From Bacillota bacterium (GTDB lineage Bacteria; Bacillota; Clostridia; Acetivibrionales; Acetivibrionaceae), in NCBI GenBank assembly GCA_023398495.1, contig JAEWSG010000225.1, positions 79,316 through 143,315 of the forward strand: a stretch of 64,000 nt of DNA. The letters run 5' to 3'. The position numbers were made by a program, and so were the translations under genes. The notes below the pieces were generated by a model. The model was not told the origin of the DNA and did no database searches. It saw nothing but the letters and a program-made list of their open reading frames with translations. This document shows positions 1-64,000 of the stretch, piece by piece. How positions within the stretch are numbered: the stretch's first letter is position 1; the number at the start of each line of letters is the position of its first letter.

Positions 1-818
1 TCTGAAATTGAATCTTTATTATTGACCATTGAGTTATATGAAGATTTATCACCTGAATAGTAATAGGTTGTATATCCAAGTACATTTTTTGCTGCTTTTG
101 TGGGTTCTGGAGTAGTAATAGGTGTAGGAGAAGGAGTAGCGGTTGGAACTGGAGTAGCAGTAGGTGTCGGAGAAAGAGTAGGTGTTAAAACCAGTGTGGC
201 AGCAGGTGTTGGTGTAGAGGTTGGAATAGGAGTTGCAATCGCAGGTTCATTGCCCCAAACTAGTGTACTGTTTATGTAGCCTGTGGTTTTGAACCAGTCT
301 GTATAAGTTGTTGAGCTGTTGTTAAACGAGTAATCGTTTGTTTGAGTGTAGTAACTCCAATCAGTCTTGTAAATTCTTGATTGTACTTCCACATATGTAC
401 CAGATGCCAATGAACCGGCATTGCTTGTAAATCCAATTTCAACATAATAGTCTGCATTCATTGAAGCACTGGACATTTTATTAATAGAGCCTATTACATT
501 ATTGCTGCCTTTATTCGACCAGTCACATCGATAGGTTTGAGCTTTTTCACCGTCAATCGTATAGTAATACCTTACTTTGACTGAAGAGAGGCTTATGGTT
601 GAAGAACCATTATTATATATTCTGAATTCGGGATAAAGAGTGTTTTCTGAAGCAGATGTGCTGTAATTATATAGCTGAACTTTAATGCTAGTTGAGGTTG
701 AGGAGGGGATATTTGTCTTTTTGTTTTTAGGTGCTGCAAATACATTAATTGAACTCAACTGTAAAGTAAATACAAGTATTACACATAAATTTGCTGTAAA
801 TAATTTTTTTAAATTCAT
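1..818 (-). CDS. Secreted CBM3-containing protein, 5' part only (gene continues beyond the window start): signal peptide, family-3 carbohydrate-binding module, Pro/Thr linker, then the start of a probable GH18-like catalytic domain
   Basis: Reverse-strand reading frame runs from ATG (revcomp of 816-818) off the window edge. GGAGGT RBS at 821-826 (revcomp). N-terminal hydrophobic signal 'MNLKKLFTANLCVILVFTLQLSSINVFAAP'. CBM3-like segment 'VKVRYYYTIDG…YSFNNSSTTYTDWFKTTGYINSTLVWG' resembles the RsgI CBM3 at 39147-40604. Followed by PT linker 'ATPIPTSTPTPAATLVLTPTLSPTPTATPVPTATPSPTPITTPEP' and 'VLGYTTYYYSGDKSSYNS'. Confidence 0.7.
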   Translation of the reverse strand, partial: MNLKKLFTANLCVILVFTLQLSSINVFAAPKNKKTNIPSSTSTSIKVQLYNYSTSASENTLYPEFRIYNNGSSTISLSSVKVRYYYTIDGEKAQTYRCDWSNKGSNNVIGSINKMSSASMNADYYVEIGFTSNAGSLASGTYVEVQSRIYKTDWSYYTQTNDYSFNNSSTTYTDWFKTTGYINSTLVWGNEPAIATPIPTSTPTPAATLVLTPTLSPTPTATPVPTATPSPTPITTPEPTKAAKNVLGYTTYYYSGDKSSYNSMVNNKDSIS

Positions 819-1004
819 AAATTAACCTCCTGAAAATAGTTTACATAATAATTATATTACGGTAGACTAAAGTCTTACAATGAGCAATACTAACTATGTG
901 CGTAGGTCATGTGTTACACAAATAAAGTTTTTATAATGGGACTTTTTAATTATCTTGTGTAGTGATATAATTACATTAAAGTAATTTAAGTAAGAGGTAG
1001 TAAA

Positions 1005-1187
1005 ATGCAAGAAAAAGAAAGAAGAAAAGTGTACAGAGTCTGGCATACAGAAAAGAAAAACTGTTCAAAGTTTGACACAAAGGAAATTAATGAAGTTAGT
1101 GCGGCAAACATCAAAGAGGCAAAGCAAATAGTACAGGAAATGTTCCCCGCACATAGGATAACTTCAGTATGGTTGGTAGAAAAATAA
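1005..1187 (+). CDS. Small hypothetical protein (60 aa), basic N-terminus
   Basis: ORF with AGAGGTAG RBS 6-8 nt upstream of the ATG; no recognisable domain. Confidence 0.35.
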   Translation: MQEKERRKVYRVWHTEKKNCSKFDTKEINEVSAANIKEAKQIVQEMFPAHRITSVWLVEK

Positions 1188-1196
1188 AATAGTCCT

Positions 1197-2654
1197 TTGT
1201 TTTTATTAGGGGGAGGAACCATTAATAAAATTAATTCTCCAATATTTAACGCATTAAAGAAATATGCAGAATCAAGTCCGATTGCCTTTCATATGCCTGG
1301 GCATAAGTTTGGAAAAGGTATACCCTACGAATTTTTAAATAACTTGCACCTACTTGATATGACAGAAATACCGGGGCTTGATAATCTTCATTTTCCGAAT
1401 GGAGTTATAAAAGAAGCACAAGAATTTGCTGCTAAAGCTTTTGGAGCTGATTACACTTCTTTTTTGGTGAATGGGTCAACTTGCGGTGTGCATGCAGCCA
1501 TTATGAGTTTATGCAAGCCGGGAGACAGGTTGATAGTATCTAGGGATTGTCATAAGTCGGTTGTTGGCGGAATGATGCTTGCGGGAGTTACGCCAATTTA
1601 CATAAAACCGGAGTATGATGATTTATTTGGTGTGTCTTCATTCATACTACCTTCAACCGTGGAACAGGCGATAAAAAATAATCCTGACGCAGTTGGAGTT
1701 TTTGTCACGCGCCCAAACTATTATGGTATATGCTCGGATATTGGTGCAATATCTGATCTTGTCCACTCCTACAATAAAATTTTAATTGTTGATGAGGCTC
1801 ATGGAGCTCACTTGAAGTTTTCTTCACAGCTACCTTGCTGTGCAATGGATGTAAGTGCAGATGTGTCTATTCAAAGTGCCCATAAAACTCTTCCGGCATT
1901 GACACAGGGAGCATATATTCATGTTAAGGGACACAGGGTAGATGTTGAAAAACTCAAGTTTGTTTTGCGCATTATTCAGACTTCCAGTCCCTCTTATTTA
2001 ATAATGTCTTTTTTAGATATATCAAGGGCAATAATGGAGGCTCATGGAAGTGAATTGATAGATAATTTACTGGAAAATATCCGCTGCTTTGAAGAAATGC
2101 TGACAGATAATACAGGATTTAAAATATTATCAATGCAACCTATGGAATCAGCCCAAACAGATAAAACCAGAGTTGTGGTTAATGTGAGAAATACCGGGAA
2201 GACAGGTTTTGAAATAGATGGTATGCTTCGGGATCTTTATAGTATTCAGGTTGAGATGGCAGATGTTAATAACATAGTATGTATTTCTACAATAGCCGAT
2301 AGAATGAAGGAATTTGAAAGCCTTTATAGGGCATTAAGTGAGATAGACAAGCAGTTCATGAATTGTAAAGTATTACCCGATATAAATATCAGGGAGGTCA
2401 AAATACCTCCGCAGGTTGTTGGGCTAGACAAGGTGATGCAACTCGAATACAGAACGCTTGAATTAGCCAAGTCAAAAGGAAAGGTGTCAAGAGGGATAAT
2501 AACGCCATATCCTCCAGGCGTTCCTGTTGTTTGCCCTGGTGAAGTTGTTACTGAGGAAGCTATTCAATACATATTGAGTGTAATTGAGGCGGGAGGAACT
2601 GTAAATGGGGTATCTCAAGATATGGAAATAGAGGTGCTAGTGTGTATGTTTTAG
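1197..2654 (+). CDS. PLP-dependent Orn/Lys/Arg decarboxylase family protein (B. subtilis YaaO-like)
   Basis: 'PIAFHMPGHKFGKG' N-terminal motif and 'SAHKTLPALTQGA' PLP-lysine region typical of the Orn/Lys/Arg decarboxylase major domain. Position before tmk matches B. subtilis yaaO-tmk. The start codon is uncertain: a strong GGGGGAGG lies inside the first 25 nt of the ORF, suggesting a downstream non-ATG start. Confidence 0.85.
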   Translation: MFLLGGGTINKINSPIFNALKKYAESSPIAFHMPGHKFGKGIPYEFLNNLHLLDMTEIPGLDNLHFPNGVIKEAQEFAAKAFGADYTSFLVNGSTCGVHAAIMSLCKPGDRLIVSRDCHKSVVGGMMLAGVTPIYIKPEYDDLFGVSSFILPSTVEQAIKNNPDAVGVFVTRPNYYGICSDIGAISDLVHSYNKILIVDEAHGAHLKFSSQLPCCAMDVSADVSIQSAHKTLPALTQGAYIHVKGHRVDVEKLKFVLRIIQTSSPSYLIMSFLDISRAIMEAHGSELIDNLLENIRCFEEMLTDNTGFKILSMQPMESAQTDKTRVVVNVRNTGKTGFEIDGMLRDLYSIQVEMADVNNIVCISTIADRMKEFESLYRALSEIDKQFMNCKVLPDINIREVKIPPQVVGLDKVMQLEYRTLELAKSKGKVSRGIITPYPPGVPVVCPGEVVTEEAIQYILSVIEAGGTVNGVSQDMEIEVLVCMF

Positions 2655-2694
2655 TAGTGAGCCATATTATGGAAAGAACATTGCGTAAAGGCTG

Positions 2695-2778
2695 TAGAGA
2701 ATGTTAACGAAGCGAAGGAAAAGTCGAATCACTGTTTGAGCGAAGCGAGTTTGATTCGACCCGTAGCGAGTTTACATT
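2695..2778. other. Nested stem-loop element without a U-tract. Outer stem GAGAATGT(T)AAC / GTTTACATTCTC, inner stem GTCGAATC / GATTCGAC. The inner loop contains GAGCGAAGCGAG (the GCGAAGC mini-hairpin motif)
   Basis: Inverted repeats read directly: 2695-2706 with 2767-2778, and 2721-2728 with 2751-2758. Lies between the decarboxylase stop and the tmk promoter. Confidence 0.3.
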
Positions 2779-2853
2779 CTCTTAGCCTTGGAGCTTCAGT
2801 TCTTGGAATAATATGGTACACTATAATGAAATGCACCTGAGGTGCTGAACTTG

Positions 2854-2882
2854 GATTGTGGCTTTCGCTTTGATATGGTATA
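2854..2882 (+). promoter_or_regulatory. SigmaA-like promoter with extended -10 (TTGTGG-N14-TGgTATAAT) for tmk
   Basis: TGGTATAAT at 2874-2882, about 35 nt upstream of the tmk ATG. GGAGGG RBS at 2905-2910. Confidence 0.4.
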
Positions 2883-2917
2883 ATGTTACGTAACATAAGC
2901 ACATTCGGAGGGTTCTA

Positions 2918-3541
2918 ATGAAAACTGGACTATTTATCACAACAGAAGGGACAGACGGGTCAGGTAAAACAACACAAATAAAATTGATGGAAAGCTATCT
3001 GAAGGATAAAGGTTTTGAGGTAGTAGTTACAAGGGAACCCGGTGGGACAAGTATAGGAGAAAAAATACGGTCAATAATACTTGATAAAGAAAATTCAGAC
3101 ATGTCTTATATAACAGAAATGATGCTTTACGCATCAGCACGTGCCCAACTGGTTGTTGAGCTCATAAAGCCGTCGATTGAAGAGGGTAAGGTGGTAATCT
3201 GTGACAGGTTTATTGATTCAAGCTATGTTTATCAGGGTTTTGGCAGGAATATTGATATTGAACTGATTGAAAGAGTAAATAGGATTGCACTAGATGGAAT
3301 AATGCCGCAGCTTACTTTGTTTTTTGATATTGATCCTGAGATCGCTTTAAAAAGGAGAATTCAAACAACAGGTGTAGATAGGATAGAACAGGAAGCTATG
3401 GAATTTCATAGAAAAGTATACAGTGGTTACAGGAGATTGGCAGAATTGCATTCTGACAGAATTAAGACTGTTGAAAGCAACAGAAGCGTAGAAGAAATAT
3501 TTTTAGAAGTGAGAGGGCATTTAGACAGGCTCCTTGGATAA
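2918..3541 (+). CDS. tmk: Thymidylate kinase
   Basis: P-loop 'TTEGTDGSGKTTQ', 'DRF(I)DSS' and lid motifs. Typical 207 aa length. Synteny with holB downstream. Confidence 0.92.
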   Translation: MKTGLFITTEGTDGSGKTTQIKLMESYLKDKGFEVVVTREPGGTSIGEKIRSIILDKENSDMSYITEMMLYASARAQLVVELIKPSIEEGKVVICDRFIDSSYVYQGFGRNIDIELIERVNRIALDGIMPQLTLFFDIDPEIALKRRIQTTGVDRIEQEAMEFHRKVYSGYRRLAELHSDRIKTVESNRSVEEIFLEVRGHLDRLLG

Positions 3542-3658
3542 ATCCTGTGCAATTGGAAATAAAGTTTCTGCTCTGATTAACAAAAAAAGTTGATTTGTTG
3601 GCGTTCTTGCAATATTAAACTCGTTATTACTTGGTCAAAACTAGAACAAAACGGAGTG

Positions 3659-4117
3659 ATGCTTGTGAAGATCAGAGAAGGTATAAATAGTCCGGCAAAT
3701 ATTGCCGACGTATCCGGAACTGAACAAAAGAAAGCCGTAGAAATTAGTGGCAATGCTTTTGAAAATCAACTTAAGCGGGTGGAAGAGCACAACGTTGAAG
3801 AGCGTATTAAATATCTGGTAAACCAGATTACCGAGCAAGGTGAAAGGCTTGGCAAAAAAGTGGATGTCAGGGAGCTGAAGATTTATAAAAAGCTTATATC
3901 TGAATTCCTTGATGAAACATTGAATAATTCCCAGAAGTTCTCTAAGGAAAGCTCAATAGACCGAAGAGGAAGGCATAGGGTATATGCTACTGTGAAAAAA
4001 ATAAACTCTGAACTTGAAGAACTTACAAACGATGTATTAAGTGCAGAGAAGGATAATATAAAGATATTGCAGAGAATAGAGGACATACGTGGGTTAATTC
4101 TGGACATTTCTCTGTAA
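3659..4117 (+). CDS. yaaR: YaaR-like protein (DUF327 family)
   Basis: The ORF-track start (3590) has no RBS. The ATG at 3659 is preceded by AACGGAGTG. C-terminal 'RRGRHRVYATVKKINSELEELTNDVL' resembles B. subtilis YaaR. Position tmk-yaaR-holB is conserved. Confidence 0.75.
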   Translation: MLVKIREGINSPANIADVSGTEQKKAVEISGNAFENQLKRVEEHNVEERIKYLVNQITEQGERLGKKVDVRELKIYKKLISEFLDETLNNSQKFSKESSIDRRGRHRVYATVKKINSELEELTNDVLSAEKDNIKILQRIEDIRGLILDISL

Positions 4118-4133
4118 ACTTTTTTGAGAAGAA

Positions 4134-5135
4134 ATGCATACGGGGTGTACTGTGAATTTCAACGATATTATAGGACAAAGTGAAGTTGTAAACAGCTTGA
4201 AAGCTGTTTTAAGGGATGATTCTGCAAGACATGCGTATATTTTTTCGGGGCCTGAGGGGATTGGAAAAAGGACTTTGGCAAGGATTTTTGCATCCTCTCT
4301 GCTTTGTAATTCACGCAATTGTGAAACCCGATGTGGAGATTGCCAGCCCTGCCACCTATTTGACAGCGGCAGCAACCCGGATTTTTATGTAATGGAGGCC
4401 GATGGGGCTACTATTAGCGTCGATGAAGTAAGAAGAATGCAGCAGGACATATCTATAAGGCCTTTGTACTCAGAGAAAAAAGTATACCTGATAATTGAAG
4501 CGGACAAAATGACGGTTCAGGCACAAAACTGCCTTCTTAAAACATTGGAGGAACCCCCGCGATATGCGGTTATAATTCTTACTGCTTCAAACAGCAACAG
4601 TATGCTTGAGACCATAAGGTCAAGGAGTATTATATACAGCTTTAGAAAGAATACTGATGACGAAATAAAAGCCTGCATTTTAAAAAGTGGTGCTGTCGAT
4701 TCAGGGAGCATTGACTATGTTGTTTCCTACGCTGACGGTGTGCCGGGAAAGGCATTAAAACTTATAGAATCTGAGGATTTCCGTGTAAACAGAGATAGAG
4801 CTATTGAGGTAATATTGAGACTAAAAGATTCGAAACTTATAGAGATTTTTAATATTTATGATTTTTTTGAAGAAAATAAAGATAATATTGATACAATACT
4901 AGATATAATGTTATTGTTTTACAGGGATTTGCTAATTGCTAAAAAGTCTGGAAATGAAAATATATTGATTAATTCAGACAAAAAGGATATTATATTAAAG
5001 AACGTGGATGGATTTGAGATTAGCAGGCTGATTGAAAATATAGCAGCGATTGAAAATACGCGTAGAAATATAAAGCAGAACGCCAATTATCAACTTGTTA
5101 TAGAGGTTATGCTGATGAAACTTCAGGAGGAATAG
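4134..5135 (+). CDS. holB: DNA polymerase III delta-prime subunit
   Basis: 'FNDIIGQ…AYIFSGPEGIGK' degenerate Walker A, 'CGDCQPC' zinc module and 'LKTLEEPP' box typical of clamp-loader delta-prime. Confidence 0.85.
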   Translation: MHTGCTVNFNDIIGQSEVVNSLKAVLRDDSARHAYIFSGPEGIGKRTLARIFASSLLCNSRNCETRCGDCQPCHLFDSGSNPDFYVMEADGATISVDEVRRMQQDISIRPLYSEKKVYLIIEADKMTVQAQNCLLKTLEEPPRYAVIILTASNSNSMLETIRSRSIIYSFRKNTDDEIKACILKSGAVDSGSIDYVVSYADGVPGKALKLIESEDFRVNRDRAIEVILRLKDSKLIEIFNIYDFFEENKDNIDTILDIMLLFYRDLLIAKKSGNENILINSDKKDIILKNVDGFEISRLIENIAAIENTRRNIKQNANYQLVIEVMLMKLQEE

Positions 5136-5140
5136 ATATA

Positions 5141-6016
5141 ATGGTAAAGGTGGTTGGGGTAAGATTCAAAAGAGCCGGTAAAATTTATTATTTTGATCCC
5201 GGCGATTTGGAAATACAATTAAATGAGAATGTTATTGTTGAAACAGCTAGGGGTGTAGAGTTTGGACTGGTTGTAGTTCCAAATACGGAAGTTCCGGATG
5301 ACCAGATAGTTGCACCACTTAAAAAAGTTATAAGAGTGGCTGATGACGATGATAAAAATCATTACGAGGAGAATTCAAGAAGAGAAAAAGAAGCTTTTGA
5401 TATATGCCTTCAGAAAATAAGTGTTCACAAGCTTGAAATGAAGTTGATAGATGTGGAATATACATTTGACAATAATAAGGTTCTGTTTTACTTTACAGCA
5501 GACGGAAGGGTAGACTTCAGGGAATTGGTAAAGGATCTTGCCTCAGTATTCAGAACCAGAATTGAACTCAGGCAGATCGGGGTCAGAGATGAAGCTAAGA
5601 TGATGGGCGGCCTTGGAGTATGTGGAAGAGTTTTATGTTGTAATGCATTCCTTGGAGATTTTCAGCCTGTTTCTATAAAGATGGCAAAGGAGCAGGGACT
5701 ATCATTAAACCCTACAAAGATATCTGGTGCATGTGGCAGGCTAATGTGTTGTCTTAAGTATGAGCAGGATGCTTATGAGGAGATAATCACAAGGGTTCCT
5801 AGAGAAGGGGCTATTGTTGAAACCCCTGAAGGACAGGGCATGGTAATGGGAATAAGCTTGCTTAAAGAACTGGTCAAGGTAAAGCTTGATAAAGGAAACG
5901 AGACTGATTTAAAGATATATAGTGCAAGTGAGGTTAAAATAATTAAGAATGCAGTAAACCAAGACGAAATTGAACCGGGAATAAGCATTGAGGAGTTAAA
6001 ACAGCTTGAAGATTAA
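5141..6016 (+). CDS. yaaT: PSP1-domain stage-0 sporulation protein (YaaT/RicT family)
   Basis: PSP1 C-terminal domain with paired Cys motifs 'GVCGRVLCCNAFL' and 'GACGRLMCCLKYEQ'. Strong AGGAGG RBS. Synteny after holB. Confidence 0.85.
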   Translation: MVKVVGVRFKRAGKIYYFDPGDLEIQLNENVIVETARGVEFGLVVVPNTEVPDDQIVAPLKKVIRVADDDDKNHYEENSRREKEAFDICLQKISVHKLEMKLIDVEYTFDNNKVLFYFTADGRVDFRELVKDLASVFRTRIELRQIGVRDEAKMMGGLGVCGRVLCCNAFLGDFQPVSIKMAKEQGLSLNPTKISGACGRLMCCLKYEQDAYEEIITRVPREGAIVETPEGQGMVMGISLLKELVKVKLDKGNETDLKIYSASEVKIIKNAVNQDEIEPGISIEELKQLED

Positions 6017-6240
6017 GTGTTTGTAGACTTAGCGGTGTCAAAGTTGTTTTATATCCGACCGGGTGTAAAAATTGTAGGATTTTTCCTTGTAAAATCATTT
6101 TCACGATTTATATAGATATGAAATTTGATTTTGAATTATAGAATTTTAAAAAAGTAGTTTCATTTGTTAAAGATTGATGATAAAATGGAGTGTAGTTTGT
6201 CTACATTTTAAGCTAATAATAATTAGGAGGTGTATCCGAT

Positions 6241-6411
6241 ATGGCATATTTTATAACTGAAGCATGTATCAGTTGTGGTGCTTGTGAGCCTGAGTGCCCG
6301 GTTTCATGCATTTCTGCAGGTGATAGTGCTTATGTAATTGATGAAAGTGCTTGCATAGAATGTGGAGCTTGTGCAAATGTTTGTCCTGTAGATGCTCCGG
6401 TGCAGAAGTAA
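6241..6411 (+). CDS. 2x[4Fe-4S] ferredoxin (56 aa). Below the ORF-track length cutoff
   Basis: Two CxxCxxCxxxCP motifs ('CISCGACEPECP', 'CIECGACANVCP'). AGGAGG RBS 7 nt upstream of the ATG. Confidence 0.8.
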   Translation: MAYFITEACISCGACEPECPVSCISAGDSAYVIDESACIECGACANVCPVDAPVQK

Positions 6412-6578
6412 TATTGGTAAATGGGGAGTCTGGTGAGGGTTATCCTTAAAGGCTCCTTTTTGCTGTGTAGAGATACAATTCTTTTTGAAAAGGTTATTTA
6501 CTGTTTTCCAAAGCGGAAATTACTGCTTTGATTTTAGCTTCGCCAGGGGACTCGTTGGAAATTTTATTACAATTTTAG

Positions 6579-7349
6579 GTGGATGATTTTGCTTTGAACA
6601 TTGAATTAATGGAAAATGAAAAGATTGATGACCTTCAATACAAAGGTCTTAAAATAATACAAAAAGACAAGGCGTTTCGTTTTGGTCTCGACGCAGTGCT
6701 ACTGGCAAATTTTGCAGATATAAAAAATGGAAATTCCGTTATTGATCTGGGTACAGGAACGGGTATTATTTCCATTCTTCTTGCGGGAAAGAGTGCGGCA
6801 AAATCAATTGTAGGTTTAGAGATTCAAGAAGACATTGCAGAAATGGCAGATAGAAGTGTTAAGCTCAATGGTCTTGAAGACAGGGTCAAAATAGTTCATG
6901 GGGATATTAAAGAAAGTGTGAAGCTCTTTGGGGGCTCAAGCTTTGAGGTTGTTGTATCAAATCCTCCATACATGATCAGGGGTGGTGGTATTTTAAACAG
7001 CACAGATACAAAAACGGTAGCAAGACATGAAGTACTATGTACCTTGGAAGATGTTATAAAATCGGCATCCAGACTTTTGACGCCGGGCGGGCAGTTTGCG
7101 ATGGTACACAGACCCGACAGGCTTGCAGATATAATATGGTTGATGAGAAACTATAAAATTGAGCCCAAGTACATAAAATTTGTACATCCTTCTCCTTATA
7201 AAAAGCCCAACCTCATTTTGATAAAAGGCACCCGGCAGGGACGCTCACAGCTGAAAATGCTGGATCCACTTTATGTCTATGATGAAAACGGAAATTACTC
7301 AAAAGAGATTAATGAAATATATTGCAGGGAGGGTACTTATATTGAATAG
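6579..7349 (+). CDS. yabB: SAM-dependent methyltransferase, YabB / tRNA1(Val) m6A37 methyltransferase-like
   Basis: 'VIDLGTGTGIISILLA' SAM motif I and 'VVSNPPY' N6-adenine/glutamine methyltransferase motif IV. GTG start, with an alternative ATG 10 codons downstream. Confidence 0.75.
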   Translation: MDDFALNIELMENEKIDDLQYKGLKIIQKDKAFRFGLDAVLLANFADIKNGNSVIDLGTGTGIISILLAGKSAAKSIVGLEIQEDIAEMADRSVKLNGLEDRVKIVHGDIKESVKLFGGSSFEVVVSNPPYMIRGGGILNSTDTKTVARHEVLCTLEDVIKSASRLLTPGGQFAMVHRPDRLADIIWLMRNYKIEPKYIKFVHPSPYKKPNLILIKGTRQGRSQLKMLDPLYVYDENGNYSKEINEIYCREGTYIE

Positions 7350-7356
7350 TAGGGGA

Positions 7357-8184
7357 ATGCTTTATTTGGTTGCAACTCCCATTGGGAATCTTGAAGATAT
7401 AACCTTTAGGGCTATAAGAACACTTAAAGAAGTTGATTTTATTGCTGCTGAGGATACCAGACAGACGGTAAAGCTCTTGAATCATTTTGAAATTAAAAAA
7501 AGTCTTGTAAGCTACTACGAACATAATAAGAAGGAAAAAGGGAATTATCTTATAAATCAGCTTCTGGAGGGAAAAAATATAGCACTGGTATCAGATGCAG
7601 GAACTCCTGGAATTTCTGATCCTGGTGAGGATCTGGTCAGGCTTTGTATTGAAAATGATATTCAGGTTACAATGATCCCGGGGCCGGTTGCTGCTGTCAC
7701 AGGTCTGGTTGTTTCAGGGCTCCCGGCGGGCCGTTTTGCTTTTGAAGGCTTTTTGACAATGAACAAAAGATCCAGGAAAGAGAGACTTGCTTCCCTCAAG
7801 AACGAGGCTAGAACATTGGTCTTTTACGAAGCACCCCATAAGCTGGCACATACTCTTAAGGATTTATTTGATACATTTGGTAACAGGAAAATAGTTTTAG
7901 CACGGGAGCTTACTAAAAGGTTTGAGGAGTTTATAAGGTGTGACCTTATTAGTGCAATAGATAAATATGACCATGAATCTCCAAAAGGTGAATTTGTTCT
8001 TATGGTTGAAGGCATTAATGAAGAAGAGGTATCTGAAAACCGCAAAAAAGATTGGAATAGTATTACTCTTCAAGAGCACATGGGACTATATATAAGCCAG
8101 GGGTTTGATAAAAAGGATGCTATGAAGAAAGTTGCTGAGGACAGGGGGATAAGTAAAAGAGAAGTATACAATGGATTACTGTAA
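7357..8184 (+). CDS. rsmI: 16S rRNA (cytidine1402-2'-O)-methyltransferase
   Basis: 'LYLVATPIGNLEDIT…' tetrapyrrole-methylase fold N-terminus. The ORF-track start (7273) overlaps yabB. The ATG at 7357 has an AGTAGGGGA RBS. Confidence 0.85.
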   Translation: MLYLVATPIGNLEDITFRAIRTLKEVDFIAAEDTRQTVKLLNHFEIKKSLVSYYEHNKKEKGNYLINQLLEGKNIALVSDAGTPGISDPGEDLVRLCIENDIQVTMIPGPVAAVTGLVVSGLPAGRFAFEGFLTMNKRSRKERLASLKNEARTLVFYEAPHKLAHTLKDLFDTFGNRKIVLARELTKRFEEFIRCDLISAIDKYDHESPKGEFVLMVEGINEEEVSENRKKDWNSITLQEHMGLYISQGFDKKDAMKKVAEDRGISKREVYNGLL

Positions 8185-8189
8185 AGGGC

Positions 8190-8222
8190 AAAATAAAAGG
8201 AGTTTGTTAACCACAAACCCCT
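8190..8222 (-). terminator. Rho-independent terminator of abrB (minus strand); also a weak hairpin for rsmI on the plus strand
   Basis: GGAGTTTGT…ACAAACCCC hairpin preceded by an A-run on the plus strand (a U-run on the minus strand). Confidence 0.5.
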
Positions 8223-8238
8223 ATTATCTGAAGAAATA

Positions 8239-8481
8239 CTATTTCTTTAATTCTCTCATACAGTCAGGACAGATGTTTTTACCTTTGTAAACTGAAACAT
8301 CTTTTGCGTTGGCACAGAAGATACACGCTGGCTCATACTTCTTAAGAATTATAGTAGCACCATCTACATAAATCTCAAGAGCATCCTTTTCAGCGATGTC
8401 TAAAGTCCTTCTTAATTCAATAGGTAATACAACTCTTCCTAACTCGTCAACTTTTCTTACAATACCAGTAGATTTCATCAT
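8239..8481 (-). CDS. abrB: Transition-state regulator AbrB (swapped-hairpin N-domain) with a Cys4 C-terminal tail
   Basis: 'MKSTGIVRKVDELGRVVLPIELRRTLDIAEKDALEIY' is nearly identical to the B. subtilis AbrB N-domain. C-terminus 'CIFC…CPDC' replaces the Bacillus-type C-domain. Confidence 0.85.
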   Translation of the reverse strand: MMKSTGIVRKVDELGRVVLPIELRRTLDIAEKDALEIYVDGATIILKKYEPACIFCANAKDVSVYKGKNICPDCMRELKK

Positions 8482-8506
8482 TGAATCCTCCTTTAAATAT
8501 TACAGT

Positions 8507-8513
8507 ATTCGAC
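8507..8513 (-). promoter_or_regulatory. Perfect Spo0A '0A box' (TGTCGAA on the abrB sense strand) between the abrB promoter region and its RBS
   Basis: TTCGACA on the plus strand, 26 nt upstream of the abrB start codon. In B. subtilis, Spo0A~P represses abrB through 0A boxes in this position. Confidence 0.4.
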
Positions 8514-8943
8514 AAACTTTGCATTTTCATAGTACCATAAATGCCAATAATAGTCAACAATTTATTTTAAAAAATTACAAAAAAAGAGTAATAATTTGTG
8601 GATGAATTGTAAGTTAATACTATGTATTTGCTTCAGTAAAGCTTGAAATGAGCTTTAAATGCCTAAAAGCGGCAATTTGTAAGTAATTAAGTAAAGTATA
8701 GTATATTGCATGTAATTACAATAACTGACTTGTAAATGCCAAGAATTAACTGGCAATCGTAAATATAATAAAAGAATCAGATTGATTCTTTTATTATTCT
8801 GTAGTTAAAGTTTACTTGAAATAGCAACGAAGTGTTGCTGGAATTATTATACATGCAAAATTTCTTTGTTTCAGATAAAGACCTCAAAAAACTATATAGA
8901 TAGAATATATAAATCATGACCCTCATATAAATTATCTAGGTAT

Positions 8944-9042
8944 GTCTAAAAATTAAGTTACTGCTTAGGATAATGAAAAAATTTGATTTGATGGTCTTTT
9001 TACAATGTAACAACAGGAAGTTATTTATTCATTATCCCTTAG
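8944..9042 (+). repeat. Structured intergenic element, family F2, copy C. TCTAAAA lead, then GGATAATGAAAAAA … TTCATTATCC long-range stem. Sits upstream of spmA
   Basis: Aligns with 25772-25881 and 56163-56261. Compensatory C>T / G>A change in the stem relative to the other copies. Confidence 0.5.
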
Positions 9043-9072
9043 TATGTACAATGATAAGATGGGGTTTTTGAC

Positions 9073-9663
9073 TTGCTTAATTATATATGGTTCGTTATGC
9101 TGGTTTTTGGCATTATTGTCGGGATATTAAATGGGAGAGTTGATGCCGTTACGGAAGCCGTTGTAGACTCTTCAAAAAACGCCATAGAGCTGAGTATAGG
9201 TCTATTGGGGATAATGTGCCTTTGGACCGGTCTTATGGGAGTTGCGGAAAAGAGCGGAATGATCAGGATTCTGTCAAGGGCTGTGAGGCCGGTATTGAAA
9301 TTTTTATTTCCGGGCATACCAAAGGGGCATCCGGCATCAGGGGCTATAGTTATGAACCTGGTTGCGAATTTTTTAGGGCTTGGCAATGCTGCTACTCCTT
9401 TAGGATTAAAAGCTATGGGGGAACTCCAGAAAATAAACAAAAATAAAGATACTGCAACAACTGAAATGAGCATGTTTCTCGTCTTAAACACTGCTTGTAT
9501 ACAATTCATTCCTGCTACTGTTATAGCAGTACGATCGGCTGCGGGTTCTAAAAATCCGGCAGAAATAATAGGAACCATATGGGTTGCAACGATTTTTGCA
9601 TCTATTACAGGTATTATTGCAGTAAAGATTCTTTCTTTTATTGGAAGACAGAAAGTGAGGTAA
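9073..9663 (+). CDS. spmA: Spore maturation protein A (nucleoside-recognition domain membrane protein)
   Basis: Strong similarity in pattern to SpmA ('GLLGIMCLWTGLMGVAEKSG…FLGLGNAATP'), followed by spmB. Confidence 0.85.
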   Translation: MLNYIWFVMLVFGIIVGILNGRVDAVTEAVVDSSKNAIELSIGLLGIMCLWTGLMGVAEKSGMIRILSRAVRPVLKFLFPGIPKGHPASGAIVMNLVANFLGLGNAATPLGLKAMGELQKINKNKDTATTEMSMFLVLNTACIQFIPATVIAVRSAAGSKNPAEIIGTIWVATIFASITGIIAVKILSFIGRQKVR

Positions 9664-9666
9664 CAT

Positions 9667-10197
9667 ATGGATATTATAACTAACTTGTCAACCTACGCAA
9701 TCCCTACTATCCTTCTTGTTATACTTGCAGCAGGAATGTACAGGGAGATTAAGGTATATGACGTATTCGTAGAAGGAGCGAAGGAAGGAATTAGCACAGT
9801 GTTAAGGATTATACCTCCCCTTGTAGGACTTATGGTGGCAATCGGAGTTTTTCGTGCATCAGGAGCACTGGATCTGGTTGTATTTGCGGTAAAACCTGTC
9901 ACCAATTTTTTAAGAATACCGCCAGAAACAGTTCCACTTGTATTCTTAAGGCCAATTTCAGGAAGTGCATCATTGGCGTTGGTATCCGACCTTTTTAAAA
10001 CTTACGGTCCCGATTCATTTATAGGAAGGCTTGCCTCAACACTTATGGGATCTACTGAGACTATTTTTTACACACTCGCTGTATACTTTGGTTCTGTAAG
10101 CATAAAGAATATAAGGTTTACGCTTGTAGCTGCTCTTGTAGCTGATCTCGCAAGTGTTATAGCAGCTGTTTGGATTTGTTCAATTGTTTTCGCGTAA
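9667..10197 (+). CDS. spmB: Spore maturation protein B
   Basis: SpmB-type membrane protein, 4-nt gap from spmA. Confidence 0.85.
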   Translation: MDIITNLSTYAIPTILLVILAAGMYREIKVYDVFVEGAKEGISTVLRIIPPLVGLMVAIGVFRASGALDLVVFAVKPVTNFLRIPPETVPLVFLRPISGSASLALVSDLFKTYGPDSFIGRLASTLMGSTETIFYTLAVYFGSVSIKNIRFTLVAALVADLASVIAAVWICSIVFA

Positions 10198-10218
10198 AGG
10201 CTTTTATTTTTTGCACTC

Positions 10219-11280
10219 TTAACTAATTTTGCCCGTGCGTCTAAGAAGTTTGCACAGATTATAGTTTAGCTTACCTTTAAGGTCTACATCTTTTATAATG
10301 TTAGAGCTTGCAAGTTTGTTGATTCCGGCAAGTGCTCGCGGATCCGACAGGTATAGCCATAAAAAATATTCAATTACACCTCTGTGAAAATCCGGATATT
10401 TTAGTGTTTTACACAATTCTAAAGACTTCTGTGCAAAAAATGAAATTCTTTCTTCACATATCTTAAGATTTTTATAATAGTTTATCAGGTTATAATTAGT
10501 GTTGATTATATCTTCCTGGACGTTTAAATAATTCTCCAGGAGCTTATGCAGTCCGCATATCCATGGGAAATAAGTATTACAAACTTTATTGATTTCATCG
10601 GAAGTGATCTCATCACTTAAAGAACAAGTGAAAAGTGCAACAATTCCTATAATTGAATCAGTTGCTGCGAAATACTCAAAGGAAAGGAGGTCTGCGCCTT
10701 CAATGTTGTATTTTTTGGACCAGGTATGTATCATTTCTTTTCTATACGGTTCTTTGATAAATTTGAAAAATTGAAGCTCAGAATAAAGTTTTGAATACTT
10801 CTTTATTGAACTGGCAACCAGTGCGAAATTTTTATTTTTTATAACTTGCCTTCTGCATTCTTCAACCAGTGCCTGCAAGTAGCCGTTATCGTTTAGGTAC
10901 GGATGATAAAGATAATAGTTCTCCGACGTGTGACTTATATCTACTGCATCCATAATCGAGTTGAAAAGCTGGTTTAGTGAAACGGCATCCTTAGGACCTT
11001 CTCTTTTAATAAGTTCCATTAAGTAGTTTGTAATAATTGTGAAGGGAACAATGAAGCGAAGCGAGTTTGTTGGATCGCCTTGGGGGTAAAGGGAAAGAAT
11101 GCTGCATTCCCTTAAATAACTCCATTTACGGTCGGGAATTTGGCCGGAAATACTGAAAATCATTCCGACATTAGTTTGGTTAAGTCTTTTTTCCCAAATT
11201 GAAGCCATCCTATCTGCACGGGAAAGAATATTGTTATGTAAGTTCAGTATAAGCTTTGTACTATAATTTATATATTCCAT
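10219..11280 (-). CDS. Hypothetical protein (353 aa), all-alpha. Possibly DUF2600/YtpB-like, a weak impression only
   Basis: Long ORF with a GGGTGA RBS. No motif I can name with confidence. Confidence 0.55.
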   Translation of the reverse strand: MEYINYSTKLILNLHNNILSRADRMASIWEKRLNQTNVGMIFSISGQIPDRKWSYLRECSILSLYPQGDPTNSLRFIVPFTIITNYLMELIKREGPKDAVSLNQLFNSIMDAVDISHTSENYYLYHPYLNDNGYLQALVEECRRQVIKNKNFALVASSIKKYSKLYSELQFFKFIKEPYRKEMIHTWSKKYNIEGADLLSFEYFAATDSIIGIVALFTCSLSDEITSDEINKVCNTYFPWICGLHKLLENYLNVQEDIINTNYNLINYYKNLKICEERISFFAQKSLELCKTLKYPDFHRGVIEYFLWLYLSDPRALAGINKLASSNIIKDVDLKGKLNYNLCKLLRRTGKIS

Positions 11281-11487
11281 AGTTAATCACCCAATCATTA
11301 TTATTTCCATTATATGCCTGATTAGTACAGGTATATACCATTCTTTTTAGTAAAGCTTGTATTGTGTTAACTTTTATATTAATGCTGCAATATGCATAAT
11401 GTTTTTAGAAGTGAAATTTCAGACGAAGTTTTACTTTCTGCATTCCATAGCATCCGTCGAAGGTAACCATGGGGGTCCCCTAGCGAA

Positions 11488-11520
11488 CAAGAAAATTCAT
11501 GAGCGAAGCGAATTTTCTTG
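11488..11520. other. Perfect 11-bp hairpin CAAGAAAATTC / GAATTTTCTTG. Loop ATGAGCGAAGC contains the GCGAAGC motif
   Basis: Read directly. Lies in the divergent region between the 10219-11280 gene and metG. No U-tract on either strand. Confidence 0.3.
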
Positions 11521-11677
11521 AAAAATGGACAGTATATATGTATATTAATATTATTGGAAGATTTAACGTATATGAAATTCAATAGTTTTTATAACTTAAC
11601 TTTTTGACTTTTATAAAGTAAACTATAGATAACGTACTGTCTTTAACAACGATTTATATATAAGGAGGATATAGAGG

Positions 11678-13642
11678 ATGGGAAATAAAACTTATTATAT
11701 TACAACGCCTATTTATTACCCAAGTGATAAATTACATATCGGACATTCATATACAACAGTTGCGGCTGATGCAGTGGCGAGGTACAAAAGGTTAAAGGGC
11801 TATGATGTAATGTTCCTTACAGGTACTGATGAGCATGGTCAGAAGATTCAAAGGAAGGCAGAGGCTAAGGGGGTTACTCCTAAGCAGTATGTGGATGAAA
11901 TAGTTGATGGAATTAAAGAGCTTTGGGAATTAATGAAGATAACAAATGACAGATTCATTAGGACGACTGATAAAAACCATGAAGAAGCTGTACAGAAGAT
12001 ATTTAAAAAGTTGTATGACCAGGGTGATATATACAAAAGTGAATATGAAGGCTGGTATTGTACTCCTTGTGAGTCCTTCTGGACAAAGACCCAATTAGTT
12101 GACGGCAAGTGCCCTGACTGTGGAAGAGAAGTGGAGATAACAAAGGAAGAGAGTTATTTCTTCAGATTATCAAAGTATCAGGACAGGCTGATAAAATTTA
12201 TAGAGGAAAATCCCGAATTTATCCAGCCGGTTTCAAGGCAGAATGAGATGCTGAATAACTTCTTAAGACCTGGGCTGGAAGATTTGTGCGTATCAAGAAC
12301 TACGTTTAATTGGGGAGTGCCGGTTACGTTTGATGATAAGCATGTTGTATATGTATGGATAGATGCACTTTCAAACTATATTACTGCGTTAGGTTTTATG
12401 TCTGAAAATGAACAGGCGTACAAAAAATACTGGCCTGCTGATGTACATCTGGTTGGAAAGGAAATTGTGAGATTTCATACTATAATATGGCCTGCAATGT
12501 TAATGGCTTTAGGTGAACCTCTGCCAAAGCAGATTTATGGTCATGGATGGCTTCTTTTGGAAGGCGGAAAGATGTCAAAGTCAAAGGGGAATGTTGTAGA
12601 TCCTGTAGTTCTTGTTGAAAAATATGGATTAGATGCTATAAGGTATTTCCTTTTAAGGGAGGTTCCCTTTGGATCTGACGGAGTATTTTCCAATGAGTCG
12701 TTAATCAACAGAATCAATTCAGATCTTGCAAATGATTTAGGGAATCTTGTAAGCAGAACGGTTGCAATGATTGACAAATATTTTGAGGGTGTAATGCCTG
12801 AACATAGGCAGGAGGGTGACTTTGACGAAGATTTAAAAAGGCTGGTTATGGAGACTTCGCCCAAGGTTGAGCAGCTGCTTGACAAATTGCAGTTCAGTTC
12901 AGCTCTCACAGAGATTTGGAAGGTAATATCAAGAACAAATAAATATATAGATGAGACAATGCCATGGGTTTTAGCCAAAGATGAGGCAAACAAGCCAAGG
13001 CTTGCCGGAGTAATGTATAATCTGGCAGAGAGCCTGAGAATTATTTCAATCCTCTTACAGCCGTTTATGCCTGAAACGCCCGAAAAGATATGGAAGCAAC
13101 TGGGTCTGGCCGACCCGAAAGCTATCCGTTGGGACAGTACTCAGAATTGGGGAGGATATCCGGCAGGTACAAAGGTAAATAAAGGAGATGTTATTTTTCC
13201 AAGGATAGATATAAAAAAGGAAATGGAAGAGCTAGAAAAGCTTACAGTAAAAGAGGCGGAAAAAGAAGAAAAGAAGAAAGCAGTCAAGCCCCAAAAAGAG
13301 GCAAAGGAAGGCTCTGAAGGATTTATTTCAATTGAGGATTTTGCAAAAATTGACTTAAGGGTTGCGAAGGTGCTGGAGGCAGAAAAGGTAGAAGGTGCCG
13401 ATAAACTTCTAAAACTGAAACTGGAAATGGGAAATGAGATAAGGCAGGTAGTGTCTGGAATTGCAAAACACTACACACCGGAAGAACTCTCAGGCAAATT
13501 TGTTATTCTTGTTGCAAATTTAAAGCCTGTCAAATTAAAGGGCATAGAGTCACAAGGGATGATACTTGCTGCTTCTGATGACAAGGAACTTGTACTTGCC
13601 GGATTGGATAAGGCAATAGATAGCGGAACAAAAGTAAGGTAA
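11678..13642 (+). CDS. metG: Methionyl-tRNA synthetase, including the C-terminal EMAP/tRNA-binding domain
   Basis: 'HIGHSYT' (HIGH) and 'KMSKS' motifs, CxxC…CxxC zinc knuckle, C-terminal 'GVMYNLAESLR…' tRNA-binding domain. AGGAGG RBS. Confidence 0.95.
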   Translation: MGNKTYYITTPIYYPSDKLHIGHSYTTVAADAVARYKRLKGYDVMFLTGTDEHGQKIQRKAEAKGVTPKQYVDEIVDGIKELWELMKITNDRFIRTTDKNHEEAVQKIFKKLYDQGDIYKSEYEGWYCTPCESFWTKTQLVDGKCPDCGREVEITKEESYFFRLSKYQDRLIKFIEENPEFIQPVSRQNEMLNNFLRPGLEDLCVSRTTFNWGVPVTFDDKHVVYVWIDALSNYITALGFMSENEQAYKKYWPADVHLVGKEIVRFHTIIWPAMLMALGEPLPKQIYGHGWLLLEGGKMSKSKGNVVDPVVLVEKYGLDAIRYFLLREVPFGSDGVFSNESLINRINSDLANDLGNLVSRTVAMIDKYFEGVMPEHRQEGDFDEDLKRLVMETSPKVEQLLDKLQFSSALTEIWKVISRTNKYIDETMPWVLAKDEANKPRLAGVMYNLAESLRIISILLQPFMPETPEKIWKQLGLADPKAIRWDSTQNWGGYPAGTKVNKGDVIFPRIDIKKEMEELEKLTVKEAEKEEKKKAVKPQKEAKEGSEGFISIEDFAKIDLRVAKVLEAEKVEGADKLLKLKLEMGNEIRQVVSGIAKHYTPEELSGKFVILVANLKPVKLKGIESQGMILAASDDKELVLAGLDKAIDSGTKVR

Positions 13643-13657
13643 TGGAGAAGAGAAGAT

Positions 13658-14425
13658 ATGCTTTTTGATACACATGCACATTATGATGATGAAAAGTTTG
13701 CAGAAGATAGGTACGAAGTTATAGAGAAGGCTCACCGAAGTGGCATTTCCTATATCATAAATGCGGCTACTGATTTAAAATCCTGTGAGGATAGCCTTGC
13801 CTTTGCCCGGAAGTATAAATATTTCTATGCAGCGGTCGGGGTTCATCCCCATGAGGTGGGTGACATTGATAATAGTACTTTAAATAAGCTTGCAGAGATG
13901 GCAAAAGAGGATAAGGTTGTTGCTATAGGAGAAATCGGGCTTGACTATTACTATGACACAGCACCACGTGAGACGCAGAGACATTGGTTTGCACAGCAAA
14001 TAAAACTTGCAAGGGATATGATGTTGCCCATAATAGTTCATGACAGGGATGCTCATCAAGATTCTATTGATATAATCAAGGCACAGAATGCTTGTGATAT
14101 GGGGGGTGTATTTCACTGTTACTCGGGAAGTTTAGAGATGGCAAAGGAATTGGTTGATTACAATTTCTATATATCCGTTGGAGGAGCATTAACCTTTAAA
14201 AATGCCAGGAAATTGGTTGAAGTGGTCAGGTGGATTCCTATTGACAGGCTTCTGATTGAGACGGACTCACCATATCTGACACCCGAACCTCATCGGGGCA
14301 AACGGAATGATTCAAGTTATGTAAGGTATGTTGCAGAAAAAGTAGCCGAGATAAAACAGATGGATTATGAAAAGGTGGCTGAGGCAACACTTAAAAATGC
14401 TAAAGAGCTGTTTAAAATAAAGTAG
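13658..14425 (+). CDS. tatD: TatD-family metal-dependent DNase (YabD)
   Basis: 'DTHAHYDD', 'GEIGLDYYY' and 'HCYSGS' TatD signature motifs. Synteny after metG as in B. subtilis. Confidence 0.9.
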   Translation: MLFDTHAHYDDEKFAEDRYEVIEKAHRSGISYIINAATDLKSCEDSLAFARKYKYFYAAVGVHPHEVGDIDNSTLNKLAEMAKEDKVVAIGEIGLDYYYDTAPRETQRHWFAQQIKLARDMMLPIIVHDRDAHQDSIDIIKAQNACDMGGVFHCYSGSLEMAKELVDYNFYISVGGALTFKNARKLVEVVRWIPIDRLLIETDSPYLTPEPHRGKRNDSSYVRYVAEKVAEIKQMDYEKVAEATLKNAKELFKIK

Positions 14426-14521
14426 TACAGCATTTTACATAAGTAAATAATCACAAAATTATTTCCGGTTCATATACTGATAATGAATATTGTGAAAATC
14501 AGCACCGGAGGTAATTTTTTT

Positions 14522-15148
14522 ATGGAAAAAAGTAAGATTAAAAAAGAAGTGGAAATGGCTGCGACACCAAAAAAGGTTGAAAATGTTGTGACAGAGCCTG
14601 TAAAACCAATGCAGAACGGGCAACAGGCACAGCCTGTGCAGCAAATGAACCAGATGCCACAAATGAATCAGCTCCCACAAATGAACCAAATGCCACAAAT
14701 GAATCAGATGCCACAGATGAACCAAATGCCGCAAATGAATCAGATGCCACAGATGAACCAAATGCCTGAGATGAATCAATTACCACAGATGAATCAAATG
14801 CCGCAAATGATGCAAATGCCTGAAATGAATCAGATGAATCAGATGATGCAGATGGCGGAAATAAACCAGATGCCTCAGATGAATCAGGTACAACCAATTG
14901 CTCAGATGCCCCAAATGAACGCTGCACCTTATATGCCACAGGTTCAACCAATGCAATACATGCCACAGATGGCACAGGTACCTGTGATTTGTTGTCCGTA
15001 CTTAATGAATATGCAATGCCCATTGATGCAGTCTGAGTATCCTTCTATGTTACAAGGGGTATCAAATCAGAATATAAATCCTTACACGAATAACCAAAAT
15101 ATGATGAATCCATACAATATGAGTCCAAACATGGGAAATCAATATTAA
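14522..15148 (+). CDS. Low-complexity Q/M/N/P-rich protein with about 15 tandem hexapeptide (MNQMPQ) repeats and a Cys-rich C-terminus. Possible spore-coat-type protein
   Basis: 18-nt tandem DNA repeats (caaatgccacaaatgaat variants) at about 14640-14900. The ATG at 14522 has a GGAGGT RBS. The ORF-track start (14483) has none. Confidence 0.6.
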   Translation: MEKSKIKKEVEMAATPKKVENVVTEPVKPMQNGQQAQPVQQMNQMPQMNQLPQMNQMPQMNQMPQMNQMPQMNQMPQMNQMPEMNQLPQMNQMPQMMQMPEMNQMNQMMQMAEINQMPQMNQVQPIAQMPQMNAAPYMPQVQPMQYMPQMAQVPVICCPYLMNMQCPLMQSEYPSMLQGVSNQNINPYTNNQNMMNPYNMSPNMGNQY

Positions 15149-15274
15149 TAAAACAGGGAATGTTGCAAAACACGTTAACCTTACCGAAATGCAGGTGCAG
15201 ATAAAGGTTAATAATGTTTGCAGCATTCCTTGTTTTATGGGAAATGAATAAATGATAGTAAACATGTATACTAT

Positions 15275-15376
15275 ATTATAGATGAAAAACTCTAAAACTA
15301 AAATTAAATGACGTTTTTCATCTAAATTAGATAACGTTTGGGTGCCATATAGATTTGACTTTAGTGTACGTTATCT
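15275..15376 (+). repeat. Structured intergenic element, family F1, copy a. Hairpin GATGAAAAAC/GTTTTTCATC with TCTAAAAC in the loop, then hairpin AGATAACGT/ACGTTATCT
   Basis: About 90% identical to 43674-43773. Directly follows the complex terminator of the repeat-protein gene. About 120 nt upstream of the yabE ATG. Confidence 0.55.
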
Positions 15377-15495
15377 GTAGATATAGATCAAAAAAATGGC
15401 TGTTTTGTTGTGGTTTCCCAGGCGATTTGACAAAGGAACCAATTTAACTTAAAATAACCATAAGTCCCTTTAATATTTTGGACAGGAGGAGTCGG

Positions 15496-16554
15496 ATGAT
15501 ATTACCACTTGCGAAAAATATTCAAAGGTATTTTTCAAAAAAGAGAATAGCAACTGCATTATTTGCAGTTGTAGCAACAGTATTATTGGGGGTATTTGTT
15601 TTTTCGGCATTTAGCACTAACGTAATTATTGATTACAATGGAACTCAGATTACTGTTACAACAATGAGAAATACCGTGAAAGATGTGCTTACGCAAAGCG
15701 GCATAAAAGTCAGCGATTTTGATTATGTAAGTTTACCACTTAATACACGATTACTAAGAGATAAGACAACTAAAATACATATTAAATCTGCAGTACCTAT
15801 AAATGTTTTCGCTGATGGAAAAGAAACTACAATAATGACAAGTAAAGATACTGTTAAGGAAGCTTTGCAGGACAGTTCTGTCGGACTAGGAGTTTATGAC
15901 AGAATAGAAGGCGTAAAACCTGATGATAAGATTTATGAAAATATAAAAGTAAAAGTAGTCAGGGTAAGACGGGAACTGGTAAGTCAGAATGAAATCATAC
16001 CTTATGGAGTTGATAGGAAAGCAAACAATTCCATTGATCAGGGTGTGGAGGAAGTAGTTAGTAAGGGTAAGAATGGCGTATGTGAAAAGACATATATGGT
16101 AGTTTATGAAGACAACAAAGAGGTAAAAAAGCAGCTTTTAACCAATGCTATTGTTTCAGATCCTGTAAAGGAAGTAGTTGAGTATGGTACCATAGCAACT
16201 TATACCGCATCGAGAGGAAATACCATCAGGTATAAAAAAGTACTTGAAATGTCTGCAACAGCTTATACCGCATCTTTTAAGGATACCAAAAAGCATCCGG
16301 GTGATCCGGGATTTGGCATTACTTATACAGGTGTAAGGGTTAAAAAGGGAATTGTTGCAGTTGATCCAAAGGTTATACCTTTAGGAACAAGATTGTATAT
16401 CGAAGGAGTAGGCAAAACTCCTGACTATGGATATGCAGTTGCAGCAGATATAGGCAGTGCAATAAAGGGAAACAAAATTGACCTTTATATGGACGGCCAG
16501 GATGTGGTTGACAGGTGGGGACGAAAAAAGGTAAAGGTATATATACTTTACTAA
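15496..16554 (+). CDS. yabE: YabE-like cell-wall protein (DUF348-G5-3D domain architecture)
   Basis: C-terminal 3D domain ('TASGRPT…'-like: 'AVDPKVIPLGTRLYIEGVG…YAVAADIGSAIKGNKIDLYMD') and N-terminal TM anchor. AGGAGGAG RBS before the ATG at 15496. Confidence 0.8.
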   Translation: MILPLAKNIQRYFSKKRIATALFAVVATVLLGVFVFSAFSTNVIIDYNGTQITVTTMRNTVKDVLTQSGIKVSDFDYVSLPLNTRLLRDKTTKIHIKSAVPINVFADGKETTIMTSKDTVKEALQDSSVGLGVYDRIEGVKPDDKIYENIKVKVVRVRRELVSQNEIIPYGVDRKANNSIDQGVEEVVSKGKNGVCEKTYMVVYEDNKEVKKQLLTNAIVSDPVKEVVEYGTIATYTASRGNTIRYKKVLEMSATAYTASFKDTKKHPGDPGFGITYTGVRVKKGIVAVDPKVIPLGTRLYIEGVGKTPDYGYAVAADIGSAIKGNKIDLYMDGQDVVDRWGRKKVKVYILY

Positions 16555-16748
16555 TAATAAGAACAGTTGAAGTGTCATTTGACATTTATTTTTGTAATGT
16601 CAAAAAGCACTGGTAAATGAATTATAGTTTGGTTATAATATTTGAAAGGGACTTTTATTTGGCCGGGATTGTTTGTCCCGGCTATTTCTCTGTGTATAAG
16701 GCTAGTGTCATAAGGATATATATTTTAAATTTGGAGTTGTGACAAATA

Positions 16749-17588
16749 ATGGGATTAAATACAAAAGAACTTATTAAAAGATATGGGATCAGGTTGACTA
16801 AATCTCTTGGACAAAATTTCCTTACTGATGAAAATGTAGTAACACGTATTGTGGATACTGCTGAGGTTACATCTAGTGACCTTGTTATGGAAATAGGGCC
16901 TGGAATAGGAAGTATGACAGGAGAGCTTGCAGCAAGAGCAGGGAGGGTTGTGGCAGTTGAAATAGACAGACATCTTATTCCAGCTCTCAAAGAAAACTTG
17001 AAAGAGTTTTCCAACCTTGAAATAATCAATGAAGATATTATGAAGGTTAATGTAAAAAATATAACCGGCAACGAGCAGAATATGACACTGAAAGTAGCGG
17101 CGAATTTGCCTTATTATATAACTACGCCAATTATTATGAAGCTTCTTGAGGAAGAGAATGACATTGAATTGATGGTGTTTATGGTTCAAAAAGAGGTGGC
17201 ACAAAGAATGGTAGCAAAACCTGGAGGCAAAGATTATGGTGCGTTATCTGTTGCTGTACAGTATTATGCACAGCCGGAAAAAGTTTTTGATGTACCTCCG
17301 CATTGTTTTGTACCACAGCCTGAGGTTGATTCAACAATTGTAAAGCTGAAAAAGAATAAAACTCCGCCTGTTAGTCTGAAGGATAAGGATATGTTTTTCA
17401 AGGTTGTAAAGGCATCCTTTGGACAAAGAAGAAAGACACTATTAAATGCACTGACCAATTTTGGAGGGTTTAACAGGTCTAAGGAGGAAATACGGGAAAT
17501 ACTGTTAGGGCTGAATATTGATGAAAATGCAAGGGGAGAGACACTGTCAATAGAGCAGTTTGCAAGTCTGTCCAATCAGTTCTGCTAA
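16749..17588 (+). CDS. rsmA: 16S rRNA (adenine1518/1519-N6)-dimethyltransferase
   Basis: 'LGQNFL', 'VMEIGPGIGSMT' SAM motif and 'NLPY' motif IV. KsgA family. Confidence 0.9.
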   Translation: MGLNTKELIKRYGIRLTKSLGQNFLTDENVVTRIVDTAEVTSSDLVMEIGPGIGSMTGELAARAGRVVAVEIDRHLIPALKENLKEFSNLEIINEDIMKVNVKNITGNEQNMTLKVAANLPYYITTPIIMKLLEEENDIELMVFMVQKEVAQRMVAKPGGKDYGALSVAVQYYAQPEKVFDVPPHCFVPQPEVDSTIVKLKKNKTPPVSLKDKDMFFKVVKASFGQRRKTLLNALTNFGGFNRSKEEIREILLGLNIDENARGETLSIEQFASLSNQFC

Positions 17589-17615
17589 ATATAATTTAAA
17601 AGAATGTTACTTGTG

Positions 17616-17661
17616 AATAACCTGTTTACGTGTTTAAACGCATAAACGGGTTATTTTTTTG
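17616..17661 (+). terminator. Rho-independent terminator of rsmA
   Basis: AATAACCTGTTTACG…CGCATAAACGGGTTATT followed by T7. Confidence 0.6.
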
Positions 17662-17780
17662 TATTGCAACATATATATAAATATATGAACACAAGGTGTT
17701 AAATGATGAAAATATAAACTTTCTTTAAAAAATAATGACTATAGGCAGGCAACATATTATGAAAAAGTGAGGGGAGAAAA

Positions 17781-19115
17781 ATGGATAACAGGCTCAGGTA
17801 TCAAAAAAGCTTTTTAATATTTGAAGAGGAAGATAGTGGTTTTGGAGCGGGCCAAAGACCATCCGGTCATGTGAAAATTGAAATAAGGGATGGCAAGGGG
17901 AAGCTTTTCTGTCAGGTGAGCAATCTTACCGGGGAAAATGGAAAAGTCAAGTATAAGCTTTTCCTTGTAAAGTCTGATGGAGTAACAGCGGTTCCAGTTT
18001 TTGGAGGAAATATAGTACTAAGAGGGAACAAAGGTGAATTGGAGTGGAGCTTTGCTCCTAATGACGTTAACAGTACAGGGATATCCTTAGAGAAGTTTAA
18101 TATTTTTGCAGTGCTGGCTTCTTCCGAGGATTGGCAAAATGGCACTATAGCATGCCCGTTAGTAGCGTATAAGGGTAATAAGGTTCAATGGAGGCAAAAT
18201 TTAAACAATGTTTTAATCGAACAAAAAAATAATAAGGAAATATTAAATCAGAACCAGAAAGTTGACGATATTAATAATATGCATGAAGATGTGGTGCTTG
18301 AAAGTAACATTGATGAGAAGGAAGAAGTGATAAAAGCCCTTAAGCTGGATGAAGGGGAAAAGAGTGGTGCTGGTACAACTGATATGGGTAAAGAAAATGA
18401 ATTTATTCCAGTTCAGGAAGCTGTTACACAGGAAAATAATGAACCAGAAGTCCAAAACCAAAATGAACCGGAAACTAAAAAGCCTTTTGAAAATGTTGAG
18501 GATGCCACAGCAGATGCCAATAAAGTGGAAGATCTACCTGAAAGTCAGAAAGAGGATGAGGAAAAAGGAAAGAGTTATTCTTCTTTTGATGGCAGTAAAC
18601 TTGTGGATATTAATGCGGGTAGCAATGACAACATAAATTTTAATCCCAATTGTATGAACTGCATATTCTTTAACAATAAAAATGCGGAAAAACTGAAGAT
18701 AAAGGAATTTGGTTCTGAAGAGTTATCCAGACAATTTGATGTAACTTTTGAAAGGTATTCTCCTTTCTTGGCAAAAAGATCCGATTACAGTTGGTGGAAG
18801 GTTGCAAGTCCTGTTCATTTAAACAACATTTTATTCACTTTTGGAATAAAGATACCTGTTTTGTTTAATCCATTGGTGCTCATGGCACATTATAAGTATA
18901 AGCATTTAATAGTGGGATTGTATCGGGATAGCCAAAAAGACAAAGATTATGTTGTATGTGGGATTCCAGGGGTGTATTGGGTAGATGAGAAACCTTTTGG
19001 AAATGCCTGCAGATGGGCTCAGGTTGAAGGTAATACTCCTACATATGGAGCCTTTGGTTATTGGGTAGTATATATAAATCCTAAAACTGGCAAAATTCTT
19101 GCAATAGAGGAATGA
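17781..19115 (+). CDS. Hypothetical protein (444 aa). N-terminal beta-rich domain, acidic low-complexity linker, conserved Cys-containing C-domain
   Basis: ORF with a GAGGGGAG RBS. No family assignable by eye. Confidence 0.55.
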   Translation: MDNRLRYQKSFLIFEEEDSGFGAGQRPSGHVKIEIRDGKGKLFCQVSNLTGENGKVKYKLFLVKSDGVTAVPVFGGNIVLRGNKGELEWSFAPNDVNSTGISLEKFNIFAVLASSEDWQNGTIACPLVAYKGNKVQWRQNLNNVLIEQKNNKEILNQNQKVDDINNMHEDVVLESNIDEKEEVIKALKLDEGEKSGAGTTDMGKENEFIPVQEAVTQENNEPEVQNQNEPETKKPFENVEDATADANKVEDLPESQKEDEEKGKSYSSFDGSKLVDINAGSNDNINFNPNCMNCIFFNNKNAEKLKIKEFGSEELSRQFDVTFERYSPFLAKRSDYSWWKVASPVHLNNILFTFGIKIPVLFNPLVLMAHYKYKHLIVGLYRDSQKDKDYVVCGIPGVYWVDEKPFGNACRWAQVEGNTPTYGAFGYWVVYINPKTGKILAIEE

Positions 19116-19173
19116 GTTTTAATTAACTACCGTTTAATTTAAAATACAATAGAAAAGAGAAGGGTGATGTTAC

Positions 19174-19578
19174 GTGTCCATAGAATGGAGAAAAAGCTAT
19201 GAAATAGGAATTGAAGAGATAGACTCGCAGCACAAAGAATTATTTCAAAAAATTAACAACCTTCTTGAAGCATGCAGCCTGCAAAAAGGTAAGGAAGAGG
19301 TGCTCAATACTATTGGGTTCCTGGGGGAGTATGTAACAATACACTTCAATGACGAGGAAAAGCTCCAGACAGACAGTGCATATCCCGGTTATAATGAGCA
19401 TAAGGCAGCACATGAGCGGTTTATAATGGACTATAAAAATCTCAAGGTCAAACTAGATGAAGAAGGCGTGAGCCTTAACTTCGTTATGACTGTAAACAAA
19501 GTTGTAGTTGATTGGCTTGTAAAACACATAGCAGCTGCGGACAGAGCATTTGGAACTTTCTTAAAGACCAAAGAATAG
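19174..19578 (+). CDS. Hemerythrin-like (HHE cation-binding) protein
   Basis: 'IDSQHKELF…' and 'HFNDEE…H…' residue spacing typical of bacteriohemerythrin. Confidence 0.75.
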   Translation: MSIEWRKSYEIGIEEIDSQHKELFQKINNLLEACSLQKGKEEVLNTIGFLGEYVTIHFNDEEKLQTDSAYPGYNEHKAAHERFIMDYKNLKVKLDEEGVSLNFVMTVNKVVVDWLVKHIAAADRAFGTFLKTKE

Positions 19579-19637
19579 AAGACTTTGACATTGGACGGAT
19601 AAGTTAGTTGCTTCTATAAATAAAGGAGGTTTCACCC

Positions 19638-19997
19638 ATGAATATTTGTAAGAACTGTGGTACAGAGTTCCATGATGCCTTTGAAAGATGTCCGGATTGC
19701 AATGCATACATAAGTGATATACCGGAAGAAAAGCTTGTACATCTGACAAACGTTTCAAACGAGTTGGAATGCGGATTTATATTAGGTTTACTGAAGCAGG
19801 CAGGTATAATGGCAGTAAAGAAATCAGTAGGGATAGATGAAGTTGTTGGATTGAGACTTGAGGGTATTGAAATACTCGTTGATGAAGAGGATTTTGAAGT
19901 GGCTTATCAACTCCTTAATTCTGAGGTTGATGAAAGTTCTCTTGAAGATGAGGAAATAGAAAGTGAAAAAACCACTGAACGTGAAACAGATGCATAA
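19638..19997 (+). CDS. Zinc-ribbon (CxxC…CxxC) protein with an acidic C-tail. DUF2007-like putative signalling protein
   Basis: 'CKNCGTEF…CPDCNA' N-terminal ribbon. GGAGGT RBS. Confidence 0.5.
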   Translation: MNICKNCGTEFHDAFERCPDCNAYISDIPEEKLVHLTNVSNELECGFILGLLKQAGIMAVKKSVGIDEVVGLRLEGIEILVDEEDFEVAYQLLNSEVDESSLEDEEIESEKTTERETDA

Positions 19998-20068
19998 ATA
20001 AGAAATAGCAGGAACATTACCTGAGATTTTTAATTAATTGTACTTTTAATATTTATATGTTGTTGAAG

Positions 20069-20102
20069 AGGGGTTGACTTATTATCTGGTCAACTCCTTT
20101 TT
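20069..20102 (+). terminator. Rho-independent terminator
   Basis: AGGGGTTGAC…GTCAACTCCT followed by TTTT. Confidence 0.6.
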
Positions 20103-20123
20103 AAGGTTTAAGGGATAATGCCC

Positions 20124-20152
20124 TTGACACAGAACAAATAAAGCTATAGTAT
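20124..20152 (+). promoter_or_regulatory. SigmaA-like promoter TTGACA-N17-TAGTAT
   Basis: Read directly upstream of the DUF1836 gene. Confidence 0.35.
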
Positions 20153-20221
20153 AGAATTAACATAGAGTATTACACAAAATTATATAGACGAATGATATAT
20201 ATCACATAGAGGTGAATAATA

Positions 20222-20800
20222 ATGAATGAATATTTAGATAAGGATAGGCTAATGGAGCTTGTTGATAAAGTCCTTGACAATTGTAATGAAGTTAAAATTG
20301 CTACGCTAAGTGATGAACTTACAATTTCCCAGGTAGTAAAGTTCTTTGAGAAACAGGGTAGAACCTTCACAAAGACAATGATTCAAAACTATGTAAGGGT
20401 TGGAGTTCTCCCGCCACCATTGGGAAAGAGGTATTACACACGGAATCACTTGATTCTACTCACACTTATAGACAATTTAAAGAGTGCATATTCTCTTGAA
20501 GAGATAAGGATAATACTAGGTCCTGTGAGAAACAATCCTGATGTTTTTGAGGACGATATGATAAAAGCTGTAGATATATACAAGAGTTATGTTGAAATGA
20601 GAAAAGAAGTTTTAGCTCATTGGGCAGGCACAATTCCAAAGATTTTTGACAGAGTGGAGAGGCTTGTTGAGGAGGAAGGTGTTAAGGATGAAGACAAAAG
20701 TGCCGTAACACAGTTTATGATAGTTATGACGGTTATGGCAGAGACAATAGCCATGAAGGATCTTGTCAACGAAGTAATTAATAAGTACTACAACAAATAA
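20222..20800 (+). CDS. DUF1836-family protein
   Basis: Pattern 'TISQVVKFFEKQGRTFTKTMIQNYVRVGVLPPP' is characteristic of DUF1836. Confidence 0.55.
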   Translation: MNEYLDKDRLMELVDKVLDNCNEVKIATLSDELTISQVVKFFEKQGRTFTKTMIQNYVRVGVLPPPLGKRYYTRNHLILLTLIDNLKSAYSLEEIRIILGPVRNNPDVFEDDMIKAVDIYKSYVEMRKEVLAHWAGTIPKIFDRVERLVEEEGVKDEDKSAVTQFMIVMTVMAETIAMKDLVNEVINKYYNK

Positions 20801-20816
20801 ATAGTATATTAACTGA

Positions 20817-20856
20817 TAAAAGCAGTCATAGCACAAAGCTATGGCTGCTTTTTTAT
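20817..20856 (+). terminator. Rho-independent terminator
   Basis: AAAAGCAGTCATAGC…GCTATGGCTGCTTTTTT. Confidence 0.6.
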
Positions 20857-21169
20857 TTCAATTCTCTTCATAGCAATCCCATCCGAAGGGCTTTATGCCA
20901 TTAAAAAAATTCTGTACAAGGTTGGCTGCGAAATAAATAGATATTTAAAGAAATACGAAGATAATGTTAAATAGTGTTAGCTTATGCCGCTGTGTTACAC
21001 AAAAACGGATGCAGGGAAAACTTTGAAATTGTAATAAACTATAATATAATATGTAGTGTGATGCACAATGAACAATATAGCAACGAACAACATTGCGATA
21101 TTTGGTCTGATTAACTACTAAAGAAAATAATAATTACTAGTAATTATTAGCAGGAAGGAGGTGGACTAG

Positions 21170-21739
21170 TTGCTTTATGTATATGTAGGATGTTTGTTTT
21201 TTGGAATATTATTTTCAACTGTATCGTTTTTGCTTGATGGTCACGATTTTGACCTCCATGGGATTCATGCTGACGGGGGGGCTGATTGTCCGGGAATATT
21301 AAATCCATTGGTACTTACAAGCTCAATAACGGTATTTGGCGGGACTGGGATTGTGAGCATGCTGGGTTTAAATATGGGAGGTGTTCAAAGTGCGGTTATT
21401 TCTCTGGTTCTTGCGGCAATTATCGGAGCAGTAATATTTTTTGGAGTTGTAAGGTTTGCATACAACTCGCAATCAAATTCAACGTTTTCTTTGGAGGATT
21501 TAATCGGACTTGATGGTGAAGTTGTTACTCCGATACCGGCAAAGGGTATTGGCGAGATTGTCTATGTTGTTAACGGAGAAAGGCATGGTTTACCTGCAAA
21601 AGGTACATGCAGCGATACAATCGCAAAAGGTGAGATGGTCTGTATAAAGGGGATTTCAGGTAATACAGCTACTGTATCACGCAAGGTAAATATCAGTGTC
21701 CTTGATCTTGATGGAAGTGACGCTGAGGACAATAAATAA
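21170..21739 (+). CDS. NfeD-family membrane protein, short form (membrane helices plus C-terminal OB-fold)
   Basis: TM-rich N-terminus and OB-fold tail 'GEVVTPIPAKGIGEIVYVVNGERHGLPAK'. Immediately upstream of the flotillin gene. Confidence 0.75.
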   Translation: MLYVYVGCLFFGILFSTVSFLLDGHDFDLHGIHADGGADCPGILNPLVLTSSITVFGGTGIVSMLGLNMGGVQSAVISLVLAAIIGAVIFFGVVRFAYNSQSNSTFSLEDLIGLDGEVVTPIPAKGIGEIVYVVNGERHGLPAKGTCSDTIAKGEMVCIKGISGNTATVSRKVNISVLDLDGSDAEDNK

Positions 21740-21762
21740 TAATTTAAGGGAGGTCACTAATT

Positions 21763-23253
21763 ATGTTTGATGGAATGCTTGGAGTTATTGCATTGGTAGT
21801 TGGGGTTGTGGTTCTGGTACTGTTTTTGGGAATATCAGTATTTGTAAGCAGGTATGTAAAAGTTGGGCCGGATGAGGCACTTATTGTTTCCGGTAGAAAG
21901 AAGAAGCTGGCAAGTGGCCAGGTTGTAGGTTTTAGAATTGTTAAAGGTGGTGCAACCTTTGTATGGCCGATATTTGAGATAGCAAAGACCATTTCGCTAA
22001 GAATTATGCCTCTTGATGTAAATTCAAGTGCTTATACTGCACAGGGAGTACAGGTGACAGTTGATGGTATTGCACAGGTTAAAATTGATTCGAGTCAGGA
22101 AGCTATTGCAACTGCTGCTGAGCAATTCCTTAGTTTGAAAGAAGAAGAAATAAGGCGTATTGCAACTCAAACACTTGAAGGACACCTTCGTTCAATAGTT
22201 GGTAACCTGACAGTGGAAGAAATCAACCAAAATAGGGACGCTTTTGCACAAAAGGTTCAGGAACTGGCGGCCGGAGATCTTGCAAACATGGGGCTTAGGA
22301 TTATATCCTTTACAATAAGAGAAATTGCTGACAAGAATGGATATCTTGAAAGTCTTGGTAAAGCACAAATTGCAAGGGTTCAAAGAGATGCTGTTATAGG
22401 TCAGGCAGAAGCAAAAAGAGATGCAGACATCAAGAGTGCAGAAGCTATGCAGGCAGGACAGACAGCTAAGTTCCTTGCAGAGACCAAGGTTGCTGAATCT
22501 AATAGAGACAAGGAAATGAAAGTTGCCGAGTATCAATCCTCAATAAATGAGAAAAAGGCTGAATCGGATCTTTCCTATGACAAGAAGAAGTACGTTGTTG
22601 ATCAGGAAGTACAGAAAGAAGCTATGCAGGTTGAGATTGTGAGAAAGCAGAAGGAAATTGAGCTCAATGAACAGGAAATCCTGAGGAAGGAAAAAGAGCT
22701 TGAGGCGACTGTTAAAAAGCCTGCTGAGGCAGATAAATTTAAAACACAGGTTGATGCTGATGCTAATAAGTATAAGACAGAGGTTTATGCTGAGGCTGAG
22801 AGAATTAAGAGGTCAAAAGAGGCAGAAGGTCAATCCTATGCTATTAAAGCAGAAGGTCTTGCAAAGGCTGAAGCTATTAAGGCCGCAGGTCTTGCAGAAG
22901 CTGAGATTATAAAGGCGAAAGGTGAAGCTGAAGCTGCAGCAATGGTAAAGAAGGCAGAAGCTTACAAGATGTTTAACGATGCTGCTATGGCTCAGATGGT
23001 AATAGAAAAGCTTCCTGAAATTGCACAGGCAATTGCACAGCCTCTTGCTAAGACTGAGAAGATTATTATGATTGGAGATTCTGGAGCTTCGAAAATAACC
23101 AAGGATATTACCAATGTAATGGCACAGCTTCCTGAGACTGTTAAAGGAATTACAGGCATTGATCTGACACAGATAATAAAGAGCTTTGCACAAAAAGATG
23201 CCGATGTAATAGAAGTACCTGATCCAAAGGCTGAGCAGATTGATATAGAATAG
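21763..23253 (+). CDS. floT: Flotillin (SPFH/band-7), FloT/YuaG type
   Basis: N-terminal TM, SPFH core, long EA-rich coiled coil ('AEAEIIKAKGEAEAAAM'). Operon with NfeD. Confidence 0.85.
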   Translation: MFDGMLGVIALVVGVVVLVLFLGISVFVSRYVKVGPDEALIVSGRKKKLASGQVVGFRIVKGGATFVWPIFEIAKTISLRIMPLDVNSSAYTAQGVQVTVDGIAQVKIDSSQEAIATAAEQFLSLKEEEIRRIATQTLEGHLRSIVGNLTVEEINQNRDAFAQKVQELAAGDLANMGLRIISFTIREIADKNGYLESLGKAQIARVQRDAVIGQAEAKRDADIKSAEAMQAGQTAKFLAETKVAESNRDKEMKVAEYQSSINEKKAESDLSYDKKKYVVDQEVQKEAMQVEIVRKQKEIELNEQEILRKEKELEATVKKPAEADKFKTQVDADANKYKTEVYAEAERIKRSKEAEGQSYAIKAEGLAKAEAIKAAGLAEAEIIKAKGEAEAAAMVKKAEAYKMFNDAAMAQMVIEKLPEIAQAIAQPLAKTEKIIMIGDSGASKITKDITNVMAQLPETVKGITGIDLTQIIKSFAQKDADVIEVPDPKAEQIDIE

Positions 23254-23258
23254 CATCT

Positions 23259-23290
23259 TAAAGGGCTGCAAGAAATTTGCAGCCCTTTAA
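23259..23290 (+). terminator. Palindromic hairpin after the flotillin gene; U-tract weak
   Basis: AAAGGGCTGCAA gaaat TTGCAGCCCTTT. Confidence 0.4.
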
Positions 23291-23353
23291 ATAAAAACTT
23301 TTACCAAATAAATAAGTATGTTATAATTGTTATAAAAAATAGTAAAAAAGGGA

Positions 23354-24070
23354 GTGACAAATTTGCAAAATTATAATGATTATAATAATTATGATAGTTC
23401 CATAGAAAGAAAGAGTGCTATTGTATCACAGATGGCAAGAGTATTTGGCTGGATGTTTATCGGCTTGATGGTTACAGGATTGACGGCATTATATACGGCT
23501 AACAGTAGTGCCATGACAAATCTTATACACTCAGGTAGATTCACAATTTTTGGGCTGTTTATTCTTGAGCTTGTTTTTGTCTGGTTTATATCAAGAAGAG
23601 CTATGCATATGGAATATGGAACTGCAGCTATTGCGTTTATAATGTATTCCATACTTAATGGTTTGACGTTATCGGTTATATTCTTTGTATATACTTTTGA
23701 CTCAATTGCTTTAGCATTTTTTATGGCAGCTGGTTTTTTTGGTTTTATGAGTGTATATGGTCTTGTAACAAAAACCGACTTGACTTCTATGGGGTCTTTG
23801 CTTATGATGGGGCTTGTCGGGCTGATTATAGTATCTATAGTTAATATTTTTCTTAAAAGTAGTCCTTTAGGATGGATAATCTCAATAGCAGGGGTTGCTA
23901 TTTTCCTTGGACTTACAGCATATGACAGTCAAAAAATCAAAAATATTAGTATGCATTATGCAGGTACTGAAAAAGAAAGAAATGTAGCTATAATTGGTGC
24001 ACTTATTTTATATCTTGATTTTATTAACCTGTTCCTGTACATCTTAAGGATACTTGGTAGAAGAAGGTAA
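23354..24070 (+). CDS. Bax-inhibitor-1/YccA family membrane protein
   Basis: Seven-helix pattern with the conserved C-terminal basic tail, as in BI-1/YetJ. Confidence 0.75.
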   Translation: MTNLQNYNDYNNYDSSIERKSAIVSQMARVFGWMFIGLMVTGLTALYTANSSAMTNLIHSGRFTIFGLFILELVFVWFISRRAMHMEYGTAAIAFIMYSILNGLTLSVIFFVYTFDSIALAFFMAAGFFGFMSVYGLVTKTDLTSMGSLLMMGLVGLIIVSIVNIFLKSSPLGWIISIAGVAIFLGLTAYDSQKIKNISMHYAGTEKERNVAIIGALILYLDFINLFLYILRILGRRR

Positions 24071-24342
24071 TAACGTCACAGAGTGCAATTAAGTTGATGT
24101 AACTAAATTATACTTTATTACATTTGGGGAAAAGTTTGTATTTTGACAGGCTTTTCCCCAAAACGCATGAAAGATATAGTGAAATCTTTTTTATTTCTAT
24201 GCACCAAAAACTTTTCTTCTTACGCATATATTAAAAGAATAACCTTAGAAAATGCTATAGGATAAACAAGATAAACCGTTTATAGGCAAAAGTTTGTTTA
24301 CATGCTAAAATAATAAAGATATTTGATGTTGGGGGAGATTGG

Positions 24343-25677
24343 ATGAGTAAAAAAATAAGAGCTTTTTTATTTGTGATTCTGACTGTTTTGTGCTTATCGG
24401 TTGTTTTTAATTTTAACCTGAATGTACTTAACTCTATTTCAGCCGAGGCGGCCTCATTTGCAAATGGTGCGGATGTGAGCTGGCTGCCGCAGATGGAGGC
24501 TAACGGTTACAAGTTTTATGACGATTATGGTGTGCAAAAAGATTGTCTTCAGATTTTAAAAGAGCATGGGATCAACTCAATAAGGTTGAGAGTATGGGTT
24601 AATCCATCGAAGGACCCTCATAGTGGCCACTGTAGTAAAGAAGAGGTAGTTGAACTGGCTAAAAGGTGTAAAAACATGGGTTTTAGAATTATGATTGATT
24701 TTCACTACAGCGACTCATGGGCAGATCCGGGAAAGCAGAATAAACCAGCAGCATGGGTAGGCCATAACCTTGACCAATTGCTTAGAGATATATACAACCA
24801 CACCTATGACGTTCTAAATGCTTTGAAATCTAATGGAGTTACACCTGAATGGGTTCAAGTGGGAAATGAAACTAATAACGGAATGTTATGGGAAGACGGT
24901 AAGGCTTCATCAAACATGAAAAACTTTGCACAGATGATAAGTAGTGGATATGATGCAGTAAAGGCTGTTTTCCCTGGAACAAAGGTTATTGTACATATAT
25001 CAAATGGACACGATAACAGTCTGTTTAGATGGATATTTGACGGACTAAAAAATAATAATGCAAAATTCGATGTTATAGGCATGTCTTTGTATCCGGAAGT
25101 AGGTAATTGGAGAGATTTGAGCAGCAAGTGCCTGACAAATATGAACGATATGGTATCGAGATACGGCAAAGAAGTTATGATTTGTGAAGTGGGTATGGAT
25201 AATACTGCTGAAAGTGCTGCGAAGGATTTAATTACCGATTTGCTGAAAAAAGTTGCTTCTGTTTCGGGAGGAAAGGGACTTGGGGTATTTTACTGGGAAC
25301 CCCAATGTTATAATTGGGCTTACTATGGAAAGGGTGCATGGAATCTTAACGGAAGACCTACAATTGCTATGGATGCATTTTTGAGCAATAATGCTGGATT
25401 ACCTACTGCTACAGCGACACCAACAGTGAGACCAACTCCGACACCTTCCGGTAATGGTGATTTTGTATATGGAGATCTTAATAATGATAAACTTGTAAAT
25501 TCAATTGACTTTGCTCTTTTGAGAAATTACTTGCTGGGCTATACAAGCGTATTTCCTTATGAAAACGGCATGAAGGCAGCTGATGTTAATCGAAATGGTG
25601 CAGTTGATTCTATTGATTTTGCAATACTAAGAAGTTACTTGTTAGGAATGGTAAAAACGCTTCCAGTAGCACTTTAG
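24343..25677 (+). CDS. Cellulosomal arabinogalactan endo-1,4-beta-galactosidase (GH53) with a C-terminal type-I dockerin
   Basis: GH53 N-terminus 'FANGADVSWLPQMEANGYKFYD…GINSIRLRVWVNP'. Dockerin duplicated Ca-binding segments 'GDLNNDKLVNSIDFALLRNYLLG' and 'ADVNRNGAVDSIDFAILRSYLLG'. Confidence 0.85.
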   Translation: MSKKIRAFLFVILTVLCLSVVFNFNLNVLNSISAEAASFANGADVSWLPQMEANGYKFYDDYGVQKDCLQILKEHGINSIRLRVWVNPSKDPHSGHCSKEEVVELAKRCKNMGFRIMIDFHYSDSWADPGKQNKPAAWVGHNLDQLLRDIYNHTYDVLNALKSNGVTPEWVQVGNETNNGMLWEDGKASSNMKNFAQMISSGYDAVKAVFPGTKVIVHISNGHDNSLFRWIFDGLKNNNAKFDVIGMSLYPEVGNWRDLSSKCLTNMNDMVSRYGKEVMICEVGMDNTAESAAKDLITDLLKKVASVSGGKGLGVFYWEPQCYNWAYYGKGAWNLNGRPTIAMDAFLSNNAGLPTATATPTVRPTPTPSGNGDFVYGDLNNDKLVNSIDFALLRNYLLGYTSVFPYENGMKAADVNRNGAVDSIDFAILRSYLLGMVKTLPVAL

Positions 25678-25721
25678 AACTTATGGAAATACCGATATGT
25701 AAAATTATTTATATACTTTTT

Positions 25722-25760
25722 ATATCCGACATTGCTGATTTAGGCAGTCGGATATTTTTA
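25722..25760 (+). terminator. Rho-independent terminator of the GH53 gene
   Basis: ATATCCGAC…GTCGGATAT followed by TTTTT. Confidence 0.6.
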
Positions 25761-25771
25761 CATAAGTTTAA

Positions 25772-25881
25772 GTTCTAAAGTACATCTACAATATAAGTTT
25801 CTACGCTGGATAACAAAAAAACTTGATTTGATAAGATTTTCAAAATAGAAGAATTGGATGTCGTTTTCCGTTATCCCTAAG
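25772..25881 (+). repeat. Structured intergenic element, family F2, copy A. TCTAAAG lead; GGATAACAAAAAAAC … GTTTTCCGTTATCC stem
   Basis: Aligns with copies at 8944-9042 and 56163-56261. About 85 nt upstream of the PBP-VWA lipoprotein ATG. Confidence 0.5.
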
Positions 25882-25964
25882 TATAAAAATCACAATTGTA
25901 TTTTGCTCATTAATATACTATAGTAGTAATATGGAAATTATAATTATTTGTGAGGGAGAATAGT

Positions 25965-27665
25965 ATGGTGAGAAGATTTAGAAATATACTTAGTATTATT
26001 ATTTGCATAACGGTGTGCATTTTTTCGGGGTGTACAGTACAGGAAACACCAGATAATAACAAGAAGTTACCAAAAAATGCGATAGAGCTTAAGCTTATGA
26101 TAGGAAGAGATAAACAGTGGATATTTGATGAGGTTCAGAAAATTCTTGACCAAAAGGGTGTTAAAATAAATGATAAGGAAATTTACATAACCACAGAAAA
26201 AGCAGGAACCGGCGAAGCTATGGAGAAAGTTATAGCTAAAGGTGCAGATTATGTTGGTTGGATGCCTGCTTCAAGTACTCATATATTCTGGGCTAATGAG
26301 CGTTGGTACGCAAGCGGTAATACCAAACCGATTGTTGATGAGGATTATACTACAGTCTTTTTGACACCTACGGTTATAGCAATGCAGGAATCATTGGCCA
26401 AGATTATGGGTTATCCGGCTAAAAAAATAGGATGGCAGGATATTTATATGTTGTCTACAGCGGTTGATGGTTGGGGAATGTATGGAAAGTCAATTTTAAA
26501 CCCTGTAAGATTTGCTCATACACATCCTGCAAAATCAAATTCGGGTTTAAATGCTCTGATAGCTGCAGAATATGCATTCAGTGGTAAGAAAAAAGGTCTT
26601 TCAATAGAGGATGTAAGAACAAACAGCAGCAAGCTTAAAGAATTGGAGCAGACAATTGTTCACTATGGAGAAAGTACCTCGCTGCTACAGAAGAAAATAG
26701 TTGAAAAAGGCCCATCATTCATTCAATATGCGGTTTTATATGAGTATATGGTGGCAAACATGAACGTCAATACTCCGGGAAGGGAAAAGCTGGTTGCAAT
26801 CTATCCCAATGAGGGTACAATCTGGGGAGATGTTTGTTTTACCAAAGTTTTTTCCGATAATATTACAGATGAGCAAAGTAAAGCCCTTGATGAAGTGGAA
26901 AAAATTCTTTTATCGGAAGAAATTCAGAAAAAGGGAATGAACGAATACTTTTTCAGACCAGCAGATTCAGGCATACCACTTTCAAATGCAATATCGGTTG
27001 AAAATGGGGTTAACCCGAATGAACCGCAAACTACACTTGAGTTGCCTTCTATTGAGGTAATAAATGAACTCCTTAAAGACTGGCAGACAAACATGAAAAA
27101 GAGAGCCAATGTGCTCTTTGTAATTGATACTTCGGGAAGTATGGAAGGAGAGCCTATAGATAATGCTAAATCTGCAATTCAGAACCTGTTTAACAAGGAC
27201 TTGCAGGAAAAGAATTATACAAGCATTGATGATGAGGATACTATAAGCCTGATGACCTTTAATTCGGAAGTGAGTGATGTATACACAGTTAAAGGTAAGG
27301 AGATAGGCGAGATGAGTTTAGTTGTGGACAATCTGAATGCAAAGGGAAATACTTCTTTGTACGATGCTGTTAATAAAGCTATTACGGAACATCAGAAGCT
27401 AAAAGAAGCTGAAAATGAGAAGAAGATTGAAATTATAGTAGTTCTGTCTGATGGTGCAGATACCAAGAGCAAAATAAATTTCAGTGCATTGACGAGTGTA
27501 CTCGAGCAGGAGGAAGGAAACCTTCCAGTAATAATTACCATAGGTTATGGAAATGTTGATAAGGAGGTTTTAGAAACTATATCTGACCTGACTGGAGGAA
27601 AATACTATGAGGGTGATCCTCAAACCATTAAGCAGGTGTTTGAAGAAATAAAAACATTTTTCTAA
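25965..27665 (+). CDS. Lipoprotein: N-terminal periplasmic-binding-protein-like (anion-binding PBP type 2-like) domain fused to a C-terminal von Willebrand factor A domain
   Basis: Lipobox 'IFSGC'. VWA MIDAS 'VLFVIDTSGSM' plus 'NTSLYDA' and 'VLSDGADT'. N-terminal domain is homologous to 28507-29631. The ATG at 25965 has a GAGGGAG RBS; the ORF-track GTG at 25950 is unlikely. Confidence 0.75.
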   Translation: MVRRFRNILSIIICITVCIFSGCTVQETPDNNKKLPKNAIELKLMIGRDKQWIFDEVQKILDQKGVKINDKEIYITTEKAGTGEAMEKVIAKGADYVGWMPASSTHIFWANERWYASGNTKPIVDEDYTTVFLTPTVIAMQESLAKIMGYPAKKIGWQDIYMLSTAVDGWGMYGKSILNPVRFAHTHPAKSNSGLNALIAAEYAFSGKKKGLSIEDVRTNSSKLKELEQTIVHYGESTSLLQKKIVEKGPSFIQYAVLYEYMVANMNVNTPGREKLVAIYPNEGTIWGDVCFTKVFSDNITDEQSKALDEVEKILLSEEIQKKGMNEYFFRPADSGIPLSNAISVENGVNPNEPQTTLELPSIEVINELLKDWQTNMKKRANVLFVIDTSGSMEGEPIDNAKSAIQNLFNKDLQEKNYTSIDDEDTISLMTFNSEVSDVYTVKGKEIGEMSLVVDNLNAKGNTSLYDAVNKAITEHQKLKEAENEKKIEIIVVLSDGADTKSKINFSALTSVLEQEEGNLPVIITIGYGNVDKEVLETISDLTGGKYYEGDPQTIKQVFEEIKTFF

Positions 27666-27744
27666 AAATTTGCAAAGGCTGTAAAAGCTTTAAGTAAGAT
27701 GAATGTAGAAGCTTTAAATAAAATAATTGTAGAGGTATAGAACA

Positions 27745-28491
27745 ATGAACAAACGAAGTTTTAACCGATTTTCAAGGGCAATATTCGGTACTCCTAACGC
27801 AATAATTATAGGGGGGACGGTAATTCTATCAGCTATTTTCTTAAAAGATGGTAAATCGGCTTTTCCGTTTGTAGTTATGGGTGCTATCCTGTTGTTTTTT
27901 TCAATATTGTATGGCCTGATTTTCAAAAAAAATTCAGAGGCATTTGATGAGAGCAGTTTTGACTTAAAAGAACTTAATAAGGTCAGGGATAATTTGACAC
28001 CTGTTATAAAGAATATTATACAGGTTTTAAACAATCTGAAGAAGAAATCTGAGGATAACAGCAAATTCATGATTATATCAAGATTTATGGAAGAGATCGT
28101 GAACTTCGAAGAGATAATTCCTCAGATCGTACGGAGTTATAGAAAGGGAGCAGAGTTTTTGCACGGCAGAGACGGTAGAATAAACTCGGAAATAAGATCG
28201 CTTCAGGATAAATTGAGAAATGCGACAGGGGACAACGCAAAGGCGATGTATCAGAAAGCTCTTGATGAGAAGCAACAGACTTTGAATGAAATGATGAGCA
28301 TAAGGAGCAATCTCGATGAATGTGAGTCAAAGCTGCATTTTATATTAAGTGCATTGCAAAGAATAGAGACCATTATTGAGTCTTCGGAACTGAAAGAGAA
28401 AATGAGTGATGAAGATACTCAGGATCTCAATCAAAACGTAGAAGCTTTTTCTGAGAGCATAAGGGATATATCCAAATTAATGGAACTGTAA
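27745..28491 (+). CDS. Membrane protein: two N-terminal TM helices plus a cytoplasmic coiled coil
   Basis: Hydrophobic 'AIIIGGTVILSAIFL' and 'FVVMGAILLFFSILYGLIF', then a heptad-rich acidic region. Sits between the two PBP-like genes. Confidence 0.6.
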   Translation: MNKRSFNRFSRAIFGTPNAIIIGGTVILSAIFLKDGKSAFPFVVMGAILLFFSILYGLIFKKNSEAFDESSFDLKELNKVRDNLTPVIKNIIQVLNNLKKKSEDNSKFMIISRFMEEIVNFEEIIPQIVRSYRKGAEFLHGRDGRINSEIRSLQDKLRNATGDNAKAMYQKALDEKQQTLNEMMSIRSNLDECESKLHFILSALQRIETIIESSELKEKMSDEDTQDLNQNVEAFSESIRDISKLMEL

Positions 28492-28506
28492 TAAGGGGGA
28501 CTTGTA

Positions 28507-29631
28507 TTGAAAAATAGAATTATATTTTTTGGCATTGCAATTATTTCTGTTGCCATAGCAGCCATTATACTATTCTCCGGAGGAAAAGAGACGGGGGTAG
28601 ATGTAGTCGGAGGTAAAAAACTTACTTTAAATATTATTGGAATGACGGGAACTGGAAGCAATTTTTTAAATGATGCACGGGACGAATTTATTGCCAAAAA
28701 TCCGAAAATAGACATCAACTATATCGGACTTGGAACTTTTGAAGCAGTGGATTATATAGTTGAAGGAAATGATGTTGACGCATGGATATGTGCCGATGAA
28801 ACCGGAACAGAAATGCTTAAATATAATTACTCTAATGAGCATAATGGAGAAAACGTAGTAATAGAGTCAACACCAATTGTTGCATCACCTTTAGTCATTG
28901 TAGGATGGGATGAAAGAATAAGAAACCTTGGAGATATAACGATATCTTCATTATATGATACAGTTTCACAGGGCAAGACCTGGGAAGCGGTTGGGGGCAA
29001 ACCGGAATGGGGATTTGTGAATTTTTCACATACAGATCCGATTGAATCCAACTCAGGTGCACAGTTTGTAACTTTGCTTATTCATGATTTCTACAGCAGA
29101 AACGGTTCTCCTAAAAAGCAATTGACAGTTGAAGATGTGGCTAATGAGAATCTTGTTCAATATGTAAAGTTGTTTGAAAAAAATACTGCAAAACAGGAAG
29201 ATGGCTCCGGAAAGTTTATGCAATCCCTTGTAACTTACGGACCAAGTCGTTACGATATGGGTGCAATTTATGAATACTATGCTCTTGCCAATGTAGAAAA
29301 TGCAAAGGGAAGATGGGGAAATCTCAGGATAGTATACCCTACACCTACAATATGGAGCAACAGACCATTTATAGTATTAAAAGGGAAAAATGCAACCAAC
29401 GAAAAGATTGAAGCCTGCAAAAAGTTCAAGGAATACCTGCTTAGTACGGAAGTACAGCAGAAGGCTATGTTAGAGGGATTCAGGCCAGCAAATATGCAAG
29501 TGTCAGATATATCTTCCCTTGAACAAAAGTATGGGAAGTATGGTTTCAAAAAAGATATTTCGACGGCAGTACCTGCACCGGATGTTAAAGTAATTGAGGC
29601 CATTCAGTCGATGATAAAAAGGATTCAGTAA
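28507..29631 (+). CDS. Membrane-anchored periplasmic-binding-protein-like protein, paralogous to the N-domain of 25965-27665
   Basis: Shared blocks with the VWA lipoprotein: 'HTDPIESNSGAQF' vs 'HTHPAKSNSGLNA', 'IYEYYALANVEN' vs 'LYEYMVANMNVN', 'IVYPTPTIWSN' vs 'AIYPNEGTIWGD'. Confidence 0.7.
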   Translation: MKNRIIFFGIAIISVAIAAIILFSGGKETGVDVVGGKKLTLNIIGMTGTGSNFLNDARDEFIAKNPKIDINYIGLGTFEAVDYIVEGNDVDAWICADETGTEMLKYNYSNEHNGENVVIESTPIVASPLVIVGWDERIRNLGDITISSLYDTVSQGKTWEAVGGKPEWGFVNFSHTDPIESNSGAQFVTLLIHDFYSRNGSPKKQLTVEDVANENLVQYVKLFEKNTAKQEDGSGKFMQSLVTYGPSRYDMGAIYEYYALANVENAKGRWGNLRIVYPTPTIWSNRPFIVLKGKNATNEKIEACKKFKEYLLSTEVQQKAMLEGFRPANMQVSDISSLEQKYGKYGFKKDISTAVPAPDVKVIEAIQSMIKRIQ

Positions 29632-29661
29632 TGCTAAAAAGCACTGAGTATAAAAGCAATA

Positions 29662-29715
29662 TTTTGTCTGGTACTTTTAACCCGAACAAAATATTGCTTT
29701 CATTTTAAAGATTTA
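29662..29715 (+). terminator. Rho-independent terminator of the three-gene PBP/VWA operon
   Basis: AAAGCAATATTTTG…CAAAATATTGCTTT (14 bp) followed by a T-rich run. Confidence 0.55.
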
Positions 29716-29821
29716 TTAAGCTATACAATTTTTTCGTCCAGAGTAGGAACTTATATTTTAGTCGTACCGTGCGCATATTATTTAAGTGAAGAAAATTATG
29801 GAATAAACATAAATTTCTGGA

Positions 29822-29852
29822 ATATTTTTCTTCACATTTATTAAATGCACCC
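29822..29852. repeat. 31-nt sequence identical to 48603-48633 (ATATTTTTCTTCACATTTATTAAATGCACCC). Forms the 3' arm of an imperfect large hairpin
   Basis: Exact identity read directly. Both copies lie at the 3' ends of convergent genes. Confidence 0.5.
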
Positions 29853-29861
29853 AGTCGTACC

Positions 29862-30068
29862 TTACCAGGGATCTTTCGAATAAGGTTTTTTAGGTATTAC
29901 AAAGCTGCAAATAATATATGCCAAAATTGCAGTTCCGAAGGATGCGAGTGCAAGTAAAACACATACAATTCTAGCAAGAGTTGAGTCAATGCCAAAGTAT
30001 TCGCCAATTCCGCCACAAACACCTGCTAACTTTTTATCTGTATCAGAAAGATATAATTTTTTCTCCAT
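29862..30068 (-). CDS. PspC-domain membrane protein
   Basis: 'DKKLAGVCGGIGEYFGIDSTLARI' PspC motif followed by a TM helix. GAGGTG RBS. Confidence 0.75.
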   Translation of the reverse strand: MEKKLYLSDTDKKLAGVCGGIGEYFGIDSTLARIVCVLLALASFGTAILAYIICSFVIPKKPYSKDPW

Positions 30069-30188
30069 ATCAAAACACCTCGTTTTTGTTATTATTTATA
30101 ATTATTATACGATATTATAATTAATGTGTCTGATAAATATTAAAAAATTTTGAGATATTAATAAAAAGCAATAAAAAGCCCAAAGATA

Positions 30189-30217
30189 TTGACAAATCAA
30201 GGTCTATACTATATATT
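30189..30217 (+). promoter_or_regulatory. SigmaA-like promoter TTGACA-N17-TATATT driving the NfeD-flotillin-giant ATPase operon
   Basis: Read directly, about 105 nt upstream of the 30323 ATG. Divergent from the PspC gene. Confidence 0.35.
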
Positions 30218-30322
30218 TACATTTAGAGAAAGTATATTTTTATTAACTATCTTCTGAAGAATAAATGTCTTGTACAATTAATTCAAAGCAGATACAAATT
30301 CCCAAAGCAAAGGAGACAGGTT

Positions 30323-30946
30323 ATGCTCGAATTGCTTAAGACATCTATAACAGGTGTAAATCTTATTCCCACTACTCTTCTGGGAATAGTAATCTTGTAC
30401 TGGATCATAGTTATAATTGGAGCTATTGATATCGATTTCTTCGATTTTGACCTTGACCTACCGGAAGGTGATCTTGTTAGTAGCCCGTTTTACGATTTCC
30501 TGGGATTCTTGAATATCGGCGATCTTCCTTTTATGCTTGTATTAAGTATTTTCAGCTTGTCCTTCTGGGTAATTGCCATGATTATAAGTGTTTTATCCTT
30601 TGTATCTGCAACGTGGATAATTGCCCTTCTGCTAATACCAAATGTAGTGGTTAGTTTGTTTGTTACAAAGGCGGTTACACAGCCATTAAAGGGCTTATTC
30701 AGAGGAATATTGAAGGATGTAGGAAGCGAGACAAAAATTGAGGGTCAGATTTGTACTGTTTTGTGCGATATTACTTATGGACGTTTAGGTCAGGCTGAGA
30801 TAGATAGAGTTGGGTCGTCTATTCTGATCAATGTAAAGGTTGACGATGAGCAAGAGGCGATGTGCAAGGGAGATAAGGCATTTGTTGTAAAAAAAGATCT
30901 GGATAAGGATTGCTATATTATTAAAAAATTTGAAGGAGTGAGGTAA
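30323..30946 (+). CDS. NfeD-like membrane protein (YqiJ-like): N-terminal TM helices plus C-terminal OB-fold
   Basis: TM-rich N-half. C-terminal 'GQICTVLCDITYGRLGQAEIDRVGSSILINVKVDD' OB-fold like NfeD. 5-nt gap to the flotillin gene. Confidence 0.7.
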   Translation: MLELLKTSITGVNLIPTTLLGIVILYWIIVIIGAIDIDFFDFDLDLPEGDLVSSPFYDFLGFLNIGDLPFMLVLSIFSLSFWVIAMIISVLSFVSATWIIALLLIPNVVVSLFVTKAVTQPLKGLFRGILKDVGSETKIEGQICTVLCDITYGRLGQAEIDRVGSSILINVKVDDEQEAMCKGDKAFVVKKDLDKDCYIIKKFEGVR

Positions 30947-30950
30947 AAAG

Positions 30951-33050
30951 ATGCCTGAAATAACACAAATTATAGTAGTTGCTGTAGTTGCTAGTGTCAT
31001 CATTATTTTTGGGATGCTTGCATTGTTTTCAAGGTTTTACCGCAAGGTAGACCAGGGTAAGGTTATTGTACGTAATGGTGTCGGAGGTCCCGTAGTATCC
31101 TTTGGGGGCATACTGGTTGTTCCTATACTGCATCATGCAGAGGTTATGAATATTTCGGTAAAAAGAGTTGAGATTGCCAGAGAAGGTAAGGACGGCCTTG
31201 TTTGTAAGGATAATTTGAGAGCTGATATAAGAGTTGCATTTTTTGTGCGTGTAAACCAAACAAAGGAAGATGTATTGAAAGTTGCACAACTAATAGGTTG
31301 TGCCAAGGCCTCGGATCCAGAAACATTGATGGAGTTCTTTGATGCCAAATTTTCCGAAGCACTAAAAACTGTGGGTAAGCAGTTTGACTTCGTACAACTC
31401 TATACTGAAAGAGAAAAATTTAAAGAAGAGATACTTCAGATTATAGGTACAGATCTTAATGGATATGCACTTGACGATGCTGCTATTGATTACCTTGAGC
31501 AGACTGATGTGGGTAAGTTGAATAGCAGCAATATATTGGACTCCGAAGGTATCAAAAAGATTACAGAGTTGACTGCAAAGCAGTTGGTGCTTGCAAACCA
31601 GATAGAACGTGACAAGCAAAAGACCATCAAACAGCAGGATATTGCTGCTAGAGAAGCAATTCTGGAACTCGAAAAACAGAACCAGGAAGCTGAAGCACGT
31701 CAAGCAAGGGAAATTGCCATTATCAGAGCCCGAGAACAGGCGGAAGCCGACAAAGTAGCACAGGAAGAACGCCTTAAGGCTGAAATGGCCCGCATAAAGA
31801 CAGAAGAAGAGATTTCCGTTGCAGAAGAAAATAAACAGAGACAGATTATTGTTGCACAAAAATCAAAAGAAAGTACGGAAGTAATTGAAGCCGAACGTGT
31901 TGATAGAAAACGATTGCTCGAAAAGACAGAAAAAGATAAGCTTGTGGAGCTTGCTGAAATAGAAAAGCTCAAGTCGGTAGAAGAAGAGAAGAAGAACATC
32001 CAGACAGTTATCCGTGAGAGGGTTGCAGTTGAAAAGGATGTAGTTATTGAAGAAGAAAAGATCAAGGATACCCGTGCAATTGCTGAAGCAGAGCGTATTA
32101 AGGCTGTGGCACTTAAGAAAGCTGAAGAGGAAGCTGAGATGAAGTTAATTCTGGAAGTTAAAACCGCAGAAGCATCAAAACAAGCCTCGGAGAAACTTGC
32201 AGAACAGAAAATAATTGAGGCTGAGGCAAAACTTAAATCCTCAGAAAAAGAGTCAGAGGCAATAAAGACCCTAGTTGATGCAGAAGTGCTGCAGGAAGCT
32301 ACAAAGGGACTTGCTGAGGCTCGGGTTATTGAAGCAAAGGCAAATGCTATTGAAAAAGAAGGTGCTTCAAAGGCAAAGGTTTTAGAGACTACTGCCCAAG
32401 CTGAAGCAAAGGCTATAGAAATGAGAGCACTCGCTGAAGCTAAAGGCGAAGAAGCAAAGGTAAATGTTAAGGAAAAGGCAGGAACTGTTGAAGCTGATAT
32501 TATGTCCAAGAAATTCCGTGCAGAAGCCGAAGGCATTGCTGAAAAGGCAAACAGCATGAGGGCACTTGATGAAGCCGGCAGATCCCATGAAGAGTTCAAG
32601 CTAAGACTTGAAAAAGAAAAAGAAATTGAGCTTGCGAATATCAATATCCAGAAGGATATTGCAGAGTCACAGGCTTCAGTTATCAGAGAGGCTCTTAAAA
32701 CTGCCAAGATTGATATTGTTGGAGGCGAGACCATGTTCTTTGACAAGATCATAGGTAGTGTTTCCCAAGGTAAGTCGTTTGATCGCATGGTAAACAGCAG
32801 TGAAGTACTCAAGGATATCAAAGATACATTTATTGTGGGTGATCCTGAATATTTCAGATCCCAGTTACAGAACTTTACTTCAAGGTTTAACATAACCTCG
32901 GAGGATTTAAAGAACTTAACCATTTCCGGTGCTATAAATAAAATGATGCTTAAGGCAGATTCAAAGGATATTCCTGTTCTCTCAAAGCTTCTAGAAGCTG
33001 TGGAAAAGGCAGGTTTTGCAAGCCAATCTGCTTCATTAATAGAAAAGTAG
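30951..33050 (+). CDS. Flotillin-like SPFH/band-7 protein (YqiK type) with a very long E/A/K-rich coiled coil
   Basis: N-terminal TM, SPFH core 'KVIVRNGVGGPVVSFGGILVVPILH…', about 400 aa of EA repeats. Confidence 0.85.
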   Translation: MPEITQIIVVAVVASVIIIFGMLALFSRFYRKVDQGKVIVRNGVGGPVVSFGGILVVPILHHAEVMNISVKRVEIAREGKDGLVCKDNLRADIRVAFFVRVNQTKEDVLKVAQLIGCAKASDPETLMEFFDAKFSEALKTVGKQFDFVQLYTEREKFKEEILQIIGTDLNGYALDDAAIDYLEQTDVGKLNSSNILDSEGIKKITELTAKQLVLANQIERDKQKTIKQQDIAAREAILELEKQNQEAEARQAREIAIIRAREQAEADKVAQEERLKAEMARIKTEEEISVAEENKQRQIIVAQKSKESTEVIEAERVDRKRLLEKTEKDKLVELAEIEKLKSVEEEKKNIQTVIRERVAVEKDVVIEEEKIKDTRAIAEAERIKAVALKKAEEEAEMKLILEVKTAEASKQASEKLAEQKIIEAEAKLKSSEKESEAIKTLVDAEVLQEATKGLAEARVIEAKANAIEKEGASKAKVLETTAQAEAKAIEMRALAEAKGEEAKVNVKEKAGTVEADIMSKKFRAEAEGIAEKANSMRALDEAGRSHEEFKLRLEKEKEIELANINIQKDIAESQASVIREALKTAKIDIVGGETMFFDKIIGSVSQGKSFDRMVNSSEVLKDIKDTFIVGDPEYFRSQLQNFTSRFNITSEDLKNLTISGAINKMMLKADSKDIPVLSKLLEAVEKAGFASQSASLIEK

Positions 33051-33075
33051 AATTAAACAATAAAACGAGGTGTAA

Positions 33076-36000
33076 GTGACTGTGGATGAAGTCAAAAAAG
33101 GCGAAAAGGCCGAACAAACCGTACAAAAAACTGAGGGATTGGAAAACGGCACATATGAAGTTATAAAAAACCGCTTGATCAAACATGGTAATGACCTCAA
33201 AGAGCGTCTTGAAAAGCTGAATGACGCCAGAAAAAAGGTTTTTGGTTCAATTGATACAACTATTATTGGAAGTGAAAGGCTTATCACAGACAATAACTGT
33301 GTCCCACGAGATATGGTTCCCGTGGGAACTTCCTTTATTTTCGGATATAATGTCTACATGGGGCTAAAGGCGAAGGTGGAGCTTGAGGATGTTTTTTCCA
33401 TGTATGAATATAAGGATCACACCTTTCAAAGGATTAGCCCTGACTTAATTAAAGATAAGCAGTTTTTAGCCGATTTTGCAGAGTTGTACACATATTACAA
33501 AAATACTTTTTTTGCAAAATTTTCATTAATTGAACCCCACCTTTATATGATATTTCAGACCGGCAAGAGTGCTCAGGACATAAAAGCTTTTAAATGGCTG
33601 ATTGACGATGGTAAACTGACATACATTGACAACCGGAGCGATCACGAGGTAAGGTTTCAGAACAAGAGTGAATTTGATTGGATAAGGGTAAGAAGGGAAG
33701 ACCACAGAGATGGGATGTTTCCTCATGTCTCCATTCAGGATAGAGTGTTTGTAGAGACTTTAGGAGGCGACCTTACCATCAAGGTTGAAAATAACACCGA
33801 CAGTGGTAAGGGGATATACTCTGAGGCTGTAGAGGATAAAGATCAAACACTTGATGATGCGGAAATATATTATACACTTCTGGGAAATATTGTATTGCTC
33901 AAGATCAGGCCTTACAAGGAAAAAGATTTCAGGTACTTTGTCTTTAATGACAAGCTTAAAAGCGTTGTACGTATTGACGATATAAAGGATGCCTGCATGT
34001 TGCTTCCTGATGATCATGGTCTCATTTTTCCAAAAGGTTATTACCTTAAAAGCGGAGAATACAAACTATTTGATGTGCCAGTTGACAATTGCATCTTTGA
34101 GCAGAAGGATGAAGCACCTAATGGTGAAGACTATCAGTATTTCTTTTATAACATTGACAGTGGGTCATATCTTATTTACTCATACAATCTTATTGAACAG
34201 ACGGTAGAAACTCCTATCGTGTGCAGTGGTTTTTCTCACTTTGAAAACGGAGAAATGATTGTATTTAAAGCTTCCGATGAGCCGAGGAAAAATCATGCCG
34301 TTCAGATGTGGCAGACACCTTATATGGGCAAAAATTATGTGGTAGAGAAAAAGGACGATTCTATTCTGTTCAAAATAGGAAATAAGGATATAGTTCACTG
34401 CATGGCGGATTGCAGAGTTTTATACAGCCTGATTCAAAAGGGTGAAAGTTATTCGGATATCTATTTAGATATTGTGAAGGAAGCAACCCATATAATAGAT
34501 TCCTACTTCTGGATCTCAAAGGAAGAAGCTTTTGACATAAAACCTGTACTGGCAAACATAAAAGAAGCATCTTCCTCAGCAGTTGCCGAATATGAAAAAG
34601 TCACAAAGATCAGGAATGCTACTGCTTTACAAATCAGTGCAGTGGAGGAAAAAACTCAAAAGCTGCTTAAGGAAATTGAGTATGGTAATTTTGACAGTGT
34701 TGATGATTATGTACAGGTTCTTACCAGCGTAAGAAATGTCAGGGGAGAGATTGTTTCACTTAAGGACTTGCGATATACCAATCTGACTCTTATTGATTCT
34801 TTAGAGGCAAAGGTAAAGGAAAAGAACGAACTGTTTTCGCTTAAATGTGTGGAATTTCTCCTGCAACCTGAAGGCTTGAAGCCATATATAGACAGGGTGG
34901 TTGAGCATCAGCAAAGAATTGACGGAGTTGACAGGACAGCCACAGGTAAAGAACTATCCGATGCGATGGCAAAAACTTCAACAGACCTTGAAATGCTAAT
35001 TGATATTGTAAGTAATTTCAATATTGAAGATGCTACAAAGGCAACGGAGATCATTGAAAATATATCCTCAATATATTCTCAGTTAAATCAGGCAAAAGCA
35101 AGGCTCAAAACCCGTATGGGAGAAATGGCAAGTGTTGAAGGAACTGCTAAATTTATCTCACAGATGAAGCTTTTAGATCAGGCTGTAGTAAATTACCTTG
35201 ATATAGCTGATACAACAGAAAAGTGTGAGGATTACTTAAGTAAGGTAATGGTTCAGATAGAAGAACTTGAAGGAAAGTTTGCCGACTTTGACGACTATGT
35301 TGTAAAATTGTCAGAAAAGCGTGAGGAACTCTATAATGCTTTTGAGGCGAGGAAACAGATGCTTCTGGAAAACAGAAGCAAAAAAGTGACTGCTCTCCTC
35401 AATGCTTCTGACCGGATATTAAATGGAATTGTAAACAGACTCAAAAACTTTGACACAGTTAACGAGATAAACGGCTATTTTGCATCGGATATAATGATCG
35501 GGAAGGTTCGGGACACCATTGATCAGCTTGAGGCTCTTGGAGATACTGTTAAAGCTGATGAAATTCAGGGAAGGCTTAAGACCATTAAGGAAGATGCGGT
35601 TCGTCAGCTCAAAGACAGGCAGGAGCTGTATGTAGGAGGAAAAAATGTTATAAAATTCGGTAACCGTTATTTCTCTGTTAATACCCAAAAGCTGGATTTG
35701 TCATTGGTGCAGAAGGATGGGGAACTTTATTTTCATATATCCGGTACTGATTTTTGGGACAAATTGACAGATGAAAGGCTTAACAAATTTCGCCATGTTT
35801 GGGATCAAAGTCTGGTATCTGAGAACAATGAGGTGTACCGAGCCGAATACCTGGCTTATAAGATTTTTATGGCTGCTTTGAAGAGAGAGACTGTATCTAT
35901 TGACCAGCTTCATACTTATTCAGATGACCAGCTCTTGCTGTTTATACAGAAGTTTATGGAGCCGAGGTATCAGGAAGCTTATACCAAAGGGGTTCACGAT

Positions 36001-38109
36001 GCAGATTGCCAAGTTATACTCAGAGCTTTAGTGAATCTGCATACAAACATTGATCTGCTGATATATAATTCTAGGGCAAGAGCTATGGCACAGCTTTTCT
36101 GGTCACGCTTCGGGAAGCCTGTAAAAGACAAATTCAGTTTGCGGCTTAAAGAATTGGCTAAAGTATCCGGGTTTTTTAAGACGGAACCGGATTTGAGTGC
36201 TTATGTTCCGGAAATGATAAGTGCCATGCAGGAAGCATTTTCAACTATAACTTTTGTGGATAAAGAACTTATAGGAGAGGCTTCCTTATACCTTTGCAAT
36301 GAATTGATGAGAGGCGACAGATTTGTAATAAGCCTTGAGGCAGAAGAAATATACAGCACTTTTATGTCGCACCTGAAAGAAAAGAGGGCTTTAGAGCAGT
36401 TCGACAAATCGATGAAGAATATTGAAAATGATCTGGAAGGTTTGTTCTACCTTGTTCGTGAATGGCTTAATGCATTTTTTAAGGACACAGGTATGAGCAA
36501 ATCAAAAGATGTAATATATGAAGTGATTGTTCTACTGATTTTAAACAGCTTCAGTAGCTCAAGTGTGATAAAAACAAGGACAGAACTCGAAGTAACAGGC
36601 CTTGTTGGAAGTCATCCAATTATTAAAGATAGTAAATTTATATCGTCATACACGGAATTTCTGGAAAAGCTTAATATATATGAAAAGACAACGGTTAAAG
36701 ATTATATCGAATTTCAGAATCTGAAGAAGGAGCTTACGCAAAATTATAGAGATGAACTCAGGTTGGATGAATTTAAATCCGATGTTCTTTCTTCCTTTGT
36801 CAGGAATAAGCTTATAGACAAGGTTTATTTACCGCTTATCGGGGATAATCTTGCAAAACAGATTGGTGTGGCAGGTGAGGATAAGAGAACTGATTTAATG
36901 GGAATGTTGTTGCTTATATCTCCACCAGGCTACGGAAAAACTACACTTATGGAATACATTGCGAGCCGTTTGGGAATAACCATGGTAAAGGTAAACGGGC
37001 CTGCTATCGGAAATGAGGTTACTTCTCTTGACCCAGCACTGGCAAAGAGTACCGGGGCAAAAGAGGAAATAAAGAAACTTAATCTGGCTTTTAAGATGGG
37101 AAATAATGTAATGATTTACATTGATGATATACAGCATTGTAACCCTGAGTTTTTACAGAAGTTCATTCCGCTCTGTGATGGTCAGCGCAGGATTGAAGGT
37201 GTATATAAAGGGGTTGGCCAGACCTATGACCTTAGAGGTAAAAAAGTTGCCGTTGTTATGGCTGGAAATCCTTATACTGAAAGCGGTTCCAAATTTCAGA
37301 TACCCGATATGCTTGCAAACAGGGCAGACGTATACAACCTTGGTGACATGCTTAGAGAAAATGAGGATGCGTTTATGCTCAGCTACATTGAAAACGGTCT
37401 TACTTCAAACCCTGTTTTAAACAAACTTGCAACTAAAAGTCAGAAAGATGTTTATACTCTTATCGAGATTGCGAAAAGCGGTGTCCAGGAAGGACTTGAT
37501 TTTGAAGGCAACTATACAGCAGAAGAGATTAGTGAATTTGTTGCAGTCATAAAAAAGCTGTTCAAGGTTCGAGATATTGTGCTTAAAATAAACATGGAAT
37601 ACATCAGGTCTGCAGCTCAGGCTGATGAATACAGGAATGAACCAGCGTTTAAACTTCAGGGTTCATATAGAAATATGAATAAGATTGCTGAGAAGGTATT
37701 ACCTGTTTTAAATGATGAAGAGCTTGATGCTTTGATCTTAGGGACATATGAAAACGATGCACAAACTCTGACAACAGGCTCAGAGGCTAACATGCTCAAA
37801 TGGAAGGAACTTGTGGGTTGTCTTAATGAGCAGGAAGCAGTCCGTTGGCAGGAAATTAAGAGCGTTTTTAATAAGAACAAACTTGTTAAGGGTGACGATA
37901 AGCTTGGGCAGGCTGTAATGATGCTTGGTGAGTTTAGTGAAAAACTCGGAATAATAAGCGGGGTATTGGCCGAGGGCGTGGAGAAACATAGAAATGAAGC
38001 ATCAACACTTTCTAACCTGGTTGATGCAGTGACACAGTTAAAAGAGGTTCATGGAATGGGAGTTACAAGCTTTTTGGAGCGATTATCACAAAAGAAAAAG
38101 GATTATTAG
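33076..38109 (+). CDS. Giant 1677-aa protein: N-terminal beta-rich domain, long helical middle, and a classical AAA+ ATPase module near the C-terminus (Walker A 'SPPGYGKTT' at about aa 1270; Walker B / sensor 'VMIYIDDIQHCNP' at about aa 1345)
   Basis: Uninterrupted 5 kb ORF with a GAGGTG RBS, 26 nt after the flotillin stop. The motifs resemble the RuvB/DnaA-clade 'IDEIHRxN'. No family assignable by eye. Confidence 0.8.
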   Translation: MTVDEVKKGEKAEQTVQKTEGLENGTYEVIKNRLIKHGNDLKERLEKLNDARKKVFGSIDTTIIGSERLITDNNCVPRDMVPVGTSFIFGYNVYMGLKAKVELEDVFSMYEYKDHTFQRISPDLIKDKQFLADFAELYTYYKNTFFAKFSLIEPHLYMIFQTGKSAQDIKAFKWLIDDGKLTYIDNRSDHEVRFQNKSEFDWIRVRREDHRDGMFPHVSIQDRVFVETLGGDLTIKVENNTDSGKGIYSEAVEDKDQTLDDAEIYYTLLGNIVLLKIRPYKEKDFRYFVFNDKLKSVVRIDDIKDACMLLPDDHGLIFPKGYYLKSGEYKLFDVPVDNCIFEQKDEAPNGEDYQYFFYNIDSGSYLIYSYNLIEQTVETPIVCSGFSHFENGEMIVFKASDEPRKNHAVQMWQTPYMGKNYVVEKKDDSILFKIGNKDIVHCMADCRVLYSLIQKGESYSDIYLDIVKEATHIIDSYFWISKEEAFDIKPVLANIKEASSSAVAEYEKVTKIRNATALQISAVEEKTQKLLKEIEYGNFDSVDDYVQVLTSVRNVRGEIVSLKDLRYTNLTLIDSLEAKVKEKNELFSLKCVEFLLQPEGLKPYIDRVVEHQQRIDGVDRTATGKELSDAMAKTSTDLEMLIDIVSNFNIEDATKATEIIENISSIYSQLNQAKARLKTRMGEMASVEGTAKFISQMKLLDQAVVNYLDIADTTEKCEDYLSKVMVQIEELEGKFADFDDYVVKLSEKREELYNAFEARKQMLLENRSKKVTALLNASDRILNGIVNRLKNFDTVNEINGYFASDIMIGKVRDTIDQLEALGDTVKADEIQGRLKTIKEDAVRQLKDRQELYVGGKNVIKFGNRYFSVNTQKLDLSLVQKDGELYFHISGTDFWDKLTDERLNKFRHVWDQSLVSENNEVYRAEYLAYKIFMAALKRETVSIDQLHTYSDDQLLLFIQKFMEPRYQEAYTKGVHDADCQVILRALVNLHTNIDLLIYNSRARAMAQLFWSRFGKPVKDKFSLRLKELAKVSGFFKTEPDLSAYVPEMISAMQEAFSTITFVDKELIGEASLYLCNELMRGDRFVISLEAEEIYSTFMSHLKEKRALEQFDKSMKNIENDLEGLFYLVREWLNAFFKDTGMSKSKDVIYEVIVLLILNSFSSSSVIKTRTELEVTGLVGSHPIIKDSKFISSYTEFLEKLNIYEKTTVKDYIEFQNLKKELTQNYRDELRLDEFKSDVLSSFVRNKLIDKVYLPLIGDNLAKQIGVAGEDKRTDLMGMLLLISPPGYGKTTLMEYIASRLGITMVKVNGPAIGNEVTSLDPALAKSTGAKEEIKKLNLAFKMGNNVMIYIDDIQHCNPEFLQKFIPLCDGQRRIEGVYKGVGQTYDLRGKKVAVVMAGNPYTESGSKFQIPDMLANRADVYNLGDMLRENEDAFMLSYIENGLTSNPVLNKLATKSQKDVYTLIEIAKSGVQEGLDFEGNYTAEEISEFVAVIKKLFKVRDIVLKINMEYIRSAAQADEYRNEPAFKLQGSYRNMNKIAEKVLPVLNDEELDALILGTYENDAQTLTTGSEANMLKWKELVGCLNEQEAVRWQEIKSVFNKNKLVKGDDKLGQAVMMLGEFSEKLGIISGVLAEGVEKHRNEASTLSNLVDAVTQLKEVHGMGVTSFLERLSQKKKDY

Positions 38110-38385
38110 TGCTTTTTTGTTATTCCTTAGTTATTCATTTTTTGATTCTGCCCTGTGAGAATAAAATTTCGCAGGGTGGTTTTACGTCTGGTGATTTGTT
38201 GTTTGTATAAAAGTTGTATTGGTTGGATGATTAAGTAAATTGATTACCATAGAAATAATTATGGTTTTTGTGTATTATTGAATTATAGTATATTTATTTA
38301 TGTAAATTATATTAGCATTGTTTTATAATGTACATGAAATTATTAATTTTTACGAATTGTTTTCTATGAAGGGAGAATGATGTAG

Positions 38386-39144
38386 TTGGATGTGCTAAAC
38401 CTTTTGAACTTTAATAAAAATAAAGTTGGTGTTAAAACTTCTAACGACGAGTTCATTTTCAGACTAAGGCAGATCAAGGAAGGCGACAAGCAATTAAGAG
38501 AAGACTTTATATCCAGTTATACTCCTTTCATGTTAAAAACCGCATCAAATATTATAGGCAGGTATATTGATATAAAGAATAGTGATGAATACAGCATTGC
38601 ATTATCGGCATTCAACGAGGCAATAGATTGTTATGATATGACAAAAAACTATAACTTTCTTTTGTTTAGCGAACACGTTATAAAAAAGCGACTTATTGAT
38701 CATATCAGAAGAAGTAAAAGGAATAAGGAACTTCCGTTTTCTTATTTTGAAAATGACAATGAAATGCTCGAAAAATATATAATTCCAGATTCAAGTATTA
38801 CCTTTGAAGATGTTGAGATAAGGGAAGAAATTATAGAATATAAAAAAACTTTGGAAGGTTATGGTATTACATTTGTTGATTTGATATCAAACGTACCAAA
38901 ACATGAAGATTCAAGAAGACTATGCATAAGAATTGCAAAACTTCTTGCAGATGACGAAGAATTGTTTAGATTACTACAGAAGTATAAAAACATTCCAAGG
39001 ACTGAACTTAAGAAAAAGGCAAAGGTACATGGAAGAACAATAGGAAACCATAGAAAGTATATTATAGCATTATGTTTGGTATTAAAAAGTAACCTTGAGC
39101 TTTCGAAGAGATATTTAAATAGTACAGAGAAAGGAGGAAGTTAA
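38386..39144 (+). CDS. sigI: Alternative sigma factor SigI
   Basis: Region-2/region-4 pattern like B. subtilis/C. thermocellum SigI ('YTPFMLKTASN…'). TTG start with a GAAGGGAG RBS. Followed by rsgI. Confidence 0.8.
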   Translation: MDVLNLLNFNKNKVGVKTSNDEFIFRLRQIKEGDKQLREDFISSYTPFMLKTASNIIGRYIDIKNSDEYSIALSAFNEAIDCYDMTKNYNFLLFSEHVIKKRLIDHIRRSKRNKELPFSYFENDNEMLEKYIIPDSSITFEDVEIREEIIEYKKTLEGYGITFVDLISNVPKHEDSRRLCIRIAKLLADDEELFRLLQKYKNIPRTELKKKAKVHGRTIGNHRKYIIALCLVLKSNLELSKRYLNSTEKGGS

Positions 39145-39146
39145 TT

Positions 39147-40604
39147 ATGAATAACCTTGGGGTTATATACGATATTAAAAATGATAAAGCAGTTATTCTT
39201 ACACGTAACAGCAATTTTATAATGATAAGCAGGCGTGAAGACATGTTTTTAGGTCAGCAGGTAACATTTGACGATAAGGATATTTATAGACCTAAAAAAA
39301 GTATGCATAGGGTTGTTGCACTATCTGCAAGTATAGCTGCCATATTTGTACTAATGTTTTTGTTTTCTCGTTTTGAACCTGCTGGTGCCAATGTGTTTGG
39401 ATATGTTGCTTTAGACATAAATCCAAGTATGGAATTTTGTATTGATAAGGATTTTGCAGTATTGGAAGCAGTTGCACTTAATGATGATGGGGCAAAATTA
39501 ATAGATGATGTTGAGGTTAAAAATAAGACAATAGAAAGTGTTATTATAGAAATTATAAAACAATCGAAGAGTGGTGGCTATATCAAGACAGGAGAAAAGA
39601 CTGATGTCTTGATTTCGGCTACGTTTATAGATGATAAGAAGGGAAAAAGTGCCGGTAATGAAGCTGACAAGGTAAATTTAGAAAAGCTTCTGGCGGAAAT
39701 CAAGAAAGACATATATGGTTACGATAGCAGTATTGTTGGCAGAATGTTACAGGTCACCTCTATGGAAAGAGAAGCAGCACAGAAGTATGGTGTTTCTATG
39801 GGAAAATACTATTTGTTCCTTAAGTCCAAGGACCAAGGTAAAGATATATCGATTGATGAATTAAGTTATATGAAGGTAACGGAATTAATTGATGGTATTG
39901 ATATCGAAATTGAACCTCAATCTCCTATCCCTGCTAAAGATCCTCGTTATACATTGTTGCCTGACTATACATCATCAAATAAGCTCAAACCGGAACAAAT
40001 ACCTACAGGTGAGCCGTCATCAAACCAGACACTATCACCGAAGCCGGAAGTTACACCAGCTTTACCTGAACCAATTTTTACGGATGCCAATACATTCAGC
40101 CCAACCTCGATACCTACACCTTTGGTTCAGAATCCAAAGGGTGATGTTGAAAAAAAATTGAAAATCAAGCATTACAGTGATGATCACAATGCTTTCTCAA
40201 AGGCTATACGTTGGGATTTTGTTGTTGAGAATACAGGAGATAATACAATTGATTTAAAAGATGTTAAGGTTAGATATTATTATATGGATGAAACAGACAA
40301 GAGTGTGAATTTTATGCCATATTTTTATAGCCTGGGAAATGAAAAAGCAGACATTAACGGTAAGGTACAAAAAGTTTCTGGGTTAAAAAATGCCAATAGA
40401 TACCTTGAGGTAACTTTTAATAAGGGCAGTGTTTCACCGGGAGAAACTGCATGGCTTTTTGGTGCATTGGTGCGGGAAGATTGGAGCGAGTTTAACCAGA
40501 AAGATGACTATTCATTTAACTCCGAAGCAAAAACATTTTCTGATTGGAACAGAATGACTGCATATTTATCCGATAGGCTTGTTTGGGGAATTGAGCCCGA
40601 ATAA
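39147..40604 (+). CDS. rsgI: Anti-sigma-I factor RsgI with a C-terminal CBM3 sensor domain
   Basis: RsgI N-domain, single TM 'VVALSASIAAIFVLMFLF', PT-rich linker, CBM3 'VKVRYYYMDETDKSVNF…WSEFNQKDDYSFNSEAKTFSDWNRMTAYLSDRLVWG'. Confidence 0.85.
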   Translation: MNNLGVIYDIKNDKAVILTRNSNFIMISRREDMFLGQQVTFDDKDIYRPKKSMHRVVALSASIAAIFVLMFLFSRFEPAGANVFGYVALDINPSMEFCIDKDFAVLEAVALNDDGAKLIDDVEVKNKTIESVIIEIIKQSKSGGYIKTGEKTDVLISATFIDDKKGKSAGNEADKVNLEKLLAEIKKDIYGYDSSIVGRMLQVTSMEREAAQKYGVSMGKYYLFLKSKDQGKDISIDELSYMKVTELIDGIDIEIEPQSPIPAKDPRYTLLPDYTSSNKLKPEQIPTGEPSSNQTLSPKPEVTPALPEPIFTDANTFSPTSIPTPLVQNPKGDVEKKLKIKHYSDDHNAFSKAIRWDFVVENTGDNTIDLKDVKVRYYYMDETDKSVNFMPYFYSLGNEKADINGKVQKVSGLKNANRYLEVTFNKGSVSPGETAWLFGALVREDWSEFNQKDDYSFNSEAKTFSDWNRMTAYLSDRLVWGIEPE

Positions 40605-40640
40605 AATGCGGCAGGGCTTCATCCTTGCTGCATTTTATGT
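40604..40640 (+). terminator. Hairpin with G·U pairs plus a U-tract after rsgI
   Basis: AATGCGGCAGGG cttcat CCTTGCTGCATTTT. Confidence 0.45.
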
Positions 40641-40850
40641 AAATCTTTATCGTGTTTAATATAGAATTGCAACGAAAGGTAATATATGGAATGGTGTTTT
40701 AAAAATTGCTTGAAAAATTAAGTTGTAAATGCTATTATAGTAATATAAATAGAAAATGTTACTACAATCTTGCTCATAATAACTAAAGAAATAGTTGATT
40801 TGCAGAATAATTTATAAAATAATAAAGTTTTTTTATTTTTTTACTTTTAT

Positions 40851-40880
40851 ATCCCCTAAAAATTCATACTATCTACGAAT
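40851..40880 (+). promoter_or_regulatory. Candidate sigma-I-type promoter (CCCC …N19… CGAAT) far upstream of the GH48 gene
   Basis: ATCCCC at 40851-40856 and CGAAT at 40876-40880. SigmaI promoters in Bacillus/C. thermocellum have a C-rich -35 and a CGAA -10. The spacing here is not verified against the consensus. Confidence 0.25.
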
Positions 40881-41460
40881 TAATTTAGTACTAACGCAAA
40901 AGTACATAACCAACTTGTTAACAACTAATATTGTCAAGGACTTCAGGCTTTAGTTAGTCTGATTAAGAATATATAGTTTGTAAAGTAAACAATTTTCTTT
41001 TGGAGGTGGCTTTCTAAGCATAAAAATTAGTATTGTTATTGTGATATTTTGTAATATTTGGTTGTGGGGTTATAATGATTTAATCTGAATTAGTATGTTT
41101 TTGTATTTGATTGCAGTATACCTCTTGAAATTCATTTCACAAACATCTTACCCATTCTTTGTTGTATTTCAAATAACTTCCTACTATTACTTGAGATATA
41201 AACACAATTAATTGTGTTTTGGTTAAGTTAACCCGTTAGCTTAACTTTATAGCTTAAATTTTTGTGCAAGTCATTTTTATCACAGGGGGTGAAGGTAGTT
41301 TTAACTAGCGATAGTTTGCAATTCAATTGGCTTAGCTGACATGGCAAAATGTATGAACCGGTAATACCGGTGTCCTGTTAAACCGTTTTATAATTAATTT
41401 TAATGGTTTAAAGGAGTTTATTAATTATTGTTTGATTTCTGAAGGGAGGATATTTAAAAC

Positions 41461-43608
41461 ATGAAAAAAACGGCTGTATTTTTATTAGTTTTTTCATTAT
41501 TGACAGCATCGATACCAGCTGCATCAGTTAGTGCAGCATCTGGTGATGGTTACAAGGAGAAATTTACTGAGTTGTATGACGTAATACATGACCCATCAAC
41601 TGGGTACTTTGATTCAGAGGGAATACCTTATCACTCAGTTGAAACATTGTGTGTTGAAGCACCTGACTATGGTCATGAGTCAACATCCGAGGCTGCAAGT
41701 TATTATCTCTGGCTTGAGGCTATGAACGGTAAAATTAATAATGAGTGGGATGGTATAGGTAAAGCTTGGGATGTAATAGAAAAGTACTTTATTCCGTCTG
41801 ATTCAATCCAGAAGGGTATGGATAAGTATAAGTCTTCAGCACCTGGAGGATATGCTAGTGAGCACCCACTCCCAGACAACTATCCATCTATGGGAGAAAG
41901 TATAGCAGTTGGTTCAGACCCAATACACCAAGAACTGGTTTCAGCATACAACACATATTCAATGTACGGTATGCATTGGTTGGTTGACGTTGATAACTGG
42001 TATGGTTACGGAACGGGTACAGATTGTACATATATAAATACTTACCAAAGAGGAGAGCAGGAATCAGTTTTTGAAACAGTTCCTCATCCTTCAATTGAGA
42101 CCTTTAAATACGGTGGAACACAAGGATTTGCAGACCTGTTTATGGCTGGATCTACAGTTCCTAAGTGGGCATTCACTACTGCTTCGGATGCTGACGGACG
42201 TGTAATACAGGTACAGTATTGGGCAGATAAGTGGGCAGATGAAAATGGTGTTAGCTTAAGTACTTATAACGCAAAAGCTGCTAAGCTGGGTGACTACTTA
42301 AGATACTCATTGTTTGACAAATACTTCATGAAAATTGGAGCACAAGCTAAGACTCCTGCTTCAGGATATGGTTCTTGTCATTATCTCCTTGCTTGGTACT
42401 ATGCTTGGGGTGGTTCAAATACAGGTGACTGGTCATGGAAGATTGGATGTAGCCATGTTCACTGGGGTTATCAAGCTCCTTTTGCAGCTTACGTATTGGC
42501 TAATGAAGCAGACTTCAAACCAAAGTCATCAAATGGTTCTAAAGACTGGGCAACAAGTTATCAGAGACAATTGGAATTATACACATACCTGCAATCTGCA
42601 GAAGGCGGTATAGCAGGTGGAGTTACAAACTCTGTTGGAGGACAATACAAGCCTTATACTAGTAATTCAACTTTCTACGATATGGTTTATGATTACGCTC
42701 CTGTTTACCGTGACCCACCAAGTAACAACTGGTTCGGTATGCAAGCATGGTCAATGCAACGTATGTGTGAAGTTTACTATGAAACTGGAAATGAATTGGC
42801 TAAAGAGCTTTGTGACAAGTGGGTTGCTTGGGCAGAAAGTGAGTGTACAGTTTCAGGCGATACATGGAAGATTCCTTCAACGTTGTCATGGACTGGTGAG
42901 CCAGACAAGTGGACAGGTTCAAGATCAGACAATTCCAACCTTCATGTTGAAGTAGCTAATTATGGTAGTGACATAGGTATTACAGGATCAGTTTCAAATG
43001 CATTTATGTTCTACGATCAAGCTACTCAAAAGTGGGGAGGAGATACTGCATTAGGTAAGAAAGCAGCTGACAAGGCTCTTGCATTGTTGAATGTAGTATG
43101 GGATAATGCTCGTGACGAGAAAGGTGTAGGTATTACTGAATCTAACGGATCATTAAGCCGTATGTTTACACAAACAGTTTACATTCCATCAGGATGGACT
43201 GGAAAAATGCCTAATGGTGATGTAATTAAGTCTGGCATTAAGTTTATAGACATTCGTTCAAAATATAAGGATGATCCTTGGTATGAAGGCGTTAAGAACC
43301 AAACTGAGGATAATCTCTTTGAGTTCAAACTTCATAGATTCTGGCATCAGGTTGACTATGCAGTAGCTTTAGGTGTAGCTGGAATGTTCGGTTACGATGG
43401 TGGAGGTACTACTGATGCTGGTGACGTAGATGGTAACGGAAAAGTTAATGCTATTGACTTTGCGTTGATGAGACAAGATTTGCTCGGACAAATTAACTTT
43501 ACTCCTGCACAGGAGAAAGCAGCAGATGTTGATGGTAATGGAATATTCAATTCAATCGACTTTGCTAAGATGAGACAGTTCTTGCTCGGACAGATTAAAT
43601 CATTTTAA
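41461..43608 (+). CDS. Cellulosomal GH48 exoglucanase (Cel48S-like) with a C-terminal type-I dockerin
   Basis: 'GYFDSEGIPYHSVETLCVEAPDYGHESTSEAASYYLWLEAM' is a GH48 signature. Dockerin 'DVDGNGKVNAIDFALMRQDLLG' and 'DVDGNGIFNSIDFAKMRQFLLG'. Signal peptide. GGGAGGA RBS. Confidence 0.9.
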   Translation: MKKTAVFLLVFSLLTASIPAASVSAASGDGYKEKFTELYDVIHDPSTGYFDSEGIPYHSVETLCVEAPDYGHESTSEAASYYLWLEAMNGKINNEWDGIGKAWDVIEKYFIPSDSIQKGMDKYKSSAPGGYASEHPLPDNYPSMGESIAVGSDPIHQELVSAYNTYSMYGMHWLVDVDNWYGYGTGTDCTYINTYQRGEQESVFETVPHPSIETFKYGGTQGFADLFMAGSTVPKWAFTTASDADGRVIQVQYWADKWADENGVSLSTYNAKAAKLGDYLRYSLFDKYFMKIGAQAKTPASGYGSCHYLLAWYYAWGGSNTGDWSWKIGCSHVHWGYQAPFAAYVLANEADFKPKSSNGSKDWATSYQRQLELYTYLQSAEGGIAGGVTNSVGGQYKPYTSNSTFYDMVYDYAPVYRDPPSNNWFGMQAWSMQRMCEVYYETGNELAKELCDKWVAWAESECTVSGDTWKIPSTLSWTGEPDKWTGSRSDNSNLHVEVANYGSDIGITGSVSNAFMFYDQATQKWGGDTALGKKAADKALALLNVVWDNARDEKGVGITESNGSLSRMFTQTVYIPSGWTGKMPNGDVIKSGIKFIDIRSKYKDDPWYEGVKNQTEDNLFEFKLHRFWHQVDYAVALGVAGMFGYDGGGTTDAGDVDGNGKVNAIDFALMRQDLLGQINFTPAQEKAADVDGNGIFNSIDFAKMRQFLLGQIKSF

Positions 43609-43634
43609 TAGTTAAATATATTACTTATAGTTTT

Positions 43635-43674
43635 AGCAGGAGTTTAAGCATTTAGCTTGAACTCCTGCTTTTTA
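43635..43674 (+). terminator. Rho-independent terminator of the GH48 gene
   Basis: AGCAGGAGTT…AACTCCTGCT followed by TTTTT. Confidence 0.7.
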
Positions 43675-43773
43675 TTATAGATGAAAACCTCAAAACTAAA
43701 ATTTAAGGACGTTTTTCATCTAAATTAGATAACGTTTGGATGCTATATAAATTTAACTTTGTGTACGTTATCT
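43674..43773 (+). repeat. Structured intergenic element, family F1, copy b
   Basis: About 90% identical to 15275-15376. Same two hairpins (GATGAAAAC/GTTTTTCATC; AGATAACGT/ACGTTATCT). Begins in the terminator U-tract. Confidence 0.55.
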
Positions 43774-44053
43774 ATATTTATGAACTATAGATTTATGTAA
43801 TTATGTTTGCTAAAAAACATACTTTTTGAGAAGAATAGCATAATATAGATAATGTACACTAAAGTTAAATAAATTGAATTGATATATACTGGCAGTATAA
43901 GGGAAGTGGCAGACAAAAAGAGATAAATTATATTAGTTTTTTTAGAATAAATTATTAAAATTATTAGTATTATCATAAATTTATATGATTTTATGACGAA
44001 ATATAGTATAATATAAAAAAATGTGTCTATGCCAATAAAATAGGAGTGAATTT

Positions 44054-44482
44054 TTGAAGGAGCTGATACTTGTGTCGGATAAAAACAAGGTGGAGGTCAG
44101 AATAGGCGGCAAAGATTACACTTTGATAGGTGTCGAGTCTGAGGAGTATATACAAAAGGTAGCACTTTATATTGACAAAAAAATGAATGAGATAATGCGG
44201 GTTAACAACAAGCTCAGCACTTCTATGGCTTCTGTTCTTTCAGCGGTTAATGTTGCAGATGATTATTTTAAAGCATTTGAAAATGTAATTAATTTAAACA
44301 AGGAACTAAAGGCAGCAAATGAGGAAATTGAGAGATTAAAGGAAGAAAACCGCAGACTGACCAATGAAAATGCAATTGTTAGCAACAAAAATACCAATTT
44401 TCAGCTTGAACTGGCTAAAAGGGAAGCAGAGCTGAGTGAAGTGAGGAATTCCCTTGAGAAGATCACTAAAGCACGGCTGTAA
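44054..44482 (+). CDS. zapA: Cell-division protein ZapA
   Basis: 'KVEVRIGGKDYTLIGVESEEYIQKVALYIDKKM' ZapA fold, followed by a coiled coil. Confidence 0.75.
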   Translation: MKELILVSDKNKVEVRIGGKDYTLIGVESEEYIQKVALYIDKKMNEIMRVNNKLSTSMASVLSAVNVADDYFKAFENVINLNKELKAANEEIERLKEENRRLTNENAIVSNKNTNFQLELAKREAELSEVRNSLEKITKARL

Positions 44483-44504
44483 TAAGCTAATAGCTGAACA
44501 AATA

Positions 44505-44530
44505 AAATAGCGCCTAATGCGCTTTTTTTG
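44505..44530 (+). terminator. Short GC hairpin plus T7 after zapA
   Basis: AGCGC ctaat GCGCT TTTTTTG. Confidence 0.45.
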
Positions 44531-44561
44531 TGTATAATCAATACTATATTGAACTATTATA

Positions 44562-45449
44562 GTGATGGTGATAATTATGAAGATGGTATTTATATTTATA
44601 GACGGATTTGGTTTGGGTGAGGCAAATAGTGAAAAAAACCCGCTCAATCGTGCAAATACACCGGCATTGGATTATATTCAGAAGGTAGGAAAGGTAATGG
44701 CTACCGATGCGTCCCTTGGCATACCAGGACTTCCTCAAAGTGCAACCGGTCAGACTACTATTTTTACAGGTGAAAATGCCTCAAAGGTATTGGGAAGGCA
44801 CTTGCATGGGCAACCTACTGTTACCTTAAGGGAGCTTATTAAAAAAGATAATATGTTTATGGAACTTTTAAAAAGGGGATTAAAGGTTACAAATGCCAAT
44901 GTATATAGAACTGAGTACCTTGAAAAAATGTTTGACCCTGAGGAAAGGAAGCTGCGGCCATCAGTAACCACAGTGATGACGTTTGCAAGCGGAATAAAAT
45001 TTAGATCAGTAGAAGATTATAAAATGGGCAAGGGTGTATATCATGACATAACAGGGGAAATTTTAGTAGAAGGTGGCTATGTGGAAAGTGTTATTTCACC
45101 TGGTGAGGCAGCCCGAAGGCTTTATAATATAAGTAGGGAATATGATTTTACGTTATTTGAACATTTTATGACAGATATAATAGGGCATAAAATGGATATG
45201 AGAGAAGCAGTTTCGGAAATAGAGCTCCTTGACAGCTTCCTCGGTGAACTGTTAAAACTTGTTGACCTTGATGATGACGTGATTTTTATTACGAGTGACC
45301 ACGGTAATATAGAGGATATTTCTGTTAAAACACATACATTTAATATGGTTCCAACGGTGATACTAGGAAGAGTTAACCAAATTGATTCAGTTAAAGTTGA
45401 GTCGCTGACTGATATTTTACCTGCAGTGCTAAAAATATTTGATTCATAA
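44562..45449 (+). CDS. Alkaline-phosphatase-superfamily metalloenzyme (phosphopentomutase / cofactor-independent phosphoglycerate mutase-like)
   Basis: 'FIFIDGFGLG' metal-binding N-terminus and 'ITSDHGN' C-terminal motif typical of this metalloenzyme family. Confidence 0.55.
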   Translation: MMVIIMKMVFIFIDGFGLGEANSEKNPLNRANTPALDYIQKVGKVMATDASLGIPGLPQSATGQTTIFTGENASKVLGRHLHGQPTVTLRELIKKDNMFMELLKRGLKVTNANVYRTEYLEKMFDPEERKLRPSVTTVMTFASGIKFRSVEDYKMGKGVYHDITGEILVEGGYVESVISPGEAARRLYNISREYDFTLFEHFMTDIIGHKMDMREAVSEIELLDSFLGELLKLVDLDDDVIFITSDHGNIEDISVKTHTFNMVPTVILGRVNQIDSVKVESLTDILPAVLKIFDS

Positions 45450-45495
45450 AAGTTTCAAGTATTAATAAATGGAGTTCTTGAGTAGGAGATAGGAT

Positions 45496-48015
45496 ATGGA
45501 TTTTGATAAAGTTGAGTTGCTAGCTCCTTCAGGAGATTGGGAAGCTTTTTTAGCAGCTGTTGAAAATGGAGCGGACGCTGTTTATCTTGGAGGGAAACTT
45601 TTTAATGCAAGGCAGTTTGCCTCAAACTTTGATAACGAGAAGTTGGCAGAGGCACTAAAGTATGCCCATGTAAGAGGAGTGAGCATATATCTTACAATGA
45701 ACACTCTTATGGGAGATGACGAACTTATGGAAGCTGTGCAGTTTTTGAAGGAAGCCTATATTGCAGGTATTGATGGTATAATTGTGCAGGATATGGGTTT
45801 TGTAAGGCTTATAAAAAGTCTCTTTCCTGACCTTCCAATACATGCCAGTACTCAGATGACTGTATATAATATAGATGGGGTCAGACTTCTTGAACAAATT
45901 GGCTTTGAGAGGGTAGTTCTTGCAAGAGAACTATCTTTGGAAGAGATTAAAAATATAACTGCCAATACCTCAGCTGAAATTGAGGTTTTCGTACATGGAG
46001 CTTTATGTATATCCTATTCGGGACAATGCCTTATGAGCAGTATAATTGGTGGAAGGAGTGGCAACAGGGGTAAATGTGCTCAACCTTGCAGGCTGCCTTT
46101 TGAATTGATAGGTAATGACAGTGGAAAAGTTGCAAATGGTACATGTAAGGGTTCATACATAATGAGCCCGAAAGATTTGTGTAGTGTTCAAATTTTGAAC
46201 GAACTTTTAGAAGCAGGGGTCAAATCGTTAAAAATCGAGGGAAGAATGAAGGGCCCGGAATATGTCGGGATTGTTGCAAGAGTATATAGAAAATATCTGG
46301 ACAGGCTTGCAGCCGACAAAGAAAACACAAAGCTGCAATATGCTGTTGAAGATAACGATTTAAGAGGTTTGACCCAGATATTTAACCGTGGAGGTTTTTC
46401 AAAGGGATACCTTGAGGGTAAGATAGGAAGCACGATGATGAGTTATGAAAAGCCGAAAAACTGGGGCATATGGTTGGGAAATGTTATTTCCTATGACAGA
46501 GCTTCAATGGCATTAAAGCTCCTTCTAAAAACTGATATTTCCATGGGGGATGGAATAGAGGTCTGGAATGGTGAAGAGCAAAGTCCGAGCACTGTAGTAA
46601 CCGGGCTTGAATTGAACGGTAGAAGGGTTGATACTGCCAAAGCAGGGGAAACGGTTTGGATAAGAAGTGTAAAGGGAAATATATCAAAGGATAACAAGGT
46701 GTACAAAACATCGGATAAAAAGCTTAACATTATGACGCTTGATACTATTTCCGGAAAATTTTATCGGAAAGTTTTAATAAAAGGTAATTTATCCGTTAGG
46801 AAAAAGCAGCCGATAGTTCTAGAGATCAAGGATGATATGGGAAATGATATAACTGTTAGGGGTTCATTTATATCTGAAGAGGCTGTGAACAGACCGATTA
46901 CAAAAGAAAGAATTCTAGAACAGCTCAATAAAACCGGAAATACTCCTTTTGAATTTGAAGATGTGGAGGTTACGCTTGAAGAAAATCTGGCCTTGCCTAT
47001 AAGTGAGATCAATAATATCAGGCGCAGTGCTCTCGAACAGCTTGAGTTAAAAAGGACTATGCGGTACCAAAGGAAATTGTCGGAGAATTTTGATGAAAAA
47101 CAAAAGGGTCTGGTGTATTTCCCGGGAAATAGTCGAAATAAAGACAACAAATTGGCAATTTCAGCATGTATATATAAATTTAATGATAAAATAGATTATG
47201 GAAGTCTTGGCGTTGATAGATTGTACTTACCCTTTGGGGCTATGCTGACACAAAAATCGAAAAAATCAATTATTGATTTGAGAAGCAAAGGTCATGAAGT
47301 ATACATATACATGCCTTCAATAACCAGGGGAAACTATGATGACTTAATCGGATCAAGGCTGGATGAAATTATAGATGTCGGGATAAATGGCCTGCTTGTT
47401 GGAAATATTGGGTTTTTAGGTCAGGAGAAATATGTATCCAGGATTAATACAATGGGGGATTACTCTTTAAATTGCTTTAACAGTTCCTCTTTAATGCAGT
47501 TTGCCCAAATGGGGTTAAAGGGTGTTACCCTGTCTCTTGAATTGACACTAAACCAGATACGAAAGCTTGCAGATATTCCAAACCTTATGAAAGAGGCAGT
47601 AGTTTATGGAAGAATACCTGTTATGACGAGTGAATATTGCCCTGTAGGAAGTATAGCGGGTGGATTTGACTCTAAGACAAAGTGCAGTGTTGCATGTAAG
47701 AGAAGTGAACATTATTTGAAAGACAGGATGGGTGCAATATTTCCCGTTATATGTGACAGAGTGGATTGCAGGAGTACAGTTTTTAATTCCAATGTAATAC
47801 TTTTAGAAGAAAGTATTGATAAAATAAAGCAGGCAGGTGTTGATATTATCAGGTTGAATTTTACTGACGAAACTTATGATGAGATGGTTGAAATTTCTCA
47901 CCTGCACAGAGCTTTAGCTGAGAAAGGAAAGGAAGCATTGCGGCAATACGACAGATTAATTGATAGAATAAAAAAGCAAGGCTTTACTAAAGGTCACTAT
48001 TTCAGAGGGGTATAG
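45496..48015 (+). CDS. Peptidase U32 family protein (long form with a C-terminal extension)
   Basis: 'ELLAPSGDWEAFLAAVENGADAVYLGG' and 'E…GALCISYSGQCLMSS' U32 signature. Confidence 0.85.
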   Translation: MDFDKVELLAPSGDWEAFLAAVENGADAVYLGGKLFNARQFASNFDNEKLAEALKYAHVRGVSIYLTMNTLMGDDELMEAVQFLKEAYIAGIDGIIVQDMGFVRLIKSLFPDLPIHASTQMTVYNIDGVRLLEQIGFERVVLARELSLEEIKNITANTSAEIEVFVHGALCISYSGQCLMSSIIGGRSGNRGKCAQPCRLPFELIGNDSGKVANGTCKGSYIMSPKDLCSVQILNELLEAGVKSLKIEGRMKGPEYVGIVARVYRKYLDRLAADKENTKLQYAVEDNDLRGLTQIFNRGGFSKGYLEGKIGSTMMSYEKPKNWGIWLGNVISYDRASMALKLLLKTDISMGDGIEVWNGEEQSPSTVVTGLELNGRRVDTAKAGETVWIRSVKGNISKDNKVYKTSDKKLNIMTLDTISGKFYRKVLIKGNLSVRKKQPIVLEIKDDMGNDITVRGSFISEEAVNRPITKERILEQLNKTGNTPFEFEDVEVTLEENLALPISEINNIRRSALEQLELKRTMRYQRKLSENFDEKQKGLVYFPGNSRNKDNKLAISACIYKFNDKIDYGSLGVDRLYLPFGAMLTQKSKKSIIDLRSKGHEVYIYMPSITRGNYDDLIGSRLDEIIDVGINGLLVGNIGFLGQEKYVSRINTMGDYSLNCFNSSSLMQFAQMGLKGVTLSLELTLNQIRKLADIPNLMKEAVVYGRIPVMTSEYCPVGSIAGGFDSKTKCSVACKRSEHYLKDRMGAIFPVICDRVDCRSTVFNSNVILLEESIDKIKQAGVDIIRLNFTDETYDEMVEISHLHRALAEKGKEALRQYDRLIDRIKKQGFTKGHYFRGV

Positions 48016-48071
48016 AAACTAATGGAAGTCTTGCTTGTTGATAAGAGGTTTTATTTTTTTGGAGGTGTTTT

Positions 48072-48569
48072 ATGTCGAATAATATTGAGGTTTATTTGGA
48101 AGTGTGTCGTGAAGGTGCTGTAATACCCTCATATGCAAAAGAAGGGGATGCAGGTATGGATGTATGTGCAGCACAGGAGGTTTTAATAGCACCTGGGGAA
48201 ACAGTAATTATTCCAACAGGGATTAAACTGGCCATTCCTGTTGGTTATGAAATACAGGTAAGGCCGAGAAGCGGAATATCGCTAAAAACGCCTTTAAGGC
48301 TCTCCAATAGTCCTGGAACTATCGATAGTGGATATAGGGATGAGCTTGGTATTATAATGACAAACACTTCTGAGAGTGCTTTTAGTGACAAAATATTTGA
48401 TATTAATTCCAAGGGAAACAGCAAAGGAACATACAGGATAAAGAAAGGTGACAGAATCGCTCAAATAGTATTGCAGGTCGTACCCAAAATGAGCTTCACA
48501 GTAGTTGATTCAGTTGGGAATATAGGAAGCAACAGAGGCGGTGGCTTTGGTTCTACGGGTGTAAGATAA
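48072..48569 (+). CDS. dut: dUTP diphosphatase
   Basis: 'AGMDV', 'PRSG', 'GTIDSGYRDELGIIMTN', 'GDRIAQIV' dUTPase motifs. GGAGGTG RBS. Confidence 0.9.
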   Translation: MSNNIEVYLEVCREGAVIPSYAKEGDAGMDVCAAQEVLIAPGETVIIPTGIKLAIPVGYEIQVRPRSGISLKTPLRLSNSPGTIDSGYRDELGIIMTNTSESAFSDKIFDINSKGNSKGTYRIKKGDRIAQIVLQVVPKMSFTVVDSVGNIGSNRGGGFGSTGVR

Positions 48570-48602
48570 TGTTGGCAAGAAAATATAGGTATTTATGGGT
48601 GC

Positions 48603-48633
48603 ATATTTTTCTTCACATTTATTAAATGCACCC
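48603..48633. repeat. Second copy of the 31-nt repeat (see 29822-29852), inside the hairpin GGGTGCAT…ATGCACCC
   Basis: Exact identity. The hairpin at 48598-48633 is followed by GTTATTTATT and may terminate dut. Confidence 0.5.
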
Positions 48634-48748
48634 GTTATTTATTAATGTCCTGTCTAGGAATAAGTGAAAACTTAACTGATGTTATGTTTTCAGCATTCCT
48701 CGACAGGACATTAATGGGGGTGGGTTCTAAGCGTATAAGTCTGAATGC

Positions 48749-50011
48749 TTACTCGTCTTTATTATCATTGCTTGTATCAGCATCGTCATTATTTTTGTTA
48801 TCCTCATCAAAATCGTTATCGTCAGTAAAACTTTCATCTTCATTACTGGTGTCCTCTATTGTGATTGTACCTGTTTGAGAATCATACTCAACGTCTTTAT
48901 CGAGTACGACAGCAATAAATCTTAATGGTACCATTGTCCTGTTGTTAATTGATTGTGCAGGCACATCAAGTTTCACTTCTTCACCATTTACAAGAACTAT
49001 ATCACTATCTAAGTTGATTTTAATTACTTTTTCATCTTGACCATATACAGACTTGGTAATAGTAATGGTTTTCGTTTCAGGATCCCAGTCAACATCTGCA
49101 CCAAGGGCCCCGCTAACAGCCCTTACGGGGATGAGAGTCCTGCCTGATTTTATAACAGGAGGAACATCAAATTCTACTTCTGAACCTTTGATGAATACCA
49201 TAATTGCCAGGTTATTCTTCTTTTTATTTAATTCCGAAATCATTTTTGTAAGGGCTTTTCTGGCGAATTTATCATGATGTTTGTCTTTAAGTTTGTCTTT
49301 AAAAGCTTTAAGCTGGATGTCAATATCAACATCAGCTTCTTTATCCTCTTCAACAATAATAGCACCGGTTTCTGAATCGTATTCTATTTCCTGATTTAAT
49401 GCCTGAGCGATAAATCTTATTGGCACCATGGTTCTGTTGTTGACCAGTTGGGCAGGTACATCAATTTTAGCTTCCTTACCATTTACCAATATAGTGTCAC
49501 TATCAAGTTTTAAAGTAACAACAGTTGTAGAAACTCCATAGACAGAGTCATAAACAGCTTTACTTACTGTGACTGTTTTGGTTTCAGCATCCCATTCAAC
49601 GTCTGCTCCAAGTGCGTTGGTGATGGCTCTGACAGGAATAAGTGTTCTTCCATACTTAATTACCGGGGGTACATCAAATTTAACTTCCTTATCTTTAATA
49701 AATACTGGAACAGAGTTATCATGACTTTTCCTTTTTTCTTTGATTTTGTCCTTGATTTTCTGTTTTGTATCAGAGTCTACTATAGAAGGTTTTTTATCGG
49801 ATGCGTCTTTTTGGGGCAAATCATTTTTAAGTTCATTATTTTTATGTAAATACTTACCGTTTTTGGCTGATTCGCTGGAGGATTGTTCAAAACTTGTTTG
49901 TGGGTTTTCCTTGGATTTGCCGCGATTTTCTTCATTACCTTTAGCAAAAACTGCAGGAGAGGATGATAATAACAAAAGCACCGAAACAAAACAACACAAA
50001 ATCTTTTTCAT
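48749..50011 (-). CDS. Secreted protein with two copper-amine-oxidase N-terminal-like (stalk) domains and a D/N/E-rich tail
   Basis: Signal peptide. Duplicated 'GRTLIPVRA…ALGADV(E/D)WD(A/P)ETKT(V/I)T' modules. Confidence 0.7.
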   Translation of the reverse strand: MKKILCCFVSVLLLLSSSPAVFAKGNEENRGKSKENPQTSFEQSSSESAKNGKYLHKNNELKNDLPQKDASDKKPSIVDSDTKQKIKDKIKEKRKSHDNSVPVFIKDKEVKFDVPPVIKYGRTLIPVRAITNALGADVEWDAETKTVTVSKAVYDSVYGVSTTVVTLKLDSDTILVNGKEAKIDVPAQLVNNRTMVPIRFIAQALNQEIEYDSETGAIIVEEDKEADVDIDIQLKAFKDKLKDKHHDKFARKALTKMISELNKKKNNLAIMVFIKGSEVEFDVPPVIKSGRTLIPVRAVSGALGADVDWDPETKTITITKSVYGQDEKVIKINLDSDIVLVNGEEVKLDVPAQSINNRTMVPLRFIAVVLDKDVEYDSQTGTITIEDTSNEDESFTDDNDFDEDNKNNDDADTSNDNKDE

Positions 50012-50100
50012 TTAAAAGCCTCCTTGATTATATTGTATTCTCTTTATAATATTTCGTGGACAACATGAAAAAAATTGAGGTATTTTTTAAAAAATCATGC

Positions 50101-50129
50101 TTTACAACAAAAAGGATATGTCATATAAT
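50101..50129 (+). promoter_or_regulatory. SigmaA-like promoter TTTACA-N17-TATAAT
   Basis: Read directly. Immediately followed by the LexA box. Confidence 0.5.
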
Positions 50130-50137
50130 GTATACAT

Positions 50138-50151
50138 CGAACATGTGTTCG
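50138..50151 (+). promoter_or_regulatory. Cheo-type LexA/SOS box CGAACATGTGTTCG overlapping the +1 region of the promoter
   Basis: Perfect match to the Gram-positive SOS box consensus CGAACRNRYGTTYC. Palindromic. Confidence 0.55.
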
Positions 50152-50513
50152 GTTATGTCGAGTCTGGTTTCTGAGAATTCATAGCCGAAGTTATATTTTC
50201 GGCATTCCTAAATATTGTGATCTTAAAGGAGCAAGTTTTTAAATAGTACTTACTAATTTTTCTCAAATTGCCGATAAGGCATATGAGATTTTGATATAAA
50301 GGCTCTATGGGGTGGAGATCGCAAAATTATTTTGCACTGCCGTTGTTTAAGGATGCAAATAACGGGCAGTGAATTTATGTATACATAGGGAAAGGAAGCA
50401 ACCATAACTTGATACGGATTGGATTAATTCTAAAAAAGTAAGTTTAGACGTAGATCCAGTAGAAGAGAACAAAACGGTTTTTGTTTCATATTTCAGATAG
50501 GAGGTTTTCTTTT

Positions 50514-50750
50514 ATGGGTAAGGTTTTTGTAGATGTACTTGTACAATTTACTACTGAAGGTGGAAAAGTACCTCTAGGAATTCAATGGGAAGATGGGCGT
50601 ATGTCCAGTATTGATAGAGTTATTGATGTTAGAAAAGCTGCTTCTTTAAAGGCAGGGGCAAAAGGGCTAAGGTATACGTGCCGGGTTAAAGGCAAGCAGA
50701 TGTTTTTATTCTCTGAAGATGATATATGGTATGTGGAAACTACACAATAA
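50514..50750 (+). CDS. Small hypothetical protein (78 aa), downstream of the SOS-box promoter with a roughly 360-nt leader
   Basis: The ATG at 50514 has a TAGGAGG RBS. The ORF-track start at 50481 lacks one. No domain recognised. Confidence 0.5.
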   Translation: MGKVFVDVLVQFTTEGGKVPLGIQWEDGRMSSIDRVIDVRKAASLKAGAKGLRYTCRVKGKQMFLFSEDDIWYVETTQ

Positions 50751-50851
50751 TAATGATGAATTTTCACGATAATAAATCAAGGAAATTGAAGTGCGATATA
50801 AAATCTTTATCGCGTTCAATATATATCAGAATTGTATAATGGGGGAGAAGT

Positions 50852-52135
50852 ATGAAGAGGTTATTAAGTTTATGTTTGGCATTAATATTTGCTTTGGTAG
50901 CATTTAATGGTTCCGTATCTGCACAGGATTTGAAAAAGGAAATTGGTGTATTTGTTGATGGGTTGTCTGTAGAATTCGATGTGTTTCCCGTAAACTTGAA
51001 CGGGCGTGTTCTGATTCCGTTCAGAGCTATAGCTGAAGCTTTAAACGTAGAGGTATTATGGGAAGCATCTACTAAAACAGTAACAGCATCAGATGCTGAT
51101 ACGTCTATCACACTTCAGATTGGAAATAAAACAGCTTTTAAGGATGAAGAGGCAATTATTCTGGATGTACCCCCAGAGATAGTAAATGGAAGAACCCTCA
51201 TACCTATAAGGTTTTTTAGTGAAGCTTTTGGTTGTGAAGTACTCTGGGATGGAAGTGCAAATGCTGTGAGGATAGCTTCACCTAAGAAAGCGATGGATGT
51301 ATTGGGTTTCTACGGTTTAGGTTCTGCCGAAGCCAGCAGTTGGACTGATCTGTTTGGAAAGAGTTATCCCCAAACGTCTTTGGGAAATACGGATATTGTA
51401 AGCGAACTGTCTTTTTCCTGGTACGGAATGGATGAGAAAGGAAACCTCACCCAAAACTATAAAACTGGATGGTTGAAACCGGATGGATGGGATAAGTTAT
51501 TAGTGGTGGCAAAATCATATAACCTTAAGACAGAGATGTGTATAAACATGGTAGATGGTGAAAATTATGTTACGAATTTATTAGAAAATCAGGTATCAGT
51601 ATCGAATGCCATATATAATATTGTTAATGAAGCTTCCATTTACTGTGGTGTAAATATTGATTTTGAGGGCTTAGGGCTTAGCCAGAGAGGACAGGAACTT
51701 GAAAAGGTAAAAAGCAGTTTTAATAACTTTGTTAAGCTTCTGTCGCAGGAACTCAAAAAGAAGGACTTGAGACTGACACTTTCGTTGCATGCACCAAACA
51801 GTTCCTATAAAGGTTATGATTATAAAACCCTGGGTCAACTTGCCGATAGGATAATAGTTATGGCTCATGACTATGGTATGAAACCCGAACCCGAAAGTCT
51901 TGTTATTCAAGCTATAGAGGAAGCTAAAAAAGATGTTCCGGCAGACAAGCTTTATCTGGCTGTCTCAGCAGCAAGTGAGAATGCAGACAGTATAAAAATA
52001 AAGGTTGGGATAGCAAAAATGTATGGATTAAAAGGGATTTCATTGTGGAGGCTCGGTTTAGTTTCGGATGAAATGTGGAGTGCATTGAGGGAAGTCATAG
52101 CTACAAGGCCGGTTGAAACAGAAACCATGCCTTAA
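50852..52135 (+). CDS. Secreted protein: two copper-amine-oxidase N-terminal-like domains plus a GH18 domain (YaaH/YdhD-like spore peptidoglycan hydrolase family)
   Basis: Signal peptide. 'GRVLIPFRAIAEALNVEVLWE' stalk repeats. GH18 core 'GVNIDFEGL' and 'MAHDYG'. Confidence 0.8.
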   Translation: MKRLLSLCLALIFALVAFNGSVSAQDLKKEIGVFVDGLSVEFDVFPVNLNGRVLIPFRAIAEALNVEVLWEASTKTVTASDADTSITLQIGNKTAFKDEEAIILDVPPEIVNGRTLIPIRFFSEAFGCEVLWDGSANAVRIASPKKAMDVLGFYGLGSAEASSWTDLFGKSYPQTSLGNTDIVSELSFSWYGMDEKGNLTQNYKTGWLKPDGWDKLLVVAKSYNLKTEMCINMVDGENYVTNLLENQVSVSNAIYNIVNEASIYCGVNIDFEGLGLSQRGQELEKVKSSFNNFVKLLSQELKKKDLRLTLSLHAPNSSYKGYDYKTLGQLADRIIVMAHDYGMKPEPESLVIQAIEEAKKDVPADKLYLAVSAASENADSIKIKVGIAKMYGLKGISLWRLGLVSDEMWSALREVIATRPVETETMP

Positions 52136-52168
52136 ACTGATAGTCATTTACTATTGAGAATTGTATTT

Positions 52169-52711
52169 TTAAAAAAGTAGTTTAAGGTTTTTGAAACACT
52201 CAAGCTGTTCATTATAGGGTATGACGTTTAGCCCGCTGGGGTTTGAGCACACATAATCTGTAATTTTGTCAATAAGACTTTTTTCTTGAATTCCTGTCTG
52301 CACTTTTATAGTGCTTTCAGGAATTTTCAATATATATGACGCAAAAGCTTTGTAAACCCCTATTCCGACAAAGCATACGATTTTGGGAGTTATCCTTAGT
52401 ATCAAATCCTTTAAGACAGCTGACCCTTCTCTAAACTCGCTGGAGGTGATATCTTTTGCGGATTTTGTAGTTCTTGATACGATATTGGTAGAACCATAAC
52501 CAAAGTCTAAAAGCCGCATATCTTCTTCGGGATCTAGTTTGTAGGGTGTTAACCCCGATTCGTAAAGGAGTTTCCAGAAACGGTTGCTTTTATTGGCATA
52601 ATGATGTCCTGTTGCAGCCGACAGAGTTCCGGGATTATAGCCTACAAAAAGTATATTGAGATTATCCGAAATTATATCGGGCAGAAAGCCTGACTTATCC
52701 TGATTAACCAT
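52169..52711 (-). CDS. G/U-mismatch uracil-DNA glycosylase (Mug/TDG family)
   Basis: 'ILFVGYNPG' (the GINPG-type active-site motif) and 'NRFWKLL' motif. Confidence 0.75.
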   Translation of the reverse strand: MVNQDKSGFLPDIISDNLNILFVGYNPGTLSAATGHHYANKSNRFWKLLYESGLTPYKLDPEEDMRLLDFGYGSTNIVSRTTKSAKDITSSEFREGSAVLKDLILRITPKIVCFVGIGVYKAFASYILKIPESTIKVQTGIQEKSLIDKITDYVCSNPSGLNVIPYNEQLECFKNLKLLF

Positions 52712-52770
52712 TTTACCACTCCCAAATTAATTTTTTCCTTTTGTAAAATGCTATTGCAGAATTAAGGAAA

Positions 52771-54630
52771 ATGTTTGATAATACTTATTATGTACATACA
52801 TTGCATGGAATACAAGGGGTGAGGAAAATATTCGTAAATGGAAATCTGGAATCTCTAAAGAAGTCTGTAATAGATGAATTGGAAGCACTTTCAAAAATAC
52901 AAACAGACAAAAACGATTTTGTTCCGCCGGAGCTGGCAGAGGCTATTTCCGATATCAGCAGCAGAATAAACCGTGAAATTTCCGTATTTATTGACAGGAA
53001 GGGTAATTTAGTTGATATAAGTGTTGGAGACAGTAACACGGTTGGGCTCCCTGAAGTGAACGGAAGAAGGGATAAGTCAAGACTTTCAGGTATAAGGTGT
53101 ATTCATACCCACCCAAATGGTGCCGGGATGGTTTCGCTTGTTGATATAAATTCCATGCTCAAATTACGGCTTGATGCTATGGTGGCCATTGGAGTGAAGG
53201 ATGGTAAAATAACAGAAATATTTGCTGCCATACCTCAAAAAGCAGAGGAAAATGAATTTGACAAAGCACAAGTTTATGGTCCCTTTATGGCTCAGGATAA
53301 ACGATTTTACGAGCTCTGGAGTATAATAGACGAGATTGATAAAGCAGCAAATGATACGTACTATGCAAATAAGGAAGCTGCAGAAAGGGCTATGCTTGTT
53401 GGACTTGAGACATCGACAGGAAATATTATAAATGGAAAAAGTGCAGGAGAAAGATCCCTCAATGAACTCGAAGAACTGGTTTTGACAGCTGGTGCACAGG
53501 TGGTGAAGAAAATCCTTCAAAGAAGACAGGGGATGGACTCGGCCTATTATGTAGGGAAGGGCAAATTAGAAGAAATGTGCCTTATAAGACAGGCGCTTGA
53601 TATTGATCTTATTGTTTTTGATGATGAACTTTCAGGAGCTCAGCTCAGGAATATTGAGGAACTTGTCGGTGTAAAGGTAATAGATAGAACAACACTGATT
53701 CTGGATATATTTGCACAGCGGGCAAGATCAAAAGAGGGAAAACTTCAGGTAGAACTTGCTCAGTTGAAGTATAGGATTTCAAGGCTTATCGGACTTGGAA
53801 ACCAGCTTTCGAGATTAGGTGGTGGTATTGGAACTAGAGGGCCTGGAGAAAAAAAGCTTGAGGTTGACAGGCGACACATTAGAAGAAGGATAAACTATCT
53901 TGAATTGGAGCTTAAGGAAGTTGAAAAAAGAAGAGGGGTTATCCGCAAAAGCAGGGACAAGGATTCATTACCGGTTGTTGCGTTGGTTGGTTATACAAAT
54001 GCAGGTAAGTCAACTCTTATGAATTTGCTTTGCAGGGCAGATGTGTTTGCAGAAGACAAACTTTTTGCAACATTAGATCCCACAGCCAGAAACCTTAAAC
54101 TTCCAAATGGAAGAGAAGCACTGCTCACTGATACAGTAGGATTTATCAGAAAATTGCCCCATGAACTTATTGAGTCGTTCAAGTCTACATTAGAAGAAGC
54201 TATATTTGCCGATGTACTAGTCCATGTTATTGATGTTACAAGTGACGAGGTTCATGATCAGATTGAAGTGGTCAATAATATTTTATATTCCATGGGAGCT
54301 TCAAGCAAGCCAATTGTGATGGCTCTGAACAAAGTTGATCAACTTGAGGATAGAAAAAGGGCTCCAATTGTTAATCCCAGGGGTGATGTGCTGGAAATAT
54401 CCGCCATTACCGGTGAAGGTGTTGCTGAGCTGTTGAAGGCTGTTACCGATGCAATTGGGCAGGAGGAGGAAGAGCTGGAGTTGTTTATTCCCTATCAGGA
54501 AGGCTGGGCAATACCTTATATTTACAAAAACGGAAAAATAGTCACTCAATGTCATGAGGAGACAGGCACTTTATTAAAGGCTTGTGTGTTGAAATCTAAG
54601 GTCGATTCTATTAAAAGGTTTCGGGTTTGA
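52771..54630 (+). CDS. hflX: GTPase HflX with an about 190-aa N-terminal extension carrying a JAMM/MPN+ metalloprotease motif
   Basis: HflX-N domain, G1 'GYTNAGKST', G3 'DTVGF', G4 'NKVD'. N-terminal 'HTHPNGAGMVSLVD' matches HxHx7Sx2D exactly. Confidence 0.85.
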   Translation: MFDNTYYVHTLHGIQGVRKIFVNGNLESLKKSVIDELEALSKIQTDKNDFVPPELAEAISDISSRINREISVFIDRKGNLVDISVGDSNTVGLPEVNGRRDKSRLSGIRCIHTHPNGAGMVSLVDINSMLKLRLDAMVAIGVKDGKITEIFAAIPQKAEENEFDKAQVYGPFMAQDKRFYELWSIIDEIDKAANDTYYANKEAAERAMLVGLETSTGNIINGKSAGERSLNELEELVLTAGAQVVKKILQRRQGMDSAYYVGKGKLEEMCLIRQALDIDLIVFDDELSGAQLRNIEELVGVKVIDRTTLILDIFAQRARSKEGKLQVELAQLKYRISRLIGLGNQLSRLGGGIGTRGPGEKKLEVDRRHIRRRINYLELELKEVEKRRGVIRKSRDKDSLPVVALVGYTNAGKSTLMNLLCRADVFAEDKLFATLDPTARNLKLPNGREALLTDTVGFIRKLPHELIESFKSTLEEAIFADVLVHVIDVTSDEVHDQIEVVNNILYSMGASSKPIVMALNKVDQLEDRKRAPIVNPRGDVLEISAITGEGVAELLKAVTDAIGQEEEELELFIPYQEGWAIPYIYKNGKIVTQCHEETGTLLKACVLKSKVDSIKRFRV

Positions 54631-54769
54631 AATAATTTGCCAGTATATTTCCAATACAATTGAATAAAATTTACCAATATAGTATTATAATAATATAGGG
54701 AACAGAAATAATGTATTACTCTTGTTTCTCCTATTGCAGGTTAAATTAATAATGAAAGGGGTTTTTACT

Positions 54770-55183
54770 ATGTTGGTAAAGAGCTTTACAGGCGGAGTTG
54801 TGTTCTCTGGAGATAAGGTTCTCCTCCTCAAAGATGAGGAAGGGTGGATACTTCCACGAGAAGTATTACACAATGGAGAATTGCCAAATGAAGTTGCTAT
54901 TAAAAAAGTAACTCAAGAGTCCGGAGTACAGGCTGAAATAGTTTCACCAATAGGCCAAACAAGTTACGAGTGCTTTTCCACCTCACGTCAAACACCATTC
55001 TTCAATAAAATTACCTGGTACATTATGAAATCTCAAAATGATGAAGTAAATAACGAAACTAACAAGAAAGACAGTGCTTTTGTCAGTATTGATGAAGCAA
55101 TGAATATGATGAAATATAACCAGGATAAATCGTTGGTTAATTTGTCTTTTACAAAATACAGAGAAATGGAACAATGCAGTTAA
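54770..55183 (+). CDS. Small NUDIX-like hydrolase (weak)
   Basis: 'GGVVFSGDKVLLL…GELPNEVAIKKVTQESGV' resembles a degenerate Nudix box. The ATG at 54770 has a GAAAGGGG RBS. Confidence 0.4.
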   Translation: MLVKSFTGGVVFSGDKVLLLKDEEGWILPREVLHNGELPNEVAIKKVTQESGVQAEIVSPIGQTSYECFSTSRQTPFFNKITWYIMKSQNDEVNNETNKKDSAFVSIDEAMNMMKYNQDKSLVNLSFTKYREMEQCS

Positions 55184-55235
55184 TTAAGGAAAATAAAATA
55201 GAATATTTTTAAAAACAACGGTACTTTAGACCAAA

Positions 55236-55282
55236 GTGTTTTTATTAACGAAAAGGACCATGTGTCCGTTCAACGGATTACA
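55236..55282. terminator. Bidirectional hairpin between convergent genes
   Basis: AAAGGACC…GGTCCTTT with an internal TCCGTTcaaCGGA. Confidence 0.4.
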
Positions 55283-55334
55283 GGGTCCTTTGTTTAATGA
55301 TTTTTAAATAATGTGCGATATGTTTTTTTAAGGT

Positions 55335-55931
55335 CTAAAAAATCTTTGAAAATTTGAAAGCATACTTTCCTATAACATGATCAAGAGGTATGGATCCTAT
55401 CATTCTACTATCGTAGCTGAAATTTCTGTTATCTCCCATGACAAATATTTGATTTTCAGGAACAACAACTTTTTCATTAGGGAAATAATCCATAGGTTCC
55501 TTTATGTATGACTCCTCAAGTACTGCTCCATTTCTGTACAGCTTTCCATCAATATATTCCAATGTATCCCCGGCTTTGCCTACAACTCTTTTAATCCATA
55601 AAATCTCCTGCTTTTCTTTTGTAAACCTGCTTGTAAGTGCATTATACTTAATACTGTCGGTAAAATCATCGGCAAAAGACCGTGGTCTTTTTACACGACT
55701 ATCAATAATGACTACATCGCCATAGTCAGGCTCAGAACCTAAGGTATGAATAAGTTTGTTTACCATTATCTTGTCATTTTCAAAAAACGTACCCTCCATA
55801 GAGCAACCAATGATTTGAGTTGGCTGAAAAACAAATGTATTTATAGCAAAACCGATTAGCACGGCAGAAACAATATACCCTGTCCAACTTGCAATTTCCT
55901 TTAAAACACGCTTCATAAAAAATCCTCCCAT
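55335..55931 (-). CDS. lepB: Signal peptidase I
   Basis: 'GCSMEGTF' (Ser box), 'KRVVGKAGD', 'VMGDNRNFSYDSR' boxes. Confidence 0.85.
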   Translation of the reverse strand: MGGFFMKRVLKEIASWTGYIVSAVLIGFAINTFVFQPTQIIGCSMEGTFFENDKIMVNKLIHTLGSEPDYGDVVIIDSRVKRPRSFADDFTDSIKYNALTSRFTKEKQEILWIKRVVGKAGDTLEYIDGKLYRNGAVLEESYIKEPMDYFPNEKVVVPENQIFVMGDNRNFSYDSRMIGSIPLDHVIGKYAFKFSKIF

Positions 55932-56123
55932 AAAAAATCATTCTATCAATATTATACACCATAATGGGTCAAAATCTATTAATTTTTTGTTAATTATCAT
56001 TATGGAGATTTTCTTTAATACCTATCAAATTTCTTATTATTTGTTTTATTGCTGTTAAAGTGATATGTAACAAAAAAATACATGCCTTTCTCGTACTTTG
56101 AAAGGATTAAAAAGATTTTTACA

Positions 56124-56151
56124 TTGCAAATTGGCTTTTCTGGGTTATAAT
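56124..56151 (+). promoter_or_regulatory. SigmaA-like promoter TTGCAA-N16-TATAAT. Transcript would start about 5 nt before element F2-B
   Basis: Read directly. Confidence 0.35.
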
Positions 56152-56162
56152 AAATAAGGTAC

Positions 56163-56261
56163 TTCTAAAATATAAGTCCCTACTCTGGATAACGAAAAAA
56201 CTTGATTTGATAGTGTTATCAAAATACGAGGAGTAGATGTTGTTTTTTCGTTATCCTTAAG
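56163..56261 (+). repeat. Structured intergenic element, family F2, copy B. GGATAACGAAAAAAC … GTTTTTTCGTTATCC (15-bp stem) with an alternative proximal GTTATC partner
   Basis: Aligns with 8944-9042 and 25772-25881. 34 nt upstream of the yigZ start. Confidence 0.5.
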
Positions 56262-56294
56262 ATGAATAATCTCATATTATAAAAGGTGGTTAAA

Positions 56295-56945
56295 TTGGAT
56301 AAGGAATACAAAACGGTACTAAATTCTGCGGTATGTGAAATTGAAGAAAAAAAATCCAGATTTATATCCTCTGTGAAACCGGTATCAAGCGAGGAAGAGG
56401 CTGTTTCGTTTATAAACGGATTAAGGTCAAAGTACTGGGATGCCACACATAATGTTTACGCCTATTCAATTGGAGGTAACAATATAATACAAAGGTTCAC
56501 TGATGCTGGAGAACCTTCAGGTACGGCAGGACTTCCAATGCTCGAAGTAATTAAGAGGCTGGAGGTTCAGAACCTTGCAATTGTTGTTACAAGATATTTT
56601 GGTGGAACCTTGCTTGGCAGTGCAGGGCTTATTCGTGCATATGGCAAAAGTGCTGCTAATGGAATTGAGGCCGCCGGAATTGTAATTAAAAAGCTGTGCA
56701 GGGAAGTAAGCGTAATTATCGAGTACACCTTGTTTGGCAGGGTACAAAGTCTGCTTATTTCACAAGGATATACCATTAAGGATATTGTATATGAGCAGGA
56801 TGTAGAATTGATAGTTTTTGTATTTGTAGATGAAATTGATAAATTTGTTGATATTATGGTTGAAGCAACTAATGCAAGGGCGGTTATTGAGCCCGGCGAC
56901 GATACATACATAACTTTGGATTTGGAAGGTAAACTAATTTTGTAA
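56295..56945 (+). CDS. yigZ: IMPACT-family protein YigZ
   Basis: 'KKSRFIS…HNVYAYSIG…' matches YigZ/YvyE. TTG start with an AAAGGTGG RBS. Confidence 0.8.
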   Translation: MDKEYKTVLNSAVCEIEEKKSRFISSVKPVSSEEEAVSFINGLRSKYWDATHNVYAYSIGGNNIIQRFTDAGEPSGTAGLPMLEVIKRLEVQNLAIVVTRYFGGTLLGSAGLIRAYGKSAANGIEAAGIVIKKLCREVSVIIEYTLFGRVQSLLISQGYTIKDIVYEQDVELIVFVFVDEIDKFVDIMVEATNARAVIEPGDDTYITLDLEGKLIL

Positions 56946-56962
56946 AGAGGAGAGTGGTACTG

Positions 56963-57337
56963 ATGATGGAGGAAGAAATGCTCAAAAAGAAAGTATGGGC
57001 GGTAATAGGAGCTAATAGTAATCCTGAAAAGTATGGAAATATGATTTATAAGAAGCTGAAAAACTATGGATACACAGTGTATCCTGTTAACCCAAATTTT
57101 GAGGAGATTGAAGGGGACAAGTGTTATAAGAACCTGTCTTCACTGCCCGAAACACCTGAAGTTATTGATATGGTTGTATCCCCTAAAAGAGGAAAGGAAG
57201 TAATTGAGGAAGCGGCCAAAGTCGGGGTAAAGTATGTATGGCTTCAGCCAGGAACGTATGACAATACTATAATGGATTTGATTAAAGAAAAAGGCCTAAA
57301 TGCTGTACAAGCTTGCGTCCTTGTAGCTTTAAGGTAA
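56963..57337 (+). CDS. CoA-binding domain protein (YccU-like)
   Basis: 'KVWAVIGANSNPEKYGN' Rossmann-like CoA-binding motif. Confidence 0.7.
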   Translation: MMEEEMLKKKVWAVIGANSNPEKYGNMIYKKLKNYGYTVYPVNPNFEEIEGDKCYKNLSSLPETPEVIDMVVSPKRGKEVIEEAAKVGVKYVWLQPGTYDNTIMDLIKEKGLNAVQACVLVALR

Positions 57338-57427
57338 AAGAAAGAGACATTTCTAAGAGGCTATATACTGTGCTTTTGAACATAATTCATTTCTAGAAAT
57401 GAATTATGCAAAATGCACATCCTATGT

Positions 57428-58615
57428 TTATCTGTTTATCGCAGCGGAATTTACTACTTTGATTGTGGCTCCCGCTGCGATATGATAGATTTCTGAGAAT
57501 TCTATATTTATAGCTTCTATTATCCTCAGCTGATTGTTGTGTTCGGTTTCTGGCACACAACTGACAGAATTCTCTATATGTTTTATAGGCAGAATAACGT
57601 GAAATTCACTGCCTATATTTTCTTCACTCTTTATTTTTATATTTCCTCCATGAAGCTCAACAAAAGATTTTACTATAGAAAGCCCCAATCCGCTTCCTTC
57701 TATACCTCTGGTCAAAGAACTGTCAACCTGCTGATAGCGTTCAAACACACTGTTTAGCATATGCTTGGGTATCCCAATACCTGTATCCTTTACAATAATG
57801 TGAACCTTATTATTTTTTTCTGAAATGTTTATTGATATTTTTCCTCCGGGATTTGTATACTTTATTGCATTTGATAATAAATTCAGTATTATTCTTTCAA
57901 TTTTATCAATATCCACAGAAGTAATAATTTCTTCGGACATAGTGTCAAATTCAAGAGATAATGACTTTTGTTCGGCATAGGGTATAACTGACTGTGTAAT
58001 CTCTTCAATCAGATATACGATATTGCAGCTGACCATGTTGGATTTAATATAGCCTGATTCGATGCGGCTAAGATCCAGCATATTGTTAATTAATCGCAAC
58101 AGTCTGTAACAGTTTTGCTTTATGGTTGTAATATGTTTGCTTGATTTTCTTCTATCAACTTCAATGTATGAATTTTTTTGCTCAATAAGTTGGATTGCAC
58201 CTAAAATAACTGTTAAAGGGGTTTTGAGCTCATGTGACATATTATAAAAGAACTGTGATTTTTCATTGGTACATTTAACAGTGCTATCATAAAGTGAAGC
58301 GATTTTTTCGAGAACTTTGTATTGAACATCAATTTCCTTCTGATATTTATCCAGTTCTAAATCTTCATCTCTTTCATGCTTTTTAGCATGTGAAGAGTGC
58401 CTTCTGAAGGAGAGTACATTTATGAAGAATAATACACCAAGCAGGACAACTTCTATAACTATAGTGTAAGTGAATTGTGAAAAAAATGCATGGACATTAT
58501 AGAGGCTGCATTCCTTTAAAGCAATAAAGGAGGCCAAATTTAATATTAATAGAAAAGTAATAAATATGATGTTTATAACTCTTATGTATATCTTAGAAAC
58601 CTGTTTAATGCCCAA
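57428..58615 (-). CDS. Sensor histidine kinase (two TM helices, HisKA, HATPase_c). No adjacent response regulator
   Basis: 'MSHELKTPL' H-box, 'DTGIGIP' G1, 'GSGLGLSIV' G2. Confidence 0.85.
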   Translation of the reverse strand: MGIKQVSKIYIRVINIIFITFLLILNLASFIALKECSLYNVHAFFSQFTYTIVIEVVLLGVLFFINVLSFRRHSSHAKKHERDEDLELDKYQKEIDVQYKVLEKIASLYDSTVKCTNEKSQFFYNMSHELKTPLTVILGAIQLIEQKNSYIEVDRRKSSKHITTIKQNCYRLLRLINNMLDLSRIESGYIKSNMVSCNIVYLIEEITQSVIPYAEQKSLSLEFDTMSEEIITSVDIDKIERIILNLLSNAIKYTNPGGKISINISEKNNKVHIIVKDTGIGIPKHMLNSVFERYQQVDSSLTRGIEGSGLGLSIVKSFVELHGGNIKIKSEENIGSEFHVILPIKHIENSVSCVPETEHNNQLRIIEAINIEFSEIYHIAAGATIKVVNSAAINR

Positions 58616-58864
58616 TTTACATCAATCCTTATTTGTTAAAATTTTAAATTCTGATTAATGTCCACTATTAGTAGCATAAATATGGTTAAAATACATAAAA
58701 TGCCATACATATTCTATATAAAAATAACACGTATGTAAATATATTTTTTAAAAAACAAAGATAAATTATAAAAAAACTTTATAAATTGCACTTTTAATAT
58801 TATAATTTATATTATCGCGTTCAATATGATATGTTTTATTTACAAGTTTTTATGGAGGTGTTTT

Positions 58865-59593
58865 ATGTCAGGGCATTCAAAATGGGCTAATATAAAACGT
58901 AAGAAGGAAAAAACCGATTCCCAGAGAGGTAAAATATTTACCAAACTTGGCAGGGAAATTACCATTATTGTAAGAGAGGGAGGACCGGAACCCGAGGCCA
59001 ATTCCAAATTGAAGGATGTTATTGCCAAAGCAAAGGCTGCAAATATGCCTAATGAGAATATTATGAGATGTATTAAAAAAGCTGCCGGGGAAGTGGATAG
59101 TGCAAATTATGAAGAGATAATTTATGAAGGTTATGGACCAGGTGGTGTGGCAGTTATAGTTGAAGCAATGACCGATAACAGAAATCGTACAGCAGGAGAT
59201 GTAAGGCATTATTTTGACAAGTTCGGGGGTAACTTAGGTACAACCGGATGTGTGTCCTTCATGTTTGACCAAAAAGGTGTAATCCTTATAGAAAAGGATG
59301 GTAAAATCAAAGAAGATGACCTTATGATGGAGGCCTTAGAAGTTGGAGCAGAGGACTTTACAGCAGAGGAGGATGTTTACGAGATTACAACCTCTCCCGA
59401 GGATTTCTCTTTGGTTCGTGAAGCCTTAGAGAAGAAGGGATATGACTTTGTTGAGGCAGATATTGAGATGGTACCTCAAACCATGACAAAGCTCACCGAC
59501 CCTAAACAGATTGAGCTTATGGATAAGCTAATTGAGCATCTTGAGGACTTGGATGATGTGCAGAATGTTTACCACAATTGGGAAGAGGAGTAA
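58865..59593 (+). CDS. yebC: YebC/PmpR-family transcriptional regulator
   Basis: '[14 protein letters not shown]' canonical N-terminus. The ORF-track start at 58826 is upstream of the true ATG. Confidence 0.9.
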
Positions 59594-59782
59594 AGACAAT
59601 GATGGTAAGGGTTTGGAGGATTTTAAGGGATTGAATGATGATGTATTCGGCATAATATATTATGGGTTAAGTTATATATCATAAATTCATGTTCCGGGAG
59701 CTGAATAATCCATTTGTATACCGTAATTTCACCTTCTTTATGTATTTGTTTATCGAAATAATACATATAGGAAGGTGTTTTT

Positions 59783-59947
59783 ATGTTGTTAGGGGATGTA
59801 TTAAAGGAGTTTGTTTTTGAATGTGAAATAAGGAGACTATCAAAACTTACAATAGAGATCTACAGGAATAATGGCACATTGTTCTTAATTAATGCAACCA
59901 CGAACACATGTTCATGTTCGTTTATTAGCTTTGCTTTAGAATTCTAA
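59783..59947 (+). pseudogene. Remnant of the N-terminal (SAM-like) domain of a tyrosine recombinase/phage integrase (54 aa, truncated)
   Basis: 'LKEFVFECEIRRLSKLTIEIYRNN' resembles the N-terminus of XerD/phage integrases. AGGAAGGTG RBS. Premature stop. Contains a Cheo-like box CGAACACATGTTCA at 59901-59914. Confidence 0.35.
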
Positions 59948-60496
59948 GGTGTTTTGTTGCAAGGCTAATAAATTAACAGTTTTGCAGTCGATGGTAATAT
60001 TTAAACTTATATGATATAAAATGGTTGCTTATATAAAAATTTAATGCCAAAATATCAATGGGTTTTTGATATAACACACTACTAAATTTGTTTAAGCCTA
60101 AAGAATGTAATAAATGATTTGGGATTACATTATATTACCACTATATGAATTGGTGAGTATTACTCATTGTATTTATCTTGGGGGTATTTATAAAGGAGAT
60201 TAGTATATAGTATAGCCTCGAAAGTAACGGGAAATTAGACTGAAAATAAAAATTCAGGATTAATTCATAAGAAAATAGGCAAAAAAACAAAAAAACATAA
60301 TGAACATGATAAAAGTATATTGTTAAGATATGCGATAGAGTAAATAAAAAATGCCATAGTAAATAAGCTTTGACCGGAGGCTCTAAAAAATTAGTTATAG
60401 TTAAGATGCTTGCTCAAGGAGTGTGGAAAATATACCTATACAATTCCAATTTTAGGGTGATTCTGATTTGTCAAGGTAGTTTAATACCATTAGCGG

Positions 60497-60524
60497 TATA
60501 TAATATATAATATATAATATATAA
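60497..60524. repeat. Tandem (TATATAA)x4 microsatellite
   Basis: Read directly. Confidence 0.7.
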
Positions 60525-60711
60525 TGCTATATACCATCGGAAAATTTGATGATAAATTTTGCTGATTTGCAGGGGTGAAACAAAAAAGATGAGTTCCAAG
60601 AATCAGATAAATAAAGTCCCGGGAGTTTCCGAGAGCATACAGATTAAACAAAGGAGGGTAGACTTATCGTTTTTTATTACAACCAATAACATTAAAAATG
60701 GGAGGAATATT

Positions 60712-61968
60712 ATGAAAAAGAGATTTTTAAGAAAATTTACAAGCATTCTTTTAGCAATAACATGTGCTTTTGCACTGTGTATTAATTCTAGTGCAGCAGA
60801 CGATTCTACCGATAGTTCAAAAATTACAAAGAATGAAGCGATTAAAGCTGCGTTGTATCACGTTGTATTATTACAGAAAGCAGACCCAGATTCATCGTGG
60901 AAAGGTAAAAAAGTTAAAGCTTCAGAGATTGTTGAAGTATATGATGCAACTGATGAATTACATAGCTATATTATAAATCTAACAATAGATAATGAACCAG
61001 CTGGATTTGTTGAAATAGGCAATAATTCTGAGGACTTTCCAGTATTGAGCTATTCCTTTGAGTTTTCTCGTATGAATAGTGTAGATGTGAATAATTTCTT
61101 TACAAAGTCAAAAAATAAAAACAAAGATAAAAAAGTAAAGTCCAAAAAAGTAGTCATTATTGGTCCTGGAAATTTTGGATTAAAGGTTGATTATGATGAT
61201 AATTCTGCTGATATAGTATCTATTGATGGAATAACTAATATAAGTGATGTTGATAACAAAAAGAAGGAAAAAGTTGCCAAACAAAAAAATTCTGATAGTA
61301 AAGTAATTTGGGGGAAGATTAAAAAAATACCCTGTGGAGAAATTGGTACTACAACTGATGGGGTGACAGACAGTTTAGCTTTCGAAAGCGGTTATACTGG
61401 GCGTATTTATGGCCTAGTTAGTGGAGTAGCCGATTTGAACCAATGTTATAGTACCAAGTGGACTGGTCCTTCAGGATGTTCACCCACATCGGCCTATAAT
61501 GTATTTTATTATTGGAAATTCACAAAAGGCAAAGAATATCTAATCGACACTCGTGATGATACATTGTTAGCATTACGTACTGCAATGGGTACTTATTTTA
61601 ACAATGTAGGTAGTGCAACTCTAGTAGAAAATATTGGCCCTGGAATGGTGACTGTTGCAAAAAATCGTGGATATTCAACGGCAACGCAGTCAGCTCATAA
61701 TAATCCATCTTGGAGTACAATAAAGAATGATATTGTTGGTCCTTCTGTTATTACATTCTGGAATCAAACATATTATTGTCCTGATGGTGCACATTCTGTT
61801 ACAGGAGTAGGGAATATTGAATTTTTCTACAATAATTCAATCTCCAGTGCAGGACACCAATATTTGATTATTCATGACAATTGGAATTCTAATTTTACTC
61901 CAACTAACGTTTATTTAGCATTTGGCAGAAACTATGATAGGATACATTCGATTAAATTTGGAATATAA
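60712..61968 (+). CDS. Secreted hypothetical protein with an N-terminal propeptide-like domain and a Cys…His region; possibly a papain-fold cysteine peptidase
   Basis: Signal peptide 'MKKRFLRKFTSILLAITCAFALCINSSAA'. 'GPSGCSPTSAYNVFYYW' and 'AHSVTGVG'. GGAGGAAT RBS at 60699. The ORF-track start at 60559 is unlikely. Confidence 0.5.
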   Translation: MKKRFLRKFTSILLAITCAFALCINSSAADDSTDSSKITKNEAIKAALYHVVLLQKADPDSSWKGKKVKASEIVEVYDATDELHSYIINLTIDNEPAGFVEIGNNSEDFPVLSYSFEFSRMNSVDVNNFFTKSKNKNKDKKVKSKKVVIIGPGNFGLKVDYDDNSADIVSIDGITNISDVDNKKKEKVAKQKNSDSKVIWGKIKKIPCGEIGTTTDGVTDSLAFESGYTGRIYGLVSGVADLNQCYSTKWTGPSGCSPTSAYNVFYYWKFTKGKEYLIDTRDDTLLALRTAMGTYFNNVGSATLVENIGPGMVTVAKNRGYSTATQSAHNNPSWSTIKNDIVGPSVITFWNQTYYCPDGAHSVTGVGNIEFFYNNSISSAGHQYLIIHDNWNSNFTPTNVYLAFGRNYDRIHSIKFGI

Positions 61969-62049
61969 GCCGATATTTGACTTGTTTATGTATGACAAAA
62001 TGAAAGAATTCAAAATCAAACATAACATACGTAAAGGAATGAGATTGGT

Positions 62050-62493
62050 ATGAAAAAATTGAAAGCTTTAATAATCCTTTTGTGTTTTTGTCTTTTGATA
62101 TCCGGTTGTTCAGAGGATATTGTTGTTGACAAATTATACATTCCGGAAGGGTATAAGGACAAGTTGGAGACGATGAAAATGACGGAGATTGCTCCAATGC
62201 CGTATTTTAAAAGTCCTTTTATTACTATTACTAAAGATTTTGAAGGAAAACAGTATGCAGTTATATTTCGTGAGAACGAGGAAATAGAAAAGGTAATTTT
62301 ACCAAAAACTTATGAGAGTATCGTAGATATTTTCGAAACAAAAGGTTGTAAGATTGAAAAATATGCACAAGAATTTTCTAATTTACAAATGTTTGAAAAT
62401 AATAATAAATTATACTGGTATTTTTCAGACGAGGAAAAGGAAATTCACTTAAATTTGCAAGGCGAAGAAGAAGACCCATTTGACAAGAAATAG
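62050..62493 (+). CDS. Lipoprotein, hypothetical
   Basis: Lipobox 'LISGC'. Confidence 0.55.
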   Translation: MKKLKALIILLCFCLLISGCSEDIVVDKLYIPEGYKDKLETMKMTEIAPMPYFKSPFITITKDFEGKQYAVIFRENEEIEKVILPKTYESIVDIFETKGCKIEKYAQEFSNLQMFENNNKLYWYFSDEEKEIHLNLQGEEEDPFDKK

Positions 62494-62573
62494 GTATAAG
62501 TAAAGAATATAACTTTTGGATTGCAATACTACTTTCTATAGCTTTGCAAAAAGATGAGAAGAGCTAAAGAACT

Positions 62574-62786
62574 TTATTGAAAGTTCTTTAGCTCTTCTTC
62601 TGTCAGGACACTTACAAAAAGTTTTGGCAAATCATTTTCGTTTGAGCACCCTTGAGCATAGTACCAGTCAAATACTTTTTTCTCAATTTCCTGATGAGTT
62701 CCTTCAATGGTGTTTGGATATACAGCCACCAGTTTGTTGGTTACTTTATCCTTTAATCCTACATGTATTGGACGATTATCTCTCAT
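62574..62786 (-). CDS. Hypothetical 70-aa protein
   Basis: ORF with an AAAGGTAG RBS. Its 3' end overlaps a palindromic hairpin at 62557-62600. Confidence 0.35.
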   Translation of the reverse strand: MRDNRPIHVGLKDKVTNKLVAVYPNTIEGTHQEIEKKVFDWYYAQGCSNENDLPKLFVSVLTEEELKNFQ

Positions 62787-62817
62787 TTTAAAATCTACCT
62801 TTCATAATTTTTAGGAA

Positions 62818-62852
62818 AAAGGGCTGTTAAAAAAACAACCCTTTTTTCTGTT
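62818..62852 (-). terminator. Rho-independent terminator of the SASP gene (minus strand)
   Basis: AAGGGCTGTT…AACAACCCTT followed by a T-run on the minus strand. Confidence 0.5.
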
Positions 62853-62865
62853 ATTCTATCTGCAA

Positions 62866-63051
62866 TTATTTGTTTGTATAGTTATTGCCAGTATAGGATT
62901 CGAAAACCTTTTTAACAATGTTTCCGCCGATTCTACCTGCATCCCTTGATGCAAGGTCACCATTGTATCCTTGTTTTAAGTTAACACCGATTTCAGAAGC
63001 TACTTCATATTTCATCTTATCAAATTTAGTTTTGCTGTTATTGTTAGCCAT
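62866..63051 (-). CDS. Alpha/beta-type small acid-soluble spore protein
   Basis: 'KYEVASEIGVNL…GDLASRDAGRIGGNIVKK' SASP signature. GGAGG RBS before 'MANNNSK'. Confidence 0.8.
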   Translation of the reverse strand: MANNNSKTKFDKMKYEVASEIGVNLKQGYNGDLASRDAGRIGGNIVKKVFESYTGNNYTNK

Positions 63052-63249
63052 ATTTATAGCCTCCTTTAATTTTTTGTTCACTACCAATGTGATAGTGTAC
63101 TATTATAATGTGCAGTAATCGTTTTTTTATGAGGGGAAATTGATGTCAAAGGATGTCCAAATTTCCTTGTTACACTTCACAAAATAAAGGGTAAGAATAA
63201 CCATAACAACAAGAAAAGATAACTTTCTTAAGATATAGGAGGGATTAAG

Positions 63250-63402
63250 ATGAAATTGAGATCTGAAAAGGTGAAGCTTACTGAAAAGGACAAACTGGTT
63301 CTGTTAAAGCATATTAATGTATGTACTGATATTGGAGGATATGGGTGCAGTATCATGAAAGCTAAAGAAGTAAATTTTAAACTTAATATGGCGTTAAATT
63401 AA
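63250..63402 (+). CDS. Small hypothetical protein (50 aa). Below the ORF-track cutoff
   Basis: TAGGAGGG RBS 7 nt upstream of the ATG. Confidence 0.3.
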   Translation: MKLRSEKVKLTEKDKLVLLKHINVCTDIGGYGCSIMKAKEVNFKLNMALN

Positions 63403-63470
63403 CAGTAAAATCTTAAATTTTTAAACTAAAGGTGTCTATTATTATTAATAATAGACACCTTTTATGTTGC

Positions 63471-63692
63471 TTATGCCTTGTCTCTTACAGTAGGTGCTTC
63501 TCTGAAGAGTAAACTTATGCTGTATAAGCCTGCAAGGCCTACTATAGAATAAATTGTTCTCGCTAAAAATGTTGTTGAACCACCAAATAAATCTGCTACC
63601 AGATCATATTGGAAAAGTCCCACTAATAGCCAGTTCAATGCTCCAATCACTACAAGAACCAGAGCAAGTCTATCCAAAGGTGTTCTATTCAT
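63471..63692 (-). CDS. DUF378-like small membrane protein
   Basis: Two TM helices with 'ALNWLLVGLF' pattern. Confidence 0.55.
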   Translation of the reverse strand: MNRTPLDRLALVLVVIGALNWLLVGLFQYDLVADLFGGSTTFLARTIYSIVGLAGLYSISLLFREAPTVRDKA

Positions 63693-63842
63693 AGTTATAA
63701 CTTCCTTTCTTATTTTTTATATGTGTAGTATTTCCGATAATTTTTTTATTAATGTATAGAAAATTATGTGCTATTTACTATTAGAAACAAATTTGGTAAG
63801 ATTATTCCGAGTATTAAATTCAAATTTATTGGAGGAATTGAT

Positions 63843-64000
63843 ATGGCTGGTTTTTGGGACAATGAGGAGTTAATTGGAAAAATTGAAAAAAATAATCGTG
63901 AAGAAATACAGGTCAAAAAGGTTGAAAAAAAAGGTAAACAATATATAGATATACGTGTTTTTTGGTCAGACGGTGAGAGCGATGAGTTTAAGCCAAGTCA
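63843..64000 (+). CDS. Hypothetical protein, 5' part only (possibly PC4/YdbC-like)
   Basis: ORF runs off the window edge. 'QYIDIRVFWSDGE' resembles the bacterial PC4-like fold. Confidence 0.35.
   Translation, partial: MAGFWDNEELIGKIEKNNREEIQVKKVEKKGKQYIDIRVFWSDGESDEFKPS

Follow-up and report, generated by a model that had tools for sequence, protein, structure and literature searches.

Within the window, i.e., the whole stretch of 64,000 nucleotides that was analyzed, two copies of an intergenic repeat, here called F1, are located between a QMN-repeat ORF and yabE (locus A) and between the GH48 gene and zapA (locus B). Both lie on the plus strand. Copy A occupies positions 15279-15377 (99 nt, TAGATGAAAAAC…ACGTTATCTG) and copy B positions 43678-43774 (97 nt, TAGATGAAAACC…ACGTTATCTA); the elements proper were delimited by sequence, folding and nhmmer, and for copy A also by orthologous empty and decayed sites. 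Copy A is bordered by the TA dinucleotides 15277-15278 and 15378-15379, which comparison with empty sites in two relatives (L048 and L049) identifies as a target-site duplication. The left TA of copy B (43676-43677) lies, by sequence and comparison with relatives, inside the T-tract tail of the GH48 terminator, and its right TA (43775-43776) was placed by sequence and family alignment. This intrinsic terminator, with a 15-pair stem and a T-tract at 43635-43669 on the plus strand, is context outside the element that copy B adjoins.

With their TA flanks, the copies extend over 15277-15379 and 43676-43776, about 100 nt each, and are 86-90% identical. The identity was 86% over the full element with gaps included, 88% over 77 ungapped nt (repeat finder, pair D6) and 84% in a 184-column alignment of 15240-15420 with 43640-43820, in which about 100 nt form a conserved block with abrupt edges, starting with TATTATAGATG and ending with GTTATCT. 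The family profile scored 90.8 bits for copy A and 80.4 bits for copy B in nhmmer. As the sequence-only reading had described, each of the two look-alike copies folds into two hairpins, GATGAAAAAC/GTTTTTCATC and GATAACGT/ACGTTATC; in copy A the arms of hairpin 1 are 15279-15290 and 15313-15324, and those of hairpin 2 are 15328-15337 and 15368-15377. The sequences flanking copies A and B are unrelated right up to the element ends, so the pair did not arise by segmental duplication.

In addition, a 5'-truncated, inverted piece of an F1 right end is located on the minus strand at 43844-43885. About 30 nt of the right end remain (GATAATGTACACTAAAGTTAAAT), and blastn-short matched this piece with 89-97% identity to F1 right ends at 21 other loci. 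Its first part, 43844-43870, is an inverted repeat (I6) of the F1 right end, with which copy B could form a long hairpin of about 29 bp. A decayed right-end remnant on the minus strand at 11622-11665, just upstream of metG, is a low-confidence candidate based on an exact 14-mer (TATAGATAACGTAC) with weak resemblance beyond it, and the F1 profile gave no nhmmer match there at E<=10. A search for solitary ends returned the truncated copy, the possible remnant at 11624 and chance matches, and no others.

The family was searched with the exact 21-mer TTTCATCTAAATTAGATAACG against one genome per species (GTDB representatives). The scan gave 27 matches, 22 of them on 20 contigs of the MAG Bacillota bacterium OH_PDB_83 and 3 in a MAG named 'uncultured Acetivibrio sp.' (hereafter the Acetivibrio MAG). 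The remaining two, in an archaeon and an Omnitrophota genome, have the 21-mer alone in common with F1 and were discarded as chance matches. Adding the two window copies gives 27 full copies in three genomes, rather than only two copies inside a larger recent duplication, a finding that would have told against the sequence-only reading. The OH_PDB_83 copies have a mean pairwise identity of 96%, the three copies of the Acetivibrio MAG are 73-82% identical to each other, and the window copies match the OH_PDB_83 set with 86-89% identity. That 22 copies in one genome are nearly identical points to recent spread rather than to selection. Logan contigs assembled independently from the window's own sample begin or end inside F1 at both loci, as is typical where short reads fail to span a repeat, which suggests that F1 is also repeated in the window's own genome.

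The consensus, TA-TAGATGAAAAACTCTAAAACTAAATTTTAAAGGAAGTTTTTCATCTAAATTAGATAACGTTTAAGTGCTATATAAATTTAAC TTTAGTGTACGTTATCTA-TA, is 100-104 bp long and AT-rich (G+C in 22 of 104 bases, 21%), and F1 is non-coding, with stops in all six frames. Its ends are sharp (TA-TAGATGAAAAAC…ACGTTATCTA-TA): when the copies are aligned in register, the transition between conservation above 90% and background coincides exactly with TATAGATG at the left end and ATCTATA at the right end. The ends form terminal inverted repeats (TIRs), TAGATGA… on the left and …TTATCTA on the right. In the consensus, the repeat TATAGAT…ATCTATA has no mismatch over 7 bp, and extending the comparison inward gives matches at 12 of 17 positions; the perfect TIR is thus short, 7-9 bp. 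Full TATA is present at both ends in 23 of the 27 copies, and the outermost TA is kept in 26 copies on the left and in all 27 on the right. The consensus hairpins, TAGATGAAAAAC/GTTTTTCATCTA and TAGATAACGT/ACGTTATCTA, are separated by the 3-nt spacer AAT, and TAGATRA/TYATCTA is both the terminal motif and the foot of the two internal hairpins, occurring four times in alternating orientation. The two window copies fold with ΔG of -23.4 and -21.8 kcal/mol on the plus strand (z = -2.8) and with z = -4.4 and -5.3 on the minus strand, and the two hairpins form on either strand.

The flank preferences of the family are asymmetric. A-Y precedes the left TA, and T-W-T follows the right TA, with T as the third base in 24 of 27 copies. 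Ahead of TAGATG, ACTA or TTA is found in most copies. When the left and right flanks of each copy were compared, no match beyond TATA, and so no target duplication longer than TA, was found. The TATTAT that the sequence-only reading described as conserved at the 5' edge and as a possible -10 box belongs to this flank and is mostly ACTA or TTA in other copies.

Orthologous loci were identified in four related lineages through proteins at least 90% identical to the window YabE and GH48 and through close ZapA homologs. The ZapA and YabE homologs place the window organism next to Acetivibrio cellulolyticus. At locus A, F1 is missing from the 250-nt spacer of the Acetivibrio MAG (L048) and of ADurb.Bin419 (L049). 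The empty site reads …ATGTATAGAATAT-TA-ATTGTGGAGCAAG… (ATAT-TA-ATTGTGG), and the filled site of the window reads …ATGTATACTATAT-TA-[TAGATG…TTATCTG]-TA-GATATAGATCAAA… (ATAT-TA-[element]-TA-GATATAG). A single TA has become one TA on each side, with flanks that align without indels, which is a 2-bp TA target-site duplication. A 4-bp TATA duplication did not fit the empty site ATATTAATTG and was ruled out because that site has no TATA. Locus A is the sole clean filled/empty pair; locus B is compatible with a TA duplication but blurred.

A third lineage, rel1 (L031-L036), has a decayed F1 copy at the position of copy A. This copy shares the derived ATCTG right end of the window copy and was therefore inherited. 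Its left arm is 4 nt shorter, 17 nt have been inserted, and both hairpins are disrupted. Identity of window and rel1 is 53% within the element, compared with 71% for the upstream and 81% for the downstream spacer. The rel1 copy is decaying faster than the flanking intergenic DNA, and the decay is neutral.

Among the window and its four relatives, F1 is present at locus B in the window only. In rel1, the Acetivibrio MAG, ADurb.Bin419 and A. cellulolyticus, the GH48 terminator is kept (…GAACTCCTGCTTTTT) and is followed by other sequence. The junction is unreadable there because the next 30-45 nt are diverged AT-rich DNA. Beside it, the truncated copy accounts for a 38-nt insertion at 43848-43885. 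Rel1 is uninterrupted at this point (CATAATATA followed directly by ATACTGG), as are the outgroups, the Acetivibrio MAG and ADurb.Bin419 (CATATTATA followed directly by ATACTGTC), and the TATA at 43844-43847 beside the truncated copy is pre-existing target DNA. A 45-nt stretch at 43803-43843, next to the truncated copy, was also observed beside F1 in L022 (87% identical), and it occurs in rel1 without F1. In L005 and L026, which are syntenic with about 75% protein identity, F1 copies lie in different gaps and in opposite orientation, and these are independent insertions.

Every one of the 27 full copies is intergenic. With the nearest long ORFs as reference, 15 copies lie between tandem genes in the same orientation, 9 between tandem genes in the opposite orientation, 1 between convergent and 2 between divergent genes, and those pointing to the downstream gene are often 30-100 nt from its start. 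The sequence-only reading placed both window copies directly after a terminator and asked whether F1 copies always abut terminators. The placement holds for copy B, whose left TA is in the T-tract of the GH48 terminator, but not for copy A, which starts about 40 nt past a long imperfect hairpin after the QMN-repeat ORF that was not scored as a terminator. In the whole family, a strict terminator reading into F1 within 100 nt was detected for 2 of 27 copies (6 nt upstream of window copy B, and 32 nt from the other end of the L026 copy). Counting terminators in any orientation within 100 nt raised the number to 4 of 27, including two copies with a terminator-like hairpin of the other orientation. 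Imperfect terminators, such as the hairpin before copy A, are undercounted in these figures because the detector disallowed bulges. With strict terminators at 2 of 27 copies, placement after terminators is therefore not a property of the family.

A promoter-like site, TTGACA-17-TAAAAT at 15427-15455, lies downstream of F1 in front of yabE, and neither this site nor the yabE leader varies among the four lineages, whether F1 is present or not. An outward sigma-70-like site with a score of at least 9/12 at the right junction, e.g., TTAACT-17-TATATT, occurs in 4 of 27 copies, and an outward promoter was rejected as a family feature on this count. No intrinsic terminator was called inside F1 in the window scans. 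In the consensus, the stems are AT-rich, and the bases next to them downstream are AATTAG (hairpin 1) and TATWT (hairpin 2); with no T-run after either hairpin on either strand, the hairpins are therefore not intrinsic terminators.

The base pairs of the two hairpins were examined in the 27-copy alignment. Among 504 cells, 97% pair, a value that merely reflects the consensus, and the stem changes comprise 1 compensatory, 3 wobble (G-U) and 15 broken cells. The covariation score was 0.019, compared with 0.008-0.022 for slid controls. This test is of low power, since the copies are of recent origin and the search pattern kept 21 central columns constant, and the conservation of the inner arms is an ascertainment effect of these 21 fixed bases. 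Within that low power, structure-conserving variation among the copies, whose absence the sequence-only reading had named among its grounds for refutation, was not seen, with one compensatory against 15 broken cells, and nothing points to selection on the F1 structure. The whole window had no Rfam match at gathering score, and at E<=1 the best values for locus A were E = 0.16-0.29 for unrelated families, which is chance level.

The sequence-only reading had also joined F1 to a second repeat, F2, in one superfamily. F2 is a real dispersed intergenic repeat of 110-130 nt that occurs in the window, OH_PDB_83 and the Acetivibrio MAG, and its copies lie upstream of genes unrelated to one another (DUF327, a Gate-domain protein, a VWA protein and UPF0029). 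However, the F1 profile matched no F2 copy and the F2 profile no F1 copy. Smith-Waterman alignment of F1 with F2 in both orientations gave p = 0.32-0.95 against 1000 shuffles of F2, and the best common piece (GATTTGA…TAGTGT) scored 17, with shuffles having a mean of 16 and a maximum of 26. The proposed kinship is not borne out, and the motifs common to F1 and F2 are at chance level.

Our results indicate that F1 is very probably a MITE-type mobile repeat. Bacterial MITEs are described as elements shorter than 200 bp with TIRs, 5'-TA-3' termini, A+T-rich sequence and a target-site duplication (Delihas 2008, PMC2229807). F1 shows each of these features, as a non-coding A+T-rich element of 100-104 bp with TIRs and TA termini and with a TA duplication in one filled/empty pair; it also has many dispersed, highly similar copies and is present or absent among relatives at two loci. 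Taken as a whole, the findings are likely to be best explained by F1 being a non-coding, AT-rich MITE of about 100 bp that is not self-mobile. A transposase encoded elsewhere in the genome would bind the TAGATRA-containing ends and excise or copy F1, and insertion would take place at TA dinucleotides in AT-rich intergenic DNA. The two hairpins would then be a by-product of repeated inverted transposase-binding motifs and not a selected RNA structure, and the position of copies after terminators or before gene starts would reflect AT-rich TA targets and tolerated insertions. Duplication of TA is a hallmark of the IS630/Tc1-mariner family, and an enzyme of this type is favored because of it; with the duplication observed at one site and TA on each side of nearly every copy, the chance that the mobilizing enzyme is of IS630 type may be put at about even.

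A partner element was sought in several sequence sets. No transposase domain was found by Pfam in 20 window ORFs, including all long ones on the minus strand, and an all-against-all blastp of the ORFs of L001-L027 and the window (about 280 kb) revealed no multi-copy protein. JGI metagenomes were scanned with TAGATGAAAAAC-N18-30-GTTTTTCATCTA for a full-length parent element whose hairpins enclose a gene. The scan found no longer element with hairpin 1, and its yield was one true F1 (that of L015) and five unrelated perfect palindromes. The consensus had no match in phage and plasmid collections (blastn distant mode) and 0 matches in viral contigs, and a literature search found no described MITE of relevance for Clostridium or Acetivibrio. 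The failure to find, in the sequences searched, an autonomous partner element or a transposase whose ends match those of F1 speaks against the MITE reading, as do the asymmetric flank preference, which is unexpected for a symmetric DDE target, the derivation of the TA duplication from one clean pair, and the shortness of the perfect TIR.

The alternatives differ in how they account for the hairpins and the flanks. We consider it very improbable that F1 is a functional RNA or promoter element, i.e., an sRNA gene or promoter-plus-leader cassette placed after terminators with functional hairpins, as the sequence-only reading proposed. Both window copies do fold better than shuffles (z = -2.8 to -5.3), 15 of the 24 tandem copies face the downstream gene, often 30-100 nt from its start, and the outward sigma-70-like sites of 4 copies would suit such a role. 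However, F1 shows no fixed orientation or position with respect to genes, 9 of the 24 tandem copies facing the other way, and at orthologous loci it is absent or decayed. The TATTAT is not conserved, broken stem cells outnumber the compensated one by 15 to 1, and relatives without F1 keep the downstream promoter-like sites and leaders, the promoter-like site of yabE being outside F1. An inherited copy that is decaying, the absence of a T-run and of an Rfam match, and the recent spread of 22 near-identical copies in one genome also contradict it. Chance resemblance or a recent segmental duplication of the two window copies carries virtually no weight, since nothing but the initial two-copy observation speaks for it, and unrelated flanks up to the element ends and 25 further copies refute it.

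An origin of F1 as a palindrome-type repeat moved as single-stranded DNA by an HUH/Y1 enzyme, with the hairpins as recognition structures, is unlikely. The element could be a left-end-plus-right-end deletion derivative of IS200/IS605 or a REP/REPIN-like unit served by a RAYT, and two strong subterminal hairpins standing 3 nt apart on a common foot, TAGATRA/TYATCTA, do resemble fused left and right ends; the asymmetric flank preferences and the very short classical TIR are also in its favor. Against it are the true inverted-repeat ends, the TA on both sides and the change from one TA to two at the empty site. In addition, the gene orientation of just 15:9 is weak for a lagging-strand-tied mechanism, and the search for hairpin 1 without hairpin 2 brought no longer element. 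There is also a low probability that F1 is a MITE by origin of which some copies have been co-opted by the host as outward hybrid promoters, mRNA-stabilizing 3' or 5' stem-loops, or RNase III processing sites in the manner of Correia elements, for which functional promoter elements and RNase III processing have been reported. Copies between tandem genes are likely to be within transcription units, either strand gives stable stems, a few junctions are promoter-like, and the T found in 24 of 27 copies as the third base past the right TA lacks an explanation; but no covariation was seen, the one inherited copy is decaying, and promoter-like junctions are limited to 4 of 27 copies. A simple MITE model does leave over the asymmetric flanks, the fourfold motif, the neighbor sequence at 43803-43843 and in L022, and the missing partner IS, and these are not fully explained. 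They give limited scope to an HUH-type mechanism or, at some loci, to co-option, and an added RNA-level effect may exist at some loci. It would be a long shot that F1 is a two-module palindromic element in which each hairpin (TAGATGAAAAAC…GTTTTTCATCTA and TAGATAACGT…ACGTTATCTA) is a separate recognition unit for an uncharacterized mobilizing enzyme of cellulolytic clostridia, or that a subset of copies has been co-opted as stem-loops or outward promoters affecting housekeeping and cellulosome genes.

The MITE reading thus retains one part of the earlier interpretation, a real, structured, multi-copy repeat family, and gives up the sRNA/promoter cassette, the link to terminators and the kinship with F2. 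Biologically, F1 is the kind of element that would be expected, and its value is mostly practical. In Acetivibrio-type cellulolytic clostridia, recognizing it avoids annotating its hairpins as sRNAs, riboswitch-like leaders or terminators and accounts for short-read assembly breaks at F1 sites. Insertion polymorphisms of F1 can also serve as markers separating close strains in anaerobic digesters. F1, F2 and at least two other small repeats of the window suggest that this clade is unusually rich in small intergenic mobile repeats. Because F1 insertions adjoin cellulosome genes (the sigI-rsgI-GH48 cluster), occasional effects on the expression of these neighbors are possible, to judge from their location.

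F1 can be compared with several known systems. To our knowledge, REP/REPIN and IS200/IS605-derived palindromic elements have neither terminal inverted repeats nor a target duplication. F1 resembles them in being short and intergenic with stable hairpins, but it has a TIR and a TA duplication, and the bases ahead of its left TA vary. The IS630/Tc1-mariner insertion sequences, e.g., ISY100, are described as targeting TA dinucleotides (PMC2170065). The empty site of F1 shows the same TA target, although F1 encodes no transposase, and the TA duplication is the sole observation from which we infer that F1 may be an IS630/Tc1-mariner derivative.

The Correia (NEMIS) elements of Neisseria are about 107-155 bp long, have terminal TA and a target-site duplication and are dispersed near genes; stable stem-loops are predicted in their transcripts, their TIR is 24 bp and some have an IHF site (PMC2229807). 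F1 is similarly small and close to genes, with TA termini, a target-site duplication and stem-loops. By contrast, a 24-bp TIR, an IHF site, and promoter or RNase III features are not shown for F1, and the host phyla differ. The closest analog of F1 is RUP of S. pneumoniae, which is 107 bp long with a 9-bp TIR and TA-containing target sites, and for which IS630-Spn1, with matching TIRs, has been proposed as the mobilizer (PMC2229807). A TIR as short as 7 bp is also found in ERIC (PMC2229807). No partner was found for F1 and no sequence similarity to RUP was established, and in place of the one long stem of RUP, F1 contains two separate internal hairpins in which the end motif recurs. Like RUP, however, F1 is about 100 bp long and AT-rich with a short TIR, a TA-site duplication and stops in all frames, and it is intergenic with many near-identical copies in a Firmicute host. 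F1 is a previously undescribed family of a well-known kind of element, no description having been found in the literature or Rfam, and it is best read as a new RUP/Correia-like family of bacterial MITEs.

A syntenic block of six ORFs is common to the Acetivibrio MAG and OH_PDB_83 (loci L005 and L026), with protein identities of 54-92%, most of them about 75%. Each of the two loci carries one copy of F1, the ~100-nt double-hairpin intergenic repeat, and these copies lie in different gaps and in opposite orientations, which indicates independent insertions in the two species. In addition, a solo left half of F1 (L014 3602-3660; profile positions 1-60, E = 4e-9) was found 1.1 kb away from a full copy in OH_PDB_83; thus, truncated copies are present in this genome too. 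In the window, an exact match to the F1 right-end 14-mer (TATAGATAACGTAC), followed by weak resemblance, is located at 11622-11665 (-), shortly before the ribosome-binding site of metG, and may be a decayed F1 remnant.

The truncated F1 copy in the GH48-zapA spacer is adjoined by a stretch of ~40 nt (…AAACATACTTTTTGAGAAGAATAGCATAATATA; window 43803-43843), whose counterpart in a distant MAG (L022 5409-5450) adjoins an F1 right end. The two loci are 87% identical over a 69-nt match that includes the F1 end, and the sister lineage has the ~40-nt stretch without any F1. This stretch may represent a site favoured for insertion or one more small repeat. A G+C-rich repeat of ~75 nt (AGCATCCGTCGAAGG.AACCAT.GGG.TCCCTAGCGAACAAGAAAATTCATGAGCGAAGCGAATTTTCTTGA) is located upstream of metG at 11448-11521. 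Its second copy (L050 2688-2760; 70 of 73 aligned bases identical, 74 columns with one gap) lies between the GH48 gene and zapA in the Acetivibrio MAG, within an extra stretch of this spacer judged by eye to be several hundred nt long. The two loci are non-orthologous, and the repeat is therefore probably another small mobile element. A further repeat family has members at 2668-2810, 29773-29851, and 48603-48633 in the window, where 29822-29852 and 48603-48633 are identical over 31 nt. The Acetivibrio MAG has two copies (L015 2554-2743 and 5412-5604), to which the matches are longer (71-94%).

The MAGs carrying F1 also contain F2, another intergenic repeat that is dispersed and 110-130 nt in length. 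In the sequence-only reading, the two families looked like one superfamily; this homology was rejected. Full F2 copies are located at 8928-9055, 25766-25898, and 56146-56277 and partial ones at 3557-3617 and 29697-29772 (-), and others were found outside the window in L005, L010, L013, L015, L024, and L043. F2 contains a long hairpin with the arms GGATAACGAAAAAAC/GTTTTTTCGTTATCC, which vary among copies (GGATAAT…CATTATCC in one of them), and the differences appear to be compensatory. The genes downstream of the copies are unrelated to one another.

Among other genes in the window, the Q/M/N-rich ORF 14483-15148 has no Pfam match and differs in length across relatives (164-221 aa); it contains eighteen overlapping tandem repeats with an 18-nt period (14591-14976). 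The region 38386-43608 codes, in this order, for a putative sigma factor (252 aa; its L037 orthologue gives a weak Sigma70_r2 match), an RsgI-like anti-sigma factor carrying a CBM3 domain, and a dockerin-bearing GH48 cellulase. This gene order resembles the sigI-rsgI modules with which cellulosome-producing clostridia sense biomass.

Follow-up and report, generated by a model that had tools for sequence, protein, structure and literature searches.

The closest described counterpart of the locus analysed here is the operon reported by Ravi et al. (2024, mSystems 9:e00847-23, PMC11237479), which joins CesT/Tir, PspA, YqiJ/YuaF, Band-7/flotillin and AAA+ genes, also occurs in an abbreviated PspA-less form, and was tied by comparative genomics to the phage-shock membrane-stress system. 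Using Dokdonia donghaensis ANH61663.1 as their example, the authors describe the AAA+ protein as a beta-propeller/coiled-coil/AAA+ protein, the middle region being called a coiled coil, infer ATP-dependent sub-membrane dynamics, favour a chaperone-like assembly role, and point out that certain proteobacterial versions include a gene for a phospholipase D (HKD). Experimental function, an AAA+ clade assignment and a structural model of the operon are not part of that paper. A simpler relative is the yqiJ-yqiK pair of E. coli, an SPFH2 or p-flotillin with an NfeD-like partner (Hinderhofer et al. 2009, PMC2636767), which has no ATPase downstream. Likewise, the B. subtilis operons pspA-ydjGHI(L), where PspA is genetically coupled to an SPFH protein, and yuaF-floT, where an NfeD-like protein is coupled to a flotillin, contain no ATPase. 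AAA+ proteins of the MoxR family (CbbQ, NorQ and RavA, with midasin and dynein as giant relatives) are usually paired with a VWA protein.

The window, the whole 64-kb stretch of DNA that was analysed, contains a real and widely conserved three-gene operon encoding a membrane anchor (YqiJ), a flotillin (YqiK) and a 1677-residue propeller/helical/AAA+ ATPase, hereafter the giant (Table 1). The operon type is already known, and this locus is a further example with added detail, not a discovery; the view in the initial annotation that such a third component had not been described was mistaken, given Ravi et al. (PMC11237479) and the Pfam families DUF3686 and DUF7902. Literature searches found no paper naming DUF3686 or PF12458, no follow-up to the operon description, and nothing relevant for 'DNA repair ATPase' with YqiK/flotillin or for flotillin with MoxR. 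The full form of the published operon is reproduced in fetched Bacteroidota loci, whereas here a PspC-domain gene is the divergent neighbour. The CesT/Tir-PspA dyad is absent from the locus, which therefore corresponds to the 'abbreviated', PspA-less version of the published operon; tblastn with Bacteroidota queries, which is weak across phyla, detected neither PspA, CesT/Tir nor the 145-aa Bacteroidota operon gene anywhere in the 64-kb window.

Table 1. Features of the operon and its surroundings, in window coordinates
Feature	Position	Strand	Details
Second NfeD-FloT pair	21170-21739 and 21763-23253		
VWA-domain gene(s)	25950-27665		
PspC-domain membrane protein, divergent neighbour	29862-30068	-	68 aa
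Sigma-70-like promoter match	30189-30217	+	TTGACA-17-TATATT; 11/12 consensus, upstream of gene 1
Gene 1, YqiJ-type NfeD-like membrane protein	30323-30946	+	207 aa, ATG start
Gene 2, YqiK-type flotillin (predicted)	30951-33050	+	699 aa, ATG start
Gene 3, giant soluble ATPase	33076-38109	+	DUF3686 + DUF7902 + MoxR-like AAA+; 1677 aa, GTG start
Giant, N-terminal module	33133-34572	+	~28 strands in a beta-propeller-like domain (aa 62-413), preceded by a long helix (aa 20-56) and followed by a helical bundle (aa 430-499)
Giant, helical middle region	34573-36858	+	aa ~500-1261; includes DUF7902, aa 600-681 (34873-35118)
Giant, MoxR-like AAA+ core	36859-37575	+	Walker A K1288 (36922-36945); Walker B D1350-D1351 (37114-37137)
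AAA+ core, further sites	37252-37281; 37312-37335	+	sensor-1 N1398; conserved R1416
Giant, C-terminal helical region	37576-38106	+	aa ~1501-1677
Intrinsic-terminator-like hairpin	38148-38179	+	13-bp stem; pattern match only; 39 nt past the giant's stop codon

The positions and plus strand first assigned to the three genes were exact, and their tight spacing stands, with gaps of 4 nt (TAA aaag ATG) and 25 nt in place of the 5 and 26 nt originally given. Gene 1 contains a Shine-Dalgarno sequence, GGAGTGAGG, within its 3' end, and the GTG start of gene 3 has GAGGTG ahead of it. The promoter-like site shares the top score in 29600-38500 with a site inside gene 3 (35308-35337) and is a consensus match only, the total number of such sites in the region being not above the shuffled expectation; no hairpin comparable to the one past the giant occurs between the three genes. 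With the two gaps and these pattern matches, the three genes would be co-transcribed and translationally coupled. Public databases hold a protein 100% identical to the giant (P0121), and its contig has the same gene order. The neighbours of the operon in the window are housekeeping or cellulosome genes with synteny kept among relatives, and the second NfeD-FloT pair seen upstream in the initial annotation was confirmed as an ordinary one (21170-23253), its flotillin matching Pfam Band_7 (E=2e-31) and Flot and its NfeD match being weak (E=5.6e-4, below cutoff).

Since neither Pfam at E<=10 nor searches of PDB sequences gave anything usable for the products of genes 1 and 2, their identity was drawn from direct comparison with E. 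coli YqiJ and YqiK, which are homologous to them and lie in the same order. The operon encodes a multi-TM protein of the YqiJ/YuaF type: a profile of gene 1 orthologues (n=13) aligned to E. coli YqiJ (209 aa, against 207 here) with an hhalign probability of 93.6% (E=2.2e-7, 131 columns), its match to Pfam YqiJ_N (E=0.0036) is below cutoff, and its hydrophobic segments (aa 7-46 and 59-120) place TM helices at the N-terminus and a soluble domain at the C-terminus. Gene 2 is 30% identical to YqiK over 450 aa (BLASTP, E=5e-44) and exceeds it by ~150 aa, the extra length falling in the coiled coil and the C-terminal part. It comprises a single N-terminal TM (aa 1-31), a divergent SPFH domain, a long Glu/Ala/Lys-rich coiled coil and a C-terminal tail, and resembles the window's own FloT in the coiled coil only. 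It is too divergent to reach Pfam Band_7 (PF01145), with no match even at E<=10 and none among PDB sequences, and its predicted flotillin/SPFH identity is drawn from its homology with E. coli YqiK and, transitively, from relatives that carry PF01145; its homologues are named flotillin or YqiK, and it is some of these that have the PF01145 domain. YqiK homology, the N-terminal TM and the PF01145 relatives also match gene 2 to the flotillin of the published operon. The E. coli comparisons thus agree with the first reading of genes 1 and 2 as a yqiJK-type NfeD/flotillin pair.

The giant, unlike YqiJ and YqiK, has no convincing TM segment. Its family comprises 744 clusters at 50% identity, and Pfam assigns it DUF3686 (E=4.8e-178, aa 40-478), DUF7902 (E=1.1e-23), AAA (E=5e-8) and AAA_5 (E=2.4e-6, passing the cutoff). 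Pfam, models and fold searches agree with the beta-rich N-domain, helical middle and C-terminally placed AAA+ core first described, and the same three lines match the architecture to that of the published AAA+ protein, ANH61663.1 being compared by its published description. The edges of the middle region are helical in the models, and aa 500-1130 were judged from DUF7902 and composition (6 Pro, 24 Gly, Pro/Gly-free runs of up to 72 aa). In the C-terminal model, helices span H352-H546 and pLDDT drops to ~55-60 over the final 70 residues; conserved motifs of this region are SAAQADEYR and QGSYRNMN. The AAA+ motifs originally quoted are present (PPGYGKTT, aa 1283-1290; IYIDDIQH, 1347-1354; VVMAGNPYTE, 1393-1402). 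Walker A and B, sensor 1, the conserved Arg and the nearest folds in a fold search, CbbQ and NorQ, place the core in the MoxR/AAA_5 group, and a full-length family profile matched PDB sequences solely in the Walker A region. Invariance of the catalytic AAA+ residues makes a working ATPase probable. At Walker B the invariant pair is Asp-Asp in place of the Asp-Glu of the MoxR type, and this could make hydrolysis slow and switch-like, not that of a processive motor. In further contrast to MoxR proteins, the giant carries only one AAA+ module, placed C-terminally in its 1677 aa, and to our knowledge an N-terminal propeller with a long helical arm has no precedent among them.

Database names for the family ('ATPase involved in DNA repair', 'DNA repair ATPase', 'Holliday junction resolvasome helicase subunit') would make the giant, per Pfam and NCBI, a DNA-repair ATPase. 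Weak RuvB_N and RuvB matches point the same way. A full-length RuvB AAA+ with the DNA-interacting winged-helix domain was not found above family cutoffs. The widespread name 'DNA repair ATPase' is unsupported here, and a role in repair is the least credible of the explanations weighed.

Linkage was surveyed in 20 loci fetched with the giant's N-domain, with Clostridia, Planctomycetota and Bacteroidota among the carriers. A flotillin gene lies directly upstream of the giant in 16 of the 20, in all three groups, and a YqiJ-like gene precedes the flotillin in 15 of these 16, the upstream DNA of the remaining locus (L007) being too short to tell. The giant thus follows a yqiK-like flotillin in most loci, as the initial annotation had asked of its neighbourhood, and not in all: none was detected in L011-L013 and L020, with only ~630 bp of upstream DNA examinable in L011. 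A search from the flotillin side in C. beijerinckii led to the same module. Gene 2 proteins are ~50-56% identical across the three phyla. The shared gene families are these three only, and no fourth gene conserved across phyla was found; Pfam assigned assorted neighbours to unrelated families (CsrA, TMEM175, RDD, response regulator, TerB). Gene order and spacing persist across phyla, bearing out a tight, conserved and probably horizontally spread module. A known family lacking conserved SPFH linkage had initially been named as the outcome that would overturn this picture; the giant does belong to a catalogued family, but its SPFH linkage is strongly conserved.

The yqiJK pair and the giant gene might also be independent in function and merely neighbours. 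E. coli yqiJK works without such an ATPase, and in Saprospiraceae a truncated paralogue (propeller and DUF7902, no AAA+) has no flotillin gene detected nearby, from which it follows that the N-terminal module can function outside a flotillin context. Incidental adjacency is nonetheless disfavoured and very improbable, as order and tight spacing are constant in three phyla while all other neighbours vary.

The 68-aa divergent gene matches Pfam PspC (E=1.8e-23, 82.5 bits against a cutoff of 25) and has a single hydrophobic segment (aa ~24-59). Its scores do not reach the cutoffs of the NCBIfam equivalogs for E. coli-type PspC, so on sequence criteria it has a PspC domain but does not qualify as an orthologue of PspC. 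This adjacency is confined to close Acetivibrio-like relatives, divergent and upstream in L001-L004 and convergent and downstream in L014. Bacteroidota versions of the operon carry CesT/Tir and PspA (Niabella and Cryomorphaceae loci; L008, L015, L016, L019), an independent link that strengthens the earlier view that the PspC gene next door hints at envelope stress. The Psp connection therefore arises twice independently, through PspC here and in close relatives and through CesT/Tir-PspA in the Niabella and Cryomorphaceae operons, and was counted in favour of the remodelling role proposed below.

The initial annotation had also pointed to phage defence, in which an SPFH/AAA+ module would sense infection at the membrane and trigger abortive infection. 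The phospholipase D (HKD) gene of some proteobacterial versions (PMC11237479) could serve as an effector, and the patchy cross-phylum distribution at ~50% identity suggests horizontal spread of the module. Against PADLOC-DB v2, no operon component had a significant defence-model match, the matches being marginal and limited to 30 residues of the P-loop (IetA, mad8; E~1e-3). Scans of viral contigs with a single sequence and with an alignment returned no relatives, at every locus examined the module and its flanks were free of nuclease, toxin or other effector genes, and its neighbours are of the housekeeping and cellulosome kind with conserved synteny, not of a defence type. The suggestion thus found no backing, and an anti-phage or conflict system is improbable, if somewhat less so than incidental adjacency.

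The most likely role of the giant, in our inference, is to use ATP to remodel the flotillin/PspA scaffolds beneath the membrane when the envelope is under stress, and to this three-gene mechanism as a whole we assign a probability of roughly 0.55. Homology to YqiJ/YqiK and the known behaviour of SPFH/NfeD proteins suggest that YqiJ and a flotillin anchored by its TM would form a large oligomer that serves as a scaffold along the cytoplasmic side of the membrane. The giant, predicted to consist of an N-terminal helix, a beta-propeller, a helical spacer of ~750 aa, a MoxR-type AAA+ ring module and, at its C-terminus, a helical domain, would be cytoplasmic; its fold and gene linkage suggest that it may dock on the scaffold or on PspA polymers via the propeller and helical arm and oligomerise through the AAA+ domain. 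ATP turnover would then assemble, disassemble or reshape the flotillin/PspA lattice in envelope stress, in the manner of chaperone-like remodellers such as MoxR ATPases, Vps4 on ESCRT-III and FtsH inside HflK/C. Vps4/ESCRT-III and HflK/C-FtsH are functional analogies, alike in tying an AAA+ ATPase, by genetic or physical coupling, to a membrane scaffold of the ESCRT-III type (PspA) or the SPFH type; unlike Vps4 and FtsH, the giant has a MoxR-like and not a classical AAA core, and neither an MIT nor a protease domain. Counted in favour of this role were the identities of the components, the three-gene linkage across phyla and from the flotillin side, the invariant catalytic residues, the absence of a TM from the giant, and the published architecture with its inference of ATP-dependent sub-membrane dynamics (PMC11237479). 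Counted against it were the lack of a conserved VWA partner, the restriction of PspC adjacency to one clade, the failure to find PspA in the window, the DD Walker B and the AAA-less Saprospiraceae paralogue without a detected flotillin.

A related reading shifts the substrate: in a membrane-protein quality-control or assembly chaperone, the scaffold would corral clients and the giant would insert, extract or mature these clients and not the scaffold. Analogues are HflK/C-FtsH and the MoxR-VWA maturation systems CbbQO and NorQD. The CbbQ/NorQ-like core and the AAA_5 match above cutoff agree with such a role, as do VWA genes in two independent contexts, the window and a Pirellulaceae locus (L006), the latter with a convergent gene for a 1458-aa VWA protein; Ravi et al. 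(PMC11237479) also favour chaperone-like assembly. VWA (MIDAS) genes occur only near the module of the window's clade and in L006, however, with none at the other loci examined, so that neither they nor any other client candidate are conserved across loci, and Pfam detects no protease or other effector domain in the giant. The evidence fits a client chaperone and a scaffold remodeller alike; we rate the former as rather unlikely, yet a better prospect than defence, chance adjacency or repair.

Details added here to the published operon are the MoxR-clade assignment, the invariant DD Walker B, the propeller model, the PspC adjacency and the truncated AAA-less paralogue. Taking the remodelling role further, gene linkage and fold tentatively suggest a new class of prokaryotic membrane-remodelling motor, an idea we consider rather unlikely as it stands, in which a MoxR/midasin-like ring would carry a long helical arm and a propeller head gripping a flotillin cage and/or PspA (ESCRT-III-type) polymers, and a slow, switch-like ATPase cycle, in line with the Asp-Asp of Walker B, would open, close or recycle scaffolds at damaged membrane. 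If true, this would be the first dedicated energy source for bacterial flotillins and a bacterial counterpart of Vps4-ESCRT-III. An ATPase genetically tied to flotillin, and in some phyla to PspA, offers a concrete handle on the roles of flotillin and NfeD proteins and on the recycling of PspA polymers.

The locus is a tight three-gene unit with conserved linkage and a recurrent Psp association, and its products are two scaffold proteins anchored in the membrane and a giant soluble ATPase whose nucleotide-binding motifs are intact. The three open reading frames (ORFs) of the initial annotation are all present in a mechanical ORF list, and the operon and component identities it proposed are supported by YqiJ and YqiK matches and by the conserved linkage, with intergenic gaps that measure 4 and 25 nt where 5 and 26 nt had been claimed. 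Gene 1 ends in ...GGAGTGAGGTAA and the flotillin ATG follows only 4 bases downstream, placing the flotillin ribosome-binding site inside gene 1; the 25 nt run from the flotillin stop to the start of gene 3, which is preceded by GAGGTG. The promoter and terminator calls are pattern matches whose overall count is no greater than in shuffles: the sigma-70-like match upstream of gene 1 ties with a site inside gene 3, and the pattern scan found no hairpin between the three genes comparable to that 3' of gene 3. Neither GC content nor skew departs from that of the flanking DNA, and public assemblies already hold an identical giant protein in matching gene order. Two antisense ORFs inside the flotillin gene, both Ser/Ala/Phe-rich, look like artefacts of Glu/Ala/Lys-rich coiled-coil codons and not like genes.

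Features of the operon, the giant ATPase and related loci (window coordinates unless a locus or aa is named)
Feature	Location	Strand	Basis or description
Gene 1, YqiJ-like	30323-30946	+	207 aa; ORF list
Gene 2, flotillin	30951-33050	+	699 aa; ORF list
Gene 3, giant ATPase	33076-38109	+	1677 aa, GTG start; ORF list
PspC-domain gene, divergent	29862-30068	-	68 aa; Pfam E=1.8e-23
Sigma-70-like match	30189-30217		TTGACA-17-TATATT; joint best in region, 11/12
Site within gene 3	35308-35337		11/12
Terminator-like hairpin	38148-38179		13-bp stem; pattern match
Antisense ORFs in gene 2	31700-32923; 31362-31859	-	407 aa; 165 aa
DUF3686 ('ATPase involved in DNA repair')	giant aa 40-478		Pfam E=5e-178
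DUF7902	giant aa 600-681		Pfam
AAA/AAA_5	giant aa 1278-1404		Pfam
Walker B, IDDIQH	37114-37137		giant aa 1347-1354
Second SPFH system	21170-24070		NfeD, FloT (21763-23253), Bax1-I/YccA type
VWA protein	25950-27665		571 aa
VWA protein, Pirellulaceae	L006 15252-19628	-	1458 aa, convergent
GH53-dockerin protein	24343-25677
Sigma factor + RsgI-type anti-sigma factor with CBM3	38386-40604
GH48-dockerin protein	41461-43608
AAA-less paralogue, Saprospiraceae	L011 633-3779; L012 9899-13021; L013 9863-13027
145-aa ORF, Niabella	L015 6470-6907; L019 6595-7029		no Pfam match
Split giant gene, Bacteroidetes MAG	L007 116-6986		933 + 714 aa
Frameshifted giant gene, Niabella ginsengisoli	L016 9917-14699
Frameshifted giant gene, N. 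defluvii	L019 9896-14792

Genes 1 and 2 form a yqiJK-type pair, as judged from their E. coli counterparts. The flotillin lacks a Pfam Band_7 match even at E<=10 and found no match in a PDB sequence search, and it aligns to E. coli YqiK over 450 residues spanning the transmembrane (TM) segment, SPFH domain and coiled coil (30% identity, E=5e-44); its database relatives are named flotillin or YqiK, some carrying PF01145. For gene 1, Pfam yields only a YqiJ_N match below threshold, and a profile built from 13 orthologues aligns with E. coli YqiJ across the TM region and C-terminal domain (93.6% probability, E=2.2e-7). Hydropathy indicates several TM segments in YqiJ, a single N-terminal one in the flotillin and no convincing one in the giant. 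Flotillins of yqiJK type belong to the SPFH2 class (Hinderhofer et al. 2009, PMC2636767), and, unlike the operon here, E. coli yqiJK lacks a DUF3686-type giant ATPase. The window holds a second SPFH system, comprising a weak NfeD (189 aa), a FloT-type flotillin (Band_7+Flot, 496 aa) and a Bax1-I/YccA-type membrane protein (238 aa); gene 1 has no match to this NfeD, and the likeness of gene 2 to this FloT is restricted to the coiled coil.

The AAA+ core of the giant lies C-terminally, as first proposed. An AlphaFold2 model of residues 1-500 (pLDDT 86.4, pTM 0.84) has a long helix (aa 20-56), about 28 beta strands (aa 62-413) and a helical bundle (aa 430-499). Foldseek returned 202 PDB matches at E<=1e-3, and among the 50 listed nearly all contain beta-propellers (LGI1 EPTP, Elp1, prolyl oligopeptidase, LRRK2 WD40 and clathrin N-domain) at low TM scores, so the N-domain as modelled is propeller-like without a close solved relative. 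The middle region (aa ~500-1260) is low in Pro and Gly and helical at its modelled edges. Across 53 family sequences from two phyla, Walker A K1288, sensor-1 N1398 and R1416 are invariant, as is the Asp-Asp of Walker B (D1350-D1351, 53/53). MoxR ATPases usually carry Asp-Glu at this position; the Asp-Asp form, which resembles the Walker B of DnaA, may denote slow or regulated hydrolysis.

Gene-neighbourhood conservation was assessed with an N-domain scan of one genome per species, which recovered 20 loci from Acetivibrio-like Clostridia, Planctomycetota (Pirellulaceae, Aureliella) and Bacteroidota (Niabella, Cryomorphaceae, Saprospiraceae, Bernardetiaceae). A flotillin gene lies immediately upstream of the giant in 16 of the 20, spread over all three groups, and is accompanied by a YqiJ-like gene in 15 of these 16, the upstream DNA of L007 being too short to judge; no flotillin gene was detected upstream in L020 or in Saprospiraceae L011-L013, of which L011 offers only ~630 bp. 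Tight spacing recurs in Pirellulaceae (2 and 6 nt), the three families are the only ones common to different phyla when all neighbours are clustered, and starting from a flotillin homologue of Clostridium beijerinckii recovers all three genes. The module proteins are ~50-60% identical across phyla, which suggests horizontal spread as one unit. Clustered at 50% identity, the giant family recovered by an exhaustive search comprises 744 clusters, most of them 1600-1930 aa in length.

Several loci depart from this arrangement. A Saprospiraceae paralogue of ~1040-1054 aa retains DUF3686 and DUF7902 without AAA+, and neither flotillin nor YqiJ genes were detected in the ~10 kb upstream of it in L012 and L013 or the ~630 bp in L011; evidently the propeller/helical module also exists outside the operon. 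A Por_Secre_tail protein follows the paralogue in L012. The two pieces of the L007 giant gene are separated by a 506-aa AAA_22/AAA_35 ORF, which may be a mobile-element insertion. The giant gene is frameshifted into several ORFs in two Niabella species, as is the flotillin gene of L016; either pseudogenisation or errors in long-read sequencing could account for the breaks. In L017, from a contig labelled Acinetobacter pittii MAG, identities and aligned spans to the window proteins nearly equal those of Niabella L015, which suggests a Niabella-like module; the contig probably entered this MAG as a binning contaminant, and it is not taken as evidence that Acinetobacter carries the module.

The initial annotation read the neighbouring PspC gene as a hint of envelope stress. 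This gene is divergent upstream only in close relatives of the window, and in a more distant Bacillota MAG PspC is convergent and downstream. The hint is strengthened by separate linkage in Bacteroidota L008, L015, L016 and L019, where the operon also includes, at its upstream end, genes for a CesT_Tir_1/YbjN-like protein and for PspA/IM30 (E=8e-40), preceded by a divergently transcribed HTH regulator. Association with two distinct Psp components, seen in two phyla, speaks for an envelope-stress context. In Niabella, an unassigned 145-aa ORF that separates PspA from the YqiJ-like gene is an extra component of the full-length operon. Phage defence, also raised initially, is disfavoured and unsupported: PADLOC was negative, scans of viral contigs yielded no relatives, neither effectors nor defence genes were seen next to the module in the loci examined, and synteny is stable. 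The window context is cellulosomal, which identifies the host as a cellulolytic Acetivibrio-like clostridium, and its closest genomes are uncultured Acetivibrio MAGs.

By analogy with what is established for SPFH/NfeD proteins, YqiJ and flotillin would assemble into an oligomeric scaffold lining the cytoplasmic side of the membrane. The giant would dock through its propeller and helical arm, oligomerise via its MoxR-like AAA+ module and, under envelope stress, spend ATP on building, dismantling or reshaping assemblies of flotillin and/or PspA. Identification of the components and system is highly secure, the specific remodelling mechanism is tentative, and the explanation as a whole, with both blended, is given a probability of roughly 55%. 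In the main rival, the scaffold would gather client membrane proteins and the ATPase would work on those, in the manner of MoxR-VWA or FtsH-HflKC; the present evidence does not distinguish this reading from the remodelling one. VWA proteins, the usual partners of MoxR ATPases, are encoded close to the module twice, in contexts unrelated to each other; as the adjacency is conserved in no other loci, it may be chance.

The initial annotation held a third component of this kind to be undescribed, which is refuted by Ravi et al. 2024 (mSystems 9:e00847-23, PMC11237479; preprint 2020), whose operon unites CesT/Tir-PspA with three further proteins and whose abbreviated, PspA-less form matches the locus here. 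Their Table S3 example from Dokdonia donghaensis (ANH61663.1) agrees with this operon type in gene order and architectures. The literature search found DUF3686 (PF12458) mentioned in no paper and no experimental follow-up; the system is of a kind already described, with a predicted function that is experimentally untouched. This analysis adds the MoxR-clade assignment, the Asp-Asp Walker B, the propeller model, the PspC adjacency, the AAA-less paralogue and a case against the database name of the giant, 'DNA repair ATPase'. Though not a new discovery, the giant ATPase offers experiments a good way into flotillin/PspA biology.
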